Source: Cellvibrio sp. (GTDB lineage: Bacteria; Pseudomonadota; Gammaproteobacteria; Pseudomonadales; Cellvibrionaceae). From it: a stretch of DNA of 64,000 bases. How positions within the stretch are numbered: position 1 is the first letter of the stretch; each line of letters starts with the position of its first letter. Both the position numbers and the translations under genes were made by a program. Shown in pieces: positions 1 to 64,000 of the stretch. The DNA is taken from contig DATMSP010000028.1 in the NCBI GenBank assembly GCA_035565295.1, forward strand, positions 91,386-155,385, written 5' to 3'. Below the pieces are notes generated by a model. It saw only the letters and a program-made list of their open reading frames with translations, made no database searches and was not told the origin of the DNA.

Positions 1-27
1 ATTGCAGGGATAAATCGAGAATCATTC

Positions 28-576
28 ATGTATTTCCAGCTAACAAGAGATAAATTTTTCGAGGTGGGTATAGTTGAGCCTGAAGACTTGCCCCTGGAGT
101 TAAGTTTTATATCGGGCTCCGTTATCACTCAAGTGGCCGATGCTCCCTGGACATTTATGACTAACGCATCCGCCAGGGAGTTCTTGCCGGATTTTTCAGG
201 AGGCAGCATTCCAGTAATGTCGCAGCGTTTGCTCAGCCTGCTTGAACAGGCAGGTGTCGACAACCTGCAAAAATTTCCTATTCTCGTTAAGAGTGAAGTG
301 AATGGGACTATTTGGGATGGATATTTTGCCGTGAATGTTGTGGGAGTGGTTCAATGTGCAGACCTGCCTAAATCTGAATATGATGAGATAGGCCCTGACT
401 TGTATGATTTCGATGTTTTGGCGATAGATGCCAATCGAACAAAGGGAGCTTTATTATTTCGCCTTCAGGAGAGCCCATCCAGGCTTATTATGCATAAAAG
501 TGTTGGCAAATATATTATGGAAAATGACCTCAGAAATACTTTAACAGGATGGGATGTCGAAGAGATCATCCAATAA
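28..576 (+). CDS. Imm11/DUF1629-family immunity protein
   Basis: Motifs PDF..gsIPVMSQRL, GVDNLQKFPI, YFAVNVVGVVQC and LFRLQE match the Imm11/DUF1629 pattern; paralogous to 592..1146 and 8989..9600. Confidence 0.75.
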   Translation: MYFQLTRDKFFEVGIVEPEDLPLELSFISGSVITQVADAPWTFMTNASAREFLPDFSGGSIPVMSQRLLSLLEQAGVDNLQKFPILVKSEVNGTIWDGYFAVNVVGVVQCADLPKSEYDEIGPDLYDFDVLAIDANRTKGALLFRLQESPSRLIMHKSVGKYIMENDLRNTLTGWDVEEIIQ

Positions 577-591
577 CGAATAGGATTGGCT

Positions 592-1146
592 ATGTTTTAT
601 TTTCTCAGGGAAAACCTTTTTGATGATCTTGGCCTGATACAACTGGAAGGGCATACGGTTGAAACTGCTGCGCTGGACTGGATTGATGGACAGAAGTTCA
701 GTGCCCCCCTTCCGCTGCAAACATTGATACTCGACCCCCAGTATGGCAATAACTTTCCCGATTTTTTTGATACCACCGTGCCAGTCATGTCCGGGCGGCT
801 AGCCTCATTCTTACGGAAGTACGGCGCAGACAATATAGATGCCTATCCTGTAATGCTACACAACAAGGCTTCCGGTGAGTATGTGTCAGATTATTTTGCG
901 GTCAATATTATTGGTTGCTTTAATGCTGCCAAACTTGAGGAATCGCAATACCGTTTGCGTTTCGGCAAACCTTATTTTACCGGACGCATTGCCTTAGATA
1001 ATTCGCTGACACCAGCGTTGCCTTGCTTCCGCTTGCTTTATGGGCCAGGGCTTATCGTTATTTCTCAGCATATTGCTGAGATGCTTGCCAGAGAAACCTG
1101 GACGGGGATATTGGTGCAGGCAACTGAGGACTACGCAGGAGTCTGA
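592..1146 (+). CDS. Imm11/DUF1629-family immunity protein
   Basis: PDFFDTTVPVMSGRL, GADNIDAYPV, YFAVNIIG, FRL...IVIS; ATG at 592 follows an AGGA RBS (ORF track starts at 586). Confidence 0.75.
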   Translation: MFYFLRENLFDDLGLIQLEGHTVETAALDWIDGQKFSAPLPLQTLILDPQYGNNFPDFFDTTVPVMSGRLASFLRKYGADNIDAYPVMLHNKASGEYVSDYFAVNIIGCFNAAKLEESQYRLRFGKPYFTGRIALDNSLTPALPCFRLLYGPGLIVISQHIAEMLARETWTGILVQATEDYAGV

Positions 1147-1157
1147 ACAGAATAATC

Positions 1158-1305
1158 CTAGGGAACCTCTGAAAAATTACCTGCGTTGCCATCGCGGCGT
1201 TAAAAACAGGCTAAAAATGCTCATTTAGTGCCCCTAAACTCCGCTTTTTAGTCTGTTTTTGCCTTGCGCTGGCCGCCTCGCCAACATTTTTCAGAGGTTC
1301 CCTAG
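1158..1305. mobile_element. MITE with IS5-type ends (140 bp plus CTAG duplication)
   Basis: ctag-GGAACCTCTGAAAAAT at 1158-1177 is a perfect inverted repeat of ATTTTTCAGAGGTTCC-ctag at 1286-1305; the interior is also an imperfect palindrome; no transposase. Confidence 0.8.
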
Positions 1306-1487
1306 CTGCAAATATTACCTGCACCTGAAAAGCAAAGAGAATGCGAGGGAATTTTTTACTAAAACTGCTTTTCAATATATTGAAACGGCTCTTTACAAAA
1401 ATTTTATCGCTTTCACCCAATACCGCGATGCACATCAGGCATTGAGTGAAAGCCACTTTAAAATATTGCACTCCAACGCAAGACGGC

Positions 1488-2819
1488 TTATTGCTTTTTA
1501 ACAGGCTCAAGGTTGATGCCGAGCAACGCAAGTACCGTCTTTTCGGGGAAGCCATCCGCTATCAGGCCTTGTTGATGCTGGAACTCGCCGATAGCCCGAC
1601 GAGTTCCCGGGCCGAAGATGCCATCAGGTATACCTGCATCAAAGCCTTTTTGATTGAGATTCTCCTGCAGTTTTATAACCTGATCGCGATGCAGGCGCGG
1701 TGCATCTTCCGGTGGAGGTTGCTGCAGTCGTTCAGCGCCCGCGATGCGATCGGCAAGATAGCCGACAGCGATGGCGTAAAACTCTGAGCGATTCCAGCGC
1801 ATGATCACATTAAAATTATCGTATACCAAAAACACAGGACCTTTGTGCCCCGAGGGTACCAGCAGCGAAGCCTGCACATCGGTTTGCGGCAGCGGAGTGT
1901 TATCTGCACGCATAACACCGAGCCTGCTCCATTCAGAGAGAGATTTGCTATTTTTCAAGCCTGCTTCCAAAAAGGGGAAGGACAATGGCAATTTGACTTC
2001 GCGACCCCAGCGCTCACTGGGATGCCAGCCCAGACTTTGCAGGAATTTTGCCGCTGATGCCATAGCATCGGGCGTGCTGTTCCAGAGATCGCGCTTGTTA
2101 TCGCCATCGTAATCCACCGCATGCTTCAAAAAAGCCGAGGGCATAAATTGTACATGCCCCATGGCTCCTGCCCATGACCCCAACATTTTCTCAGGCGTAA
2201 TCGCACCCTCATCAATAATGCGCAAAGCGGAAATTAATTCAGCGGTGAAATAATCACTTCGCCGCTGATCGCAGGCCAGGGTTGCCAGCGAATTCATCAC
2301 GGACATATTGCCAAAAAAACTGCCGTAGTTTGTTTCGAGCCCCCAAAACGCCAACAGGTAAGGCGCCGGTACACCATATTGTTGTGCGACTGCATCAAGC
2401 AGTGCGCGATGCTTTACCAGTAGCGCTCGCCCCTGCTCAACACGTTGAGTTGTCACGCGGCGATTCAGGTAATCAGCAAAGGTTGTGGTAAATTCTGGCT
2501 GTTGGCGATCCAATTCCAATACGCGCGGACTCAGGCTGGCCCTGGCCAGACTGTTGGCAATAGTACCCGGGGAAATCCCAGCCAACCTGGCTTTCTCCGA
2601 AAGCGAATTAACGCAAGCGGAAAATTCAGCGGCCGAGATCAGGGGTACAGCCTTGGCCATTTGCAGGGTAGTTGTATTGGTCGCTACTCGCGCCGAAGCC
2701 TCTGCTGCAGAGGTATTTTGTGTAAGCTTAGCCTCGATTATTGCAGGGTCGGCAACTTGCGCACAGGCAACCAGACTTATGCAGCAGACAAAGGGTAAAA
2801 CACTTGCTATCACTTTCAT
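1488..2819 (-). CDS. Lytic murein transglycosylase (MltB/SltB family) with C-terminal peptidoglycan-binding domain; probable lipoprotein
   Basis: WGLETNYG, GSWAGAMGHVQFMPS, DYDGDNKRD EF-hand, DGIFGPGTRRAI PG-binding motif; LVAC lipobox; ATG 2819 follows GGAG. Confidence 0.9.
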   Translation of the reverse strand: MKVIASVLPFVCCISLVACAQVADPAIIEAKLTQNTSAAEASARVATNTTTLQMAKAVPLISAAEFSACVNSLSEKARLAGISPGTIANSLARASLSPRVLELDRQQPEFTTTFADYLNRRVTTQRVEQGRALLVKHRALLDAVAQQYGVPAPYLLAFWGLETNYGSFFGNMSVMNSLATLACDQRRSDYFTAELISALRIIDEGAITPEKMLGSWAGAMGHVQFMPSAFLKHAVDYDGDNKRDLWNSTPDAMASAAKFLQSLGWHPSERWGREVKLPLSFPFLEAGLKNSKSLSEWSRLGVMRADNTPLPQTDVQASLLVPSGHKGPVFLVYDNFNVIMRWNRSEFYAIAVGYLADRIAGAERLQQPPPEDAPRLHRDQVIKLQENLNQKGFDAGIPDGIFGPGTRRAIGEFQHQQGLIADGFPEKTVLALLGINLEPVKKQ

Positions 2820-3142
2820 AACCACTCCGAATACGTGAGAACGCCTGGACAACTAACCGGCTCAACTTCGCACAATGAAAAACCGGTTTAAAAGGCTCCA
2901 CTTGTTCTTAATACCGCTTTCTTATTGTTTTCCCTGCACAGACTTTTACATCTATCTTTGGCAAAGGTTCCCTGCCACTGCCTATTGCTTGCCGCCAAGA
3001 GAAGCTCGGTAGGAGCAGAGGGCATTCAATCAAACACTTATTTTCTGACTATATCGCAATTGATGTCGCCCTTTAATGGGCTCTTGCCTTAAGGCCTGTT
3101 GACACATCAACAGGAGAAGCAGTTAACTGCGCGAAATGGCCA

Positions 3143-3925
3143 TTACTCTTTAGTCAATTGCAAATAGGGTTTGCTGGCACAGCTGATGGGGAAATCACCG
3201 CCCTCGACTATCTCGTAGATGAGGAGAGAGTCCGCTTGCCAGGTGTAGCCAAAACGTTTGGGATTGCCATCGGCATCCTTTAGATCGGTGGAGACATAAG
3301 GGCAGCCTGCCTCACTTGAGTCCAGGACCAATTCATATGAAAACCTCAGGTTCGGCCAGGTAGCTGTGCCCTCTTCGCTGAATTCATAATGATTGCCCTT
3401 GGCATCTTTATATTTTCCGGCGAGAAGCAGCGTGTTTGCGTATTGAGGCAAAGACGATGGTATTTTTATAAAAGGCTCATCGATTTGCTCGGCAATCTCT
3501 CCCTCAATAAAGTTCAACTCTCCCTCTTCGATAGCAAAAGCAACATAACCTGCAGAGGTGTCGGGGTCCTCAGGCTGTGAAACCACCATAAAATAGTGAT
3601 CGTTCTCCACTCCACTGCTATAAATTTCTCTCCAGTAGCTTTCGTGGAAATTTGTCCATGTAAATCTTTCTTCTTCTCTATTGATTTCAAAGGATTCCGG
3701 GTTTGCTGCAAATGGCGTTTTGTTGGCTTTCAGGGATAGCAAATATTTCTTCGAGACCCAAACACCATCGATGTCCTCGGGCAATTTACTTGCTGCCGAA
3801 GAGGCTGATGCATTGTCAGCGACAATGTTTTCAGCCTGCTTATGATTTTCCCTGGGCGTACAGCCAAGGCACGACGCCAATAGCACTACCGCCAGCAGGG
3901 CAAACTTTTTACTCGAAAAAACCAT
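3143..3925 (-). CDS. Hypothetical lipoprotein
   Basis: Long ORF with signal peptide KKFALLAVVLLASCLGC; RBS GGAGAAGG precedes ATG 3925. Confidence 0.7.
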   Translation of the reverse strand: MVFSSKKFALLAVVLLASCLGCTPRENHKQAENIVADNASASSAASKLPEDIDGVWVSKKYLLSLKANKTPFAANPESFEINREEERFTWTNFHESYWREIYSSGVENDHYFMVVSQPEDPDTSAGYVAFAIEEGELNFIEGEIAEQIDEPFIKIPSSLPQYANTLLLAGKYKDAKGNHYEFSEEGTATWPNLRFSYELVLDSSEAGCPYVSTDLKDADGNPKRFGYTWQADSLLIYEIVEGGDFPISCASKPYLQLTKE

Positions 3926-4340
3926 CACCTTCTCCAAAACCATAGCAGCCAACGGTCTGCCTACCAATGCAAAAATACGTTAAATTATTGCGATATAGCT
4001 GCTGAATAGCAAACACTAGATCGCTCCAAGCTGTTTTAATTTCAGCACTCTCTGCTGAATTTTAACTCCGCCCATGGGCTAGAGGACATTTCCGCAGGCA
4101 TGTCTCCACGACAGACTGCCAGTCACAATTCACCCGCAATCTAATAACAATGGGGCTTTGACAGATATCGCCCTTTTATGAATATTGACCTTGGCATAAT
4201 TATTGAGCACATTGGGGGCAGTCGACGAACATTCAGCGAACACCGCGAACAACCCCAGAAACTTGCGCGACTGATGAGGGTCAGAAACTCCAATCATCTA
4301 GAACCTTCAAGCCCCATAAGATTTTTCCTAAGGATCGATT

Positions 4341-6455
4341 ATGCGTTATTGCCGTTTTCTAATGGGTTTGCTCCTGCTGTTGGAGGCGAGAGCATCTTAC
4401 GCCCTTAGCGAACACGCGACCACTGAGCAGGTGACCGCGCAGCTGGTTGCATCTGTCGATGCTGTTTATCCCGGCAGCGACATCTACCTGGGAGTCCACC
4501 AGAAAATCATTCCCCACTGGCACACCTACTGGCTCAACCCCGGCGGCTCCGGCATGGCCACCAGCATCCGCTGGACACTACCGGAAGGCGCCAGTGCCGG
4601 GGATATTCTCTGGCCGACTCCCGGTCGCACGCGGCTCGGCACAGTGATTAACTACAGCTATTCCGATGAAGTTACCCTGCTCAACAAAATAACAATTCCC
4701 GCTCACGCAGAGATCGGCAGCGACTTTATTGCCGAAGCCCATGTCGAGTGGCTGGTCTGCAAAGAGGAGTGCATTCCCCAGGAAGTGCAACTGCGTCTGC
4801 GCCTGCCCATTGTGGGTCGCGATAGCGCAACCGGCTCCGGCAGCCCACTGATTGAGCAGGGGCTGGCGCGGTTGCCTGTCGCCAGCCCCTGGCCAATTGG
4901 TATCCTTCGCACAGAGACAGGGTTCGAACTGCAACTAGGTTTGCCGCAAGCCCAGGCGGGACAAATTAAAGACGCCTGGTTTTATCCCGCCGATTGGGGC
5001 GCGATTGTGCAAAATATCGATCAAGCCATCACCATAGACGCTAGCGGCATCAGCCTGCAACTGCAGCACGGTGAAGCCCCGCTCAATGCCGATCAAGTAT
5101 TGCGCGGAGTATTGGTCATTACCGAACAGACAGCTCAGGGTGAAGTCGCCACAGGCTTTGCCATTGCGCAGATCCCAAGCGGGGCACAGGTACAAACCAC
5201 TATAGGTTTTCTCTCTGCGCTGCTGCTGGCACTGGCCGGCGGTTTGATTTTGAACCTGATGCCCTGTGTCTTTCCCGTGCTATCACTAAAAGCCTTATCC
5301 CTGGTCAGTCACGCGCAGACCTCATCGCTGCAGATCCGTCTGCAGGGCTGGGCATACACGGCGGGCGTACTGGCGAGCTTTGCCCTGCTGGCAGCGGCAT
5401 TGGTGATATTGAAAGCGGGTGGAGCCGAAATAGGCTGGGGGTTCCAATTCCAATCGCCACTGTTTGTACTGGCCATGGCTTATCTGATGTTTTTGGTCGG
5501 GCTGAATCTCTCTGGTGTCTTTATTATTGGCGGCGGCATTGCAGGCGCTGGCTCAGCCCTGGCAGCGCGATCCGGCTATAGCGGCAGCTTTTTTACCGGC
5601 GTGCTCGCCACTCTGGTGGCTACCCCCTGCACCGCGCCCTTTATGGCGGCGGCACTGGGTTATGCCCTGACCCAACCCACGGCGAAATTATTTGCGATTT
5701 TCCTCAGCCTTGGCTTTGGCCTGGCACTGCCCTACCTGCTGCTGGCGAACTGGCCGCGATTGCAGCGCTGGCTGCCGCGCCCCGGACTCTGGATGGAGCG
5801 CACCAAGCAAGCCCTGGCCTTCCCCATGTATGCCGCCGCAGCCTGGCTGGTCTGGGTGCTGGCGCAGCAGGTGGACACCAATGCAATTCTGCTCGCCCTG
5901 GGCGGCATGGTCGCACTAGCCTTTGCCGCCTGGCTTTACCAGACAACCCGCAACACTAGCACCGGCACTGAGCGACTGGGCACAGGCGGCGCAGTAGCCA
6001 CAGCGCTACTGACACTGGCAATCGGATATGCAGGTATTGATAGCAACAAAACCCCAGGCAGCACCAGCGAAGTGGCACAGACAGAGCGCAATTGGGAAAG
6101 CTATTCGGCCGAGCGCTTGCAGCAGTTGCGCGCAGAGGGAAAACCGCTATTCCTCAACTTCACCGCATCCTGGTGTATCAGTTGCCTGGTCAACGAGCAG
6201 GTGGCACTCAGTCATGCCGATGTTAAAAATGCTTTTAAAACAGCAGGCATCACCTATCTGAAAGGCGACTGGACCAAACGCGATCCAGCCATTACCGCAA
6301 TACTCACCCAATTCGGTCGCAGCGGCGTGCCGCTGTATGTGTTTTATCCCGCAGGCAGCAACAGCCATCCTATAGAACTGCCGCAGATACTCACCCCGGA
6401 TATTGTGCTCACCACACTGGCTTCACCCCAACAACCCCCAACATCAAACCCATGA
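4341..6455 (+). CDS. DsbD-family thiol:disulfide interchange protein
   Basis: N-terminal WHTYWxNPG...CKEECIP, transmembrane LNLMPCVFPVL and ATPCTAPF, C-terminal thioredoxin WCISC. Confidence 0.92.
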   Translation: MRYCRFLMGLLLLLEARASYALSEHATTEQVTAQLVASVDAVYPGSDIYLGVHQKIIPHWHTYWLNPGGSGMATSIRWTLPEGASAGDILWPTPGRTRLGTVINYSYSDEVTLLNKITIPAHAEIGSDFIAEAHVEWLVCKEECIPQEVQLRLRLPIVGRDSATGSGSPLIEQGLARLPVASPWPIGILRTETGFELQLGLPQAQAGQIKDAWFYPADWGAIVQNIDQAITIDASGISLQLQHGEAPLNADQVLRGVLVITEQTAQGEVATGFAIAQIPSGAQVQTTIGFLSALLLALAGGLILNLMPCVFPVLSLKALSLVSHAQTSSLQIRLQGWAYTAGVLASFALLAAALVILKAGGAEIGWGFQFQSPLFVLAMAYLMFLVGLNLSGVFIIGGGIAGAGSALAARSGYSGSFFTGVLATLVATPCTAPFMAAALGYALTQPTAKLFAIFLSLGFGLALPYLLLANWPRLQRWLPRPGLWMERTKQALAFPMYAAAAWLVWVLAQQVDTNAILLALGGMVALAFAAWLYQTTRNTSTGTERLGTGGAVATALLTLAIGYAGIDSNKTPGSTSEVAQTERNWESYSAERLQQLRAEGKPLFLNFTASWCISCLVNEQVALSHADVKNAFKTAGITYLKGDWTKRDPAITAILTQFGRSGVPLYVFYPAGSNSHPIELPQILTPDIVLTTLASPQQPPTSNP

Positions 6456-6466
6456 GGAAACTGACT

Positions 6467-7084
6467 ATGCTTTTACGAAAACTTGCTTCCAGCGCCCTGT
6501 TGGCCGTTGCCCTGATCGGCAGCCACGCCTTTGCCGAACCTGCTGTTGATCAAGCAGCGCCAAACTTTAGCGGAAAGACAGCCGATGGAAAAACCATCAG
6601 CCTGGCAGATCTGAAGGGCAAAACCGTGGTGCTTGAGTGGACCAACAATGAGTGCCCCTTTGTGAAAAAGCATTATGATAACAGCGGCAATATTCCCGCC
6701 CTGCAAAAGGAGTTCACCGCGAAGGATGTAGTCTGGCTGCAAGTGATCTCATCTGCAGAGGGCAAGCAGGGTTATGTCGATGGCCCCACCGCTATCAAAT
6801 TAAATCAGCAGCGCAATGCAGTACCCAGCAACACCCTGCTTGATCCCGAAGGCACACTGGCAAAACTTTATGGTGCGCAAACCAGTCCGCATTTTTTCAT
6901 TATCAATGATAAGGGTACATTGGTGTACAAAGGTGGCATAGACAGTATCCAATCCAGCAAAGCTGAAGATATTGCAAAGGCCACCAATTATGTGCGCGAA
7001 GCCTTGACGGCAGTGGCAGCGGGCAAAAAGGTCCCTCACCCCAGCACCAAACCCTATGGTTGCGGGATCAAATTTGCCGGTTGA
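6467..7084 (+). CDS. Secreted thioredoxin-like/AhpC-TSA redoxin
   Basis: Signal peptide, VVLEWTNNECPFVKKHY, PYGCGIK C-terminus; abuts dsbD. Confidence 0.88.
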   Translation: MLLRKLASSALLAVALIGSHAFAEPAVDQAAPNFSGKTADGKTISLADLKGKTVVLEWTNNECPFVKKHYDNSGNIPALQKEFTAKDVVWLQVISSAEGKQGYVDGPTAIKLNQQRNAVPSNTLLDPEGTLAKLYGAQTSPHFFIINDKGTLVYKGGIDSIQSSKAEDIAKATNYVREALTAVAAGKKVPHPSTKPYGCGIKFAG

Positions 7085-7107
7085 TCAATTCATTCTGGCA
7101 CTCGAAT

Positions 7108-7137
7108 AAAAATGGAGGCCTTCAGCCTCCATTTTTT
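7108..7137. terminator. Bidirectional intrinsic terminator
   Basis: aaaaatggaggc-cttca-gcctccattttt between convergent genes. Confidence 0.85.
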
Positions 7138-7169
7138 AGTTCGGATATAGCAAAACCTTCTGCGAAGGG

Positions 7170-7703
7170 TTAACGCGATAGCTGAACAAATTCGTCTCGC
7201 AACATGGAATAGACAAAAGTATCCAGATAACAACCCTTGACGAATATAGCACCCCTGGCAACGCCCTCTTTTGTATAGCCAGCTTTTATTGCAACCTTCT
7301 CACAGGCTTTATGCTCCATCGGCATACATATTTGAATGCGATTGATGGGCAGGCCCTCAAACAGATATTGTGTCAGCAGCTTTACCGCTTCGGTAGCCAG
7401 GCCCTTATTTTTGCTGTCGCTGGAAAAAATGGAAAAACCCAGCTCGCGCGCAGAAGAATAATGCACAGTGCTGAAATGCCCAATAACACCGAGAATCTGG
7501 TTTGTCAGATCGGTAATAACAAACAATTCACTGGATTCTGACGAAAAGCCATTCGCCTCGAACTCCTTTTTGAAGGCTGATGGCGATTTTAGCAAAGTCC
7601 TTACATAATCCCCTTTAAGCTCAGCATTATTGGCAAAATAAACTAAAGTCTCTAAATCCGGCAACTGGGCATAACGGAGAATAACCTCTTTACCTTTTAT
7701 CAA
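7170..7703 (-). CDS. GNAT acetyltransferase (RimJ/RimL-like)
   Basis: ELGFSI...KGLATEAV, KVAIKAGYTKEG; start uncertain (TTG 7703 after GAGGA, or 7745). Confidence 0.85.
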   Translation of the reverse strand: MIKGKEVILRYAQLPDLETLVYFANNAELKGDYVRTLLKSPSAFKKEFEANGFSSESSELFVITDLTNQILGVIGHFSTVHYSSARELGFSIFSSDSKNKGLATEAVKLLTQYLFEGLPINRIQICMPMEHKACEKVAIKAGYTKEGVARGAIFVKGCYLDTFVYSMLRDEFVQLSR

Positions 7704-7766
7704 CAGCACGTCCTCTTTTACGTGGCTTGCCGCATTGCAAGCCACAATCTAATCAATGTATGAGTT

Positions 7767-8126
7767 TTATTTTCCTCCGAAGCGAGTATTGAACTCCTGG
7801 TCGCTCATCACTAACAACAGTATGAATTCGATAAAGGCAATAACAAAGGGGATAAACGTCCAGAAAAACAGCAGATACAAAATCCCCATACCAATCTGGC
7901 CAAGATAGAATTTGTGGATACCAAAACCACCCACAAAAAAAGCCAGCAAGGCAGCAGCTATTCTATTTTTGCCATTGGCTGCAGTTGCCCCAAAGGGCGA
8001 TGGCACGGGCGCTTGCCTAACCCCACACTTAGGGCAGATTTCCGCTTTTATTTTTATGATTTCACCGCAATCACTGCAAAATTTTTCATCCAATGCCTTG
8101 GATCTTGGCGTAGAGGATTCATTCAT
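7767..8126 (-). CDS. TM2-domain membrane protein with N-terminal zinc ribbon
   Basis: FCSDCG...CPKCG; KNRIAAALLAFFVGGFGIHKFYLG. Confidence 0.9.
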   Translation of the reverse strand: MNESSTPRSKALDEKFCSDCGEIIKIKAEICPKCGVRQAPVPSPFGATAANGKNRIAAALLAFFVGGFGIHKFYLGQIGMGILYLLFFWTFIPFVIAFIEFILLLVMSDQEFNTRFGGK

Positions 8127-8147
8127 ATTACTTTCCTTGCTGTTGAG

Positions 8148-8384
8148 TTAATCGGGATACATGTGGTGCGACCAATATTGCATGGCCGCCACCTCTTGCT
8201 CAGTCCAACTATGAGCACAACCATTGCAAATATAATGGCGAACAGAAAAGCCGGACTCCGTTTTTGCGCTATCCACCAGGGTAAATTGGCAACCGTAACT
8301 ATTGAGCTGTCCAATAGTGGTGCCTCTGGGGCGGTTTGCCAACTCTATAAATTTACATGGACATTTGAGATTCTCGATCACCAC
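8148..8384 (-). CDS. Small Cys-rich hypothetical protein
   Basis: 78-aa ORF co-oriented with its neighbours; CPC and YICNGC..SW motifs. Confidence 0.45.
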   Translation of the reverse strand: MVIENLKCPCKFIELANRPRGTTIGQLNSYGCQFTLVDSAKTESGFSVRHYICNGCAHSWTEQEVAAMQYWSHHMYPD

Positions 8385-8542
8385 CCTCTGGGTATTGAAT
8401 TCCCAAAGCTCTTGCCATTCTATCGAGCCGGATAGGTATTCATCAAGCCTGACAAAGGCAGGCCTGCCTCCCTTTCAAAATCATTTATCCAATGCTTATA
8501 TCGCGGTGTGAGGGTATTGCTTTTATCAGTTGCCATATAAAT

Positions 8543-8980
8543 TCAACCCTTATTCGATACTTGCATTTCAAAAGTGGCTTCAGTTTCGGCATAGGTTTTA
8601 AAGCCGAGGAATTCATAGAGATTTCTTGCCGGGTTTGACTTAAAGACACTGAGCTTAATTCCAGCTTTTTTAGCAACAGCATCTTCCATAATAGCAGCAA
8701 TGATGGATCTACCTATACCCTTCCCCTGAAGCGAAGGAATCAACTGGATTTGCACCAAGTCCCAGACATCCCCCTCTCTGACGACTTTCAGCAAACCGGC
8801 ATCAATGTGGTTACAAATAATTATTTGCGCGCAATCAAAGCGATAGTGAATCCTTTGCCAATGGCTGTCCTCACTGGGAAACAAACCCGCGCGGATGATA
8901 TGGGCATCCATCGTCTGTCTGCGCAGATCCATTAAAAATGGCAAATCGCTATCCTGGGCACGCCTGAAATAAAAATCCAT
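8543..8980 (-). CDS. GNAT acetyltransferase
   Basis: QGKGIGRSI motif A; LSVFKSNPARNLYEFLGF. Confidence 0.9.
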   Translation of the reverse strand: MDFYFRRAQDSDLPFLMDLRRQTMDAHIIRAGLFPSEDSHWQRIHYRFDCAQIIICNHIDAGLLKVVREGDVWDLVQIQLIPSLQGKGIGRSIIAAIMEDAVAKKAGIKLSVFKSNPARNLYEFLGFKTYAETEATFEMQVSNKG

Positions 8981-8988
8981 CCTCCCCC

Positions 8989-9600
8989 CTATAACTGCCT
9001 GATCTCTTCAAAAAAAATATCCGTGTAGCCTTTTTTTATGAGATGTTGAAAAACTCGCTCACTGACCAATATATAGGAAGTATCTTCATGCAGCAGAAAT
9101 AAATCACGCGACCCCACTCTAGCGGCATCTATCACCAGTTCATTGATAAAGTTCATAGAATCGCAAGGGTCTCCCTCAGCAGCAGCGTCATTCAAGCGCT
9201 CAGTATCCGATTGGTCCATTACCGCGCATGACACACGGCCAATAATATTAAGCAGCAGGTAATCCTCTATGGTTTTTCCATTTTCTTCGTCCTTTATGAT
9301 TACCGGATGCATTTCAATATTATCTATACCGATTTCTACAAGGTCTCGATAAAACTGCCTGGTGCCGATTAGCGAAGGGGACATAAAGAAGGTGGGAAAC
9401 ACTCCCGTTGAATCCTCATCGTCAAGCTCACATATCAACGGTCCCTTAAACGCTTCGCCACTGTCATTGGAGGTATAATCCACAAGAAAATCGCCGGTAT
9501 TCATCTGCAGATAACGATGACTCCGTTTATAAAGGCAGGCCCGTTCCCGTCCATCCAGATCCTTTAACAGAACCTTATTTGACATTTGATAATATTTCAT
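8989..9600 (-). CDS. Imm11/DUF1629-family immunity protein
   Basis: GIDNIEMHPVII, YLLLNIIGRVSC, LVID...DLFLLHE...ILVSER. Confidence 0.75.
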   Translation of the reverse strand: MKYYQMSNKVLLKDLDGRERACLYKRSHRYLQMNTGDFLVDYTSNDSGEAFKGPLICELDDEDSTGVFPTFFMSPSLIGTRQFYRDLVEIGIDNIEMHPVIIKDEENGKTIEDYLLLNIIGRVSCAVMDQSDTERLNDAAAEGDPCDSMNFINELVIDAARVGSRDLFLLHEDTSYILVSERVFQHLIKKGYTDIFFEEIRQL

Positions 9601-9836
9601 AAGCATGCTGTCCTAATGGTATCCACCCCGCCGGCAAGAAAGAGAAAACACCCTGCACCCGTTCGCAAGCCGCAATTACCGAGTAAAAACCAGCGAAAAA
9701 ACATATGGCGGGAGGCATTGGATGCTTTAAGTAGAAATTTATTGGCACCTTTCTTAAAGCACACCCGCACCTTGGCTTTAGTCAAATTGAAATGCTTTTT
9801 TGCAGTATTATTGCTATGCAACACCTCAGCAAAAAA

Positions 9837-10005
9837 TCAACCTTTATTGGCATCAATACCATTGTAAATTCCGCAATCATTAAGCCAGACCTTGCCTGTA
9901 TCATCAATACCAATCCAGAGCCAGGTATCCACCTCCTGGTCGGCATGGATTTCTGCGCAACCATAAAAATAGTGAACTCTTCGGCGGGGGTGGTTTTTTC
10001 GATTA
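9837..10005 (-). pseudogene. Frameshifted fragment of a beta-sandwich (PA14/galactose-binding-like) domain
   Basis: Two frames join across a T-run near 9965-9970 to give TPAEEFTIF/YGCAEIHADQEVDTWLWIGIDDTGKVWLND; no convincing start. Confidence 0.45.
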
Positions 10006-10118
10006 TGCAGCCCACCCAGAACAAGGGGCAGGCCATTAGGGATTGAGAGCAATTAAGCCTCGCGAGAAGAGGTGAGTGTTTTTTAAACACCTTAAGGTAT
10101 CGGGAATCTTGGGGCAAT

Positions 10119-10146
10119 AAAAAACCCGCGATTAAGCGGGTTTTTT
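10119..10146 (-). terminator. Intrinsic terminator downstream of tRNA-Leu
   Basis: aaaaaacccgc-gattaa-gcgggtttttt. Confidence 0.85.
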
Positions 10147-10191
10147 AAGGTACTGTATTTTTAAGGCGCTGTAAAAGTACAATACTGAATA

Positions 10192-10276
10192 TGGTGCCCA
10201 AGAAAGGATTTGAACCTTCACGACTCGCGTCACCAACACCTGAAGCTGGCGTGTCTACCAATTTCACCACTTGGGC
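10192..10276 (-). tRNA. tRNA-Leu(CAG)
   Basis: GCCCAAGTGGTGAAATTGGTAGACAC...TTCAGGT anticodon loop, long variable arm, GGTTCAAATCC...GGGCACCA. Confidence 0.97.
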
Positions 10277-10442
10277 AATTTCTCTGGCTTGCGCCGAGGC
10301 CGCGAACTATAAAGAGGCCTCGACCCGTTGTCAACGCGTAAAGTGTTTTTATTTGTGGGTTTGTTGTCGCCACTACCCTATAATTGGCTATAGATTACCC
10401 CCGAGTGGCATTTTGCGCCGCTATTTTGATTACAGGATTCCA

Positions 10443-13070
10443 ATGACCAAACGCAAAACCCCCTTTCGCGACCCCTTTGCCGAGCGCGAGGCCGAGAAAT
10501 ACGAGAACCCCATTCCCAGCCGCGAGTATATTCTCGACCTGCTGGATACTGCCGAGACCCCTGTCACCCATCAGCAAATGTGCGACATGCTGAACCTGAG
10601 CGATGAGGATCAGGTGGAGGCCCTGCGCCGTCGGCTGATTGCCATGGCGCGCGACGGCCAACTGATCAGCAACCGCCGCGATGCCTATGTGCGCCTCGAC
10701 AAGATTGATGTAATCCGCGGGCGCGTACAGGGCCACCGCGATGGCTATGGCTTTGTGATCCGCGCCGACGGCGGCGAGGATATCTATCTGCACAACCGCC
10801 AGATGCGCAAGGTATTTGATGGCGACGAAGTGCTGGTGCGCCTGTCTGGCGAACAGTATCGCGGCAAGGAAGAAGGGGCGATTGTCGAAGTGCTCGCCCA
10901 TAATACCACGCAATTGGCAGGTCGCTTTTACAACGAGGACGGGGTGCAGTTTGTGCGCCCGGAAAATGCCCGCATCACCCAGGATGTGATGATTCCCTTT
11001 GGCTCCTATGGGGGCGCGGTCCACGGTCAAATAGTGGTCGCAGAAATTACCCAGCAACCGGACAAGAGCCGACTGCCGATGGGCCGTGTCATCCAGGTGC
11101 TGGGCGACCATATGGCTCCCGGCATGGAGATTGAACTGGCCATCCAGGCCCACGGCATTCCCTCGGTGTGGCCGCAAGAGGTGGCCGCCGAGGCCGCGCA
11201 ACTGCCCAGTGAAGTGGCCGAAGCCGACAAGCTGCACAGGGTCGACGTACGCAACCTGCCTTTTGTCACCATCGACGGCGAGGATGCCCGCGACTTTGAC
11301 GATGCCGTTCTCTGCGAGCGCCGTCGCGGCGGCTGGCGCCTGTGCGTGGCGATTGCCGATGTCTCCCACTATGTGCAAATAAATAGCGCACTGGATATGG
11401 AAGCCCGCGGTCGTGGCAACTCGGTGTACTTTCCCGATTATGTCGTACCCATGCTACCGGAGGCACTCTCCAATGGTCTCTGCTCCCTGAACCCCCATGT
11501 CGATCGCCTGTGCATGGTCTGCGAAATGACCATCACCGATAGCGGCAAAATTACCGGCTATCAATTTTATGAAGGCGTGATGCACTCGCACGCGCGCCTG
11601 ACCTATACCAAAGTGGGGGAAATCCTCACCGGCGAAGGCGATAACGCCACTGCTCTGCGCGAAGAATACAAAGCGATTGTGCCGCAGCTTGAACTGCTGC
11701 ATGAGCTTTACAAATGCCTGCGCGTTGCCCGCGAAGAGCGCGGTGCAATTGATTTTGAAACCGTGGAGACCCGCATCCAGTTTAACGAAGAGCGCAAAAT
11801 TGAGCGAATAGTGCCCATCAAGCGCAATGATGCCCACAAGCTTATTGAAGAGTGCATGCTCTGCGCCAACGTCTGCTCGGCAAAATTCCTGGAGAAGCAC
11901 GACCTGGTCGGACTCTACCGTGTGCATGAAGGCCCCACCGAACAAAAGCTCGCCAACCTGCGCGAGTTCCTCGCGGAACTGGGCCTGGGACTGGCAGGTG
12001 GCAGTGAGCCAACTTCAGGGGATTACCAGCAGTTGATGCGCTCCATCCAGGAGCGCAGCGATAGTCATATGATCCAGACAGTGATGCTGCGCAGCCTGCG
12101 GCAAGCCATGTACCAGGTGGAAAACCACGGTCATTTCGGCCTGGGCTATGATGCCTATACCCACTTTACTTCGCCGATCCGCCGCTATCCTGACCTGCTG
12201 GTACACCGCGCCATTCGCTCGGTGATTCGCAACGATGCCCCCACCACCCATGTGCGCCGCGTCGAAAGCGCCAACGCTATTCCGAAAAGTAAAATCTACC
12301 CCTATTCCATTGCCGATATGCTGGCTTTTGGCGAACAGTGCTCCCTCACTGAAAGACGCGCCGATGAAGCCACCCGCGATGTGGTGAGCTGGCTCAAATG
12401 TGAATACCTGCGCGATCAGGTGGGCGCAGTCTATGCCGGACACATCAGCGCGGCTACCGGCTTTGGGCTGTTTGTTGAACTCAACGATTTATATGTGGAG
12501 GGGCTGATCCATATCACCGCCCTGCCACATGATTACTATCGCCTTGAGGCGGCACAACATCGCCTGGTTGGCGAGCGCACCCGCAAGGTCTACGGCCTAG
12601 GCGATGAACTTATGGTGCGGGTTGTGCGGGTGGATCTGGAAAACCGCAAAATCGATTTTGAACTCGAATCTGCCAATGCCGTGCGCATTCCCAAAGCAGC
12701 AGTCAAACCCAAGGCGGTGAGAAAGGGCGATAGCAAACACAGCGGCGGCCACCGAAAAGACGAGGCGGGATTTTCCGCGAAAAAAGCGGCCGGCAATAAA
12801 TCAGGGGGGAAAAAATCCGCAGCGCCCGCAGATAAAAAACAGTCGGGTAAAAAAGCTGCTGGCGGGCCGAAAAAATTCGCAGGCACCAAACCTGCAGGCA
12901 CCCAAAAAAGTGAAGGGGCTTCCTATGGCAATAAAAGTCAAAAAGCTTCACGCGCGGCAGCGCCAGCAGCACACCCACATGCGGAGAAAGCAAAGCCGAA
13001 GACGTCTTTCTTCGCTTCGACGAAAGCAGCTATTAAGAAAGTACTGGGTCGCGTTAACAAGAAGGATTAA
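10443..13070 (+). CDS. rnr: Ribonuclease R
   Basis: YENPIPSRE, TIDGEDARDFDDA, HFTSPIRRYPDL, S1 domain, Lys-rich tail; ATG 10443 follows AGGA. Confidence 0.97.
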   Translation: MTKRKTPFRDPFAEREAEKYENPIPSREYILDLLDTAETPVTHQQMCDMLNLSDEDQVEALRRRLIAMARDGQLISNRRDAYVRLDKIDVIRGRVQGHRDGYGFVIRADGGEDIYLHNRQMRKVFDGDEVLVRLSGEQYRGKEEGAIVEVLAHNTTQLAGRFYNEDGVQFVRPENARITQDVMIPFGSYGGAVHGQIVVAEITQQPDKSRLPMGRVIQVLGDHMAPGMEIELAIQAHGIPSVWPQEVAAEAAQLPSEVAEADKLHRVDVRNLPFVTIDGEDARDFDDAVLCERRRGGWRLCVAIADVSHYVQINSALDMEARGRGNSVYFPDYVVPMLPEALSNGLCSLNPHVDRLCMVCEMTITDSGKITGYQFYEGVMHSHARLTYTKVGEILTGEGDNATALREEYKAIVPQLELLHELYKCLRVAREERGAIDFETVETRIQFNEERKIERIVPIKRNDAHKLIEECMLCANVCSAKFLEKHDLVGLYRVHEGPTEQKLANLREFLAELGLGLAGGSEPTSGDYQQLMRSIQERSDSHMIQTVMLRSLRQAMYQVENHGHFGLGYDAYTHFTSPIRRYPDLLVHRAIRSVIRNDAPTTHVRRVESANAIPKSKIYPYSIADMLAFGEQCSLTERRADEATRDVVSWLKCEYLRDQVGAVYAGHISAATGFGLFVELNDLYVEGLIHITALPHDYYRLEAAQHRLVGERTRKVYGLGDELMVRVVRVDLENRKIDFELESANAVRIPKAAVKPKAVRKGDSKHSGGHRKDEAGFSAKKAAGNKSGGKKSAAPADKKQSGKKAAGGPKKFAGTKPAGTQKSEGASYGNKSQKASRAAAPAAHPHAEKAKPKTSFFASTKAAIKKVLGRVNKKD

Positions 13071-13235
13071 ACGCTGGCTCCATATCGAAACCCTTTTGAC
13101 CCAAAAGAAAATCGACGGAGTTCCCACAATCCCTGCGAAAGAGCCCGAGCCGGCACGACGCAGCATGAAAATATCAGGCCGCTAATGCGACAGTCAAACC
13201 GGGCTGTCGCGGCCAGCCCATTACAGGTATAAAAC

Positions 13236-13985
13236 TTGAAGCAGGAAATTGTTTTTGGCTTGCACGCGGTACAAGCCCTATTAAAAAGTGCCCCCCAGCG
13301 CCTTAAAGAAATTTTTATGGTGCAGGGCCGCAACGACCAGCGCCTCAGCAAAATTGTGCTGAGTGCACAGAGCAATGAAATTCCCTACAAAATTGTCAAT
13401 CGCAATAAATTGGATGAACTGGTGGCCGATGAAAACCACCAAGGCGTAGTCGCACTCTGCGAGCCGGGCGAAACCCACGATGAAACTTTTTTATTTAATT
13501 TATTAAAAAATTTACAGGAGCCCGCGTTTTTGCTGATTCTCGATGGCGTCACCGACCCACACAACCTCGGCGCCTGCATGCGCACCGCCGAGGCCGCCGG
13601 TGTGCATGCCGTTATAGCGCCCAAGGATAAATCTGTCGGCCTCACCGCTATTGCCCGCAAGGTGGCCTGCGGAGCTGCGGAAGTCCTGCCGTTTGTGCCG
13701 GTAACCAATCTGGCCCGGACACTGCAAAAACTGCAGGCCGAAGGTATCTGGTTATTTGGGGCGGCGGGTGCGGCAAAAGATTCTGTCTACCAGGCCAAAC
13801 TGACCGGCCCCATAGCGATTCTGATGGGCGCCGAAGGCGATGGCCTGCGCCGCCTGACCCAGGAGAGCTGTGATCATTTGATCAATATTCCCATGGCCGG
13901 CACCGTCAGCAGCCTGAATGTTTCTGTGGCAACCGGAGTCTGTCTGTTTGAGGCCGTGCGTCAGCGCGCAGCGGCAAGCAGATAA
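13236..13985 (+). CDS. rlmB: 23S rRNA Gm2251 methyltransferase
   Basis: LDGVTDPHNLGA, GAEG.GLRRLT, SLNVSVA; follows rnr. Confidence 0.96.
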   Translation: MKQEIVFGLHAVQALLKSAPQRLKEIFMVQGRNDQRLSKIVLSAQSNEIPYKIVNRNKLDELVADENHQGVVALCEPGETHDETFLFNLLKNLQEPAFLLILDGVTDPHNLGACMRTAEAAGVHAVIAPKDKSVGLTAIARKVACGAAEVLPFVPVTNLARTLQKLQAEGIWLFGAAGAAKDSVYQAKLTGPIAILMGAEGDGLRRLTQESCDHLINIPMAGTVSSLNVSVATGVCLFEAVRQRAAASR

Positions 13986-14000
13986 AATACTTCGTCAACC

Positions 14001-14714
14001 TCAAATAACAATGGGCAGCTTTTTTTGCAAAAAAATGCGGCCCCGCTGCAGATCAAACACCGCCCTGTAGGCGATCACTTCAACACCGGCGGCCAGGGCC
14101 TGGCGCAGGCTATTGCCGTAGACGGGATCTATAGTATCTGCCGGCTCGACCCACTCCACCCCCGAATGCTGCACGCAATAGCACAATACTGCGCGATGCC
14201 CCTCTGCCACCATCTGCATCAGCTCGCGCAAGTGCCTGCTGCCGCGCTCGCTCACAGCATCGGGAAACAGCCCCTGCCCTGGCTGCTCCATCAGGGTGAC
14301 ATTTTTAACTTCGACATAACAGGATTGCTGTTCGCCCTGCAATAAAAAATCGATTCGCGATTTTTCGCTGCCGTAGATCACCTCGCGCCTTAGCGACAGA
14401 TAGCCCTGCAATTCGCCAATGGTGCCATTACCAATGGCGGCCTCCACCAGCGCATTGGCACGGGAGGTATTTATACCGGCGAGATGGCCACTGGGAGTTG
14501 TCACTACCTCCAATGTGTGCGGATAGTTGCGCGCAAGATTGGCTGAGGTGGAATACCAGCAAGGGCCCTCTGGCTGCAGGCAATTTTTCATGGACCCGGT
14601 ATTGGGACAGTGCAAAGTGACTGCCTCACCCCCAGGTAAAAGCACATCGGCAAGGAAACGCTTATAACGGCGCAGCAACTGCGCGGGTTTATAGTCTATT
14701 GCAGATTCAGTCAC
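14001..14714 (-). CDS. sfsA: DNA/RNA nuclease SfsA
   Basis: RRYKRFLADV, HCPNTGSM, SRIDFLL, EVKNVT, FPDAVSERG; GTG 14714 follows GGAG. Confidence 0.95.
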   Translation of the reverse strand: MTESAIDYKPAQLLRRYKRFLADVLLPGGEAVTLHCPNTGSMKNCLQPEGPCWYSTSANLARNYPHTLEVVTTPSGHLAGINTSRANALVEAAIGNGTIGELQGYLSLRREVIYGSEKSRIDFLLQGEQQSCYVEVKNVTLMEQPGQGLFPDAVSERGSRHLRELMQMVAEGHRAVLCYCVQHSGVEWVEPADTIDPVYGNSLRQALAAGVEVIAYRAVFDLQRGRIFLQKKLPIVI

Positions 14715-15119
14715 ACAAAACTCCAGGGAACCCTTATCAAAACAGCAAAATTGCAAACAGATGCGCCACCGTAGTTATAAATCAGCTTTTATGGCAAAAC
14801 CAATCAGACGCCATTCTGGTCTATACTCAACTGCAATATCGGGCATAGTTCGCCTGGCCGGGCGCCTATATTACCGTTTGCGGCAGCGCCCCGCCTCATG
14901 GAATTTACCCCTGGAGGCTTATAACCCAGCCGAGAGAAATGGGAGTTTGCCCCGCGCAAAAAACACTGGCACAGATATTTATTATCTGTTAGTTTGCCTC
15001 CCCTTAAAAATTCTTTGGCGGATCAACAATGGTCGCCTTAGAGCGGCCCAACTAACTGACGTTGGCGCAAGCCGATCGGTATATTTGTACGAGACACTTA
15101 GCTCTACGAGGCGCTACAC

Positions 15120-15563
15120 ATGGCGAAAAAAAACCCTTCAACTGAAACCTTTGCCCTCCGCCCCTTCACTCCCTACGAGGAGAAAAAAGGCGAAGAGTAT
15201 ATGAATGACAACCACAAGCAGCACTTCCGCGGTCTGCTGTTGAACTGGCGCTCTGAGCTGATGGAAGAAGTGGATCGCACGGTTAGCCATATGAAAGATG
15301 AAGCGGCCAACTTTCCCGACCCCGCCGACCGCGCCAGCCAGGAAGAAGAGTTCAGCCTGGAATTGCGCACCCGCGACCGCGAGCGCAAGCTTATCAAAAA
15401 GATCGACAGCACCCTTGAGCTGATCGAAAATGATGACTATGGCTATTGCAATGCCTGCGGTGTCGAGATTGGCATCCGCCGCCTCGAAGCGCGCCCTACC
15501 GCCACCCTGTGCGTAGACTGCAAGACCCTGGCCGAAATCAAAGAAAAACAAATCGGCGGTTAG
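15120..15563 (+). CDS. dksA: RNA polymerase-binding transcription factor DksA
   Basis: DPADRASQEEE, CxxC...CxxC zinc finger. Confidence 0.97.
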   Translation: MAKKNPSTETFALRPFTPYEEKKGEEYMNDNHKQHFRGLLLNWRSELMEEVDRTVSHMKDEAANFPDPADRASQEEEFSLELRTRDRERKLIKKIDSTLELIENDDYGYCNACGVEIGIRRLEARPTATLCVDCKTLAEIKEKQIGG

Positions 15564-15599
15564 TGCCGGTCAGCGGCGGGAGCGATCCCGCCACTCCCC

Positions 15600-16526
15600 A
15601 TGTTTAATAACCATTCCAGCACCCACTCACCATACACACCCTATATTGGCCGCTTTGCGCCCTCACCTACAGGCCCATTGCATTTCGGCTCCCTGGTAAG
15701 CGCCCTGGCCAGCTATCTCGATGCGCATCACCAGCAGGGGAAATGGCTGGTGCGGATGGAAGATCTCGACCCGCCACGGGAGCAGCCGGGAGCGGCCAGT
15801 GCAATATTACAAAGCCTGGACGATCACGGCCTGCATTGGGATGGTGATGTTGCCTATCAAAGCCAGCGCCTGAATATCTACCAGGCGTATCTGCTGCAAC
15901 TGCAGGCGGCGGGACTTATCTACGCCTGCAACTGCACCCGGCAGGATCTGGCGGGCATGGGTGGAATCTACAATGGCCGCTGCCGCACGCGCAACATTGA
16001 CCTTCGCCAACCCCACGCGCTGCGACTGAAGCTTTACGATTTACCTGCGAGCCCCACTCAAACTGACACTTTGGCATTCTGCGATTTGATTCAAGGCCCA
16101 CAGCAGCAAAACCTGCGCACAGAGGCGGGCGATCAGATCCTGAAACGCAAGGATGGTTTGTTCGCCTACCAGCTGGCGGTGGTGGTTGACGATATAGAGC
16201 AGCAGATCAGCCATATTATCCGCGGCAGCGATTTGTTGGATGTGACTGCCCGCCAGATTTTTTTATACCAGCTCCTCAATGCGACGCCGCCGCAATTTGG
16301 CCATGTCACCCTGGTCACTCACAGCAGCGGACAGAAACTGAGCAAGCAAAATTTCGCCCCGCCGCTCGACTCCAGCATAGCGGCACAAAATCTTTGGCAC
16401 GCCCTGGCTTTTTTGCGGCAGGAACCGCCACAGGATCTGCTTGGAGCCCAACCCCAGGAATTACTGCAATGGGGTAAAAATCACTGGAAATTAACCAATA
16501 TCCACGGCTTAGGTGCTAGTATTTAG
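15600..16526 (+). CDS. gluQ: Glutamyl-Q tRNA(Asp) synthetase
   Basis: GRFAPSPTGPLHFGS, KLSKQN; truncated GluRS-like protein after dksA. Confidence 0.94.
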   Translation: MFNNHSSTHSPYTPYIGRFAPSPTGPLHFGSLVSALASYLDAHHQQGKWLVRMEDLDPPREQPGAASAILQSLDDHGLHWDGDVAYQSQRLNIYQAYLLQLQAAGLIYACNCTRQDLAGMGGIYNGRCRTRNIDLRQPHALRLKLYDLPASPTQTDTLAFCDLIQGPQQQNLRTEAGDQILKRKDGLFAYQLAVVVDDIEQQISHIIRGSDLLDVTARQIFLYQLLNATPPQFGHVTLVTHSSGQKLSKQNFAPPLDSSIAAQNLWHALAFLRQEPPQDLLGAQPQELLQWGKNHWKLTNIHGLGASI

Positions 16527-16617
16527 CATTGTCGATTTATCCTGTGCGCCCACTCCAACGTTCAGCCTGAACAGCGGGGAAATCGCTTTTATCACACTCA
16601 CTGCGACCACACATCCT

Positions 16618-16800
16618 ATGCACCATCAACGCCTTGTCATTTTGTTGTTGCTTATAGCCTATTTGTTTTCTCCATCCCTGTTTACCTGGATTATCAGCCC
16701 CAATGGAGTCTGGTATCGCCCCTATATTTTCTGGATAGGTGTAGTCATAGTGACTTTTGCATTTCAGATGAGCCGTAAAAAACCCCACAAACTGGATTAA
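16618..16800 (+). CDS. cbrX: CbrX-like small membrane protein
   Basis: RLVILLLLIAYLFSP...WYRPYIFW resembles the Pseudomonas small ORF upstream of cbrA, in the same position. Confidence 0.75.
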   Translation: MHHQRLVILLLLIAYLFSPSLFTWIISPNGVWYRPYIFWIGVVIVTFAFQMSRKKPHKLD

Positions 16801-16845
16801 CCGCGGCTACACACAGCCCCATTCATAACAAATAGAACCTCATTC

Positions 16846-19821
16846 ATGACCTTTGATTTAAGCCAAGTTGCCCTGATCGGAATTAGCTACCTGCTGCTGC
16901 TTTTCGGTATCGCCTACATCACCGAAAAGGGCTGGATACCGGAGAGCATTACCACTCACCCCGTCACCTATATTTTTTCCCTGGGCATTTTCGCCAGCGC
17001 CTGGGCTTTTTACGGTGTAGTGGATCTGGCCTTCCAATTCGGCTACGGCGCACTGGCCTATTACCTGGGAACAGGCGCACTGTTTCTCTTTGCTCCTATA
17101 GCCCTGGCCCCCCTGGCGGAGCTGGCGCGGCGCCATCAGGTACACTCCCTGGCCGACCTGCTGGTGTTTCGCTATCACAGCCATATCGTGGGTGCGCTCA
17201 CCACCTTCTGCATGCTGCTCGGTATATTGCCGCTGATTGCACTGCAGATACAGGCGATTGCCGATACCATGCACATACTGACCGTCAGCGGCCACAGCAA
17301 CGGCAACCTGCTCTCCTTTGATGATACCGGTCTGACCTTCAAAGACATGATGGCGCTCTGTTACTGCGCAATACTCGCCCTATTTACTATTTTGTTTGGC
17401 TCCAGCCGCGACCAGCATCGCGGCCTGATTACTGCCATGGCTTTTGAATCACTGCTCAAGGTATTTGCACTCTGCGCTGTGGGCCTGACGGCGGTGTTCG
17501 GTGTTTTTCACGGCTTCGATGGCCTCAACGAGTGGCTTGCCGACCACCCGGAAAATCTCACCCTGTTGCATGCTCCCATCCAGGATGGCTCAGCCCATAC
17601 ACTGTTGCTGGTTTTTGTGGCAACGGCGGTGACCATGCCGCATATTTTCCACCTCGGCCTGGCCGAAAATCCGCTGATGCGCAACTCGCGCACAGTGACC
17701 TGGGCATTCCCGCTATTCCTGCTGTTGATGTCGCTGCCCATATTCCCAATCTTATGGGCCGGTGCCGAGCTGCAGGTGCCCCTGCCTGCACAGTACTTTA
17801 CCCTGGGTGTGCCACTCGCCTTCAACTCTCCCTCGCTGACCGTATTTGCCTTTATCGGCGGATTATCCGCCGCCACCGGGGCAATGATTATTATTACCCT
17901 GGCCATGACCACCATGGTGATGAACCACTGGCTGCTGCCAAGCTTTCGCCTTACCGCTCGCAAGGACCTGTATCGCCAACTGCTGTGGATCAGACGCTGC
18001 CTGATCGCAGCCATCTTTTTCGGCGGCTATCTGTTCTACTGGGTGCTCAACAATCGCTACAGCCTGCGCGACCTGGCTTTTGTAACCTTTATTGAAACCC
18101 TGCAATTCCTGCCCTGCACCTTTGCCATTATTTTCTGGAGCCCGGGCAATCGTCGCGGCGTGATTGCAGGCCTGTCGGTAGGTACTGCAATTTGGTTTAT
18201 AGGCCTGCTGATGCCCATAGTCACTGGCATTCACTCATTATTTATTCCCTACCTGGAACTCTATATCCCCGTAGGCATAGATTATTGGAATAGCATTACC
18301 CTGCTCTCACTCGGCTTGAACACAGCCATTTTTATCGGTGTATCCCTGCTGACCCAGCAGACAGAAGCAGAGCAATACAGCGCCGACCTCTGCGCGGCTG
18401 ACGAACTCAGCCATCCGGTGCGCCAGGCATTGGATGTCCACTCGGCGGCAGAATTCAAAAGCCGCCTGGCCAAACCCCTCGGCAAAGTGACCGCCAGCCG
18501 CGAAGTGGAGAGCGCGCTCAAGCAACTCGGCCTCAATAATGATGAACGTCGCCCCTACGCCCTGCGTCGCCTGCGCGATCAACTCGAAGGCAATTTATCG
18601 AGCCTTATGGGGATTCACGTTGCCAGCGAAATCATGAATACCTACCTGCCCTTTAAAGTGGCGGAAGTGCGCGATACCCTGGATATCAACCTGATCGAAA
18701 ATCGCCTGTCGCAATATCAGGACAACCTCACAGGTATGGCGGCCGAACTCAACAACCTCCGCCTCTATCACCGCAAAACCCTGCAGGAACTGCCCATGGC
18801 CGTCTGCTCCCTGGGACCGGACACAGAGATCCTTATGTGGAACCGCGCCATGGCAAAGCTCACATCAATCCCCAGCGAGGAAGTGACCGGCTCCTATCTC
18901 GAAGATATTGCCGAGCCCTGGCGCTGCCTGCTCACCGACTTCAGCAACAGCAGCGATGTCCACTTCTCCCGCCACGAGATATCACTCAATGAGCGCCCAC
19001 ACTGGATCAGCCTGCACAAGGCCACCATTGAGGGGCCCATTAGCGATGGCGTTTTCGACCAGGTAATGATGCTGGAAGATGTAACCGAAACCCACCTGCT
19101 GGAGCAGGAGCTGGTACACAGCGAGCGGCTCGCCTCTGTGGGGCGGCTGGCGGCTGGGGTCGCCCACGAAATCGGCAATCCCATCACCGGCATCGCCTGC
19201 CTTGCGCAGAACCTGCGCTATGAATCCAGCAACCCGGAAGTGATGGAGACGGCCAACCAGATTCTCAGCCAAACCGACCGTGTTACCCGCATAGTTCAAT
19301 CCCTGGTAGGCTTTTCGCACTCGGGACACACAGAAAAAAGTGAATTCCAGGCGGTTATATTGCGGGATTGCGCCAACGAGGCCATACACTTGCTCTCGCT
19401 GCAGAAGGACAAGCAGCAGGTGCACTTTATTAACAATATCGCCAAAAATGCCATAGTGGGCGGCGATAGTCAGCGTATGATCCAGGTCTTTATCAACCTG
19501 CTCTCCAACGCCCGCGACGCCAGCCCGGAAGAGGGGCAAGTGGTGCTCGCCAGCAGTGAAGACGAATACTCAATAGAATTTACTGTCACCGACGAGGGCA
19601 GCGGTATAGCGCCGGAGATCATTGAGCGGATTCTCGAACCATTCTTTACCACCAAAGAACCGGGAGAGGGGACAGGGCTGGGATTGGCCATGGTTTACAG
19701 CATTGTGGAAGATCATGGCGGGCTGCTGGATATCGTCAGCCCAGTGGACACACTGCGCAAGCGTGGCGCACAGTTCATCGTTAAATTGCCACGTCATGTT
19801 GATTCTTTGGTGGATATTTAA
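16846..19821 (+). CDS. cbrA: Sensor histidine kinase with sodium:solute symporter domain (CbrA)
   Basis: Multi-TM SSS domain, [14 protein letters not shown]-box, GTGLGL; synteny gluQ-cbrAB-pcnB. Confidence 0.93.
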
Positions 19822-19915
19822 GGTAGGATAGCGGCAGAACCTTTTGGGAAGTTGATCTACACTTACACACTGAGTGTTACCAACTGTACTAGTGCTAACA
19901 AGTCGATAAACTTTT

Positions 19916-21337
19916 ATGAGCAAGATTCTAATTGTTGAAGATGAAACCATTATTCGCACCGCATTGCGCAAGCTGCTTGAGCGCAATCAGTACGAAGTCT
20001 GTGAAGCCCCCTCGGTCAAGGAGGCCACATCCAAATTTAACCTGAAGGATTTTGACCTGATTGTCAGCGACTTGCGCCTGCCCGGCGCACCGGGAACCGA
20101 CCTCATCAAGCTCGCCGGCGATACTCCCGTGCTGATTATGACCAGTTACGCCAGCTTGCGCTCAGCAGTAGACTCCATGCGCATGGGTGCCGTCGACTAT
20201 GTATCCAAGCCCTTTGATCACGATGAAATGGTCAACGCCGTCAAGCGCGTAATAGGCAAGGCCAAGGCCGCCAGCAAAATCGAACCCCAGGACCTGACCG
20301 CCAGTAAAGCCATCGCCGGTATGATCGGCAACAGCGATGTCATGCAGGATCTTTACAACCGCATCCATAAAGTGGCTCCCACAGCGGCCACAGTGCTTAT
20401 TCACGGTGAAACTGGCACAGGTAAGGAATTGGTGGCGCGCGCGCTCCACGAAGAGAGCCAGCGCAACAACCACCTGATGATCTCCGTCAACTGCGCTGCC
20501 ATTCCCGAAACCTTGATCGAATCGGAACTCTTCGGCCACGAAAAAGGGGCTTTCACCGGAGCAGCGTCCAATCGCGAAGGCCTGGTGGCCGCTGCGGATG
20601 GCGGCACACTTTTTCTCGATGAAATCGGTGAGTTACCCCTGGAAGCACAGGCTCGCCTGCTGCGCGTACTGCAGGAGGGCGAGGTTCGTCCGCTCGGCTC
20701 GGTTGAATCGCGCAAAGTCGATGTCAGACTGGTGGTGGCAACCCACCGCGACCTGCGCAAACTTGCCAAAGAGGGCAAATTCCGCGAAGACCTTTATTTC
20801 CGTATCAACGTAGTCCAGCTCACTCTGCCGCCCCTGCGCGAGCGCGGCCGGGATATCATCAATATCGCCGAATCCCTGTTACAGCGCTACTGCACCCAGT
20901 TTGGCAAGGCGCCTCTGCGCCTGTCACCCGATGCAGTAGATTCCATCATGGCCTATGAGTGGCCGGGCAATGTCCGCGAACTCGAAAATGCCATGCAGCG
21001 CGCCGTTATCCTCTGCGAGGACAGCAACGAAATCAGTTCCCAGCTACTTTCCATTGACTCTGATAGCAGCAGTATTGATCTCGGCGAAGGCACCAGCAGC
21101 CTGTTCGGCCAGGCCCGCACCCTCGCAGGCAACTCGCCGCTGATGGCTCCTGCCGATGGCAGTCAGGACCTCTCACTGGAAGACTACTTCCAACGCTTTG
21201 TGCTTGAACACCAAAACTCCATGAGCGAAACCGAGCTTGCCCGCAAACTGGGGGTCAGCCGCAAATGCCTGTGGGAAAGACGCCAGCGCCTGGGTATACC
21301 CCGCACCAAAAACAGTGCCATAGCCCCGGCAAAATAA
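19916..21337 (+). CDS. cbrB: Sigma54-dependent response regulator (CbrB)
   Basis: REC domain, GETGTGKE, GAFTGA, C-terminal LSLEDYFQRFVLEHQ..MSETELARKLGVSRKCLWERR. Confidence 0.94.
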   Translation: MSKILIVEDETIIRTALRKLLERNQYEVCEAPSVKEATSKFNLKDFDLIVSDLRLPGAPGTDLIKLAGDTPVLIMTSYASLRSAVDSMRMGAVDYVSKPFDHDEMVNAVKRVIGKAKAASKIEPQDLTASKAIAGMIGNSDVMQDLYNRIHKVAPTAATVLIHGETGTGKELVARALHEESQRNNHLMISVNCAAIPETLIESELFGHEKGAFTGAASNREGLVAAADGGTLFLDEIGELPLEAQARLLRVLQEGEVRPLGSVESRKVDVRLVVATHRDLRKLAKEGKFREDLYFRINVVQLTLPPLRERGRDIINIAESLLQRYCTQFGKAPLRLSPDAVDSIMAYEWPGNVRELENAMQRAVILCEDSNEISSQLLSIDSDSSSIDLGEGTSSLFGQARTLAGNSPLMAPADGSQDLSLEDYFQRFVLEHQNSMSETELARKLGVSRKCLWERRQRLGIPRTKNSAIAPAK

Positions 21338-21460
21338 CCAATCTGTTTCGCCAATAGCCATTGCCGAACACCTTCGCCCGCCTAAAAAACGAGCTGAAGG
21401 TGTCGCAAAGTGACGTTTTTTAAAGTCATAGGCCAACCCCAAGAATTTACCGCCAGTCTC

Positions 21461-21549
21461 GTTACCCCCGCACCCCCGATAAACTGTTACCGCACAAAAA
21501 AGTGTTACCTGAATCACAGATACGTAACAAACCTTCAGTAATTTGTAAC
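21461..21549 (+). promoter_or_regulatory. CbrB enhancer (TGTTAC/GTAACA half-sites)
   Basis: GTTAC 21461, TGTTAC 21485, TGTTAC 21503, GTAACA 21524, GTAAC 21545; matches CbrB subsites known upstream of Pseudomonas crcZ. Confidence 0.75.
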
Positions 21550-21592
21550 CCTTAGAAATAACAAAAAGTTATAAAAACACACACAAAAAAGC

Positions 21593-21605
21593 TAAGCAAT
21601 TGATT
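21593..21605 (-). promoter_or_regulatory. IHF site
   Basis: Reverse strand AATCAAttgcTTA matches WATCAANNNNTTR, between the enhancer and the sigma54 promoter. Confidence 0.7.
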
Positions 21606-21624
21606 TAAAAGATATTATTTTTTA

Positions 21625-21640
21625 TGGCACGCGAAGTGCT
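21625..21640 (+). promoter_or_regulatory. Sigma54 -24/-12 promoter
   Basis: TGGCACgcgaaGTGCT with GG-N10-GC spacing. Confidence 0.88.
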
Positions 21641-21650
21641 TTATATCGCT

Positions 21651-22066
21651 TATAAAACAACAAACAATAAAAACAATTTGATTAATACCCATAACAACAA
21701 TAAACAATAAGAAACAAAATAACGACATAACAACAATAAATAATAAGAACCAGAACGACCGAATAATAAAAACAATAAATAATAAAAAGAGAGCTATAAA
21801 AACAACAAGAATAAGAAATGGTAAGACTAGCTAACCATAACTATAAGAGCCGCTTTAAAGCAGCAAGATAAGACTGCATAAAGCACGAAAGGCTGGAGAA
21901 ACGAGTTTGCAAGACCAGCGTCCAAAATAAGAGCAATAAAAACACAAAAATAAAGCGGAAGACTGATTAGGCAGAGGATGGGAGAGCACAATAATACCCA
22001 TTAATGCTATATGGCACCTTTGTTGTGCTGCCCTCCGGACGGGAAAGCCAAAAGCTTTCCCGTTTT
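21651..22066 (+). ncRNA. CrcZ-like Hfq/Crc-sequestering sRNA
   Basis: Lies between cbrB and pcnB behind a sigma54 promoter, has many AANAANAA motifs and no credible ORF, and ends in a terminator; 5' end estimated from the -12 element. Confidence 0.8.
22039..22066 (+). terminator. Intrinsic terminator of the sRNA
   Basis: acgggaaagc-caaaa-gctttcccgt-ttt. Confidence 0.8.
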
Positions 22067-22297
22067 CATTCGCGCCATCCATGGCGCTCACCCCTGCGGG
22101 GCAGCCCTGAAGGGCTGTGCAAAATGGCTTTCCTGCCATTTTGTCATTCGCAAGAAACACCATCCATGGCGCTCACCCCTAAAGGCTGTGCAAAATGGCT
22201 TTCCTCGGCTCAGGCTCCTGCTTCGCTCTACCTTCTGCATCCATGCAGTCGTGCCATTTTGTCATTCGCAAACTTGCCATCCATGGTCAATCTTGCG
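22066..22297. repeat. Tandem hairpin-rich repeat units (2 full plus 1 partial) with a nested 47-bp insert
   Basis: Units start tcattcgc at 22066, 22144 and 22262; units 1 and 2 share ccatccatggcgctcacccct and ggctgtgcaaaatggctttcct...gccattttgtc. Confidence 0.85.
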
Positions 22298-22304
22298 GGC
22301 AATC

Positions 22305-22430
22305 GTAGGGCGGGTCATTTGACGCGCGCGGGATCTTCACGGGCGCGCTATAGGTGTTTGTGGTTCTATGTTGCGGCTTTGCGATCTGGAATCTGGCGCG
22401 CGGGTTACACCTTTGGCTAACCCGCCCTAC
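22305..22430. repeat. Inverted GTAG-family REP pair (REPIN-like)
   Basis: GTAGGGCGGGTCA...GACGCGC on + and GTAGGGCGGGTTAGCCAAAGGTGTAACCCGC on -. Confidence 0.8.
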
Positions 22431-22533
22431 GGGGTGGGCAAAATGGTAGAGTGATAGGTTTCCAAGAATGCATCTGCTACACTCGGCATTTAAACATCTG
22501 CCGTTTCTTTTTATTCACCTGCGCTATGACACT

Positions 22534-23901
22534 ATGCTGAAACGTTTACTTAACTTTATCTCTTCCCGCCAGCCCAGTGCAAAACCGACATTACCGCTGC
22601 TGATCCCTCGCGACCAACATAATATTTCGCGCAAAAACATCAGCTCGGCGGCCATTAAAATTATTAAGCAGTTGAATGATTCCGGCTATGAGGCCTATCT
22701 GGTAGGAGGCGGGGTACGCGATTTATTGCTGGGCGGTCACCCTAAGGATTTTGATGTAGCCACCAATGCCAAACCGGAAGAGGTCAGGCGCCTGTTTCGC
22801 GGCGCGCGCATTATCGGGCGGCGGTTTCAGATTGTGCATGTGCGCATTGGCCGCGAAGTGATAGAGGTGACGACCTTTCGCGGTCATCACGAAGAGGGCT
22901 CCAGCCATGCGCGCTCGGATGAAGGTATGCTGCTGCGTGACAATGTCTATGGCACTCTCGAAACAGATGCTGTGCGCAGGGATTTTACCGTTAACGCGCT
23001 CTATTACACACTCAAGGACTTTGCCGTACTGGATTACTGCAATGGCCTGGAAGATATCAAAAACCGCACTCTGCGTATTATTGGCGACCCGGCAACGCGC
23101 TACAAAGAAGACCCTGTCCGCATGCTCCGCGCAGTGCGCTTTGCTGCCAAGCTCGGCTTCAAGATAGAGCCGAATACCGCAAAACCCATCACCGAATTGG
23201 CTGGATTACTGGCCAATATCTCGGAAGCGCGCCTGTTTGAAGAAGTGCTAAAGTTGTTTTTAAGCGGCTCAGCCACAGCGACATTTACGCTGATGCGCGA
23301 CTATGATTTGCTCAAGCAGCTATTTCCCGGCGCCGATGCAGCATTGAAGGCTGGCGATACACTGGGCGCAAACCTGATTGAACAGTCGATGATCAATACG
23401 GATAAACGCCTGCGCGCAGACAAAACCGTAACCCCTGCCTTTATTTTTGCCGCACTGCTATGGCCGGCATTGCAGCGCGAGCAAAAAGCACTGAGCACAT
23501 CTATGCCACCACAGGCAGCCTATTTACAGGCAGCGCAAAATGTTATCAGTCAACAGCTGACACGCACCTCTATCCCCAAACGTTTCCTTATTCCCATGCG
23601 CGAAATCTGGGATTTGCAATATCGCCTTCCCGGCCGCCAGGGGTTGCGCGCCCTGCGCCTGATGGATCACCCACGCTTTCGCGCGGCCTATGATTTTTTA
23701 TTGATGCGCGAAGACGCAGGAGAGGATTTGCAGGGCCTGGGTGGCTGGTGGACCAGTTTCCAGAGCGCAAATGATGAAGTACGCGAGCAAATGGTAAAAA
23801 ACCTGGGCAAACAAAACGCGAGCAGCAGACCTCGCCGTCGCGGACCGCGCAAGCCTAAGGCAGAGGGCGCAGCCCCTGTCGGCCACAATCAAGCAGAATA
23901 G
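22534..23901 (+). CDS. pcnB: Poly(A) polymerase I
   Basis: LVGGGVRDLLLG..PKDFDVAT, IIGRRF, EDPVRMLRA, HPRFRAAYDFL. Confidence 0.96.
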   Translation: MLKRLLNFISSRQPSAKPTLPLLIPRDQHNISRKNISSAAIKIIKQLNDSGYEAYLVGGGVRDLLLGGHPKDFDVATNAKPEEVRRLFRGARIIGRRFQIVHVRIGREVIEVTTFRGHHEEGSSHARSDEGMLLRDNVYGTLETDAVRRDFTVNALYYTLKDFAVLDYCNGLEDIKNRTLRIIGDPATRYKEDPVRMLRAVRFAAKLGFKIEPNTAKPITELAGLLANISEARLFEEVLKLFLSGSATATFTLMRDYDLLKQLFPGADAALKAGDTLGANLIEQSMINTDKRLRADKTVTPAFIFAALLWPALQREQKALSTSMPPQAAYLQAAQNVISQQLTRTSIPKRFLIPMREIWDLQYRLPGRQGLRALRLMDHPRFRAAYDFLLMREDAGEDLQGLGGWWTSFQSANDEVREQMVKNLGKQNASSRPRRRGPRKPKAEGAAPVGHNQAE

Positions 23902-23902
23902 T

Positions 23903-24385
23903 ATGATCCTCGCCTATATTGGCCTCGGCAGCAACCTCGACAATCCGCGGCAACAGATTGAACGTGCATTTGTCGAGCTGGATGCTATTGCCGACAGTCG
24001 ACTGATCGCCCGCTCTGCGCTCTACAGCAGCAAGGCTGTAGGCCCAGGGCAACAGCCTGACTATATCAATGCGGTCGCACTTGTCTCCACTCAACTGAAT
24101 CCGCTCGCGCTGCTCGATGCCCTTCAGGCTATAGAGCAGGCACACCAGCGCGTTCGCATAGAGCACTGGGGACCGCGTACCCTGGATTTGGATCTCTTGC
24201 TGTACGGAGAGCAGACCATCGCTGACACGCGCCTGCAAGTCCCCCACCCCTATCTCAGCCAACGCAATTTTGTGCTCTATCCGCTGGCGGATATTGCACC
24301 CGATCTCATATTGCCGGACGGCAGATCCTTGGGCAGCCTGCTGGAGCTTTGCCCGCCGGCTGAACTTGAGCGCCTGGAATCATAA
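23903..24385 (+). CDS. folK: 2-amino-4-hydroxy-6-hydroxymethyldihydropteridine diphosphokinase
   Basis: AYIGLGSNL, WGPRTLDLDLL, VPHP. Confidence 0.97.
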   Translation: MILAYIGLGSNLDNPRQQIERAFVELDAIADSRLIARSALYSSKAVGPGQQPDYINAVALVSTQLNPLALLDALQAIEQAHQRVRIEHWGPRTLDLDLLLYGEQTIADTRLQVPHPYLSQRNFVLYPLADIAPDLILPDGRSLGSLLELCPPAELERLES

Positions 24386-24396
24386 AGGAGCCCCGC

Positions 24397-25080
24397 GTGA
24401 ATCCCATAGTTGAAGATTTATCCCTCGACTTGCAGAATGTCCAACTTCCTCGCTATATCGCTGTAGAAGGATGTATTGGTGTAGGTAAAACCACCCTTGC
24501 CCGCAATATTGCCCACCTGTTCAACTACGATATGCTGCTGGAGCAACCGGAAGAAAACCCTTTTCTCGCACGCTTCTACCAAGACCCAAAATCAACCGCA
24601 CTTCCCACACAACTGTTCTTTTTATTCCAACGCGCCAAGCAACTTCAGAGCCTCCGTCAGGGCGATATCTTTGAGCCTGTGCGGGTGGCCGACTTTCTGA
24701 TGGAAAAAGATCAATTGTTCGCCCGCGTGACCCTCGACGATGATGAACTGAACATTTATCGCCAGGTATACGATAAACTCCTGATTGATGCCCCGCGCCC
24801 CGACCTGGTCATCTATCTGCAAGCCCCACTCGATGTGCTCGCCGACCGGATTCGCCAGCGCGGTATTGCCAGCGAGCAAAATATCAGCCTCGACTATTTG
24901 AAAGTCCTGAACGATACCTATACCGAATTCTTCCACTATTACGACAGCGCGCCCCTGCTGATAGTCAACGCCAAGGATTTAAACCTGGCCAACAATCGCG
25001 AGCACTTCAAGCAGCTGGTAGAATATATCCTGACCATCAAAAGTGGCCGTCACTATTACAACCCTACACCCATGCTATAG
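24397..25080 (+). CDS. Deoxynucleoside kinase
   Basis: IAVEGCIGVGKTT, PDLVIYLQA. Confidence 0.92.
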   Translation: MNPIVEDLSLDLQNVQLPRYIAVEGCIGVGKTTLARNIAHLFNYDMLLEQPEENPFLARFYQDPKSTALPTQLFFLFQRAKQLQSLRQGDIFEPVRVADFLMEKDQLFARVTLDDDELNIYRQVYDKLLIDAPRPDLVIYLQAPLDVLADRIRQRGIASEQNISLDYLKVLNDTYTEFFHYYDSAPLLIVNAKDLNLANNREHFKQLVEYILTIKSGRHYYNPTPML

Positions 25081-25123
25081 GATTCCAGCTACTGCCAATC
25101 CCTAGCCGCCCAGCGAGTAGACT

Positions 25124-25963
25124 ATGACCTACCCAACCATTAGCAGCACCTCGACCAGCAACAGCGAGCTGAACAAAGCCATTACTATTAACACGCTTTA
25201 CAAGCTCAAAAAAAATCGTGAAAAATTTGTGGTGATCTCGCTTTATGATGCCCATATGGCCCATATGGCACAGCGCTGCGGAGTGGAAGTCGTGCTGGTC
25301 GGCGATTCGCTGGGCATGACCGTATTGGGCTATGACAGCACCATTCCGGTTACGATGGAACATATGATTTATCACGTAGAGGCCGTCGCGCGCGGCAATA
25401 AAAAATCGCTGTTGATCGGCGACCTGCCGTTTATGACTTATGCCACACCCGCAGATGCACTGCGCAATTCCATGCGTATTATGCAGGCGGGAGCCCAAAT
25501 GGTAAAAATCGAAGGCGGGGAGTGGCTGGCAGAAACTGTGCGCATGCTGTCTGAGCGCGGTATTCCCGTGTGCACACACCTCGGCCTCACCCCGCAGTCG
25601 GTCAATAAATTCGGCGGCTATCGCGTGCAGGGCCGCGAACAGGCAGAGGCCGATAAAATGTTGGCCGATGCTAAATTATTAGCTGAGGCTGGTGCTGATT
25701 TACTGGTGCTGGAATGTGTGCCGGCAAGCCTTGCCGCACGTATTACTGAAGCCCTGCCCATCCCCACCATAGGCATAGGCGCAGGCAGGGATACGGATGC
25801 ACAGGTACTGGTTATCAACGATATCCTCGGCCTGACTGAGCAGCCCCCCAAATTTTCAAAAAACTTTTTGCTGGAGAGCCAGGATATAGCGGGAGCCATG
25901 CAAAAATACGTGGCCGATGTAAAGACCGGCACCTTTCCCGGCGATGACAATATCTTTATTTAA
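25124..25963 (+). CDS. panB: 3-methyl-2-oxobutanoate hydroxymethyltransferase
   Basis: LVGDSLGM, KIEGG, HLGLTPQS, IGIGAG. Confidence 0.97.
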   Translation: MTYPTISSTSTSNSELNKAITINTLYKLKKNREKFVVISLYDAHMAHMAQRCGVEVVLVGDSLGMTVLGYDSTIPVTMEHMIYHVEAVARGNKKSLLIGDLPFMTYATPADALRNSMRIMQAGAQMVKIEGGEWLAETVRMLSERGIPVCTHLGLTPQSVNKFGGYRVQGREQAEADKMLADAKLLAEAGADLLVLECVPASLAARITEALPIPTIGIGAGRDTDAQVLVINDILGLTEQPPKFSKNFLLESQDIAGAMQKYVADVKTGTFPGDDNIFI

Positions 25964-25975
25964 CACGCACAAAAA

Positions 25976-25997
25976 AGCCGGTGCTGTTAACACCGGC
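25976..25997. terminator. Terminator hairpin between convergent genes
   Basis: gccggtg...caccggc preceded by an A-run (U-tail on the - strand). Confidence 0.6.
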
Positions 25998-26212
25998 CAA
26001 AGACCATACTAGAGAAAAAACAAACGGATTTCCAACTGGGCGAATTCTGCATTCACTCCCACCTGACTAAAATCCTACACACAAAGGATCTTGTTCAGTA
26101 ACTTAAGTATTATCGCTAACGGGATATTTGCCAGTACCGTTATTCCACTTTTTAAATTATTTAGTGCTAAAGCAAGCCAGAACATTAAAAAAAATTATAA
26201 TAGTCGCCTTTA

Positions 26213-26542
26213 TCAACGCAACGGCAAAGCCACTACATCATTGATCAATATCTCCAGCCGCGCTGCGGTAGTGGAACGCAGCACATGTTCATCCAGCAGC
26301 TTGCGCAACTTGTTCAGCTTGGGGCGCGCCAGGCGAAATTCATGGGTAATGGGCTCCCAGTCCAAATCATGATCCTGAACGCTCAGCTTACTCAACTCCG
26401 ACAACTCCAGGTTTACCGCGCTGATCAGGTCATAGAAAAAATCCTTGCGATCAATTTTAGACGACTCCCAATAGGCTTGGTCCAACCCTCCCAATAGCTC
26501 TTCAAGCAGATTAACAACCCTGGCAATACTGGTAACAGCCAT
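26213..26542 (-). CDS. Hypothetical helical protein
   Basis: 109-aa ORF with GAGG RBS and protein-like composition. Confidence 0.75.
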   Translation of the reverse strand: MAVTSIARVVNLLEELLGGLDQAYWESSKIDRKDFFYDLISAVNLELSELSKLSVQDHDLDWEPITHEFRLARPKLNKLRKLLDEHVLRSTTAARLEILINDVVALPLR

Positions 26543-26827
26543 AACTCACCTCTTGGTTTTCAATAATTTCACCAAGTATAGGAGATATTCTGGATTCAAC
26601 CTGTTGCTCGCACAGCAATTGCAAAGCTGTTCGCGAAGGCTTTCTTCGCTCCCACATTTATAGTCCCAATACAAAACCTGGCCAACAGAGACCGTCCTGA
26701 GCAGGAAAAATATTTCGCACACAGCAAGCTGCGGGAATATCCGAGAAATAATAACAAACGCACAAAATACCCTAGCCCAGGCAGGATAGTCTCGGATAAT
26801 ATGGCCAGCTGTTTTGATGAGCCTGCC

Positions 26828-27448
26828 ATGTCCATAGCCGATTTCACACTATTCCTGTCAATCACCTTTGTGGTCTCTGCCAGCCCCGGCCCTGTGATGC
26901 TGTCCTGCATGAGCAATGGTGGACGCTACGGCATGGCCAAAGCAATAGAAGGAATGGTGGGTGCAAGCCTGGGAAACCTGTGTCTGGTAGCTCTCTCTGC
27001 CATTGGCCTCGGGCTGATCGTCAGCAGCAATGATCTGCTGTTTAACAGTATCAAATGGCTCGGGGCATTTTATTTGGTCTACCTGGGCATACAACTCATT
27101 CGCCAGCCTGTCCTCAGCGTTGAACTTGGCAATGCCACTGTCAATCCTTCGCGAGCGATATGGTTGAGTTCTTTTTTGATTGCGGTCAGCAACCCTAAAG
27201 GATTTATTTACTTTGGTGCTTTGTTTCCGCAATTTATTGCCTATGACCAGCCGCTAACGCTGCAATTTGGTTTGCTCACCATTACATTTCTGCTCACCGA
27301 TATGATATGGATGCTGGCCTACGCTGCACTGGGCAAACAGATTATGGCCTGGTTGAAAACGCCCAAACACCAGAAATTGTTTAATATTACTTCCGGGCTG
27401 GCATTAGTGATTGCCGGGCTGCTTGTTGCCATTACAGGAAAACATTAA
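26828..27448 (+). CDS. LysE/RhtB-family translocator
   Basis: SPGP, KWLGAFYLVYLG, SNPKG..F..FPQF. Confidence 0.92.
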   Translation: MSIADFTLFLSITFVVSASPGPVMLSCMSNGGRYGMAKAIEGMVGASLGNLCLVALSAIGLGLIVSSNDLLFNSIKWLGAFYLVYLGIQLIRQPVLSVELGNATVNPSRAIWLSSFLIAVSNPKGFIYFGALFPQFIAYDQPLTLQFGLLTITFLLTDMIWMLAYAALGKQIMAWLKTPKHQKLFNITSGLALVIAGLLVAITGKH

Positions 27449-27450
27449 TT

Positions 27451-27930
27451 ATGCAAAAAGCGTTACTGATCAGCACCACCGCACTGATTTCCATAGCCGC
27501 CGATCAATTTACCAAATATCTCGCCAACCAGTATTTGATAGGTCGCGAGGCTATTTCTTATTTCAATGATTTTTTTGTGCTGAGCTATCACATTAACCAC
27601 GGCGCATTCCTGAGCCTGGGCAGCACCCTGCCCGAGCATCTCCGCACGTTGATCTTTAGCGTGCTGGTGGGAATTTTTTTAGTGGGATTCACTATCTATG
27701 CCCTGCGCAACCAGGCTTTTACCCGCTGGCATAATATTGCCTGCGGCCTGATTCTGAGTGGCGGTTTCAGCAATCTCTATGATCGCATTACCAATAATGG
27801 TGGAGTTGTGGATTTTATGATTATGGGAATCGGCAATGTGCACACAGGCGTTTTCAATGTGGCGGATATGGCGATCATGGCAGGCACCTTCCTGCTGATT
27901 TTCTACACCGCTAAAACGCCGGAAAAATAA
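27451..27930 (+). CDS. lspA: Lipoprotein signal peptidase II (probable paralog)
   Basis: ADQFTK, NHGAF, GGFSNLYDR, VVDF, FNVAD. Confidence 0.9.
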   Translation: MQKALLISTTALISIAADQFTKYLANQYLIGREAISYFNDFFVLSYHINHGAFLSLGSTLPEHLRTLIFSVLVGIFLVGFTIYALRNQAFTRWHNIACGLILSGGFSNLYDRITNNGGVVDFMIMGIGNVHTGVFNVADMAIMAGTFLLIFYTAKTPEK

Positions 27931-27947
27931 TAGGGGGGGGAATCCCC

Positions 27948-28424
27948 CTAATGCGATAGTGAATCGCGCAGTGACAGCAAGCTCTGTGCAACATCTGAAC
28001 CCGCCTGCGAATAGCGGATACCCTGCTGGACAAACTGTTTTGCCAGTTGGGTATTGGCGAGCTGGACATAACTCTGCGCGAGCACCAGATAGAGTTCAGC
28101 AGCGCGGCGATCAATTCGCAGTCCCCGCTCAGCGGTTGCCACTGCCGCGGAGTAATTTTTTGCAGCGTATTGTCCGCGCGCCTGAGTGATCAGGCTTGCC
28201 ACCGCATTGCCAACCGGCGCTACAGCTTTTGTCTGGGGAGTGACTGGCGATGGAGCAACCGGCACAGGAGGCTTTACCGGTGTTTGTATTTCGGGCTTGG
28301 CAACGGGCTCCGATTTTTCAATCACCGGTGGCTCTGATTGCTGCTGTGTATGGGTAGCACAGCCCGTCAGCTGGAAAAGCACCCCCAGCAATATCATCAC
28401 CCACAAATGTCTTTTCACTATCAA
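27948..28424 (-). CDS. TPR lipoprotein, LpoP-like PBP1b activator
   Basis: LTGC lipobox, Pro-rich linker, C-terminal TPR (AERGLRID); directly downstream of mrcB. Confidence 0.75.
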   Translation of the reverse strand: MIVKRHLWVMILLGVLFQLTGCATHTQQQSEPPVIEKSEPVAKPEIQTPVKPPVPVAPSPVTPQTKAVAPVGNAVASLITQARGQYAAKNYSAAVATAERGLRIDRRAAELYLVLAQSYVQLANTQLAKQFVQQGIRYSQAGSDVAQSLLSLRDSLSH

Positions 28425-28483
28425 GTCCGCCTAACCTTTAATATAGATATTATATTTATTGCTACAGGAGTTTACTTTACCCC

Positions 28484-30832
28484 CTACTGTAAAACTTTTT
28501 GCCACCAGCTGCCACTCATCTCTCCCTCGCCAGCTTTTAATTTACACTCCACAGCTTCCTTGGGTTTTTGCTCATTGTTCAGCGGCAGCCAGAGCGCGCC
28601 CTCGCACTGCTCGCTACTCAGCATTCCGCTATAGGCATCGATCCAATCAAAGCTCACCCCTTCAGGCGGCTGCTGGTTCACGCCCTGAGTTGGTAATTGC
28701 CGCATGAGATCGGCCCATACCTGCAAGGCCCCAGAGGCACCACTCAGTGGAGTCTTGCTATTATCGTCGCGCCCAACCCAGACCACTGCCAGATGTTCAC
28801 CGCTAAAACCTGCGAACCAACTATCGCGCTGGTCGTTGGTGGTGCCGGTCTTGCCGGCGAGCGGCAGCGATTCTGGAAATGAATTATAGACGCTGCGCCC
28901 CGTGCCTTCACGCAATACGGCCTGCAGCGCATATTGCAGCTCAAAGGTGCCCTGCACACTGAAACGCTGATCCAATTCCAATGGATAGCGCTTTAGCGGC
29001 TGGTCGTCTGCATTCAACACTTCACGGATAACATGCAGGGGAGTATAGACACCCTCTGCCGCCAGTGTGTGGTACATGCCCGTCACTTCGACTGGTGACA
29101 TATCCAGGGCGCCGATCAGCATCGCAGGAACCAGTGGCACATCACCAGGATAGCCCGCAGCCTTCACTGTTTTTGCCACGCTTTTCAGACCCAGCGACAT
29201 ACCCAGGCGCGCAGTGGCCTGGTTTTCGGAGTGGGCGAGCGCGCGATAGAGCGGCATTATACCGTGACTTTTATTGTCGGCATTTTTGGGTTCCCACATT
29301 TTGCCATCGCCGCCCTTGATGCTCACAGGGTCATCGCTGATGGGGGTACCCAGGTGGTACAACTGCGGTTGCTCCAGCGCAGTCAGATAGACGAAGGGCT
29401 TCATCAGTGAGCCTATTGGCCGCTTGGCATCCAAGGCGCGGTTGAAGCCGGTATAACGCGGGTTTTTATCGCCGAGCAATGCCAGGATCTCACCGCTGCC
29501 CACTGAAGTCACCACCATACTGGCCTGTAGATTTTTTACCTTGTACTGCTTTTCGAATTGCGCGAGACGCGCCTGCACCGATTTTTCCGCCTGGCGCTGC
29601 ACCATAGGAGCCAGTGTAGTGAAGATACGCAAACCTTCGCTGCGCAGATCGCTCTCCTGATAATCCTGCTTTAGCTGGCGCTTTACCAGATCGACAAATG
29701 CGGGATAGTTCACCAGGCTCTCATCATTTTCCGCCGCCATGCCCAAGGGGCTGGCCTGGGCCAGGGTCAGTTGTTTCTTATCAATCAAACCCTCTTCATT
29801 CATCACCGACAAAATCAGATTGCGCCGGGCTTTGGCGCGCTCCGGCTGCCGCCAGGGGTTGTAATAGGATGCGCCCTTTACCAGCCCCACCAAGAGCGCG
29901 ATTTCCTGGGCGTTAGTCTCCGCCAGGGGTTTGCGGAAGTAGTGTTGCGAGGCCAGGGCGAAGCCGTGAATCTCTCGCGAACCGCTCTGCCCCATGTAGA
30001 CTTCGTTGATATAGGTTTCGAGGATCTGCGATTTGCTGTAATGCAGCTCCAGCAGCAGAGACATTATGGCTTCAGGAATTTTTCGGCTGAGGCTCTGCTT
30101 GTCGGTAAGATAAAAGTTTTTCACCAACTGTTGGGTCAAGGTACTGCCCCCCTGAACCACATCACCCTTGCGCAGGTTGACCCAGGACGCGCGAAAAATA
30201 GCCATGGGAGACACACCGTGATGCTCAAGGAAATGCTTGTCCTCAACCGCAATCAACGTTTCTCCCAGCAAAGGGGGCAGACCATCCAGCTTGACCAGCA
30301 GGCGATCCTCAACATTATTGGGATAGATACCGCCAATTTCCTCCGGCTCCATACGCACCAGCGGTAGCGCCGCGCCCTTCTCATCGACCAGCGACGCCAC
30401 TTTGCCCTCATCTATGCGCAAGGTAAATTTTTGCGGCTGCTCCTGCTTATCCCAAAACTTAAACCCGCGCGAAAAGACTTCATAGCTGACTTCAACACTG
30501 CTGGCTGCACGCCTGTGTATCTGCCCTGCGGTGGTCACTGTGGGCACCTGGCGATAACCGAGGGCTTCAAGCTCCTGCTCAAACAGGCTTGGGGTCAAAG
30601 GCAGCCCTTCATACAATTCCAGCGGTCGCGAATAGACGCGCGAGGGCAGCGACCATTTTTTACCCTCGAATTTTTCCCGCACAATCTTATCCAGGTACAC
30701 GGCCCAGAGGCCGAGCACCAGGCTCCCCAACAGCAATGCTATGAACAGCAACCAGGCCAACAGCCGCCAATTGATGCGGAATAGTTTGCTATTCGAAGAT
30801 TTTTTGCGGCTGAGAGAGCGACGTTTGGTCAT
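28484..30832 (-). CDS. mrcB: Penicillin-binding protein 1B
   Basis: EDKHFLEHHG, GGSTLTQQLVKN, UB2H region, GSLMKP, KTGT. Confidence 0.96.
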   Translation of the reverse strand: MTKRRSLSRKKSSNSKLFRINWRLLAWLLFIALLLGSLVLGLWAVYLDKIVREKFEGKKWSLPSRVYSRPLELYEGLPLTPSLFEQELEALGYRQVPTVTTAGQIHRRAASSVEVSYEVFSRGFKFWDKQEQPQKFTLRIDEGKVASLVDEKGAALPLVRMEPEEIGGIYPNNVEDRLLVKLDGLPPLLGETLIAVEDKHFLEHHGVSPMAIFRASWVNLRKGDVVQGGSTLTQQLVKNFYLTDKQSLSRKIPEAIMSLLLELHYSKSQILETYINEVYMGQSGSREIHGFALASQHYFRKPLAETNAQEIALLVGLVKGASYYNPWRQPERAKARRNLILSVMNEEGLIDKKQLTLAQASPLGMAAENDESLVNYPAFVDLVKRQLKQDYQESDLRSEGLRIFTTLAPMVQRQAEKSVQARLAQFEKQYKVKNLQASMVVTSVGSGEILALLGDKNPRYTGFNRALDAKRPIGSLMKPFVYLTALEQPQLYHLGTPISDDPVSIKGGDGKMWEPKNADNKSHGIMPLYRALAHSENQATARLGMSLGLKSVAKTVKAAGYPGDVPLVPAMLIGALDMSPVEVTGMYHTLAAEGVYTPLHVIREVLNADDQPLKRYPLELDQRFSVQGTFELQYALQAVLREGTGRSVYNSFPESLPLAGKTGTTNDQRDSWFAGFSGEHLAVVWVGRDDNSKTPLSGASGALQVWADLMRQLPTQGVNQQPPEGVSFDWIDAYSGMLSSEQCEGALWLPLNNEQKPKEAVECKLKAGEGEMSGSWWQKVLQ

Positions 30833-31123
30833 CCAGAAAACTCTTTATAAAAATAATGTAAAAAACGGGGGTAACATACAAGCCTTATGCAGCCAGAGCA
30901 GCGCCCCAGCCCGGTATCCCACAAACGGCCATTTTCGCACGTAAGTCATGGCTTTAACGACAACAAAAACCCTTAAGTTGAAAATTTAAGCCCTACAGCC
31001 AGCCTTGGCCCACAAATTTAGCGGGGCGGGGAGTCAGGCCAGCAGATAGCACTTTATGAATCCTGGGCTTTTTTGCATAATGCGCAGCAAAATGCCACAT
31101 CTAACACACAACAAGGCTAAAGC

Positions 31124-32125
31124 ATGAGCAAGCAATATCACATCTATGGCATTGGTGCCGCCCTCGTCGATACTGAAATCACCCTGACTGACAGCGACCT
31201 TGACACCATGAAAGTGACCAAGGGCGTAATGACTCTAGTCGATGAAGCACGCCAGGGCGAATTGATTGATTATCTTTCCGAGCATCTGGTGGCCTCCCAC
31301 AAGGCCAGCGGCGGTTCAGCGGCCAACACCATAATCGCGGCCAGCTATTTTGGCTGCAATAATGTCTATTCCTGCAAAGTTGCCAATGATAGCAACGGGC
31401 AGTTTTATATTAATGACATAAAGGCTGCCGGCGTCCACTACCCAGCGCACATATCTCCCCCGCCAGGTATAACCGGAAAATGCCTGGTTATGATTACACC
31501 CGACGCTGAACGTACCATGAATACCTTTTTGGGCATCAGTGAAACCCTGTCGGTGGCCGAGTTGGATCTGGAGGCCATTGCCCGCTCGGAATACGTTTAC
31601 ATTGAAGGCTACCTGGTCACATCGCCCAGCGGTCGCGCGGCGGCGATTGAGTTGCGCAGGCAGGCTGAAGCCAGCAATACCCGCACCGCGCTCAGCCTGT
31701 CCGACCCGGCTATGGTGCAGTTCTTCCGCGAGGGCCTGCTGGAGATGATCGGTGAAAAGGTCGATCTGCTGTTCTGCAATAAGGATGAAGCCATAGGCTT
31801 TACCCAGACCCGTAATTTGACAGAGGCTGCAGAGGCTCTGAAAAAATTCGCCAGCGAGTTCGCCATTACCTGCGGCAGTGAAGGGGCACTGATATTTGAC
31901 GGGGAAAAAACCATCCAGGTTGCCGCCCACAAGGTGACAGCAGTGGATACCAATGGTGCGGGCGATATGTTCGCCGGTGCTTTTCTCTATGCGCTGAACC
32001 AGGGCAAAGGCCACCAGCAGGCGGGCGAGTTTGCCAGCCTGGCGGCCAGCAGGGTGGTTGCGCAATTTGGCCCGCGCCTCAAGCCCGAACAACATGGCGA
32101 GCTGAAAAAAGCGTTTTTTAACTGA
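31124..32125 (+). CDS. PfkB-family (adenosine/inosine-type) kinase
   Basis: GGSAANT, ERTMNTFLG, DTNGAGDMFAG. Confidence 0.9.
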   Translation: MSKQYHIYGIGAALVDTEITLTDSDLDTMKVTKGVMTLVDEARQGELIDYLSEHLVASHKASGGSAANTIIAASYFGCNNVYSCKVANDSNGQFYINDIKAAGVHYPAHISPPPGITGKCLVMITPDAERTMNTFLGISETLSVAELDLEAIARSEYVYIEGYLVTSPSGRAAAIELRRQAEASNTRTALSLSDPAMVQFFREGLLEMIGEKVDLLFCNKDEAIGFTQTRNLTEAAEALKKFASEFAITCGSEGALIFDGEKTIQVAAHKVTAVDTNGAGDMFAGAFLYALNQGKGHQQAGEFASLAASRVVAQFGPRLKPEQHGELKKAFFN

Positions 32126-32197
32126 ACAATTGATGACGGAGTCCACCCAGGGCTCCCCTGTTAACGGCTTTGAATATTAACGCAGGGATTTTTCTTT

Positions 32198-32947
32198 TCA
32201 ATTCACCCCTGAGCACACCGCGCAACAAGGATCTTTTTGCAGCTTCAATTCCCGCCACTGACTGTGGCGGGCATCATACAGCTGCACTCTCCCCACCAAA
32301 CCAGTGCCAAAGCCAATAATTATTTTTAATGCCTCCACTGCCTGCACTGAGCCTATAACACCCACTAGAGGTGCGAGCACGCCATTGGCAACACAACTGG
32401 TATCCTCTTCAGTTTGGGGCTCATAGAGACAGCTGTAACAGGGGCTGTGGGGATCGCGCGAGTCAAATACAGCAACCTGCCCTTCCAGGCGAATGGCTGC
32501 ACCTGAGACCAGCGGGATCTTCTGCTTTACACAGGCGGCATTGATGGCAAAGCGCGTGGTGAAATTATCGCAGCAATCGACCACCAGGGTGACTCCGGCA
32601 AGTTGCTCCGATAAAGCAGCGGCATCGAGTGGCTGGGTGAGACAGGTAATTTTTAGCTCGGGGTTCAGCTCGCGCAAAGTCTTAGCTGCAGATTCCACTT
32701 TGCTCTGGCCAATGCTGGCAGTATTGTGGACAATCTGCCGCTGTAAATTGCTGAGATCCACACAATCAAAATCCGCGAGCAGCAAATGCCCTACTCCCGC
32801 CGCCGCCAGATACATGGCGACCGGCGAACCCAAACCGCCGAGGCCGACAATCAAAACGCGGGCGGCGAGCAGTTTTTCCTGGCCCTCGACATCGACATCG
32901 GACAGCATGATTTGCCGGGAGTAGCGCAGTAGCTGCTGATCATTCAT
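32198..32947 (-). CDS. moeB: Molybdopterin-synthase adenylyltransferase MoeB (ThiF family)
   Basis: LLRYSRQI, GLGGLG, SNLQRQ, CxxC motifs; ATG 32947 follows AGGA. Confidence 0.92.
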   Translation of the reverse strand: MNDQQLLRYSRQIMLSDVDVEGQEKLLAARVLIVGLGGLGSPVAMYLAAAGVGHLLLADFDCVDLSNLQRQIVHNTASIGQSKVESAAKTLRELNPELKITCLTQPLDAAALSEQLAGVTLVVDCCDNFTTRFAINAACVKQKIPLVSGAAIRLEGQVAVFDSRDPHSPCYSCLYEPQTEEDTSCVANGVLAPLVGVIGSVQAVEALKIIIGFGTGLVGRVQLYDARHSQWRELKLQKDPCCAVCSGVN

Positions 32948-33992
32948 CGCATTCATTCCTAATATCCAATTCACCCGACAACACCGCTTCAATTTCAGCA
33001 ATACTCGGCAGATTGCGCCCCAAAGCTTCTGGTAAATCGCGCAACATTTGATATTCGGCAACACCTATAGGCTTATCAATTCCCGAGAGAGCATATTCGG
33101 CCACCAGGCGATTTTGTTGTTTGCATAACAACAGGCCAATTGTTGGGTGATCATCTTCAGCCTTGATTTGCGCATCTACCGCAGCAAGATAAAAATTCAA
33201 CTGCCCCGCATGCTCAGGTTTAAACGCAGTGGTCTTGAGTTCAACTACTACATAGCATTTGAGGCGAGTATGGTAAAACAACAGATCAATAAAAAACTCA
33301 TCACCTGCGACCTCAAGGCGGAATTGCCGGCCGACAAACGCAAACCCTGCTCCCAGCTCCAATAAAAAACGGGTGATGTGACGAATCAAGCCCGATTCAA
33401 TATCCCGCTCATGAGCATCATCGCCCAAGCCGAGAAAATCAAATATATAAGGATCTTTCAAAGTTTCGATTGCCAGCTCAGATGCGGGGCTGGGCAAACG
33501 GGCTGCAAAATTACTGACGGCGGCGCCCTGGCGCTGCAATAGGCAATTTTTAATATGCAATTGCAGAGTGGTGCGCGACCATCCGTGCGCCAGGGCTTGC
33601 ACGGCATACCATTCGCGCTCGCTGGGGTTATCCAACTTTGTCAGCAAGGTCACTATATGGAACCAAGGCAATTGGTCAGCAGGCTGCTGACCAAATTGGC
33701 CAGAGGGGCAATTCTGAGCAAAAAAACGCATATATTTAAGATTGCTTGTCGACCAGCCACGCATTTCGGGAAAGGCCTCCTTAAGATCGGAAGCCAAACG
33801 GCCGATGACCTTGGCCCCCCAACCCTGAGACTCCTGTCGCTGCAAAATATCGCGTCCTATGCGCGCATAAAGCTGTATCAGTTCGGCATTGACAGCCAGG
33901 GCCGCCCGCTGCTGGGAACGGGCGATATCGGTTTTAAGCTGCTTTAACCAATCGCTGTAGCCTTCCGGTAAAATAGAGGTATCAGTTGCCAC
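32940..33992 (-). CDS. DUF1016/YhcG PD-(D/E)xK nuclease-family protein
   Basis: LKDPYIFDFL, FLLELGAGFAFVGRQ, IDLLFYH..LKCYVVVELK, GQLNFYL; GTG 33992 is 7 nt after AGGAG. Confidence 0.93.
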   Translation of the reverse strand: MATDTSILPEGYSDWLKQLKTDIARSQQRAALAVNAELIQLYARIGRDILQRQESQGWGAKVIGRLASDLKEAFPEMRGWSTSNLKYMRFFAQNCPSGQFGQQPADQLPWFHIVTLLTKLDNPSEREWYAVQALAHGWSRTTLQLHIKNCLLQRQGAAVSNFAARLPSPASELAIETLKDPYIFDFLGLGDDAHERDIESGLIRHITRFLLELGAGFAFVGRQFRLEVAGDEFFIDLLFYHTRLKCYVVVELKTTAFKPEHAGQLNFYLAAVDAQIKAEDDHPTIGLLLCKQQNRLVAEYALSGIDKPIGVAEYQMLRDLPEALGRNLPSIAEIEAVLSGELDIRNECDE

Positions 33993-34002
33993 TGCCACAC
34001 TC

Positions 34003-34872
34003 CTAATTTTTTTGGCCAAGGGTTACACGCTCGTTACCACCAAAATCTCGTAGCGTTTTGATTTCACGGTATTGCTGTGCACGGAATAAATCCCGCACCG
34101 CCGCGCCCTGATCATAACCATGCTCAAGCAAAAGCCAAGCTCCCGGCAATAAATAATTAACCGCAGTAGCAATAATCAACTCCAGATCCGCCAGCCCCTT
34201 GTTGTCGGCAATCAGCGCTGACAATGGCTCAAAGCGCACATCGCCCTGGGTCAAATGAGGATCTTGCGGATCAATATAGGGAGGGTTGCTGACAATAATA
34301 TCGAAGGCGGGCGCCGCAGCCACGGCAGAAAACCAATCGCTCTGGCGAACGATGACATTGTTTAACTTGAATTCAGCGCGATTCTTTTCTGCCAGGGCAA
34401 CAGCGGCCAATTCTTTATCCACAGCTAAACATTGCCAGCTCGGCCTCTCAGAGGCCAGCGCCAAGGCAATTGCACCTGTACCTGTCCCCAGATCCAGCAG
34501 CCTGCGCAAAGTATTTTTGCGGTCCTCGGCGAACAATCCCAAGGCTGTTTCCACCAGCAACTCAGTGTCAGGACGGGGAATAAGGGTGGAGCTATCAACC
34601 TTAAACTGCAGCGACCAAAACTCGCGCACACCGACAATATGGGCAACCGGTTCACCGCGCAATCGCCGCGCAAATAACGCATCGAACAATGTGGCCTGAG
34701 CCTCAGTGAGCGGCTGCTCTGGCCAGGCAAAAAGATAGGTGCGGCTTTTTTGCAGTAGGTGGGCAAGAATGATTTCAACATCGAGCCGCGGTGAATCGCT
34801 CACCGCTGCAAGCTGTGAAACACACTGGAGACAGCTGGCAATGGTGCGCGAGGTCATGGCGGCAACCATCAA
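34003..34872 (-). CDS. prmC: Release factor glutamine methyltransferase
   Basis: [21 protein letters not shown]; start may be 34857. Confidence 0.96.
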
Positions 34873-35951
34873 TCAGAAATGGCGGCCAGCTGGTCGGCCT
34901 GGTATTCATTGGCCAGCGGTTGAATCACTGCGGTCAAGTCGCCCTGCATAATCGCATCGAGCGAATAGAGTGTCAGATTGATGCGGTGATCGGTCACTCT
35001 CCCCTGGGGATAATTGTAGGTGCGGATACGCTCGGAGCGATCGCCGCTGCCGACGAGGTTGCGGCGCTCTTCCGACATGGACTTGTGCGCGGCATCTTCC
35101 TGCAGGGTTTTGAGTTTGGTGGCCAGCAGGCTCATGGCGCGAGCGCGGTTTTTATGTTGCGAGCGCTCGTCCTGACACTCTATCACCAGGCCGGTGGGAA
35201 TATGCACTATGCGGATAGCCGAGTCGGTTTTGTTGACGTGCTGACCACCGGCTCCAGACGAACGGAATGTGTCAATGCGCAAATCCTCTTTGCGAATATT
35301 GATCTCCTCCAGTTCATCGGCCTCCGGCATTACCGCAACCGTACAGGCAGAAGTGTGAATACGACCCTGGGTTTCAGTCGCAGGGACACGCTGCACACGA
35401 TGCGCACCCGATTCAAATTTTAATTTCGAATAGACACCCTGACCGCTGACCAGGGTAATGATTTCTTTATAGCCGCCGTGCTCGCCATCGCTCTGGCTCA
35501 GCACTTCAACACGCCAGCCCTGACTCTCGGCATAGCGCAGGTACATTCGGTACAAGTCGCCGGAAAAAATCGCCGCTTCATCACCGCCGGTGCCTGCGCG
35601 AATTTCCAGGTAGCAATTCTTTTCATCGTTAGGATCTTTCGGCAACAGCAGTCGCTGTATTTCCAGGGACATGGGCTCGAGCTGGGCCGTGCACTCGCGC
35701 AGTTCCTCTTCGGCCATTTCCTTCATATCGGTATCGCCATCAATTAACAGCTGCTTGGCCTCGGCGATATTGTCCAACAATTGCTGATAGGCATTATAGG
35801 CCTGCACCACCTCTTCCAACTCGGCGTATTCTTTCGAGAGCTCGCGAAATTTATTTTGGTTGTTGATAACCTCGACTTCCGAGAGGAGCGCGCTCACCTC
35901 TTCATAGCGCTCTCTGAGGCGGTCTAACTTTTCCAGAATGGATGCTTTCAT
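34869..35951 (-). CDS. prfA: Peptide chain release factor 1
   Basis: GGQ motif, PAT motif, HRVQRVP. Confidence 0.98.
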
Positions 35952-37225
35952 TAAGATTCACTTTCTTCTATATCGTCGGGAGATAAATCAAATAATTCCT
36001 GCGCGACCTGGATAACCTGTGTGCGGCCATTAGCACTGGCATCTTTAAGATAGGTCGTAGGGGCGTGGATTAACTTGTTGGTCAGATTGCGTGCGAACTG
36101 CTGCAATGCCTGCTCGGGGCTCGCGCCCGACTCGAGCAGCTGCCGTGCTTTTTGCAATTCAATATCGCGAAGGTTTTCCGCTTTGCGGCGATAGGCCTTG
36201 ACTGTGGACAGGGCGTTGAGCGTGCGCTGCTGACGGCGGTACTGCTCTACACCTTCATTGATGATTTCCTCTGCCTGATCGGCAGCGGCCACGCGCGATT
36301 TTTTGTTCTCGTCGATAACAACGTGCAAATCGTCGACCGTATAGAGATAGACATCGGCAAGTTCAGCCACCTGCGCCTCAATATCGCGCGGCACGGCTAT
36401 ATCGAGCATAAACATGGGTTTGTGCTTGCGCTTTTTCAGCGCGGTTTCCACCGCGCCCTTGCCCAGCAGTGGCAGCTGGCTGGCCGTGGAGGAAATCACT
36501 ATATCGGCGAGGTGCAAGTGCTCGGGAATATCCGCCAGCAAAATGGCCTCGCCATTAAATTCGCGAGCCAGGCGCTGGGCGCGATCGAGGGTGCGGTTGG
36601 CGACGATGATGCGCTTGATACCCTTGTCGGCGAGATGGCGGGCAACCAGCTCGATGGTTTCCCCGGCACCTATCAGCAGGGCCGTATCCTGCTTTAAATT
36701 GGAAAAAATCTGCTGCGCAAGACTGACCGCGGCATAAGCCACAGAGACAGGGTTTTCCCCTATGGCTGTCTCACTGCGCACACGCTTGGCAACACTGAAG
36801 ATCTGCTGGAAGGTGTTGTGTAGTTCTCCACCGACGGTGCCAGCGTCACAGGCCACTGCATAGGCGGATTTCATCTGCCCGAGGATCTGCGGCTCGCCCA
36901 GCACCAGTGAATCCAGGCCGCCGGCAACCTTCATCATATGGCGCACGGCTTCATCGCCCGAATAGCTGTAGTAGCACTGGGCCAGCTCTTCCGCGCTGAT
37001 ATTGGTATGCGTTACCAACCAGGCCATCAAGGGCTCCAGTTGCTGTTCGCCCTGGGCATAAATTTCGGTGCGGTTACAGGTGGAGAGTATGGCCACCTCC
37101 GCCAGCCCCGCCTGCTCTATGGCTGCATGCAACGATGCCTCTACCGCTTCAGGAGCAAAAGCCATACGTTCGCGCACCGCTAGCGAGGCTGTTGTATGGT
37201 TGATTCCGAAAGCAAGTAACGTCAT
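35951..37225 (-). CDS. hemA: Glutamyl-tRNA reductase
   Basis: [24 protein letters not shown]. Confidence 0.97.
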
Positions 37226-37588
37226 AGGTTTGGGGCGTTGGTTTATGGCCAGGACGGCAAAGGGCGGTATTGTCCGACCAGCGGCGTCCTGTGACAAGGG
37301 GCAGCAACAGGGAAATCCACCCTTTGCGAGCGATTGGTGCAATTTTCACACATTCAGGGTCAACATCAAGGAACACCCGCACAAGAATTCAGTGCTAAAA
37401 AGGCAGGACAAGCTCTATTTTAACCTTCATAGTTGAAGGAAGCGACCCGCTCCCTGATAAAGATAGCACTAAAAATAGATATCACTCGCGCTGCCGAACC
37501 GGGGTGTTTATCATGTGCAGCCGCTGACACCTGCGCAGCGATTGCTCAAGCAGGTCCCGATATAGCTGACGATAGCTGATTTGTTTTT

Positions 37589-39352
37589 ATGAGTTCATGC
37601 CTTTTGAAATCACCACTGCTGCCAACGTGCCAACCGGGTAAGTGGCTATGGCTTATCAGCTGTCTAATAGCCAGCATGTACAGCACCCGATTGCTGGCGC
37701 AGGACATTGTGCAGGAGGCACCCCCGCCAGACAGTAGCCTCACTCCGCTGCAAATCAAATTGCCCGAGCGCAAATTCCCGGCAGATACACTTTATTCCCT
37801 GCTGGTTGCAGAAGTCGCCGGCAGTCGCCAGCAATACGATGTAGCCCTGGCCAACTACTCCCAGCAGGCCCGCCTGACAAGGGACCCCCAGGTAGCAGAG
37901 CGCGCAACCATGATTGCGCGCTATCTCAATGCGAGGGATGTAGCCCTGGAAATGTCCCTGCTCTGGCTGGACACTGCCCCCAGGAACAAAGATGCCCTCG
38001 CCAATGCCAGCCTGGTGCTGATGCAGGCCGGGCGCCTGCAGGAAGCCTTCGAGGTATCCAAGCGCATAAAAGCCCAGGGCGGCGAACCCCTGTTCCAGAA
38101 TATCGCCGCCAATGGCGGCAGCCTGCTTCCGGCCCAGCGCGAGCAGTTGCTGCAGGGCTATAAAAACCTGCTGCAGCGCTACAGCGATGACGAACAATTG
38201 CTGGTTGGCCTGGGACTACTGCTGCAGCAGAAAAAAAACTTTAACGAAGCCATGGATTACGCTCATAGAGCGCTGAAACTCTATCCGCGCAGCATTCCCG
38301 CCGCCGCCCTGGAGGCCAATCTGCTGCACGAGCTAAAACGCGATGACGAGGCCATTGCGAAAATGGGTGCGATACTGATTATGTATCCCGACAACACCAG
38401 TCTTCGCAACCAATACGCACATATACTCACCCATTACGATATGGCGCTGGCGCAGCAGCAATTTGCCATACTGGCCGAACAACTGCCCAATGATGCCTCT
38501 ACGCTCCTATCCCTGGGGATAGTGGCTATGCAGCGCAAGGATTACAAAGCGGCCAATAAAGCCTTTGAACGCCTGCTGGATTTCGATCAGCACGCCTCCA
38601 GCGCGCACTATTATCTGGGACAGATGGCCGAGACCCAGCAGAACTGGCCAGACGCTATCTACAATTATCTGCAGGTGGAATCCGGCAATGACTTTCTCCC
38701 GGCCACCATCAGCCTGCTGGATATTTTTATCCGCAAAGGTGATTTCCTCAGCGCGCAGCAACATATGGTCCGCGTTCGCAACCGTTTCCCCGAGCAGGCA
38801 CAGAGCCTTTATCTGCTGCACTCCCAGGCATTGATCAAACACAACTATCTCAGTGAGGCGGAAGCCGTACTCAATGAATCCCTGCAGGCGAATCCCAACA
38901 ACACCCAGCTATTGTTTGCGCGCGCTATGCTCTACAACAAACGCCGGCAATTGATGGAAACAGAGCGCGATTTGAATCGCATTTTGCAAGTGGAGCCGGA
39001 TAATGCCATAGCCCTCAATGCGCTCGGCTATATGCTCACCGAAAACAAACAGCGCTACCGCGAGGCAAAGCAGTTACTCAACAAAGCACTCGCACTGAAA
39101 CCCGATGATCCGGCGATTATCGACAGCATCGGCTGGCTGCACTTCCTCACTGGCAATTATCCGCAGGCACTGCAAGAATTGCGGCGCGCCTACGCCCTAT
39201 CGCCCGACCCGGCGATAGCCGCCCATCTCGGTGAAGTGCTCTGGGTTACAGGTTCATTTTTAGAAGCTCGGAAAATCTGGCAACTGGGCATTCAACAGGC
39301 GCCGGACGACAACACCATACTCACCACCATGAAACGCCTGAAAGCTAACTAA
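37589..39352 (+). CDS. TPR-repeat envelope protein
   Basis: Multiple TPRs (ALNALGY, IIDSIGW, AAHLGEVLW); conserved hemA/TPR/lolB position; start uncertain. Confidence 0.88.
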   Translation: MSSCLLKSPLLPTCQPGKWLWLISCLIASMYSTRLLAQDIVQEAPPPDSSLTPLQIKLPERKFPADTLYSLLVAEVAGSRQQYDVALANYSQQARLTRDPQVAERATMIARYLNARDVALEMSLLWLDTAPRNKDALANASLVLMQAGRLQEAFEVSKRIKAQGGEPLFQNIAANGGSLLPAQREQLLQGYKNLLQRYSDDEQLLVGLGLLLQQKKNFNEAMDYAHRALKLYPRSIPAAALEANLLHELKRDDEAIAKMGAILIMYPDNTSLRNQYAHILTHYDMALAQQQFAILAEQLPNDASTLLSLGIVAMQRKDYKAANKAFERLLDFDQHASSAHYYLGQMAETQQNWPDAIYNYLQVESGNDFLPATISLLDIFIRKGDFLSAQQHMVRVRNRFPEQAQSLYLLHSQALIKHNYLSEAEAVLNESLQANPNNTQLLFARAMLYNKRRQLMETERDLNRILQVEPDNAIALNALGYMLTENKQRYREAKQLLNKALALKPDDPAIIDSIGWLHFLTGNYPQALQELRRAYALSPDPAIAAHLGEVLWVTGSFLEARKIWQLGIQQAPDDNTILTTMKRLKAN

Positions 39353-39364
39353 CTCGAGCCTCGC

Positions 39365-39967
39365 ATGCGCCTTTTATCTTTCTCATTGCTATTGCTCGCA
39401 CTCTTGAGCGGCTGCGCCCAACAACCGCAGAAAGTGCAGCCGCCCCTCAATAAAGAAGACTGGGCAAAGCGCCAGGAGCAAATACTCAATATCAGGCACT
39501 GGCAGGCCACTGGCAAGCTGGGGGTCAAAGTGCCCAACGATGGCGGCAGCGCCAGTATCAACTGGCAACAGCACAACAGCGATTATCAGATTGACCTGAA
39601 TGGTCCCCTCGGGCTCGGTAAAATGACTATCAATGGCAAGCCGGATGAAGTCAGCCTGATCCAGGGCGGCAAGCCGCCGCAAAGTGCGAGAACAGCGGAA
39701 GAACTGCTATTGAAAAATACCGGCTGGAGAATTCCCGTGGCCCAGCTCGCCTACTGGGTACGCGGCCTGCCCGCCCCCAAGGCCAAAGTGACCGACTATG
39801 CCTTCAATGAACAGGGTGGACTCAGTGAACTGCAACAGGCCGGCTGGAAAATCAGCTATGGCGACTATCTGCAGACCTCTGCCAATATTCCCCTGCCGGG
39901 GCGCATTACCGCCGAGTTCAATGAGGTGCGCCTGACCCTGGTGATTCGCGAGTGGCAGATACCATGA
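39365..39967 (+). CDS. lolB: Outer-membrane lipoprotein insertase LolB
   Basis: LSGC lipobox, [21 protein letters not shown]. Confidence 0.93.
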
Positions 39968-40821
39968 GCAAACACATCCCCGAGCTGACACTGCTATCCC
40001 CGGCAAAACTCAATTTATTTTTGCACATCACCGGACGCCGCGCCGATGGCTATCACAATCTGCAAACCCTGTTTCAATTGCTGGACTATGGCGATACCCT
40101 CAGCTTTAGCCTGCGCGAGGACTCACAGATTCGCCTAACGCCGGATCTGCCCGGTGTGGATTTTGAAAGCAACCTGATTATCAAGGCCGCGCGTCAATTG
40201 CAGCCTTACAACCAGCGCAAGCTGGGCATTGACATCCAGCTGGAGAAGCGCCTGCCCATGGGCGGCGGCATAGGCGGTGGCAGCAGCAACGCCGCCACCA
40301 CTTTGGTAGCACTCAATCATTTATGGCAGTGCGGCCTCAATCGCCAGCAGTTGCAGCACCTGGGATTGCAGCTGGGCGCCGATGTGCCCGTGTTTATCAA
40401 TGCCCAGACAGCCTGGGCCGAAGGTGTCGGCGAGCAGCTGCAAGCCATTGAATTGCCTCAACAATGGTTTTTAGTTGCACAACCTGACTGCCATGTGTCC
40501 ACCGCTGAAATTTTTTCACATAAAGATTTGACAAGGGACACGCCGGCCATTAAAGTAGCGGCCTTCCTTGAACGGGGTGGCAAAAATGACTGCCAGGCCT
40601 TAGTGAGAAAGCTGTATTCGCCAGTCGATGAAGCCCTTGCACTGCTTGAAAAGTTATCGCCAACCGCAAGAATGACGGGGACTGGAGCCTGCGTATTCGC
40701 AGTATTCAATACCGCAGATGAAGCACTGAAAGCGCAAGCTGAATTGCCCAGACATCTGCCAAGTTTTGTAGCTAAAGGTGTTGCACACTCATCACTCTAC
40801 AACTTGCTTCCCGGCATTTAG
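39964..40821 (+). CDS. ispE: 4-diphosphocytidyl-2C-methyl-D-erythritol kinase
   Basis: [33 protein letters not shown]. Confidence 0.97.
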
Positions 40822-40860
40822 CATTGCGAAGTTTTACACTTCAGATTGTTCAAGATATCT

Positions 40861-40935
40861 AGGGGCGTCGCCAAGTGGTAAGGCAGCGGGTTTTGATCCC
40901 GCCATCCGTAGGTTCGAGTCCTTCCGCCCCTGCCA
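40861..40935 (+). tRNA. tRNA-Gln(TTG)
   Basis: AGGGGCG/CGCCCCT acceptor stem, GCGGG-TTTTGAT-CCCGC anticodon arm, GGTTCGAGTCC, CCA. Confidence 0.97.
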
Positions 40936-41128
40936 TTTTTTTTGAGTCATTGTTCACCAATCAACACCAGCAGTTTACAATGACTATCAATTCTCCCAAG
41001 CAAATCCATCAGCAACAGAGCAGCGAGCAAAGCGCCCGGGAATATCCTAGGGTAAAACACTTTGTTTCGCGAACATCGGCAACATCGACTCCGGCATTTA
41101 TCCCTGGTAATCATAAAAGGTATACGAC

Positions 41129-42070
41129 GTGACTGATCTAATGGTCTTTACCGGCAACGCTAATCCTGATCTTGCCAAAAAAATTGTGGCGCAGTTGGGC
41201 ATGTCCCTCGGCGAAGTTTCAGTATCACAGTTTTCCGATGGTGAAATTGCAGTTGAACTGCACACCAATGTCCGCGGTCGCGATGTCTTTGTAGTGCAAT
41301 CCACCTGTGCGCCCACCAATGACAACCTGATGGAACTGATTGTGATGGTGGATGCCCTGCGCCGCGCCTCTGCCGGTCGCATCACCGCCGTGGTGCCCTA
41401 CTTCGGCTACGCCCGCCAGGATCGCCGCGTGCGCTCGGCGCGCGTCCCCATCACGGCTAAAGTAGTTGCCGATATGATGGTGGGTGTGGGTGTCGACCGC
41501 GTGCTGACGGTAGACCTGCACGCTGAGCAGATCCAGGGCTTTTTCGATGTGCCGGTGGACAACGTTTACGGCTCACCAGTGCTGCTTGAAGATATAGAAG
41601 CGCAACAGTTTGAAGACCTGATTGTGGTATCACCGGATATTGGCGGCGTGGTTCGCGCCCGCGCGGTGGCAAAAGAATTGGGCGTTGACCTGGCGATTAT
41701 CGATAAGCGTCGCCCGAAAGCCGGCATTGCCGAAGTGATGAATATTATCGGCGATGTCTCCGGCCGCACCTGCCTGTTGGTAGACGATATGGTGGATACT
41801 GCCGGCACCCTCTGCAACGCGGCAAAAGCCTTGAAACTCCAGGGCGCAAAACGCGTGGTGGCCTACTGTACCCACCCGGTTCTGTCGGGCAAGGCGGTAG
41901 AAAATTTAAATAATTCCGAGCTGGATGAGCTGGTAGTCACCGACTCTATCCCGCTCAGCGACTCTGTCAAAGCCTGCACCCGCGTGCGCCAGCTGACACT
42001 GTCGAAAATGCTCGCGGAGGCCATGCGCCGCCTGAGCAATGAAGAATCCCTGAGTGCGATGTTTCGCTAA
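41129..42070 (+). CDS. prs: Ribose-phosphate pyrophosphokinase
   Basis: [36 protein letters not shown]. Confidence 0.98.
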
Positions 42071-42114
42071 ATCGCCTCGGATAAACCACCTCGAATATTC
42101 GGGGTTTTAAAAAC

Positions 42115-42143
42115 CTGCCAGGTTCTGGTCGCGGATCTGGCAG
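42115..42143 (+). promoter_or_regulatory. Hairpin in the rplY leader (possible L25 autoregulatory element)
   Basis: ctgccaggttc-tggtcgc-ggatctggcag stem-loop immediately upstream of the rplY RBS. Confidence 0.5.
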
Positions 42144-42163
42144 CATTAACTGAGGAAGTAACC

Positions 42164-42784
42164 ATGTCTGAAGAAGACTTCAAATTAGATGCAACAGCCC
42201 GTAACGACTTGGGGAAAGGTGCGAGCCGCCGCCTGCGTCGTTTGGCAAACCAAGTTCCAGGTGTTATTTACGGCGGCGGTGTTGCGCCAGCCAGCGTTAG
42301 TGTTTCACACAACGAATTGATCAAGCACCTTGAGCACGAAGCGTTCTACTCACACATCATCAGCTTGAATGTTGACGGCAAGGCCCAGGACGTAATCCTG
42401 AAAGACCTGCAACGTCACCCAGCCAAGCCAATTGTGTTGCACGCTGACTTCTTGCGTATCGACAAATCCACTCGCCTGACCACTCACGTACCTCTGCACT
42501 TCATCAATGAAGCGACTTCAAAAGGCGTGAAGATCCAGGGCGGCAAAGTAATTCACAACCTGACGCAAATCGATATCTCCTGCTTGCCACACAACCTGCC
42601 TGAATTTATCGAAGTTGACCTGGCCAACGCTGAAGTCGGCACCATCATCCATATCTCTGACCTGAAACTGCCAAGCGGTGTTACTTCTGTAGCTCTGGCT
42701 CAAGGCGCAGATCACGATCTGGCTGTGGCCACTGTTGTTAAGCCTAAAGGCGGTGCGGAAGAAGAAGCTACTCCAGCAGCTTAA
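42164..42784 (+). CDS. rplY: 50S ribosomal protein L25 (long CTC form)
   Basis: GKGASRRLRR, PGVIYGG, HADFLR. Confidence 0.97.
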   Translation: MSEEDFKLDATARNDLGKGASRRLRRLANQVPGVIYGGGVAPASVSVSHNELIKHLEHEAFYSHIISLNVDGKAQDVILKDLQRHPAKPIVLHADFLRIDKSTRLTTHVPLHFINEATSKGVKIQGGKVIHNLTQIDISCLPHNLPEFIEVDLANAEVGTIIHISDLKLPSGVTSVALAQGADHDLAVATVVKPKGGAEEEATPAA

Positions 42785-42801
42785 TTCTTCGCTTGCCAAT
42801 A

Positions 42802-42836
42802 AAGGGGCAGAAGATTCGTCTTCTGCCCCTTTTTTA
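42802..42836 (+). terminator. Intrinsic terminator
   Basis: aaggggcagaaga-ttcg-tcttctgccccttttttt. Confidence 0.9.
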
Positions 42837-42871
42837 TATTTATTTATTGGATTAGCCATTCAACATCCGCA

Positions 42872-43777
42872 ATGAAGCAATTACTCAGCAATCGCTCAAC
42901 ACAGTTTTATGGATTTGCCTGCATATTTTTCGGCACAGTATTTTTCGCGGCTAAGGGCATAGTGATCAAACTCGCCTATCAGCACGGCATCACCGCCACT
43001 CCCCTGCTGACCTTGCGCATGCTGTTTGCACTGCCGTTTTATGCAGCCATAGCGCTCTGGATACAAACACAAAACCCCACGCCTCTGCGCAGTGGCGAAC
43101 TCTGGAAAATTATTGGCTTGGGATTGCTGAGTTATTACTTATCCAGCTTATTGGATTTTATGGGGCTGCAATATATTTCCGCCGGTCTCGAGCGCCTGAT
43201 TTTATATTTGTATCCGACACTGGTGTTGCTGATACTCGCATTCTACAAACACACTCCCATAGGATTGCGAACCAAAATAGCCCTGGGTATGGCCTATGTC
43301 GGAATACTGATGGTTTTCCTGCAGGATCTGCACCTCACTCACGACTGGAGTCTGACATTATTGGGCAGCGCACTGGTGGTGCTCAGCACGATTTCCTTTG
43401 CGGTATTTGTAGTCCTGGCGGGTAATACGATTCCCCGCGTAGGCTCGACCCGCTTCACCGCCTACGCCATGCTGTCTGCCTGTGGTGGAGTGATGCTGCA
43501 CAGCCTGTTGCTCAGCGGCAGCGATGGTCTGGTACAGCCCCTGCCGGTGTACAGCCTCGCGCTGATATTGGCAATTTTTTGCACGGTGATTCCCAGCTTC
43601 TTGATGAACAAGGGTATCAGTTTGATTGGCAGCGGTCGCGCCGCTGTCCTGGGTGTGTTTGGGCCAGTGGTCACACTGTTTTTGGGCGCGCTATTTTTGC
43701 ATGAACAGATTACACTTATTCAACTTTTCGGTGCAGCGCTGATTATTTCCGGCGTTGCCTTCGCCAGCAAAAAATAA
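42872..43777 (+). CDS. DMT/EamA-family transporter
   Basis: About 10 hydrophobic segments in two EamA repeats; GLQYISAGLERLILYLYP. Confidence 0.9.
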   Translation: MKQLLSNRSTQFYGFACIFFGTVFFAAKGIVIKLAYQHGITATPLLTLRMLFALPFYAAIALWIQTQNPTPLRSGELWKIIGLGLLSYYLSSLLDFMGLQYISAGLERLILYLYPTLVLLILAFYKHTPIGLRTKIALGMAYVGILMVFLQDLHLTHDWSLTLLGSALVVLSTISFAVFVVLAGNTIPRVGSTRFTAYAMLSACGGVMLHSLLLSGSDGLVQPLPVYSLALILAIFCTVIPSFLMNKGISLIGSGRAAVLGVFGPVVTLFLGALFLHEQITLIQLFGAALIISGVAFASKK

Positions 43778-43807
43778 TTGCAAAAAATATGCAGATGAGC
43801 CATTGAT

Positions 43808-44398
43808 ATGACCCAGAACCTTCAACTGATTGTCGGCCTCGGCAATCCCGGCAGCGACTACGATCGCACCCGCCACAATGCCGGTGCCGATTTTGTCGCT
43901 GAGCTGGCTCGCCAGGCAGGCGCCAGCCTCAGTGCCGATCCCAAATATTTCGGCCTCACTGCGCGCATCCTTTACCAGGGCCAGGACCTGCGCCTGCTGA
44001 TTCCCACCACCTATATGAATCGCAGTGGCCAGGCTGTGGGGGCCATGGCCAATTTTTTTAAGATTGAACCCGCTGCCATTCTGGTTGCGCACGATGAACT
44101 GGATCTTGCTCCGGGCACGGCCCGCTTCAAGCAGGGCGGCGGTCATGGCGGTCACAACGGCCTGCGCGATATTATCAGCGCTCTCGGCAATAACCAGAAC
44201 TTTCCCCGCCTGCGCCTCGGCATTGGCCATCCGGGTGCAGCGCCCCTGGTAGCCAACTATGTACTCAAGCGCGCCCCCACCAGCGAGCAAGAATTGATTG
44301 ATGATGCCATTTACCGCGCTAGCAAGAGTTTGCCCGACGCAGTTAAAGGTGATTGGAATAATGCGATGAAAAGTCTGCACACAGAGCCGAAAAAATAA
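43808..44398 (+). CDS. pth: Peptidyl-tRNA hydrolase
   Basis: [26 protein letters not shown]. Confidence 0.98.
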
Positions 44399-44435
44399 TA
44401 TAAGACAGGCTATCAGTGAATGCACGTTGTAGCCC

Positions 44436-44537
44436 GTTTGTCATTGGGGGCTTTTTCGAAAACGCATAAATACTTCCCTGTAGCTCCCTCAAGTCATCCC
44501 TGACTTGAGGGTTTCGAAAAAGCCCCCAATGACAAAC
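44436..44537. repeat. 102-bp palindromic mini-element
   Basis: Perfect 26-bp inverted repeat gtttgtcattgggggctttttcgaaa enclosing the hairpin ccctcaagtca-tccc-tgacttgaggg. Confidence 0.85.
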
Positions 44538-44577
44538 TCATATTGTGCGAAGATCAACTTCGCCAGTGATCTGGGAA

Positions 44578-45138
44578 TTACAATTCATTCTGGATTTTTT
44601 TATAGCCCAGCACCAGGCTAACATTGGTGCGCGCCACGCTTTCAGAAAAGGCTGAGGCCTGGGGGTAGATTGGCGGAAAGCTGCTTAAATCGGTCTTGGG
44701 GCCAATGCGCTCAGTGGAGGGAACATAGAACCCCTCAGGCAGGTCAACGCCATCCACCACCGCGTTATAACGCACCACCACACGATCGTGCAGGTGGCAA
44801 TTGAACAGCACGCTATTGAAACCGATAAACACATCATTGCCCACCTTGCAGGGGCCGTGGACTATAGCCCGGTGCGCAATGGACGTGCGCTCGCCGATGG
44901 TGACAGCGCCACCGGATTTGGAGTGAATCACTACACCATCCTGGATATTGGAGTTTGCCCCTATGACAATCGGTTCCATATCGCCATCATCATCCACTTC
45001 GTCGGCCCGGATCACTGCATAGGGGCCAATAAAGACATTTTCGTGAACCACCACCTTGCCACAGATAATGGCTGTGGGGTCAACGAACGCACTTTCATGC
45101 ACCTGGGGTAAATCGCCGCGCGGGTTCTTGCGAATCAT
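44578..45138 (-). CDS. Gamma-class carbonic anhydrase family protein
   Basis: Hexapeptide repeats, IRADE, NIQDGVVIH, IAH..IVHGP (three Zn-binding His). Confidence 0.9.
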   Translation of the reverse strand: MIRKNPRGDLPQVHESAFVDPTAIICGKVVVHENVFIGPYAVIRADEVDDDGDMEPIVIGANSNIQDGVVIHSKSGGAVTIGERTSIAHRAIVHGPCKVGNDVFIGFNSVLFNCHLHDRVVVRYNAVVDGVDLPEGFYVPSTERIGPKTDLSSFPPIYPQASAFSESVARTNVSLVLGYKKIQNEL

Positions 45139-45232
45139 AGATTACCTCTACTTGTACCAAGGACAGGACAATAGGATCTTGGCACAGCGGCGATCCAGCG
45201 GCAACAAACATTCCTATGCAAAGGCTAGCAAC

Positions 45233-45586
45233 TTAACTATCGCAGATAAACCTCACTGGCTTTTCCCAAATGGCCAGCACTATACAACCCTCCTCACTGA
45301 CAATCTGATGGCTGCTACCGACAGGATTCACCAGAAAACTACCTACTGTGTAGTGCCCGCGCTCATCTCTCTGAGAACCGCGCAGGATCAGCAAAAACTC
45401 TATGCCTGTATGCATATGCCGTGGTATTTCCGCACCTGGGTGATAGCGCAGCAAGGCGCTGGAGCAGCCCTGTGTCGCATCGCCATAGAGCGGGATAATA
45501 TCCACCCCCTCGCGAAAAGGCTGCCAGGCAAAACTGGCATCATCAAAATTCCGGTTTAGCAGATCCTGCCAGACAAGATGCTCCAT
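45233..45586 (-). CDS. ChrR-like cupin protein
   Basis: ALLRYHPGAEIPRHMHTGIE...GSQRDE...NPVGSSH; ATG 45586 follows AGGAG. Confidence 0.85.
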   Translation of the reverse strand: MEHLVWQDLLNRNFDDASFAWQPFREGVDIIPLYGDATQGCSSALLRYHPGAEIPRHMHTGIEFLLILRGSQRDERGHYTVGSFLVNPVGSSHQIVSEEGCIVLAIWEKPVRFICDS

Positions 45587-45594
45587 GCCGACTC

Positions 45595-46278
45595 CTATTT
45601 CGCCAGTGCCGCCAGCAGATCCTGCGAATGGGCGACCGCGCCGAATACGCCCCCCTGCATGCCTATCATCGCCAGGGCCGCCGCGTGATTCGCGGGATCT
45701 GTCGCCGCGCAGCAATCTGCCAGCAGCACACATTCAAAGCCGCGATCATTGGCATCGCGCATGGTGGTATGAACACAGACATCGGTAGTGATGCCGCTGA
45801 GGATAATATTGCGGACACCTTTGGTGTGCAGCACCAGCTCCAGGTCAGTCGCATAGAAAGAACCCTTCCCGGGTTTGTCGATAATGGTTTCACCGGCGAT
45901 GGGTGCGAGTTCAGGGATAATCTCCCAGCCCGGCTCACCGCGCACCAGAATTCTGCCGCAGGGGCCGGGATCACCAATACCCGCGCCGATTTGCCGCGAG
46001 CGCCAGCGCTTGTTGGCGGGCAGATCCGAGAGATCGGGGCGGTGGCCTTCGCGGGTGTGGATAATATGAAACCCAAGTTCGCGCAATCTTTTCAACAGCG
46101 TGGCTATAGGTTCTATAGGTTTGCGGGTGAGTCCAATATCGTACCCCATAGTATCGACATAGCCCCCCACCCCACAAAAATCCGTCTGCATATCAATAAT
46201 CACCAGAGCCGTATTCTCAGGGCGCAAATCGCCATCAAAAGGCCAGGCATAGGGAGTGCTTGGGAGGTAAGTCGCCAC
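45595..46278 (-). CDS. biuH: Biuret amidohydrolase (cysteine hydrolase)
   Basis: [46 protein letters not shown] and MQGGVFG closely follow Rhizobium BiuH as I recall it. Confidence 0.88.
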
Positions 46279-46298
46279 TATAAAATCTCCTTAAAAGG

Positions 46299-47873
46299 TT
46301 AAGCTGCCGAACTCGGTTCAATCTCTTCTGTATGCGGTGCCCGCTGGTCAACCACACTCACTTTGGCACAGGCAAACAATAGGCAGGCCACCACTACATA
46401 GGCGAAAGCAACTGCAGGAGTCTCGCCTATACCTATGGCCTCGCCGTGCATAAAGCCAAAGAAAGTCAGCACCGCGCTGGTCAGCGAAAATGCCGCCGCT
46501 TTGACAAAGCTGCGATCAATGATAAATGCAGTGATAGCACCCAGCATCAGCCCGCCCAAAATGGCTCCGCCACCCAGCACCGACAGCCCGTGATAGAGAA
46601 TGCCAGTCTGCCCCAGCTTATCCAGGCCCACGGCAACCGCATTGGTGCCCGCCGCCCCCAGGGCGCTGTCGATTTGCAGTTTTCCCCAGGCGGCAAGATG
46701 CGGCATAAGTGCCACCACAATTGCCGGGGCATGCACCTTGGGTGATTCCTGGAATGCCTGGGAGCCGATCAGCATGCCGATATAGAGCAGGATGGGAGAG
46801 ATAGCGACTACAGGAATCAGCGATGAAAACACCGCGATAATACCCAGCCAACAGAGCACTAACACAGTGACGCCCGTCGCTGCGGAATAGCCAATGCGCC
46901 CACCCATGGATTTCCAGCCGGGATGGCCAATGTAAACCGCATTGATAAAAGGATTGCCCATACAGCAGCCAATCAAGCTGATGACACCATCTGCGGTGAG
47001 CACACGCGTGGTGGGAAAACTATCGCCCGCTACCGATGCACTCTCAACGTTATCCATAGCTTCAACGAGATCGTAAATCCCAAAGGGAATCGCCGTAACC
47101 AAAATAATGCCGATAAATTCAAAGCCAGAAAAAACATGGCCGATAGCAGGTAGAGGAATTGAACAACCAAAACTGGTTACAGACTGGGTGAGTTTATCGA
47201 GGGTCAGGCCACCATAATTCAACCCCATGGCCGTTGAACCCCACGCAATCAAAGTACCCACAGCAATAGCCACAAGCCCCGCAGGAATACCTTTGAAATA
47301 ACGCACACCGCCAAACCAGCTCAACAGAATGATGGCAAAACACACTACACCTATCACCGGTGTCATAAACATTTCCAGCGCTGGGCGCAGAGAGATAAAC
47401 GCAATGGATACACCCGCAAGGGTGCCGAGCAATGCTGCGCGCGGAGTAATCTTACGGATATAGGGAGCGAGATAACCGCCCAGCATCAATACAAAACTTT
47501 GCACAAACACCCACGTCAGCCCCGCCTCCCAACCTTTTACCGGATCGCCCGAGGTAATGCTAATCGGTAGCATAATGACAAAAATAACCACAAACATATG
47601 CGGCACACTGATGCCCGACGGCAGTGCGCAGACATCGGTTCGCCCGGTCTCCTTTGCCAGCTTGTAGGCGAGCCACGCGTAATAAATTGTGCTGATGCAC
47701 AGCATCAAACCCACCGCAGGCAGTATGCGGCCAAACACAATCTCATCCGGCATTTTCAGCACAAAACGCAGTAGACCTGTGAGTACGAGTAAGTTGACCA
47801 GGATGTTGGTGCCGAAGCCAAAGAAAGCATTCCAATCTCCTGGCACCCAGACGGAGGGTTTCATTGTTTGCAT
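46299..47873 (-). CDS. NCS2/xanthine-uracil-type permease, candidate triuret/biuret transporter
   Basis: WVPGDWNAFFG, ALPSG, TPRAALLGTLAG, NVESA..AGD, YIGHPGWK; more than 12 TM segments; ATG 47873 follows GGAGA. Confidence 0.8.
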   Translation of the reverse strand: MQTMKPSVWVPGDWNAFFGFGTNILVNLLVLTGLLRFVLKMPDEIVFGRILPAVGLMLCISTIYYAWLAYKLAKETGRTDVCALPSGISVPHMFVVIFVIMLPISITSGDPVKGWEAGLTWVFVQSFVLMLGGYLAPYIRKITPRAALLGTLAGVSIAFISLRPALEMFMTPVIGVVCFAIILLSWFGGVRYFKGIPAGLVAIAVGTLIAWGSTAMGLNYGGLTLDKLTQSVTSFGCSIPLPAIGHVFSGFEFIGIILVTAIPFGIYDLVEAMDNVESASVAGDSFPTTRVLTADGVISLIGCCMGNPFINAVYIGHPGWKSMGGRIGYSAATGVTVLVLCWLGIIAVFSSLIPVVAISPILLYIGMLIGSQAFQESPKVHAPAIVVALMPHLAAWGKLQIDSALGAAGTNAVAVGLDKLGQTGILYHGLSVLGGGAILGGLMLGAITAFIIDRSFVKAAAFSLTSAVLTFFGFMHGEAIGIGETPAVAFAYVVVACLLFACAKVSVVDQRAPHTEEIEPSSAA

Positions 47874-47992
47874 AGCGGTCTCTCCAAATACTTCAGGGGC
47901 AAGTGGGGTTAAGTTGCATCGCACTGTTCGAGTAAACCTAAGACTTTCTGAAAAAATTTGTGCAATAACACAAACCATTTCTCGAAAAATTT

Positions 47993-48679
47993 CTAGCTTG
48001 TTTCTAACGCATTCTTAATCGCCGCAATCACCGCATCGGAGGTGGCGACCCAGCCAAAAATACCTCCCTGGGCGGTGATCATGCGCAATCCTATTTCGTG
48101 GAACTCGGGAAAATAGGAGCTGCAGGCATCGCTGACAGCCACACAGCGATAGCCGCGATCATTGGCCTCGCGCACAGTGGTATGGACACAGACTTCCGTG
48201 GTCACGCCGCAGACCAGCAGGTTTTCTATCGCCCTGGCCTGCAACTGCTCCTGTAAATCCGTATGATAAAAAGCACCCTTCCCAGGTTTATCAATCACCA
48301 GCTCACCCTCCCTGGGCGCCAACTCAGGAATAATTCCATGGCCCGGTTCGCCACGGACCAGGATGCGCCCCATGGGGCCAGGACTGCCGATACGCAGCGA
48401 GGGTTTGCCGCGCTCCACCTTGGCCGCCGGGGCATCGGATAAATCCGGCAGATGCCCCTCGCGAGTATGGATAATTGTCATCTTCGCGAGCCGCGCTGCG
48501 GCCAGCAGCTTTTTGCAGGGCTCTATGCAAGTGCGCAACAGACTCACATCGTTGCCGAGGCTTGCCCCAAAGCCGCCGGGCTCAAGAAAATCGCGCTGCA
48601 TATCGATAATAACCAGCGCGGCGCAGCTCATATCCAGGGCTATAGCCTCCGGCTTGGCCGCCAGCAATTGCCTGCTCAT
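47993..48679 (-). CDS. trtA: Triuret hydrolase-like cysteine hydrolase
   Basis: [51 protein letters not shown] and AQGGIFGW match TrtA-type rather than BiuH-type signatures; clustered with biuH. Confidence 0.8.
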
Positions 48680-48701
48680 AGACATCTCCTCTGCGACTCA
48701 A

Positions 48702-49772
48702 CTAAAAGCGGAAACGCCCACCCAGACCCAGGGTATCGCCCGACTCCTCTGCCAATTCGGGATCATCGCTGGTATAACCCGCGTAGAAGTCGAGCTTTTT
48801 GCTGAGCGGCAGGTTGTACATAAGGGTGTAGATACTGCGATCGTAATCACCTGCCTGGGTGTCAGTTTTGGTAAGGCCATAGCCCAGGTAAATAGCGCCC
48901 TTGCCGACCGCAAGCGACGCACTCAGCACCAGCGTATCCCGATCTATATCGCCCGCAGCCAGATCATCCTCCATCACCTGGTACTGGGCATAAAAGCTGT
49001 GACCTCCCAGGGCATAGCTGACCCCGACTATGGCATCTGTCTGACTGTCATCCGCAGGTAGGCCAAGTGCGCCCGGCTGGGGGCCGGAGATTTTTTGCAG
49101 TGCGGCAGTAAAACCAAAATCGCCCGCCTTATAAAAAGTATTGGCGGCCACTTTATGGGTACTGGTATCCCCCTCTTCTTCACCAAAGGCATAGGCAAGG
49201 CTGCTGGTAAAACCGGCCAGCTCGGGCGTGGAATACACCAGCGAATCGCTCCAGCCGGTGTCGCCATAGAGGCCACCGCCCCCGAAGCTCATCAGCACCA
49301 TGGGCGAGAAGGAAAATGAATCGCCAAAGGGATTGAAGAGAATGGAAGATAGAAAATAGAGGCTGGCATTGCGCCCCACAGTGAACTGGCCAAAATCGCC
49401 CTTGAGCCCAAAGTTGGCGGCGCGGGCAAACATAATATCGTCTTCAAAACGCCCCATTTCACCGGAATCTGGCCGCATAAACATTTCTACAGCGGCTATT
49501 GCCGTCAAGCCACCATCCAGCTCATGGCTGCCGTGAACCCCCAGATAAGACGTGGTCAAGCCATTGGACTGCACACCGACAGTCTCTTCGCTATCCTCAT
49601 CACCTGCAGGCTTGTTGTAACCCAGGTAAGTATCCAGTTCACCAACAAAAGTCAGGCTGGAATCTGCCAGGCAGGCAGCGCTAAGGGTCGACAGAAGAGC
49701 TGCGCTGCAAGCAGCCGCCAACCATTGCCGCTGTCTCAAGTTGCCGGTAGCGGTGTTGTGATCAAATATCAT
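48702..49772 (-). CDS. Gram-negative porin
   Basis: Signal peptide, GLKGDFGQFTVGR, YSTP.LAG, terminal aromatic RFRF; ATG 49772 follows GAGGAG. Confidence 0.88.
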   Translation of the reverse strand: MIFDHNTATGNLRQRQWLAAACSAALLSTLSAACLADSSLTFVGELDTYLGYNKPAGDEDSEETVGVQSNGLTTSYLGVHGSHELDGGLTAIAAVEMFMRPDSGEMGRFEDDIMFARAANFGLKGDFGQFTVGRNASLYFLSSILFNPFGDSFSFSPMVLMSFGGGGLYGDTGWSDSLVYSTPELAGFTSSLAYAFGEEEGDTSTHKVAANTFYKAGDFGFTAALQKISGPQPGALGLPADDSQTDAIVGVSYALGGHSFYAQYQVMEDDLAAGDIDRDTLVLSASLAVGKGAIYLGYGLTKTDTQAGDYDRSIYTLMYNLPLSKKLDFYAGYTSDDPELAEESGDTLGLGGRFRF

Positions 49773-49828
49773 GGATATCTCCTCGCTGGTCAGCTGCGAG
49801 TGAGGCCAAGCAGGCACTCACACTATTT

Positions 49829-49856
49829 AATTCAACGTTGTATACATCGTTGAATT
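49829..49856. promoter_or_regulatory. GntR-type operator palindrome
   Basis: aattcaacg-t-TGTATACA-t-cgttgaatt: 28 bp with one mismatched pair, overlapping the predicted +1. Confidence 0.75.
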
Positions 49857-49857
49857 T

Positions 49858-49873
49858 TGCACAAGCTGTGCCA
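49858..49873 (-). promoter_or_regulatory. Sigma54 -24/-12 promoter of the porin-trtA-biuH operon
   Basis: Reverse strand TGGCACagcttGTGCA with GG-N10-GC spacing. Confidence 0.85.
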
Positions 49874-49902
49874 GAGCTGAGGAAAAGCTCCAAGCTGTTA
49901 TT

Positions 49903-49915
49903 CAAGCAATTGATT
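49903..49915 (-). promoter_or_regulatory. IHF site
   Basis: AATCAAttgcTTG matches WATCAANNNNTTR, about 30 bp upstream of -24. Confidence 0.65.
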
Positions 49916-49992
49916 TATGTGGTCTTTTAGATAAAGTGAGAAGCCATGGCAAAAATAGGCGGACTAAAAGCCAGCCAAGATGGCACCAAGAG

Positions 49993-50028
49993 ACAACTTG
50001 AAGGTGCTACCCTGCACTGCTTAAGGGC
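49993..50028. promoter_or_regulatory. Two degenerate NtrC-like enhancer sites
   Basis: ACAAC-N5-GGTGC (49993) and GCACT-N5-AGGGC (50014), 21 bp apart, versus consensus GCACC-N5-GGTGC. Confidence 0.45.
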
Positions 50029-50252
50029 GAAATTAGCTGAGAGATAAGGCTCTGCCTGCGCGAACAATGGAGCCAAGCTTCCGCGAATCCAAAATCCTCA
50101 CTCAACCTGTCCATAACGCCAGCCGATGATAAGGCGCTGCGTTAAATACTGGCTGAAGCAAAGGAAATAATTTCCCCACGCAAGACAACTCGCCCTGCGG
50201 TAGAAGAAATCTCAGCTTTCAATTTATAGATACAACATAAAGGACATATTTT

Positions 50253-52913
50253 ATGCACGCTGTAGAAGTCACCATCGACCTCAACACAACCCCCTGTCAG
50301 CTTGCTGAAATTGCAAATATAGAAACAACAACATCCATACGCTTTGACAATTGTGCCGGCACAGTAGCCATTCCACAGGAACTCAATCAGTACCCCAATA
50401 TCACTGCACTCCATTTCTCCGGCGGGAATAACGAAGCTCTGTATAAACTCCCGGAAAATCTCGATCAATTCCTTTATATCAAGGTGCTAACCCTATGGAG
50501 TTTTTGTGACTTCTCCACAGTAAAATCCCTGAACCACCTGGAAGAACTCTATGTAGTGGTGAAAGACCCCCAGGAAGAGGTGAGGCAAATTGCCAGGCTT
50601 TTTCCTCAGCTCAAGAAGCTGGAACTATGGGGAGAGCGTGAAACATTAAAAGATAGAGGCTTGAGTGAGGCTGTAGGCAAACTTGCAGCGCTGGAGTATT
50701 TGCACCTGGTCTCCTGCAATGTGAAAGAACTGCCGGAGTCTATGGCAAACCTCGACAACCTGCGCGAACTCGATTTGCGAGGTCTGCCAATGAACCAGTT
50801 CCCTGAAGTGGTGACACGATTGAAAAACCTTGAGCGCCTGAGGATACAACAACGTTTCGCGGAACTGCCTGAAAGCCTGTGCAATCTGCAAAAGCTTACA
50901 CTGCTCGACCTGACAAGCTCGTTGAATGAAGGCACTATGAGTGTGACAGAAGAAGATATGGCAATGGAGAAAATGTGTTTAAAGCCTATTCCCGATGTCA
51001 TTGGAAGATTACACAATCTGGAAGATTTGACCTTGGATATGTGCGGTGTTTTTGATATCCACCCTATTGCCTCACTGCATAAACTCAAAAAATTAAGCAT
51101 ACGGTATAGCGCGCTTAAACATTGCGAGGGTTTTTCGGCATTTTCTGCGCTGGAAATCCTGCATATGGAAAACAGCTATGACCTGCAGGATTTGAGTGGC
51201 CTGGAGGGATTGCCACTTCATGATCTCGACATAAGCTTCTGCAACAGCCCATCGCTCGCAGTGCTCAACACCCTTCCAACGCTGGAAACATTGAATATCT
51301 CTGGCTGCCGCAAGCTGATTGACCCTTCACCTGTTTACCTCCACCCAAGGCTAAGGTATTTGGAGGCGGAAGATAAACTTCTTGAACAATGGGAAAAAAG
51401 GGCGAAATTTGCAAATCTACCTGCAGTGCAAACCCTGGTTCAGAAACTGCAGAGCGACGATATAGATACGTTTGAAGAGTCCATCTTTTTTCTGGAAAAG
51501 CATGTAGATATGGCATTCAATGGCGGTCGAAATCCACTGCCAGACTTTTTTCAGGTTGAAGCAGGAGAATTAGAAGAGATTACCAGTTTGCCAGCACTGG
51601 ATGAATTTATTACCAGGCATATAAAAAGTCTCCGCAATGAAACACTGGAAAATATATTTAGCATGACATTTCGATCCATAGATTGCGATCATTTTAAAGC
51701 GACCTTGCTGGTACTGGATGAGGTTGTAGCGCGAAGAGATATAGCCCTTCAAAAACGAATCTTTGATGCGTTCCTTTGCGCAATGGAAAAAGAATTTGAA
51801 GAGTATATCTATAGCCAGAACACCCTATACACCCAAGTAAAAGGCCATTATTTTCCGCAGTTTTCATCACATTCGCTGATTTACCTATTAGAAAAGGCTG
51901 ATATCTTCGAGTTAATTAGCAGCGGATGCCTGCAATTGGATACACTGTTTCTGCCAGCCCTCCAAAACACAGAGGACGACGCCGTTTATAAAAAGCTGAT
52001 AGAGATTTTATTTGATTATAAAGCCAAGTCTGACAATGCGGTTGGAGAAGAGTCCTTTGCAGAACTTATCACTGACTTGCTGGCACACACTTCGGGACGC
52101 GTCCGCGCACTGCTCGCATCCCAATACCAAGTGAGCCAGCAAGAGAACAGCACCACTAGCCTGTTAAGGAATTGTACAGAAGCAGACCTGCCTCGCATCA
52201 TTGGCATGCTGGGAGCAGAAATATCCAGTGAACAGTGGCAAGAATTTGGCTCCGGAATCCTTCAAATCATGAACAAAACTGTATTGCCGGATGAATGGGT
52301 AGTCGACACTCTTCATTTTCTGGGCAATCAGGAGGATACAGATCGCAACATCGGCGATCTGCTGGCCCAGCAATGGCACAACCGCTCCCCCGCTAAAAGC
52401 ATCGCCTTTTTACAGGATCTGTTGACTCAGAAAAAAAGAAGTCAGCAGGATATTTTTGCCATTATCCGATACGTGTTTATGGCGCTGCACAATTCACCGA
52501 GCTCATTTGCAGAGCTGGAAATCTACCGGCATTTTCTGTTGCAATCCTGCCATATTTCAAGCACTGATCAATACACTCATGAAATAGCAATACTGCTGAG
52601 AAAAGCGTTCAATAATGATCGCTCACTGTCAGAACACAGCATTGCCCAATTGTTGGTTCGGGTAGAAGAAATCGTTGCACATATAGCGGATGAAATTGAG
52701 TTCAATGATTACGACCTGGAGTTCGAAACAGGCTTACTCGCCGAATTCGACGAGTTTACAGAAATTCGCTGGATGTATCGCACACTCTCGCCTAAATTTA
52801 AAGAGTTCAAGTCTGAATCAATGTTACAGCTGAACCTGCTAGCGGCGATCAAATTAAATGACAAATCATTTTTAGATTCAATTAATACGCAGCTCAGCAA
52901 AATCAAAAATTAG
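50253..52913 (+). CDS. Leucine-rich-repeat protein with a helical C-terminal region
   Basis: Repeats such as LPESMANLDNLRELDL, LPESLCNLQKLTLLDL and IPDVIGRLHNLEDLTL in the first ~370 aa; no signal peptide; AAGGA RBS. Confidence 0.88.
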   Translation: MHAVEVTIDLNTTPCQLAEIANIETTTSIRFDNCAGTVAIPQELNQYPNITALHFSGGNNEALYKLPENLDQFLYIKVLTLWSFCDFSTVKSLNHLEELYVVVKDPQEEVRQIARLFPQLKKLELWGERETLKDRGLSEAVGKLAALEYLHLVSCNVKELPESMANLDNLRELDLRGLPMNQFPEVVTRLKNLERLRIQQRFAELPESLCNLQKLTLLDLTSSLNEGTMSVTEEDMAMEKMCLKPIPDVIGRLHNLEDLTLDMCGVFDIHPIASLHKLKKLSIRYSALKHCEGFSAFSALEILHMENSYDLQDLSGLEGLPLHDLDISFCNSPSLAVLNTLPTLETLNISGCRKLIDPSPVYLHPRLRYLEAEDKLLEQWEKRAKFANLPAVQTLVQKLQSDDIDTFEESIFFLEKHVDMAFNGGRNPLPDFFQVEAGELEEITSLPALDEFITRHIKSLRNETLENIFSMTFRSIDCDHFKATLLVLDEVVARRDIALQKRIFDAFLCAMEKEFEEYIYSQNTLYTQVKGHYFPQFSSHSLIYLLEKADIFELISSGCLQLDTLFLPALQNTEDDAVYKKLIEILFDYKAKSDNAVGEESFAELITDLLAHTSGRVRALLASQYQVSQQENSTTSLLRNCTEADLPRIIGMLGAEISSEQWQEFGSGILQIMNKTVLPDEWVVDTLHFLGNQEDTDRNIGDLLAQQWHNRSPAKSIAFLQDLLTQKKRSQQDIFAIIRYVFMALHNSPSSFAELEIYRHFLLQSCHISSTDQYTHEIAILLRKAFNNDRSLSEHSIAQLLVRVEEIVAHIADEIEFNDYDLEFETGLLAEFDEFTEIRWMYRTLSPKFKEFKSESMLQLNLLAAIKLNDKSFLDSINTQLSKIKN

Positions 52914-53163
52914 ATGGGAAAAAGCTTGATACTCCCGCGTGGGGACAATGGCAACGTTCGGCGATGGCAGCGCAGTCATTTTGAGGCTTTTCGAGGCGCA
53001 GTCAGCACTGCCGTATTTACCTCACCCAGTCGTTGATAGTGGAGGAATGGCAAGGCTGTTTACAAGTGGGATGGGGTCGCCTACCATGCAGCCAATAAGG
53101 TCATTTATCGCTATCCGAATGATGCAATTTGCTGTGACCGGTCCAACTCACGGAGCATTACTC

Positions 53164-53844
53164 TTGGCAAAATCCGCCGCGCAACTGGTCTACGATCAGC
53201 TTAAACAAAAAATCATCGACTTCGAGATTTACCCAGGTACGCGCATCACCGAGTCGGAGATTGCGGAGGATTTCCAGGTCAGCCGCACCCCGGTGCGCGC
53301 CGCTCTGCAGCGCCTGGAAACCGAGGGGCAGATCACCATTATGCCCAAGCAGGGCTGCTTCGTGCGCTCGGTGGATATCGAGACCATCAGCCAGTATTAC
53401 GATGTGCGCATCAGCCTGGAGGCCACCGCTGTAGAGCTGGCCTGCGACCATATGAGCGACGAAGACCTGGATGCGCAGCAGGAAGTCTGGAACCCGGAGC
53501 GAGTGGACGAAAACCTGGATCTGGAGGATATGGAAGAGATCAAGGCGAGGGAAGAGGCCTTTCACATAGGTATCGCCCTGGGCAGCGGCAATCTTGTACT
53601 GGCCAATTATCTGCGCGATATCAACAACCATATCCGCATACTGCGCCGCCTGGGCTTCCCTGACCGCCAGGCAGTGATAGAAACCTGCGAAGAACACTAT
53701 GCCATCTGCCAACTGATCCGCGAGCACAACAAAACCCAGGCGCGCCGGGCCATGACCAAGCATATACGCAAAAGCCAGGAGCTGGCCCGCAGCGTCACCC
53801 TAAGCCAGTTGCAACAGGCCATCAAACGCCACAAACCCCTGTAA
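53164..53844 (+). CDS. GntR/FadR-family (FCD) transcriptional regulator
   Basis: PGTRITESEIAEDFQVSRTPVRAALQRL wHTH, FH...EH...HI FCD motifs; TTG 53164 follows GGAG. Confidence 0.93.
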   Translation: MAKSAAQLVYDQLKQKIIDFEIYPGTRITESEIAEDFQVSRTPVRAALQRLETEGQITIMPKQGCFVRSVDIETISQYYDVRISLEATAVELACDHMSDEDLDAQQEVWNPERVDENLDLEDMEEIKAREEAFHIGIALGSGNLVLANYLRDINNHIRILRRLGFPDRQAVIETCEEHYAICQLIREHNKTQARRAMTKHIRKSQELARSVTLSQLQQAIKRHKPL

Positions 53845-53931
53845 TCTGCCAGTCGCGTCTTGCCGCCCATAACGGTATAATGCCGCCCCTCACTATATCA
53901 GCACCTCTCTTTATCAAAACGGTACAACATC

Positions 53932-55023
53932 ATGGGTTTCAATTGCGGCATAGTCGGCCTTCCCAACGTCGGCAAATCAACACTGTTCAATGCACTGACC
54001 AACGCCGGTATCAGCGCAGAAAACTTTCCCTTCTGCACCATTGAACCCAATGCCGGCATAGTGACCGTGCCCGACCCGCGCCAGGATATGCTGGCGGAAA
54101 TCGTCAAGCCCGAGCGCGTGGTAGCCACCACCATGGAATTTATCGATATCGCCGGTATTGTTGCCGGTGCATCCAAAGGCGAAGGCCTGGGCAATAAATT
54201 CCTCGCCAATATCCGCGAGACCGATGCCATCGCCCACGTAGTGCGCTGCTTTGATGACGACAACGTGATCCACGTGGCCAACGCGGTCAATCCCGCCGCC
54301 GATATAGATGTGATCAATACCGAGCTGGCACTGGCCGATCTCGAAGCCGTGGACAAAGCCATCAATCGCTATGCAAAGGCAGCGAAGGGCCAAGACAAAC
54401 ACGCCATGGCCATGAAGGCCCTGCTGGAAAAAATCCAGCCACACTTGAACGAGGCCAAGCCACTGCGCTCATTCAGCCTGAGCAAAGAAGAAATTGCACT
54501 GCTGAAAGAAATCAACCTACTCACGCTGAAACCCACCATGTATATCGCCAACGTGGCCGAAGATGGTTTTGAAAATAATCCCCACCTGGAAGTCGTGCGC
54601 AAAATTGCCGCCGAAGAAAAATCCGTGGTGGTGCCCATCTGCAACAAGCTTGAGGCGGATATCGCTGAACTTGAAGGCGAAGACAAAGCCGAATTCCTTG
54701 CCGAAATGGGCATGGAAGAACCCGGCCTCAACCGCGTGATACGCGCTGGCTATAACTTGCTGGGCCTCCAGACTTACTTCACCGCCGGCGTAAAAGAAGT
54801 GCGCGCCTGGACCATTCCTATAGGTGCTACAGCACCGCAGGCAGCGGGCGTTATCCACACAGATTTTGAAAAGGGTTTTATCCGCGCAGAGACCATAGCC
54901 TACGAAGATTTTGTGCAGTACAAGGGCGAACAGGGTGCAAAAAATGCGGGGAAAGCGCGCAAAGAAGGTAAGGATTATGTTGTGAAGGATGGCGATGTGC
55001 TGCACTTTTTATTTAATGTCTAA
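53932..55023 (+). CDS. ychF: Redox-regulated ATPase YchF
   Basis: [31 protein letters not shown] domain. Confidence 0.98.
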
Positions 55024-55066
55024 CGGCATCACCCACTCCATTCCTCTTTTTTAAAACTGCAAAAGC

Positions 55067-55100
55067 TAAATTAAGCCGTTAATCCTGACGGCTTAATTTA
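55067..55100 (+). terminator. Terminator-like hairpin
   Basis: taaattaagccgtta-atcc-tgacggcttaattta followed by T-rich sequence. Confidence 0.7.
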
Positions 55101-55583
55101 TTGTATTTTTTGACGCTCGGCTATAGGCCATTGAAATAAGCCAAGCCAAAATGCCATCCGGCGACAACGCCAAGTACAAATAGAATTGCGGTAACCACAT
55201 CGTTCATATGCAGTTGATTAGACATATTTTCTGATCCAAAATAGTTTCTAGAAATCCCGCATCAGCACAAAGCGGCCCTGCCATAAACAATAGCTTTGGT
55301 AGCGTTTCGACTCCAACGGCTTAGCTTAACCACCACCCAAAACAACTTCAATCCCCTCTTGTTGCAAATGTTGTGCAACAAGAGCTGCGAGATCAACACC
55401 AGTTTTGCTGCTGAAACTCATTGCTTTCCTGCCTCTTTGACAGTCTTGCGAATGGTCAGCAAGGGTTTACACGCTTGCCACTGTCGCGTGCGCTGCGCTA
55501 ACAGGCAATTTATTACCTATTGATGGCAAGGCTGCGACCTTCACTCCATAATGCAGCACATTATCACCACCCCCTAAAAATAT

Positions 55584-56135
55584 ATGTTCAACATTGATAC
55601 GATTGTATTGGAAATAAAATCAGCCGTTCTGGAAGCTTATATCCATGACAATGCTATGGAATGGGGAGTGGACATATCAGCCGCTACTGCTGCTGGCGAC
55701 AACCTTCAGTGGAAAGTTAAAGTAAACTCTGAATCACTTTTCTCCACAGGAATTAATCAACTCGGCTATTGGCAGGATATTGTGGGAATCCAATTTTCCT
55801 GGGAGGAGCCACTCAATAAGGATGAAGATCCGCACGCACTCATGTATTTATGCCAGCATGAGCCGGTATATGCCAGCGAGGGAAAACTATATTTAAATGA
55901 GCACCAGATGGTGTGTATTGATTGGAGCGGGAAATGTGATATTTATTGGAATGATAAATACCATACAGGACTGAGCTTTTTAATTGATACGCCTGTAACA
56001 TTTAAAGGTATTTGGTTTGGCAGAGATGCAGAATCTGTTTGCCGGAAAGCCTTATCGCAATACATAACAAAAGAAATATTTATCTATAGCAGTGAGAGAA
56101 ACGTTTCCCTAATGAAACCAAGGAAATCCACTTAA
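55584..56135 (+). CDS. Hypothetical protein (AT-rich)
   Basis: 183-aa ORF with no recognised family. Confidence 0.7.
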   Translation: MFNIDTIVLEIKSAVLEAYIHDNAMEWGVDISAATAAGDNLQWKVKVNSESLFSTGINQLGYWQDIVGIQFSWEEPLNKDEDPHALMYLCQHEPVYASEGKLYLNEHQMVCIDWSGKCDIYWNDKYHTGLSFLIDTPVTFKGIWFGRDAESVCRKALSQYITKEIFIYSSERNVSLMKPRKST

Positions 56136-56188
56136 TCCACGGAAGAAGTGCTCCCAAATTTTCTTCTCCGATTTAAAGCACTACCCGC

Positions 56189-56836
56189 TCAACCAAAATT
56201 CCGATCCGCCACAAAGGTATTGGTTTTTCGCTCCTCACCAAAAGTAGACATGGGGCCATGACCGGGAATAAAAGAGACATCATCCCCCAGCGGCCACAAT
56301 TTTTCGCGAATGGCAGCTACCAAGTGATTGTAATTACCGCGCGGAAAATCACTGCGACCAATGCTCCCCTTGAATAGCACATCGCCCACCAGTGCCAGCC
56401 GGCTCTGCGGATGGTAAAAAATAATATGCCCCGGAGTATGGCCAGGGCAATGGTATATCTGCAGGGAAATATTGCCAAAGCTGACACTGTCGCCCTCGAC
56501 AAAAAAGCTGTCGGGAACAAAAGGCTCGGCGGCAGCAAAGCCCATCATCTGCGCCTGCTGCGGCAAGATATTCAACCAGTAAAGATCATCCCTGTGCGGT
56601 CCCTCTACAGGCACAGAGGTCGCATTCGCCAATGCCCTGGCACCACCGACATGATCCAGATGTCCGTGAGTCAGCAATATTTTTACAAGAGTCAACTTTC
56701 GCTCGGCGATGGCCCGCAGGATGCGCTCGATATCGCCACCAGGATCGACCACCGCCGCCTGGCCGGTCTCATCGCACCACAGCAGGGTAGAGTTCTGTTG
56801 ATAGTGAGTAACAGGGATAATCAGGTAATTCAGCAC
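56189..56836 (-). CDS. MBL-fold hydrolase (GloC/YcbL-like)
   Basis: THGHLDHVG, PGHTPGH, GDVLF.GSIGRSD, PGHG. Confidence 0.92.
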   Translation of the reverse strand: MLNYLIIPVTHYQQNSTLLWCDETGQAAVVDPGGDIERILRAIAERKLTLVKILLTHGHLDHVGGARALANATSVPVEGPHRDDLYWLNILPQQAQMMGFAAAEPFVPDSFFVEGDSVSFGNISLQIYHCPGHTPGHIIFYHPQSRLALVGDVLFKGSIGRSDFPRGNYNHLVAAIREKLWPLGDDVSFIPGHGPMSTFGEERKTNTFVADRNFG

Positions 56837-56952
56837 AATTTCACCAAATAGAAAGCCAGGGGTTGCAATAGATAATATTTTAAGCAGCGCAATATATCTC
56901 TTTTTGATACCATGCTGCACTTTAACATTGGCCAGCAGCGGCGCCCTCACCC

Positions 56953-57807
56953 ATGAACGAAAAACTTTTTATTAGATTGCAGCACCTGGTGCCGCAACAC
57001 ACGCTATCCCGCGCAATCGGACATATCGCCAGCAGCCACATCAGCTGGATAAAAAACACCTTTATCAGTTGGTTTGTCAAACGTTACCAAGTGGATATGA
57101 CAATAGCCGCAGAAGAAAACCCGCGCGCCTATGCCTGCTTCAATGATTTTTTTACCCGCGCACTAAAACCGGGGGTTCGACCCATTTCGCGCGATCCCCA
57201 GGCTATTGTCTGCCCTGCAGATGGCGCAATCAGCCAGCTGGGAAAAATTATTGATGGCCGCATATTCCAGGCCAAGGGACAGGATTACAGCACATTGGAA
57301 TTGCTCGGCGGCGATCAAACCTTAGCGGCCGAGTTTAGCGATGGCGATTTTGCCACTGTCTATCTCTCCCCCAAAGACTATCACCGCGTCCATATGCCCT
57401 ATGGCGGAAAGTTGCGCAGCATGGTGACTGTGCCAGGGGATTTGTTTTCGGTGAACACAGTCACCGCCAATAACGTTCCTCGCCTGTTTTCCCGCAATGA
57501 GCGCACTGTCGCCATCTTCGATACGGATATAGGCCCCATGGCTGTGGTATTGGTGGGCGCTATGATTGTTGCGGGGATTGAAACCGTCTGGAGCGGCACT
57601 GTAGCCCCGGTTAATCCTCGCGAAATACAAACATCCCACTACCCATTTCAAAATATCGAACTGAACAAAGGGGATGAAATGGGCCGCTTTAAACTGGGCT
57701 CTACCGCCATTATTTTATTTGCCAAAAACAAAATCAAATGGGAGCCGCAATATATTGCGGGCGCAACTACTCGCGTAGGGGTAAAGGTGGCGGAAAAGCT
57801 GCATTAA
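56953..57807 (+). CDS. psd: Phosphatidylserine decarboxylase proenzyme
   Basis: FNDFFTR, YLSPKDYHRVH, RNER, FKLGST. Confidence 0.96.
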   Translation: MNEKLFIRLQHLVPQHTLSRAIGHIASSHISWIKNTFISWFVKRYQVDMTIAAEENPRAYACFNDFFTRALKPGVRPISRDPQAIVCPADGAISQLGKIIDGRIFQAKGQDYSTLELLGGDQTLAAEFSDGDFATVYLSPKDYHRVHMPYGGKLRSMVTVPGDLFSVNTVTANNVPRLFSRNERTVAIFDTDIGPMAVVLVGAMIVAGIETVWSGTVAPVNPREIQTSHYPFQNIELNKGDEMGRFKLGSTAIILFAKNKIKWEPQYIAGATTRVGVKVAEKLH

Positions 57808-57808
57808 T

Positions 57809-57838
57809 AAAAAGGGCTCATAGAGAGCCCTTTTTTTA
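57809..57838. terminator. Bidirectional intrinsic terminator
   Basis: aaaaagggctc-atagа-gagccctttttttt between convergent genes. Confidence 0.88.
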
Positions 57839-57858
57839 CACCTATACATCAGTGATTA

Positions 57859-58605
57859 CTAGTCGTCATTCATATCTTTGCGCAGCTCGACCGGTTTATC
57901 CACGGTTTTGCGCATTTTAATATTAATCATTTCCACACCCAGAGAGAAGGCCATGGCGAAGTAGATATAGCCTTTGGGAACGTGCACACCAAAACCTTCA
58001 ATCAACAGCGTAAAACCCACCACCACCAGGAAGGACAGGGCCAATATTTTAATCGTCGGGTGATCATCAACGAAGTCGCCTATAGGTTTTGCGGCAAACA
58101 GCATAACACCCACCGCAATAATGATGGCCAGCGCCATAATTGGCACCTGGCTGACCAGGCCCACAGCGGTAATCACAGAGTCCAGGGAAAACACTATATC
58201 GAGCACGGCAATCTGGAATAGCACCATCGCCAAACCATGGGTGGCAACATTGGCTGCACCTTCAACGGCTCCCTCCAGGCTGCCATGTATTTCGTGGGTC
58301 GCCTTGGCGATAAGGAACAAGCCACCGCCGATCAGAATGATATCGCGACCGGAAATAGGATGGCCGAGCACATTGAATAGGGGTTCCGTCAATCCCATAA
58401 CCCAGGCCAGGGAAAACAGCAGGGCAAGGCGGGTAAGCATGGCCAGCCCCAAGCCTGTAGAGCGAGCAAAGCGGCGCTGGTGCTCTGGCAGGCGCCCCAC
58501 CAGAATGGAAATGAAAATAATATTATCAATACCTAAAACAATCTCCAGCGCTGTCAAGGTCGCCAGAGCTACCCAGGCTTCAGGGCTTGCTATCCACTCA
58601 AACAT
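57859..58605 (-). CDS. TerC-family membrane protein
   Basis: LEIVLGIDN, DIVFSLDSVITAVG, PKGYIYFAMAFS. Confidence 0.94.
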   Translation of the reverse strand: MFEWIASPEAWVALATLTALEIVLGIDNIIFISILVGRLPEHQRRFARSTGLGLAMLTRLALLFSLAWVMGLTEPLFNVLGHPISGRDIILIGGGLFLIAKATHEIHGSLEGAVEGAANVATHGLAMVLFQIAVLDIVFSLDSVITAVGLVSQVPIMALAIIIAVGVMLFAAKPIGDFVDDHPTIKILALSFLVVVGFTLLIEGFGVHVPKGYIYFAMAFSLGVEMINIKMRKTVDKPVELRKDMNDD

Positions 58606-58882
58606 TTCTTATCTCTCAATCAATAATTTTCAAGCAAGCCATTGGCATCACCTGGAAGGTGAAGCTACAGCTTGCTTATGATGTCCATCGGCGACTTACA
58701 CCGGACTTAGGCGAGCGCTCTCACCCGCCGGTGAACTTTACAGACAAATTGCCGCACTTGCTAGCCGCCAGGCAATAAGCTGGCTCACTCTCACCATCTT
58801 ACCGACATTATCAACGAGGGAATGTTCAGGAATCTGCACGCGGATATGCTATTCATTGCAGCCATAACCAGTCTTAAACGAG

Positions 58883-60253
58883 TTAGCTGGTAAATTTGCT
58901 CAGCAGAGCCCGCAAGCCGGTTTTTTCTGGATGGGTCAGGTATTTATCGCGGATGCTATCTATGTCTATATCTATACTGCCCGGCTCCAAATCGCGCGCG
59001 ATCTCGATTTTTTCAATTTCGTAGCGCGTTTTCTTACCGGCATCTATCAAGGCCTGCTTGTGCTTATCGTCAATCGATAAATCCAACAGCACAAAATCGT
59101 TCAATTTTCTTTTGAACGCATCGTAAACCACAACCACTTTGGGCTTTAAACGGCGCTCGAAGTTTTGCTCAACCACCACCCCTACCTCACCGGAATTCAA
59201 TTCCACCAGGGTGCCGGTTGGATAGAGCCCTATTGCGCGGATAAACTCCACCACCAACTCTTCCTGGAATTGAATATTGCGCAACTCATAGAGTTTGGCA
59301 ACCGCTTTGGATGGCGCTATGGGATTGCGCGAGCCGCGCGGGTTGGTGATCTGATCGTAAAAAGTCACTATGCCTGCAATCTTGCCCAACAGCGGAATCT
59401 TGTCTCCCGCCAAATGCAGTGGAAAACCGCTGCCATTCAGGCGCTCACAATGGGTTTTGACCACACTGATCACACGCGGCTCTACGCCAGGCATCTTGCG
59501 CAGTATATCTGCACCCAATTCGATGAAATGTTCGTAGGTCTGCTCTTCTGCAACCGTGCGATTTCTCTTCGCCAAAATAGCAGCATCAATTTTCATGCGG
59601 CCCACATCTTTCAATAACAGGCCCATCGCCAACACATCGAGATCGCGCTTGGGCAGGCCTATGTGGCGACCAAATAAAGTGGCCCATACAGCTGAGCGAA
59701 TCACATGGCTGTAAAGATAGACATCCTTTGCCTGCAGGCGGGAGAGCCAGGTAAATGCATCGGGATTGCGGACAATACTGTCGACCATTTCCCCTACCAG
59801 CTTCTGGGCATCGTGAAGGGCAATATCCTCTGGCGGCAGGTATTCGAACTGCTTGCTGATATCGGCCACCGCCGCGTTAATTTGCAAGTACAGCAACCTG
59901 GCTTTTTTGATTTCTTTCTGTAGCGGTATGATTTCGTGGTAGAGATTGCGCTGGATCTTCAGCGGTGCCACAGGCTCAGAGAGGCTAGCGCCCATAGGCT
60001 CTCTGACGGCAGCTTTGGCGATAAGGCTGGGGTGGTCGCGACGAATAAGACGGGAGGATATGGGGCCACGACCTTTTTCGGTATCAATATAAACGAAGTT
60101 ACACAGGCTTTTCAGCTTGTTGAGGTCGTCGAGGTCGCGCAGATAGAAACCTTGCAGGGGAAAGGGCGTCTGCGACCATGGGCGGTCAAGGCCGGATATA
60201 TACATACCCAAACTCAACTCGTTCATAGCGATTTTCAATTGCTTGACCCGCAC
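58883..60253 (-). CDS. DUF3391 plus degenerate HD-GYP domain protein
   Basis: LGMYISGLDRPW..TPF..QGF; KDVG (for HDxG), HCERLNGSGFP, GLYPTG.LVEL.SGE. Confidence 0.88.
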   Translation of the reverse strand: MRVKQLKIAMNELSLGMYISGLDRPWSQTPFPLQGFYLRDLDDLNKLKSLCNFVYIDTEKGRGPISSRLIRRDHPSLIAKAAVREPMGASLSEPVAPLKIQRNLYHEIIPLQKEIKKARLLYLQINAAVADISKQFEYLPPEDIALHDAQKLVGEMVDSIVRNPDAFTWLSRLQAKDVYLYSHVIRSAVWATLFGRHIGLPKRDLDVLAMGLLLKDVGRMKIDAAILAKRNRTVAEEQTYEHFIELGADILRKMPGVEPRVISVVKTHCERLNGSGFPLHLAGDKIPLLGKIAGIVTFYDQITNPRGSRNPIAPSKAVAKLYELRNIQFQEELVVEFIRAIGLYPTGTLVELNSGEVGVVVEQNFERRLKPKVVVVYDAFKRKLNDFVLLDLSIDDKHKQALIDAGKKTRYEIEKIEIARDLEPGSIDIDIDSIRDKYLTHPEKTGLRALLSKFTS

Positions 60254-60393
60254 TTTACTGCCTCAACCTTTAAGTCTTTATCCAAAAACCAATTTGCAGT
60301 GTAGAGAAAATCACCCTAACAAACTAGAGGCAAAGCGGACAAATAACGCCCAGTTGGCATTATCTCTCCTGTACTTGTTCATGCGCTCACATT

Positions 60394-61461
60394 TTATTCT
60401 GAATGATAAACCGCCGACAACTCATGTACAGCCTCAATAAAGACGCCCGCATTGGCAGGATCCACTTCCGGAGTAATTCCGTGCCCCAGGTTGAATACAT
60501 GCCCGGAGCCCTTGCCATAGGCGGCGAGTATAGAGGCCACTTCCGTGCGTATACGCTCAGGCTTGGCATAGAGAATTGTGGGGTCCATATTGCCCTGCAG
60601 GGCGACCTGCGCACCTACGCGTGCGCGCGCCTGACCTATATCGGTAGTCCAATCCAGCCCCAGCGCGGTAGCGCCACTATTAGCCAGCAGCTCAAGCCAT
60701 TGCCCACCACCCTTGGTGAAAAGGATAACCGGCACTTGCCTGCCCTCGTGCTCCCTGATCAGGCCGGCAACAATTTTTTGCATATAGCGCAGTGAAAACT
60801 CCTGGTAGGCTGCGTGCGACAGCGCTCCCCCCCAGGTATCAAAAATCTGCACGGCCTGAGCGCCGGCAGTGATTTGCGCATTTAAATAAACGGTTACCGA
60901 ATCGGCGAGGGTATCCAGGAGTTTGTGCATGACTTGCGGCTGGTTATAGAGCATTTCCTTGGCACGTCGAAAATCGCGACTGGAGCCACCTTCGATCATA
61001 TAGGTGGCCAGGGTCCAGGGACTGCCAGAAAAACCAATCAGGGGTACACGGCCATTCAGCTCGCGGCGAATGGTTTTAACCGCGTTGATCACATAGGGCA
61101 AATCCTGTTCAGGCTTGACCACTGCCAGCGCATCCACATCGCTTTCCGTGCGCACCGGCTTGCGGAATTTGGGACCTTCGCCCGTTTCAAAATACAGGCC
61201 CAGGCCCATGGCATCGGGAATAGTCAGAATGTCGGAGAACAGAATGGCGGCATCCAGCGGATAGCGATCCAGTGGCTGCAGAGTCACCTCGCAAGCCAGC
61301 TCAGGGTTGGTGCAGAGCCCCATAAAATCGCCAGCGCGCTCGCGGCTGGCACGATACTCAGGCAGGTAGCGACCAGCCTGGCGCATCATCCACACAGGAG
61401 TGACGTCCACGGGTTGCTTTAATAAAGCTCGCAAAAAACGGTCGTTCTTTAATTCACTCAT
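60394..61461 (-). CDS. hemE: Uroporphyrinogen decarboxylase
   Basis: [27 protein letters not shown]. Confidence 0.98.
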
Positions 61462-61500
61462 TCTCTTTTCCTAAATACCCTTGGGCATTGGCCAAATAGC

Positions 61501-61527
61501 ACTAACCCCGCAAAAAACGGGGTTAGT
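61501..61527. terminator. Terminator-like hairpin after gltD
   Basis: actaaccccg-caaaaaa-cggggttagt. Confidence 0.65.
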
Positions 61528-61561
61528 TAAGACTAAATCAAATTGTTTTACAACCAGCTGA

Positions 61562-62983
<1,422 letters not shown>

Positions 62984-63016
62984 TTATGCCTCTCTCTCAC
63001 TACACCAAGGGGTGGG

Positions 63017-64000
63017 TTATTCACCACGTTGTTTAAAGCTAACCAACAGTCCGCCTAAGCTTGCCGCCTTGGGTTTGACCAACCAGAATTTTCCGATGTA
63101 ATCATCGAAGTTGTCCAACAAGTGCTGGCCCCACGCACTTTCCGTTTCACGGGTGAACTCCTGGATCACACCGCGCAAATGATTGCGGTGAGCTTCCAGC
63201 GCTTCAGTGTTGATGCGGTGGATATCGACCAGCTCATGGTTATAGCGGTCGACAAAGTCATTGGCCTCATCGAGCACATAGGCAAAACCGCCGGTCATGC
63301 CCGCACCAAAATTCAAGCCCACCTGACCCAGCACAGTCACCACACCACCGGTCATATATTCACAGCAGTGATCGCCCGCACCCTCGACAACAACATGGGC
63401 ACCGGAGTTGCGCACACCGCAGCGCTCGCCGGCGATACCTGCAGCAAACAATTTACCGCCGGTTGCACCATAGAGACAGGTATTGCCCATAATACTGGAT
63501 TCGTTGGATTTGAAGCCGGAATTGCGCGGCGGCCTCAACACCAGCTTACCACCGGCCATACCCTTGCCCACGTAATCGTTGGCATCGCCTTCCAGGTACA
63601 TATCCAGACCACCGGCGTTCCACACACCAAAGCTCTGGCCACCGATACCGGTCAGCTTCAGGGTAATAGGCTTGTCGGCCATGCCCTGGTTGCCATAGCG
63701 CTTGGCAATTTCACCGCTGATGCGCGCACCTATGGAGCGGTCGCAGTTGGTGATGCTAAAGCTAAACTCGCCACCGTTTTTCGCTTCAATCGCGGGCAAT
63801 AATTCTTTTACCATGACTTCGGCAGTGTAACCCTTATCGAAGGGGTGGTTCTTATCCACGCAGCAGACTTGTGGCTTGGTTGCCAGGAAATCATCGGTGT
63901 GGATAATCGGACTCAGGTCCAGTTGCTGTTGCTTGCTGGTTTCACCTTCGAGCACTTTCAAGAGATCCACACGGCCAACCAGGTCGCCCAGAGTACGCAC
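63017..64000 (-). CDS. gltB: Glutamate synthase large subunit, C-terminal part (cut by the window edge)
   Basis: [35 protein letters not shown] domain. Confidence 0.97.

What the first reader, a model, noticed from the sequence alone, without database searches (positions are those of the whole stretch)
44578..49772. Triuret/biuret catabolic operon with an unusual tail: cupin plus gamma-carbonic anhydrase, and no allophanate hydrolase or AtzH/DUF3225 gene
Seen: six co-oriented genes (porin, cysteine hydrolase, NCS2-like permease, second cysteine hydrolase, cupin, gamma-CA). Known: the two hydrolases carry TrtA-type (DMQRDFxxxGGFG, TTEVC) and BiuH-type ([12 protein letters not shown], TTDVC) signatures. 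TrtA converts triuret to carboxybiuret and BiuH converts biuret to allophanate; both products are N-carboxylated. Inference: the operon provides a dedicated porin plus secondary-transporter uptake route. The cupin and/or gamma-CA may act on the N-carboxy intermediates or the released CO2/bicarbonate, a job normally assigned to AtzH/DUF3225-type proteins or allophanate hydrolase, neither of which is in this window. This is my best candidate for an undescribed pathway variant.
Basis: partly seen in the sequence, partly recalled or inferred. Interest (0 to 1): 0.8.

Follow-up and report, generated by a model that had tools for sequence, protein, structure and literature searches.

The report
Cupin likely replaces triuret-pathway decarboxylase
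This gene cluster likely lets a bacterium import triuret and biuret (small urea chains) and strip their nitrogen by a known route; its small, unstudied, predicted metal-binding cupin protein likely does the job of a known CO2-removing enzyme not found in this genome, while the neighbouring carbonic anhydrase is likely a passenger.

Summary
The six co-oriented genes are real. The hydrolases match TrtA (15 of 15 published residues) and BiuH (14 of 14; over the NCBIfam cut-off). Allophanate hydrolase is present, on another contig beside urea carboxylase. The gamma-carbonic anhydrase occurs in 0 of 160 related loci, is absent from the two syntenic relatives, and 8 of 9 orthologues sit among zinc-starvation genes.

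The cupin is a real pathway member. It lies beside trtA, biuH or the permease in 72 of 80 loci, and never shares a genome with an AtzH/TrtB-family gene (0 of 80; 0 of 43 in an independent sample). It takes the slot after trtA that AtzH-like genes take elsewhere, and is fused to TrtA in four proteins. It also ends the biuH-atzD-trtA operon of Rhizobium leguminosarum 3841.

Best reading (about 0.55, untested): a metal-dependent carboxybiuret decarboxylase unrelated to TrtB. The exclusivity is confounded by lineage, and key papers could not be read. The scan noted this cupin before on other DNA (9 findings).

The parts
49858..49874 (-). sigma-54 type -24/-12 promoter site, 85 nt upstream of the porin start (consensus pattern recalled; function predicted)
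   Evidence: strict pattern occurs 5 times in 3.66 Mb; relaxed pattern found upstream of the first gene in 11 of 19 related loci
48702..49772 (-). Gram-negative porin; likely outer-membrane entry; a Tsx-family channel takes its place in other loci
   Evidence: Porin_4 E 8e-45; porin in 3 and Tsx-like cluster in 8 of 80 permease loci
47993..48685 (-). TrtA-type triuret hydrolase
   Evidence: best PDB hit 6XIX, 283 bits vs at most 240 for BiuH chains; 15 of 15 published TrtA residues; below the BiuH model cut-off, 265 vs 370
46299..47873 (-). uncharacterised secondary transporter, predicted UraA/SLC23/SLC26-type fold; likely triuret/biuret importer
   Evidence: no Pfam or NCBIfam hit; model pLDDT 61.7, best Foldseek hit SVCT1 E 1.7e-5, TM 0.48; TrtA-type gene in 65 of 80 loci
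45595..46278 (-). BiuH biuret hydrolase
   Evidence: NF050097 418 bits, cut-off 370; 14 of 14 published BiuH residues; 72.5% identical to R. leguminosarum 3841 BiuH
45233..45586 (-). ChrR-type cupin, 117 aa, with His57-His59-Glu63-His93 metal motif; likely carboxybiuret decarboxylase
44578..45138 (-). gamma-carbonic anhydrase of the Cam/PA5540 type; likely passenger inserted behind the operon
   Evidence: Cam-like hits; His72/89/94; 0 of 160 related loci; absent in L099 and L100
44437..44541 (.). about 105-bp palindromic dispersed repeat between pth and the gamma-CA
   Evidence: 4 further copies in the genome at 83-92% identity; absent from L099 and L100
50253..52913 (+). 886-aa leucine-rich-repeat gene, low G+C (0.446), inserted between the promoter and gntR; not part of the pathway
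   Evidence: LRR Pfam hits; no match in any other locus held; absent from L099 and L100
53122..53844 (+). GntR/FCD regulator, divergent; likely the operon's regulator, displaced by the LRR insertion
   Evidence: divergent orthologue (46-89% identity) upstream of the operon in 13 of 80 permease loci; adjacent to the operon in L099 and L100

Best explanation
The five genes porin-trtA-permease-biuH-cupin likely form a nitrogen-scavenging operon in which the cupin is likely a metal-dependent carboxybiuret decarboxylase that replaces the AtzH-family enzyme TrtB, while the gamma-carbonic anhydrase is likely a later passenger. Predicted route: triuret or biuret enters through the porin and the permease (inferred from gene context). 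TrtA removes ammonia to give carboxybiuret (family chemistry shown in PMC7948467; assignment here from residues). The cupin removes CO2 to give biuret, speeding a step whose spontaneous half-life is about 20 min (inferred). BiuH gives allophanate and ammonia. AtzF, encoded on another contig beside urea carboxylase, finishes the job (gene present; use in trans inferred). Proposed chemistry, from my own reasoning: a divalent metal on His57/His59/Glu63/His93 binds the biuret carbonyls and acts as an electron sink, as in metal-assisted beta-keto-acid decarboxylation. A sigma-54 site and a divergent GntR likely control expression.
For: Hydrolase identity. Cupin dedication: 72 of 80 metagenome cupin loci hold trtA, biuH or the permease, 37 of 37 among loci with at least 2.5 kb upstream; 0 of 20 lower-scoring cupin paralogues have such genes within about 3 kb. 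Exclusivity with PF11533: in 80 genomes cupin 40, AtzH-like 21, both 0. In an independent draw of 400 Pseudomonadota, among 27 BiuH genomes: cupin 9, AtzH-like 16, both 0, neither 2. Slot swap: bmpA-nupBC-biuH-nupA-trtA is followed directly by the cupin in 9 genomes and by an AtzH-like gene in 2. Fusions: 4 TrtA-cupin proteins, 2 of them checked for and carrying the TrtA signature. The cupin tracks BiuH (38 of 40 cupin genomes over cut-off), as expected if its product is useful only where biuret can be consumed. It ends the biuH-atzD-trtA operon of R. leguminosarum 3841, where two enzymes make carboxybiuret and the plasmid has no PF11533 gene. Passenger status of the gamma-CA; PMC13261364 and PMC4542158 passages.
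Against: No activity was measured. Genomes are not independent: in the second sample 6 of 9 cupins fall in one family and only family f60 holds both states. Many AtzH-like hits lie beside an AtzE-like amidase or far from biuH, so they need not be TrtB. Neither gene is required: 14 of 57 and 2 of 27 BiuH genomes have neither, and the step occurs spontaneously. Where trtA and biuH are separated, the cupin follows biuH (G366, G384, G431, G435). It is also fused to the AtzF C-terminal domain (P0129, L139), which points to later steps too. Closest solved structures are ChrR cupin domains and dioxygenases, not decarboxylases. Monophyly of the subfamily was not shown. TrtB's own sequence was not tested.
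Confidence: 0.55

Rival explanations
1. The cupin acts later: it decarboxylates allophanate to urea, or breaks down the N-carboxycarbamate/carbamate left by AtzF.
For: It follows biuH directly in 15 of 20 permease loci that hold it, here with an 8-nt gap, and stays with biuH when trtA is elsewhere. It is fused to or followed by an orphan AtzF C-terminal domain (P0129, L139, L147, L154, L168). L175 has urease-like ORFs downstream (read from translations).
Against: Full-length atzF directly follows the cupin in 7 of 9 operons; turning allophanate into urea would be a dead end there (PMC6219798 passages). Genomes on the AtzE/AtzH route also make allophanate, yet 0 of them carry the cupin. Four TrtA fusions. 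This genome has no urease.
Confidence: 0.17
2. The cupin is a non-catalytic ligand or metal sensor, like the ChrR cupin domain, that modulates GntR or the enzymes.
For: Best sequence and fold matches include ChrR cupin domains; databases name it 'anti-sigma factor ChrR'.
Against: It lacks the anti-sigma domain and scores far below the ChrR cut-off (51 vs 124.5). A sensor would not exclude a decarboxylase, yet overlap with AtzH-like genes is 0. It is fused to enzymes, not regulators.
Confidence: 0.1
3. The cupin is an oxygenase that makes triuret or biuret from a purine-breakdown product such as allantoate, upstream of TrtA.
For: Fold neighbours include the C-C cleaving dioxygenases DAD and Dke1. 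Partner transporters belong to nucleoside/nucleobase-type families (Tsx, Bmp ABC, UraA-like fold). The natural source of triuret is unknown (PMC7948467).
Against: Does not explain exclusivity or slot swap with AtzH-like genes. It tracks BiuH more than TrtA. No purine-catabolic genes recur among the neighbour clusters that were annotated.
Confidence: 0.07
4. One reading: the gamma-CA is a working member of the operon, clearing CO2/bicarbonate or acting on N-carboxy intermediates.
For: Co-oriented, 94 nt behind the cupin, with a good ribosome-binding site. No terminator-like site was called in that gap and no Zur-like box lies upstream, so read-through in this one genome is possible.
Against: 0 of 160 related loci; absent from syntenic L099 and L100; 8 of 9 orthologues in zinc-starvation contexts and 1 beside cbbQ; closer to G262 (78%) than to same-genus G011 (64%); flanked by a dispersed repeat.
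Confidence: 0.06

Closest known systems
Triuret pathway TrtA-TrtB-BiuH-AtzF of Herbaspirillum sp. BH-1 (PMC7948467; parts 1-5 of 6 read, supplement searched)
   Same: TrtA and BiuH with all diagnostic residues; GntR regulator; AtzF present in the genome.
   Different: No TrtB/AtzH-family gene found; cupin instead. Porin plus secondary transporter instead of an ABC cassette. atzF is unlinked.
Rhizobium leguminosarum (johnstonii) 3841 pRL10 operon, source of the characterised BiuH (PMC5806882 passages)
   Same: biuH, trtA and the same cupin subfamily (WP_011654383.1; 46% identity over 95 aa, 111.5 bits); no PF11533 gene on the plasmid.
   Different: 3841 uses a Bmp-type ABC importer and adds atzD and a formamidase; its cupin follows trtA rather than biuH.
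AtzH/TrtB/HpxZ (DUF3225, PF11533; NTF2 fold) decarboxylases (PMC6219798 passages; PMC12625717 Fig. S11 legend)
   Same: Proposed job: removing CO2 from an unstable N-carboxy ureide; same gene slot in some operons.
   Different: Unrelated fold. AtzH uses a Tyr/Arg pocket; the cupin has a 3His-1Glu metal motif.
ChrR cupin-like domain (PF12973) and the dioxygenases DAD and Dke1
   Same: Fold (TM 0.71-0.74) and His/His/Glu/His motif.
   Different: Stand-alone 117-aa protein, at most about 31% identity; subfamily-typical Gln72 and Cys101; tied to ureide operons.
PaCAgamma1/PA5540 gamma-carbonic anhydrase of the Zur-regulated folE2-PA5540-pyrC2 operon (PMC13261364, PMC4542158 passages)
   Same: Orthologues of the window's gamma-CA sit in the same folE2/dihydroorotase/cobW/dksA contexts; three His retained.
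   Different: Here it is detached from that context and has no Zur-like box upstream. PA5540 itself was not aligned.

Membership tests
TrtA triuret hydrolase | Catalytic triad D24/K129/C162 and substrate residues F29, E72, K132, T158, Q202 | tested here: met
   D28, K133, C166, F33, E76, K136, T162, Q206 (numbering from PMC7948467)
TrtA triuret hydrolase | TrtA-versus-BiuH discriminating residues F35, N41, A134, E160, Y187, I205 | tested here: met
   6 of 6
TrtA triuret hydrolase | Triuret hydrolysis with about 10^4-fold preference over biuret | not testable with these tools
   needs an assay
BiuH biuret hydrolase | NCBIfam NF050097 over the curated cut-off | tested here: met
   418.3 vs 370 bits
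BiuH biuret hydrolase | D36, F41, Y47, Y53, K142, K145, S147, D173, C175, Q215, V218 | tested here: met
   14 of 14 positions checked; groups with 3841 BiuH, support only 74 in a quick tree
Canonical trt operon (trtA, trtB, biuH, atzF, ABC, GntR) | trtB/AtzH-family decarboxylase gene | tested here: not met
   no PF11533 match in G000, 87% complete
Canonical trt operon (trtA, trtB, biuH, atzF, ABC, GntR) | allophanate hydrolase available | tested here: met
   unlinked atzF, 845 bits
Canonical trt operon (trtA, trtB, biuH, atzF, ABC, GntR) | ABC importer in the operon | tested here: not met
   single permease plus porin instead
AtzH/TrtB (PF11533) - for the cupin | NTF2 fold / PF11533 match | tested here: not met
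   cupin fold, pLDDT 92; lowers 'is a TrtB', not 'works like TrtB'
AtzH/TrtB (PF11533) - for the cupin | Accelerates decarboxylation of carboxybiuret | not testable with these tools
   only genomic evidence
ChrR anti-sigma factor | N-terminal anti-sigma domain; TIGR02451 over cut-off | tested here: not met
   51 vs 124.5 bits, model positions 113-202 only
NCS2/NAT (SLC23) transporter | Pfam PF00860 or PDB sequence match | tested here: not met
   no hit; nearest named Atlas cluster PF00860 at 0.89, a lead only
NCS2/NAT (SLC23) transporter | UraA-type fold | tested here: inconclusive
   model pLDDT 61.7; top hits SVCT1, SLC26Dg, UraA at TM 0.37-0.48
Gamma-carbonic anhydrase (Cam/PA5540 type) | Hexapeptide beta-helix with three metal-binding His | tested here: met
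   below all NCBIfam equivalog cut-offs
Gamma-carbonic anhydrase (Cam/PA5540 type) | CO2 hydration activity | not testable with these tools
   shown for PA5540 in PMC13261364, not for this protein

The most novel reading that the evidence does not exclude
The cupin is an oxygen-using metalloenzyme that makes triuret (or biuret) from a purine-breakdown product such as allantoate and hands it to TrtA. That would give the first enzymatic source of triuret and explain why these widespread operons carry nucleoside-type transporters. The better-supported novel reading (about 0.55) is a cupin-fold carboxybiuret decarboxylase, a second and unrelated solution to the TrtB step.
Probability: 0.07. Interest if true: 0.85.

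Novelty: new variant of a known kind. Interest (0 to 1): 0.5.

Why it matters
The literature names a gap. PMC12625717 says comammox Nitrospira carry trtA and biuH without trtB, and that the step is done by 'an unidentified enzyme' or spontaneously. This cupin is a concrete candidate for such an enzyme; whether comammox carry it was not tested. It is common: 9 of 27 BiuH-bearing Pseudomonadota sampled, 137 plasmid records (121 Rhizobium), and cyanobacteria, myxobacteria and Verrucomicrobiota. It sits in the model strain from which BiuH was characterised, so a published NMR assay can test it directly. If right, it is a new N-decarboxylase chemistry for the cupin fold and corrects a widespread 'ChrR anti-sigma' label. 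The permease family is also an uncharacterised candidate importer for compounds present in urea fertiliser. The gamma-CA angle should be dropped.

Tried and rejected
Gamma-CA as pathway member: rejected (see rivals). 'No allophanate hydrolase': a window artefact.

Riboswitch or structured RNA: Rfam over 38000-56000 gave only a tRNA and one chance hit. Sigma-70 promoter scan: 4 sites against 5.8 expected. Cyanuric acid hydrolase in G000: no match, but the control rang nowhere, so uninformative.

Expression: one RNA run shared 6% of words and gave scattered contigs; no conclusion on co-transcription.

Cupin tree (125 rows, 116 columns): quick tree only, controls on long branches, one-clade test unfinished; monophyly neither shown nor rejected. 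Invariance of Gln72 and Cys101 (105 of 105 vs 2 and 4 of 20) is partly circular, because the metagenome search patterns required both.

Atlas search for the cupin gave only Cupin_7 clusters. Sequence and profile searches of the PDB for the permease gave nothing. No Nitrospira genome handle was available, so comammox was not checked. No complex prediction was run, since binding is not claimed.

Papers not held: Aukema 2020, Cameron 2011, Tassoulas 2021 AEM. Robinson 2018 was not attempted (no PMC id listed). A search for the AtzF C-domain function found nothing relevant.
Full report
OBSERVATION. Six minus-strand ORFs lie between pth and an LRR gene, inside the ispE-prs-rplY-pth-ychF region: porin 48702-49772, hydrolase 47993-48685, permease 46299-47873, hydrolase 45595-46278, cupin 45233-45586, gamma-CA 44578-45138. 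Pfam gives Porin_4, Isochorismatase twice, no family for the permease, Cupin_7 and Hexapep. The closest named relatives are Cellvibrionaceae.

HYDROLASES. The first has Herbaspirillum TrtA (6XIX) as best PDB hit and matches 15 of 15 positions named in PMC7948467, including all six that separate TrtA from BiuH. The second passes the NCBIfam BiuH cut-off (418 vs 370), matches 14 of 14 BiuH positions, and is 72.5% identical to R. leguminosarum 3841 BiuH. A quick tree puts the BiuH-like rows on one side of a branch, with support of only 74; the residue signatures separate the two types cleanly.

WHAT IS MISSING. The genome (87% complete) has atzF over the cut-off directly upstream of a urea carboxylase, and a second urea carboxylase elsewhere. 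It has no PF11533 match and no urease. So the only step without a known gene is carboxybiuret to biuret, which TrtB catalyses elsewhere and which runs spontaneously with a half-life of about 20 min (PMC7948467). That TrtB belongs to the AtzH/DUF3225 family I take from the Fig. S11 legend of PMC12625717 and from PMC6219798; I did not test the TrtB sequence.

GAMMA-CA. It was found in 0 of 80 loci around the permease and 0 of 80 loci around the cupin. Orthologues at 64-78% identity occurred in 3 of 60 relatives and 6 of 300 phylum genomes. Within 1.5 kb, 8 of these 9 have folE2, dksA, cobW, ZrgA, an ABC-3 permease, hisI, Fur or a dihydroorotase-like gene, and 1 has cbbQ; none has trtA, biuH or the cupin. 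This is the context of P. aeruginosa PA5540, an active gamma-CA in a Zur-regulated operon (passages). The two closest syntenic relatives, L099 and L100, run pth-cupin-biuH-permease-trtA-channel-gntR-ychF with under 40 nt between the cupin and pth, and no gamma-CA, repeat or LRR gene. A 105-bp palindrome with four more genomic copies flanks the gamma-CA. Read-through is not excluded: no terminator-like site was called in the 94-nt gap, no Zur-like box was found, and RNA data were uninformative.

CUPIN: ASSOCIATION. It was in 20 of 80 permease loci (one partial), directly after biuH in 15. Searching the other way, 72 of the best 80 metagenome cupin loci held trtA, biuH or the permease; the other 8 have under 400 bases upstream; 37 of 37 loci with at least 2.5 kb upstream and 0.5 kb downstream were positive. 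Twelve of those 80 had an AtzF match: 8 to the amidase part and 4 to the C-terminal domain only. None had AtzH. The cupin occurs with both transporter types, permease and Bmp-type ABC. As control, 20 lower-scoring Cupin_7 hits (51-80 bits, chosen by me from the 29 listed) had no pathway gene within about 3 kb.

CUPIN: EXCLUSIVITY. In the 80 genomes behind the permease loci, 40 had the cupin (125 bits or more; next 79; one partial copy not counted), 21 had PF11533 over cut-off, and 0 had both (Fisher p 3e-8). Among the 57 with BiuH over cut-off: 38 cupin, 5 AtzH-like, 14 neither, 0 both (p 0.003). Most of these are metagenome-assembled genomes of unknown completeness. One, G395, is unpublished; leaving it out changes nothing. 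An independent draw of 400 Pseudomonadota at 90% completeness or more gave 43 genomes with a hydrolase hit, 27 with BiuH. Of the 27: cupin 9 (104-149 bits; next 69), AtzH-like 16, neither 2, both 0. The p-values overstate: six of the nine cupins are in one family, and only f60 has both states.

CUPIN: POSITION AND FUSIONS. In 35 fetched regions, bmpA-nupB-nupC-biuH-nupA-trtA is followed directly by the cupin in all 9 cupin genomes of the independent sample and by an AtzH-like gene in G319 and G523. G439 and G327 also carry AtzH-like genes in the operon without an AtzE-like amidase. Other AtzH-like genes sit beside such an amidase (8 regions) or far from biuH, and may serve the AtzE route or another pathway. 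atzF directly follows the cupin in 7 of 9. A search of longer proteins (7998 candidates scored) found five fusions: four TrtA-cupin and one cupin-AtzF C-domain; L139 is a second of the latter kind. Against a pure TrtA link, the cupin stays with biuH where the two hydrolases are apart (G366, G384, G431, G435). Plasmids gave 137 records, 121 from Rhizobium. On pRL10 of strain 3841 the order is gntR / bmpA, two permeases, formamidase, biuH, atzD, ATPase, trtA, cupin. The plasmid has no PF11533 match, and the cupin scores 111.5 bits. The chromosome was not searched.

CUPIN: STRUCTURE. The model (pLDDT 92) is a single cupin barrel. Nearest solved structures are unknown-function cupins, ChrR cupin domains, DAD and Dke1 dioxygenases, at 18-31% identity. 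His57, His59, Glu63 and His93 are invariant in 105 of 105 rows and also in 20 of 20 controls, so the metal site is intact but not diagnostic. Cupin precedents for decarboxylation and ureide chemistry (oxalate decarboxylase, ureidoglycolate lyase, AllE) are recalled and come from no call. The electron-sink mechanism is my inference.

TRANSPORT AND CONTROL. The permease family is conserved (71-89% identity across several phyla), with a TrtA-type gene in 65 and BiuH in 28 of 80 loci. A moderate model matches SVCT1, SLC26Dg and UraA. The outer-membrane channel is interchangeable between Porin_4 and Tsx types. A sigma-54 site lies 85 nt upstream of the porin and recurs in 11 of 19 related regions examined. 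The GntR at 53122-53844 is the operon's usual divergent neighbour, pushed 2.7 kb away here by the LRR gene.

LITERATURE. Read: PMC7948467 (parts 1-5 of 6; supplement searched); PMC12625717 (passages, section 8 part 1 of 2, supplement searched, part 3 of file 1 read); passages of PMC5806882, PMC6219798, PMC13261364 and PMC4542158. Searches for 'biuret hydrolase'+cupin, triuret+cupin and 'cyanuric acid'+atzD+cupin gave 0 papers. 'Cupin' does not occur in the main texts of PMC12625717, PMC5806882 or PMC6219798, or in the two supplements searched. The TrtB paper (Aukema 2020) and two others were not held, Robinson 2018 was not read, and figures are not visible, including the gene map of strain 3841 in Fig. 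S1 of PMC7948467. Prior notice of this cupin cannot be excluded.

EARLIER SCAN NOTES. The first look-up gave nothing. After my analysis, searches showed 9 findings on other genomes with this cupin, several calling it unexplained or a possible replacement for a known enzyme. They are unchecked and add no evidence.

VERDICT. A known pathway in a variant layout. The gamma-CA and 'no atzF' points fall away. The cupin is a conserved, uncharacterised member whose distribution, position and fusions best fit a TrtB analogue (0.55). Interest 0.5.

Noticed in passing
window 50253-52913 (+): 886-aa LRR protein, G+C 0.446, no paralogue in the genome and no match in any other locus held; inserted between the operon promoter and its GntR. 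Only sub-cut-off matches to LRR family models.
   Followed up: partly
window 44437-44541: About 105-bp palindromic element with an inner hairpin; four more copies in the genome (C2, C30, C33, C13); REP- or MITE-like.
   Followed up: partly
L042, L043, L061, L073 (Methylophilus): gntR-amidase-AtzH-like-trtA-permease with no BiuH over cut-off in those genomes: a likely triuret route through AtzE/AtzH chemistry that bypasses biuret.
   Followed up: partly
P0127, P0128, P0130, P0131; P0129 and L139:3578-4414: Natural TrtA-cupin fusions and cupin-AtzF C-domain fusions; orphan AtzF C-domain genes follow the cupin in L147, L154 and L168.
   Followed up: partly
L234:17065-18081 (pRL10): A formamidase-annotated nitrilase-family gene sits directly before biuH in the 3841 operon; it could hint at a formylated ureide substrate.
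   Followed up: no
G000 C26:42285-45878 and C61:9886-15226: Two urea-carboxylase-family genes over the cut-off; only the C61 copy is next to atzF. The other may be a guanidine carboxylase (not checked).
   Followed up: no
L017, L018, L027, L028, L029, L031, L038, L039, L041 (Myxococcota): The same permease family with a LysR gene upstream and, in most, no hydrolase within the locus; trtA and biuH lie elsewhere in most of these genomes.
   Followed up: partly
L128, L132, L134, L136: Broken trtA and a permease remnant directly before an intact-looking cupin: decaying operons.
   Followed up: no
window 40861-40932 (+): tRNA between ispE and prs (Rfam); ordinary.
   Followed up: no
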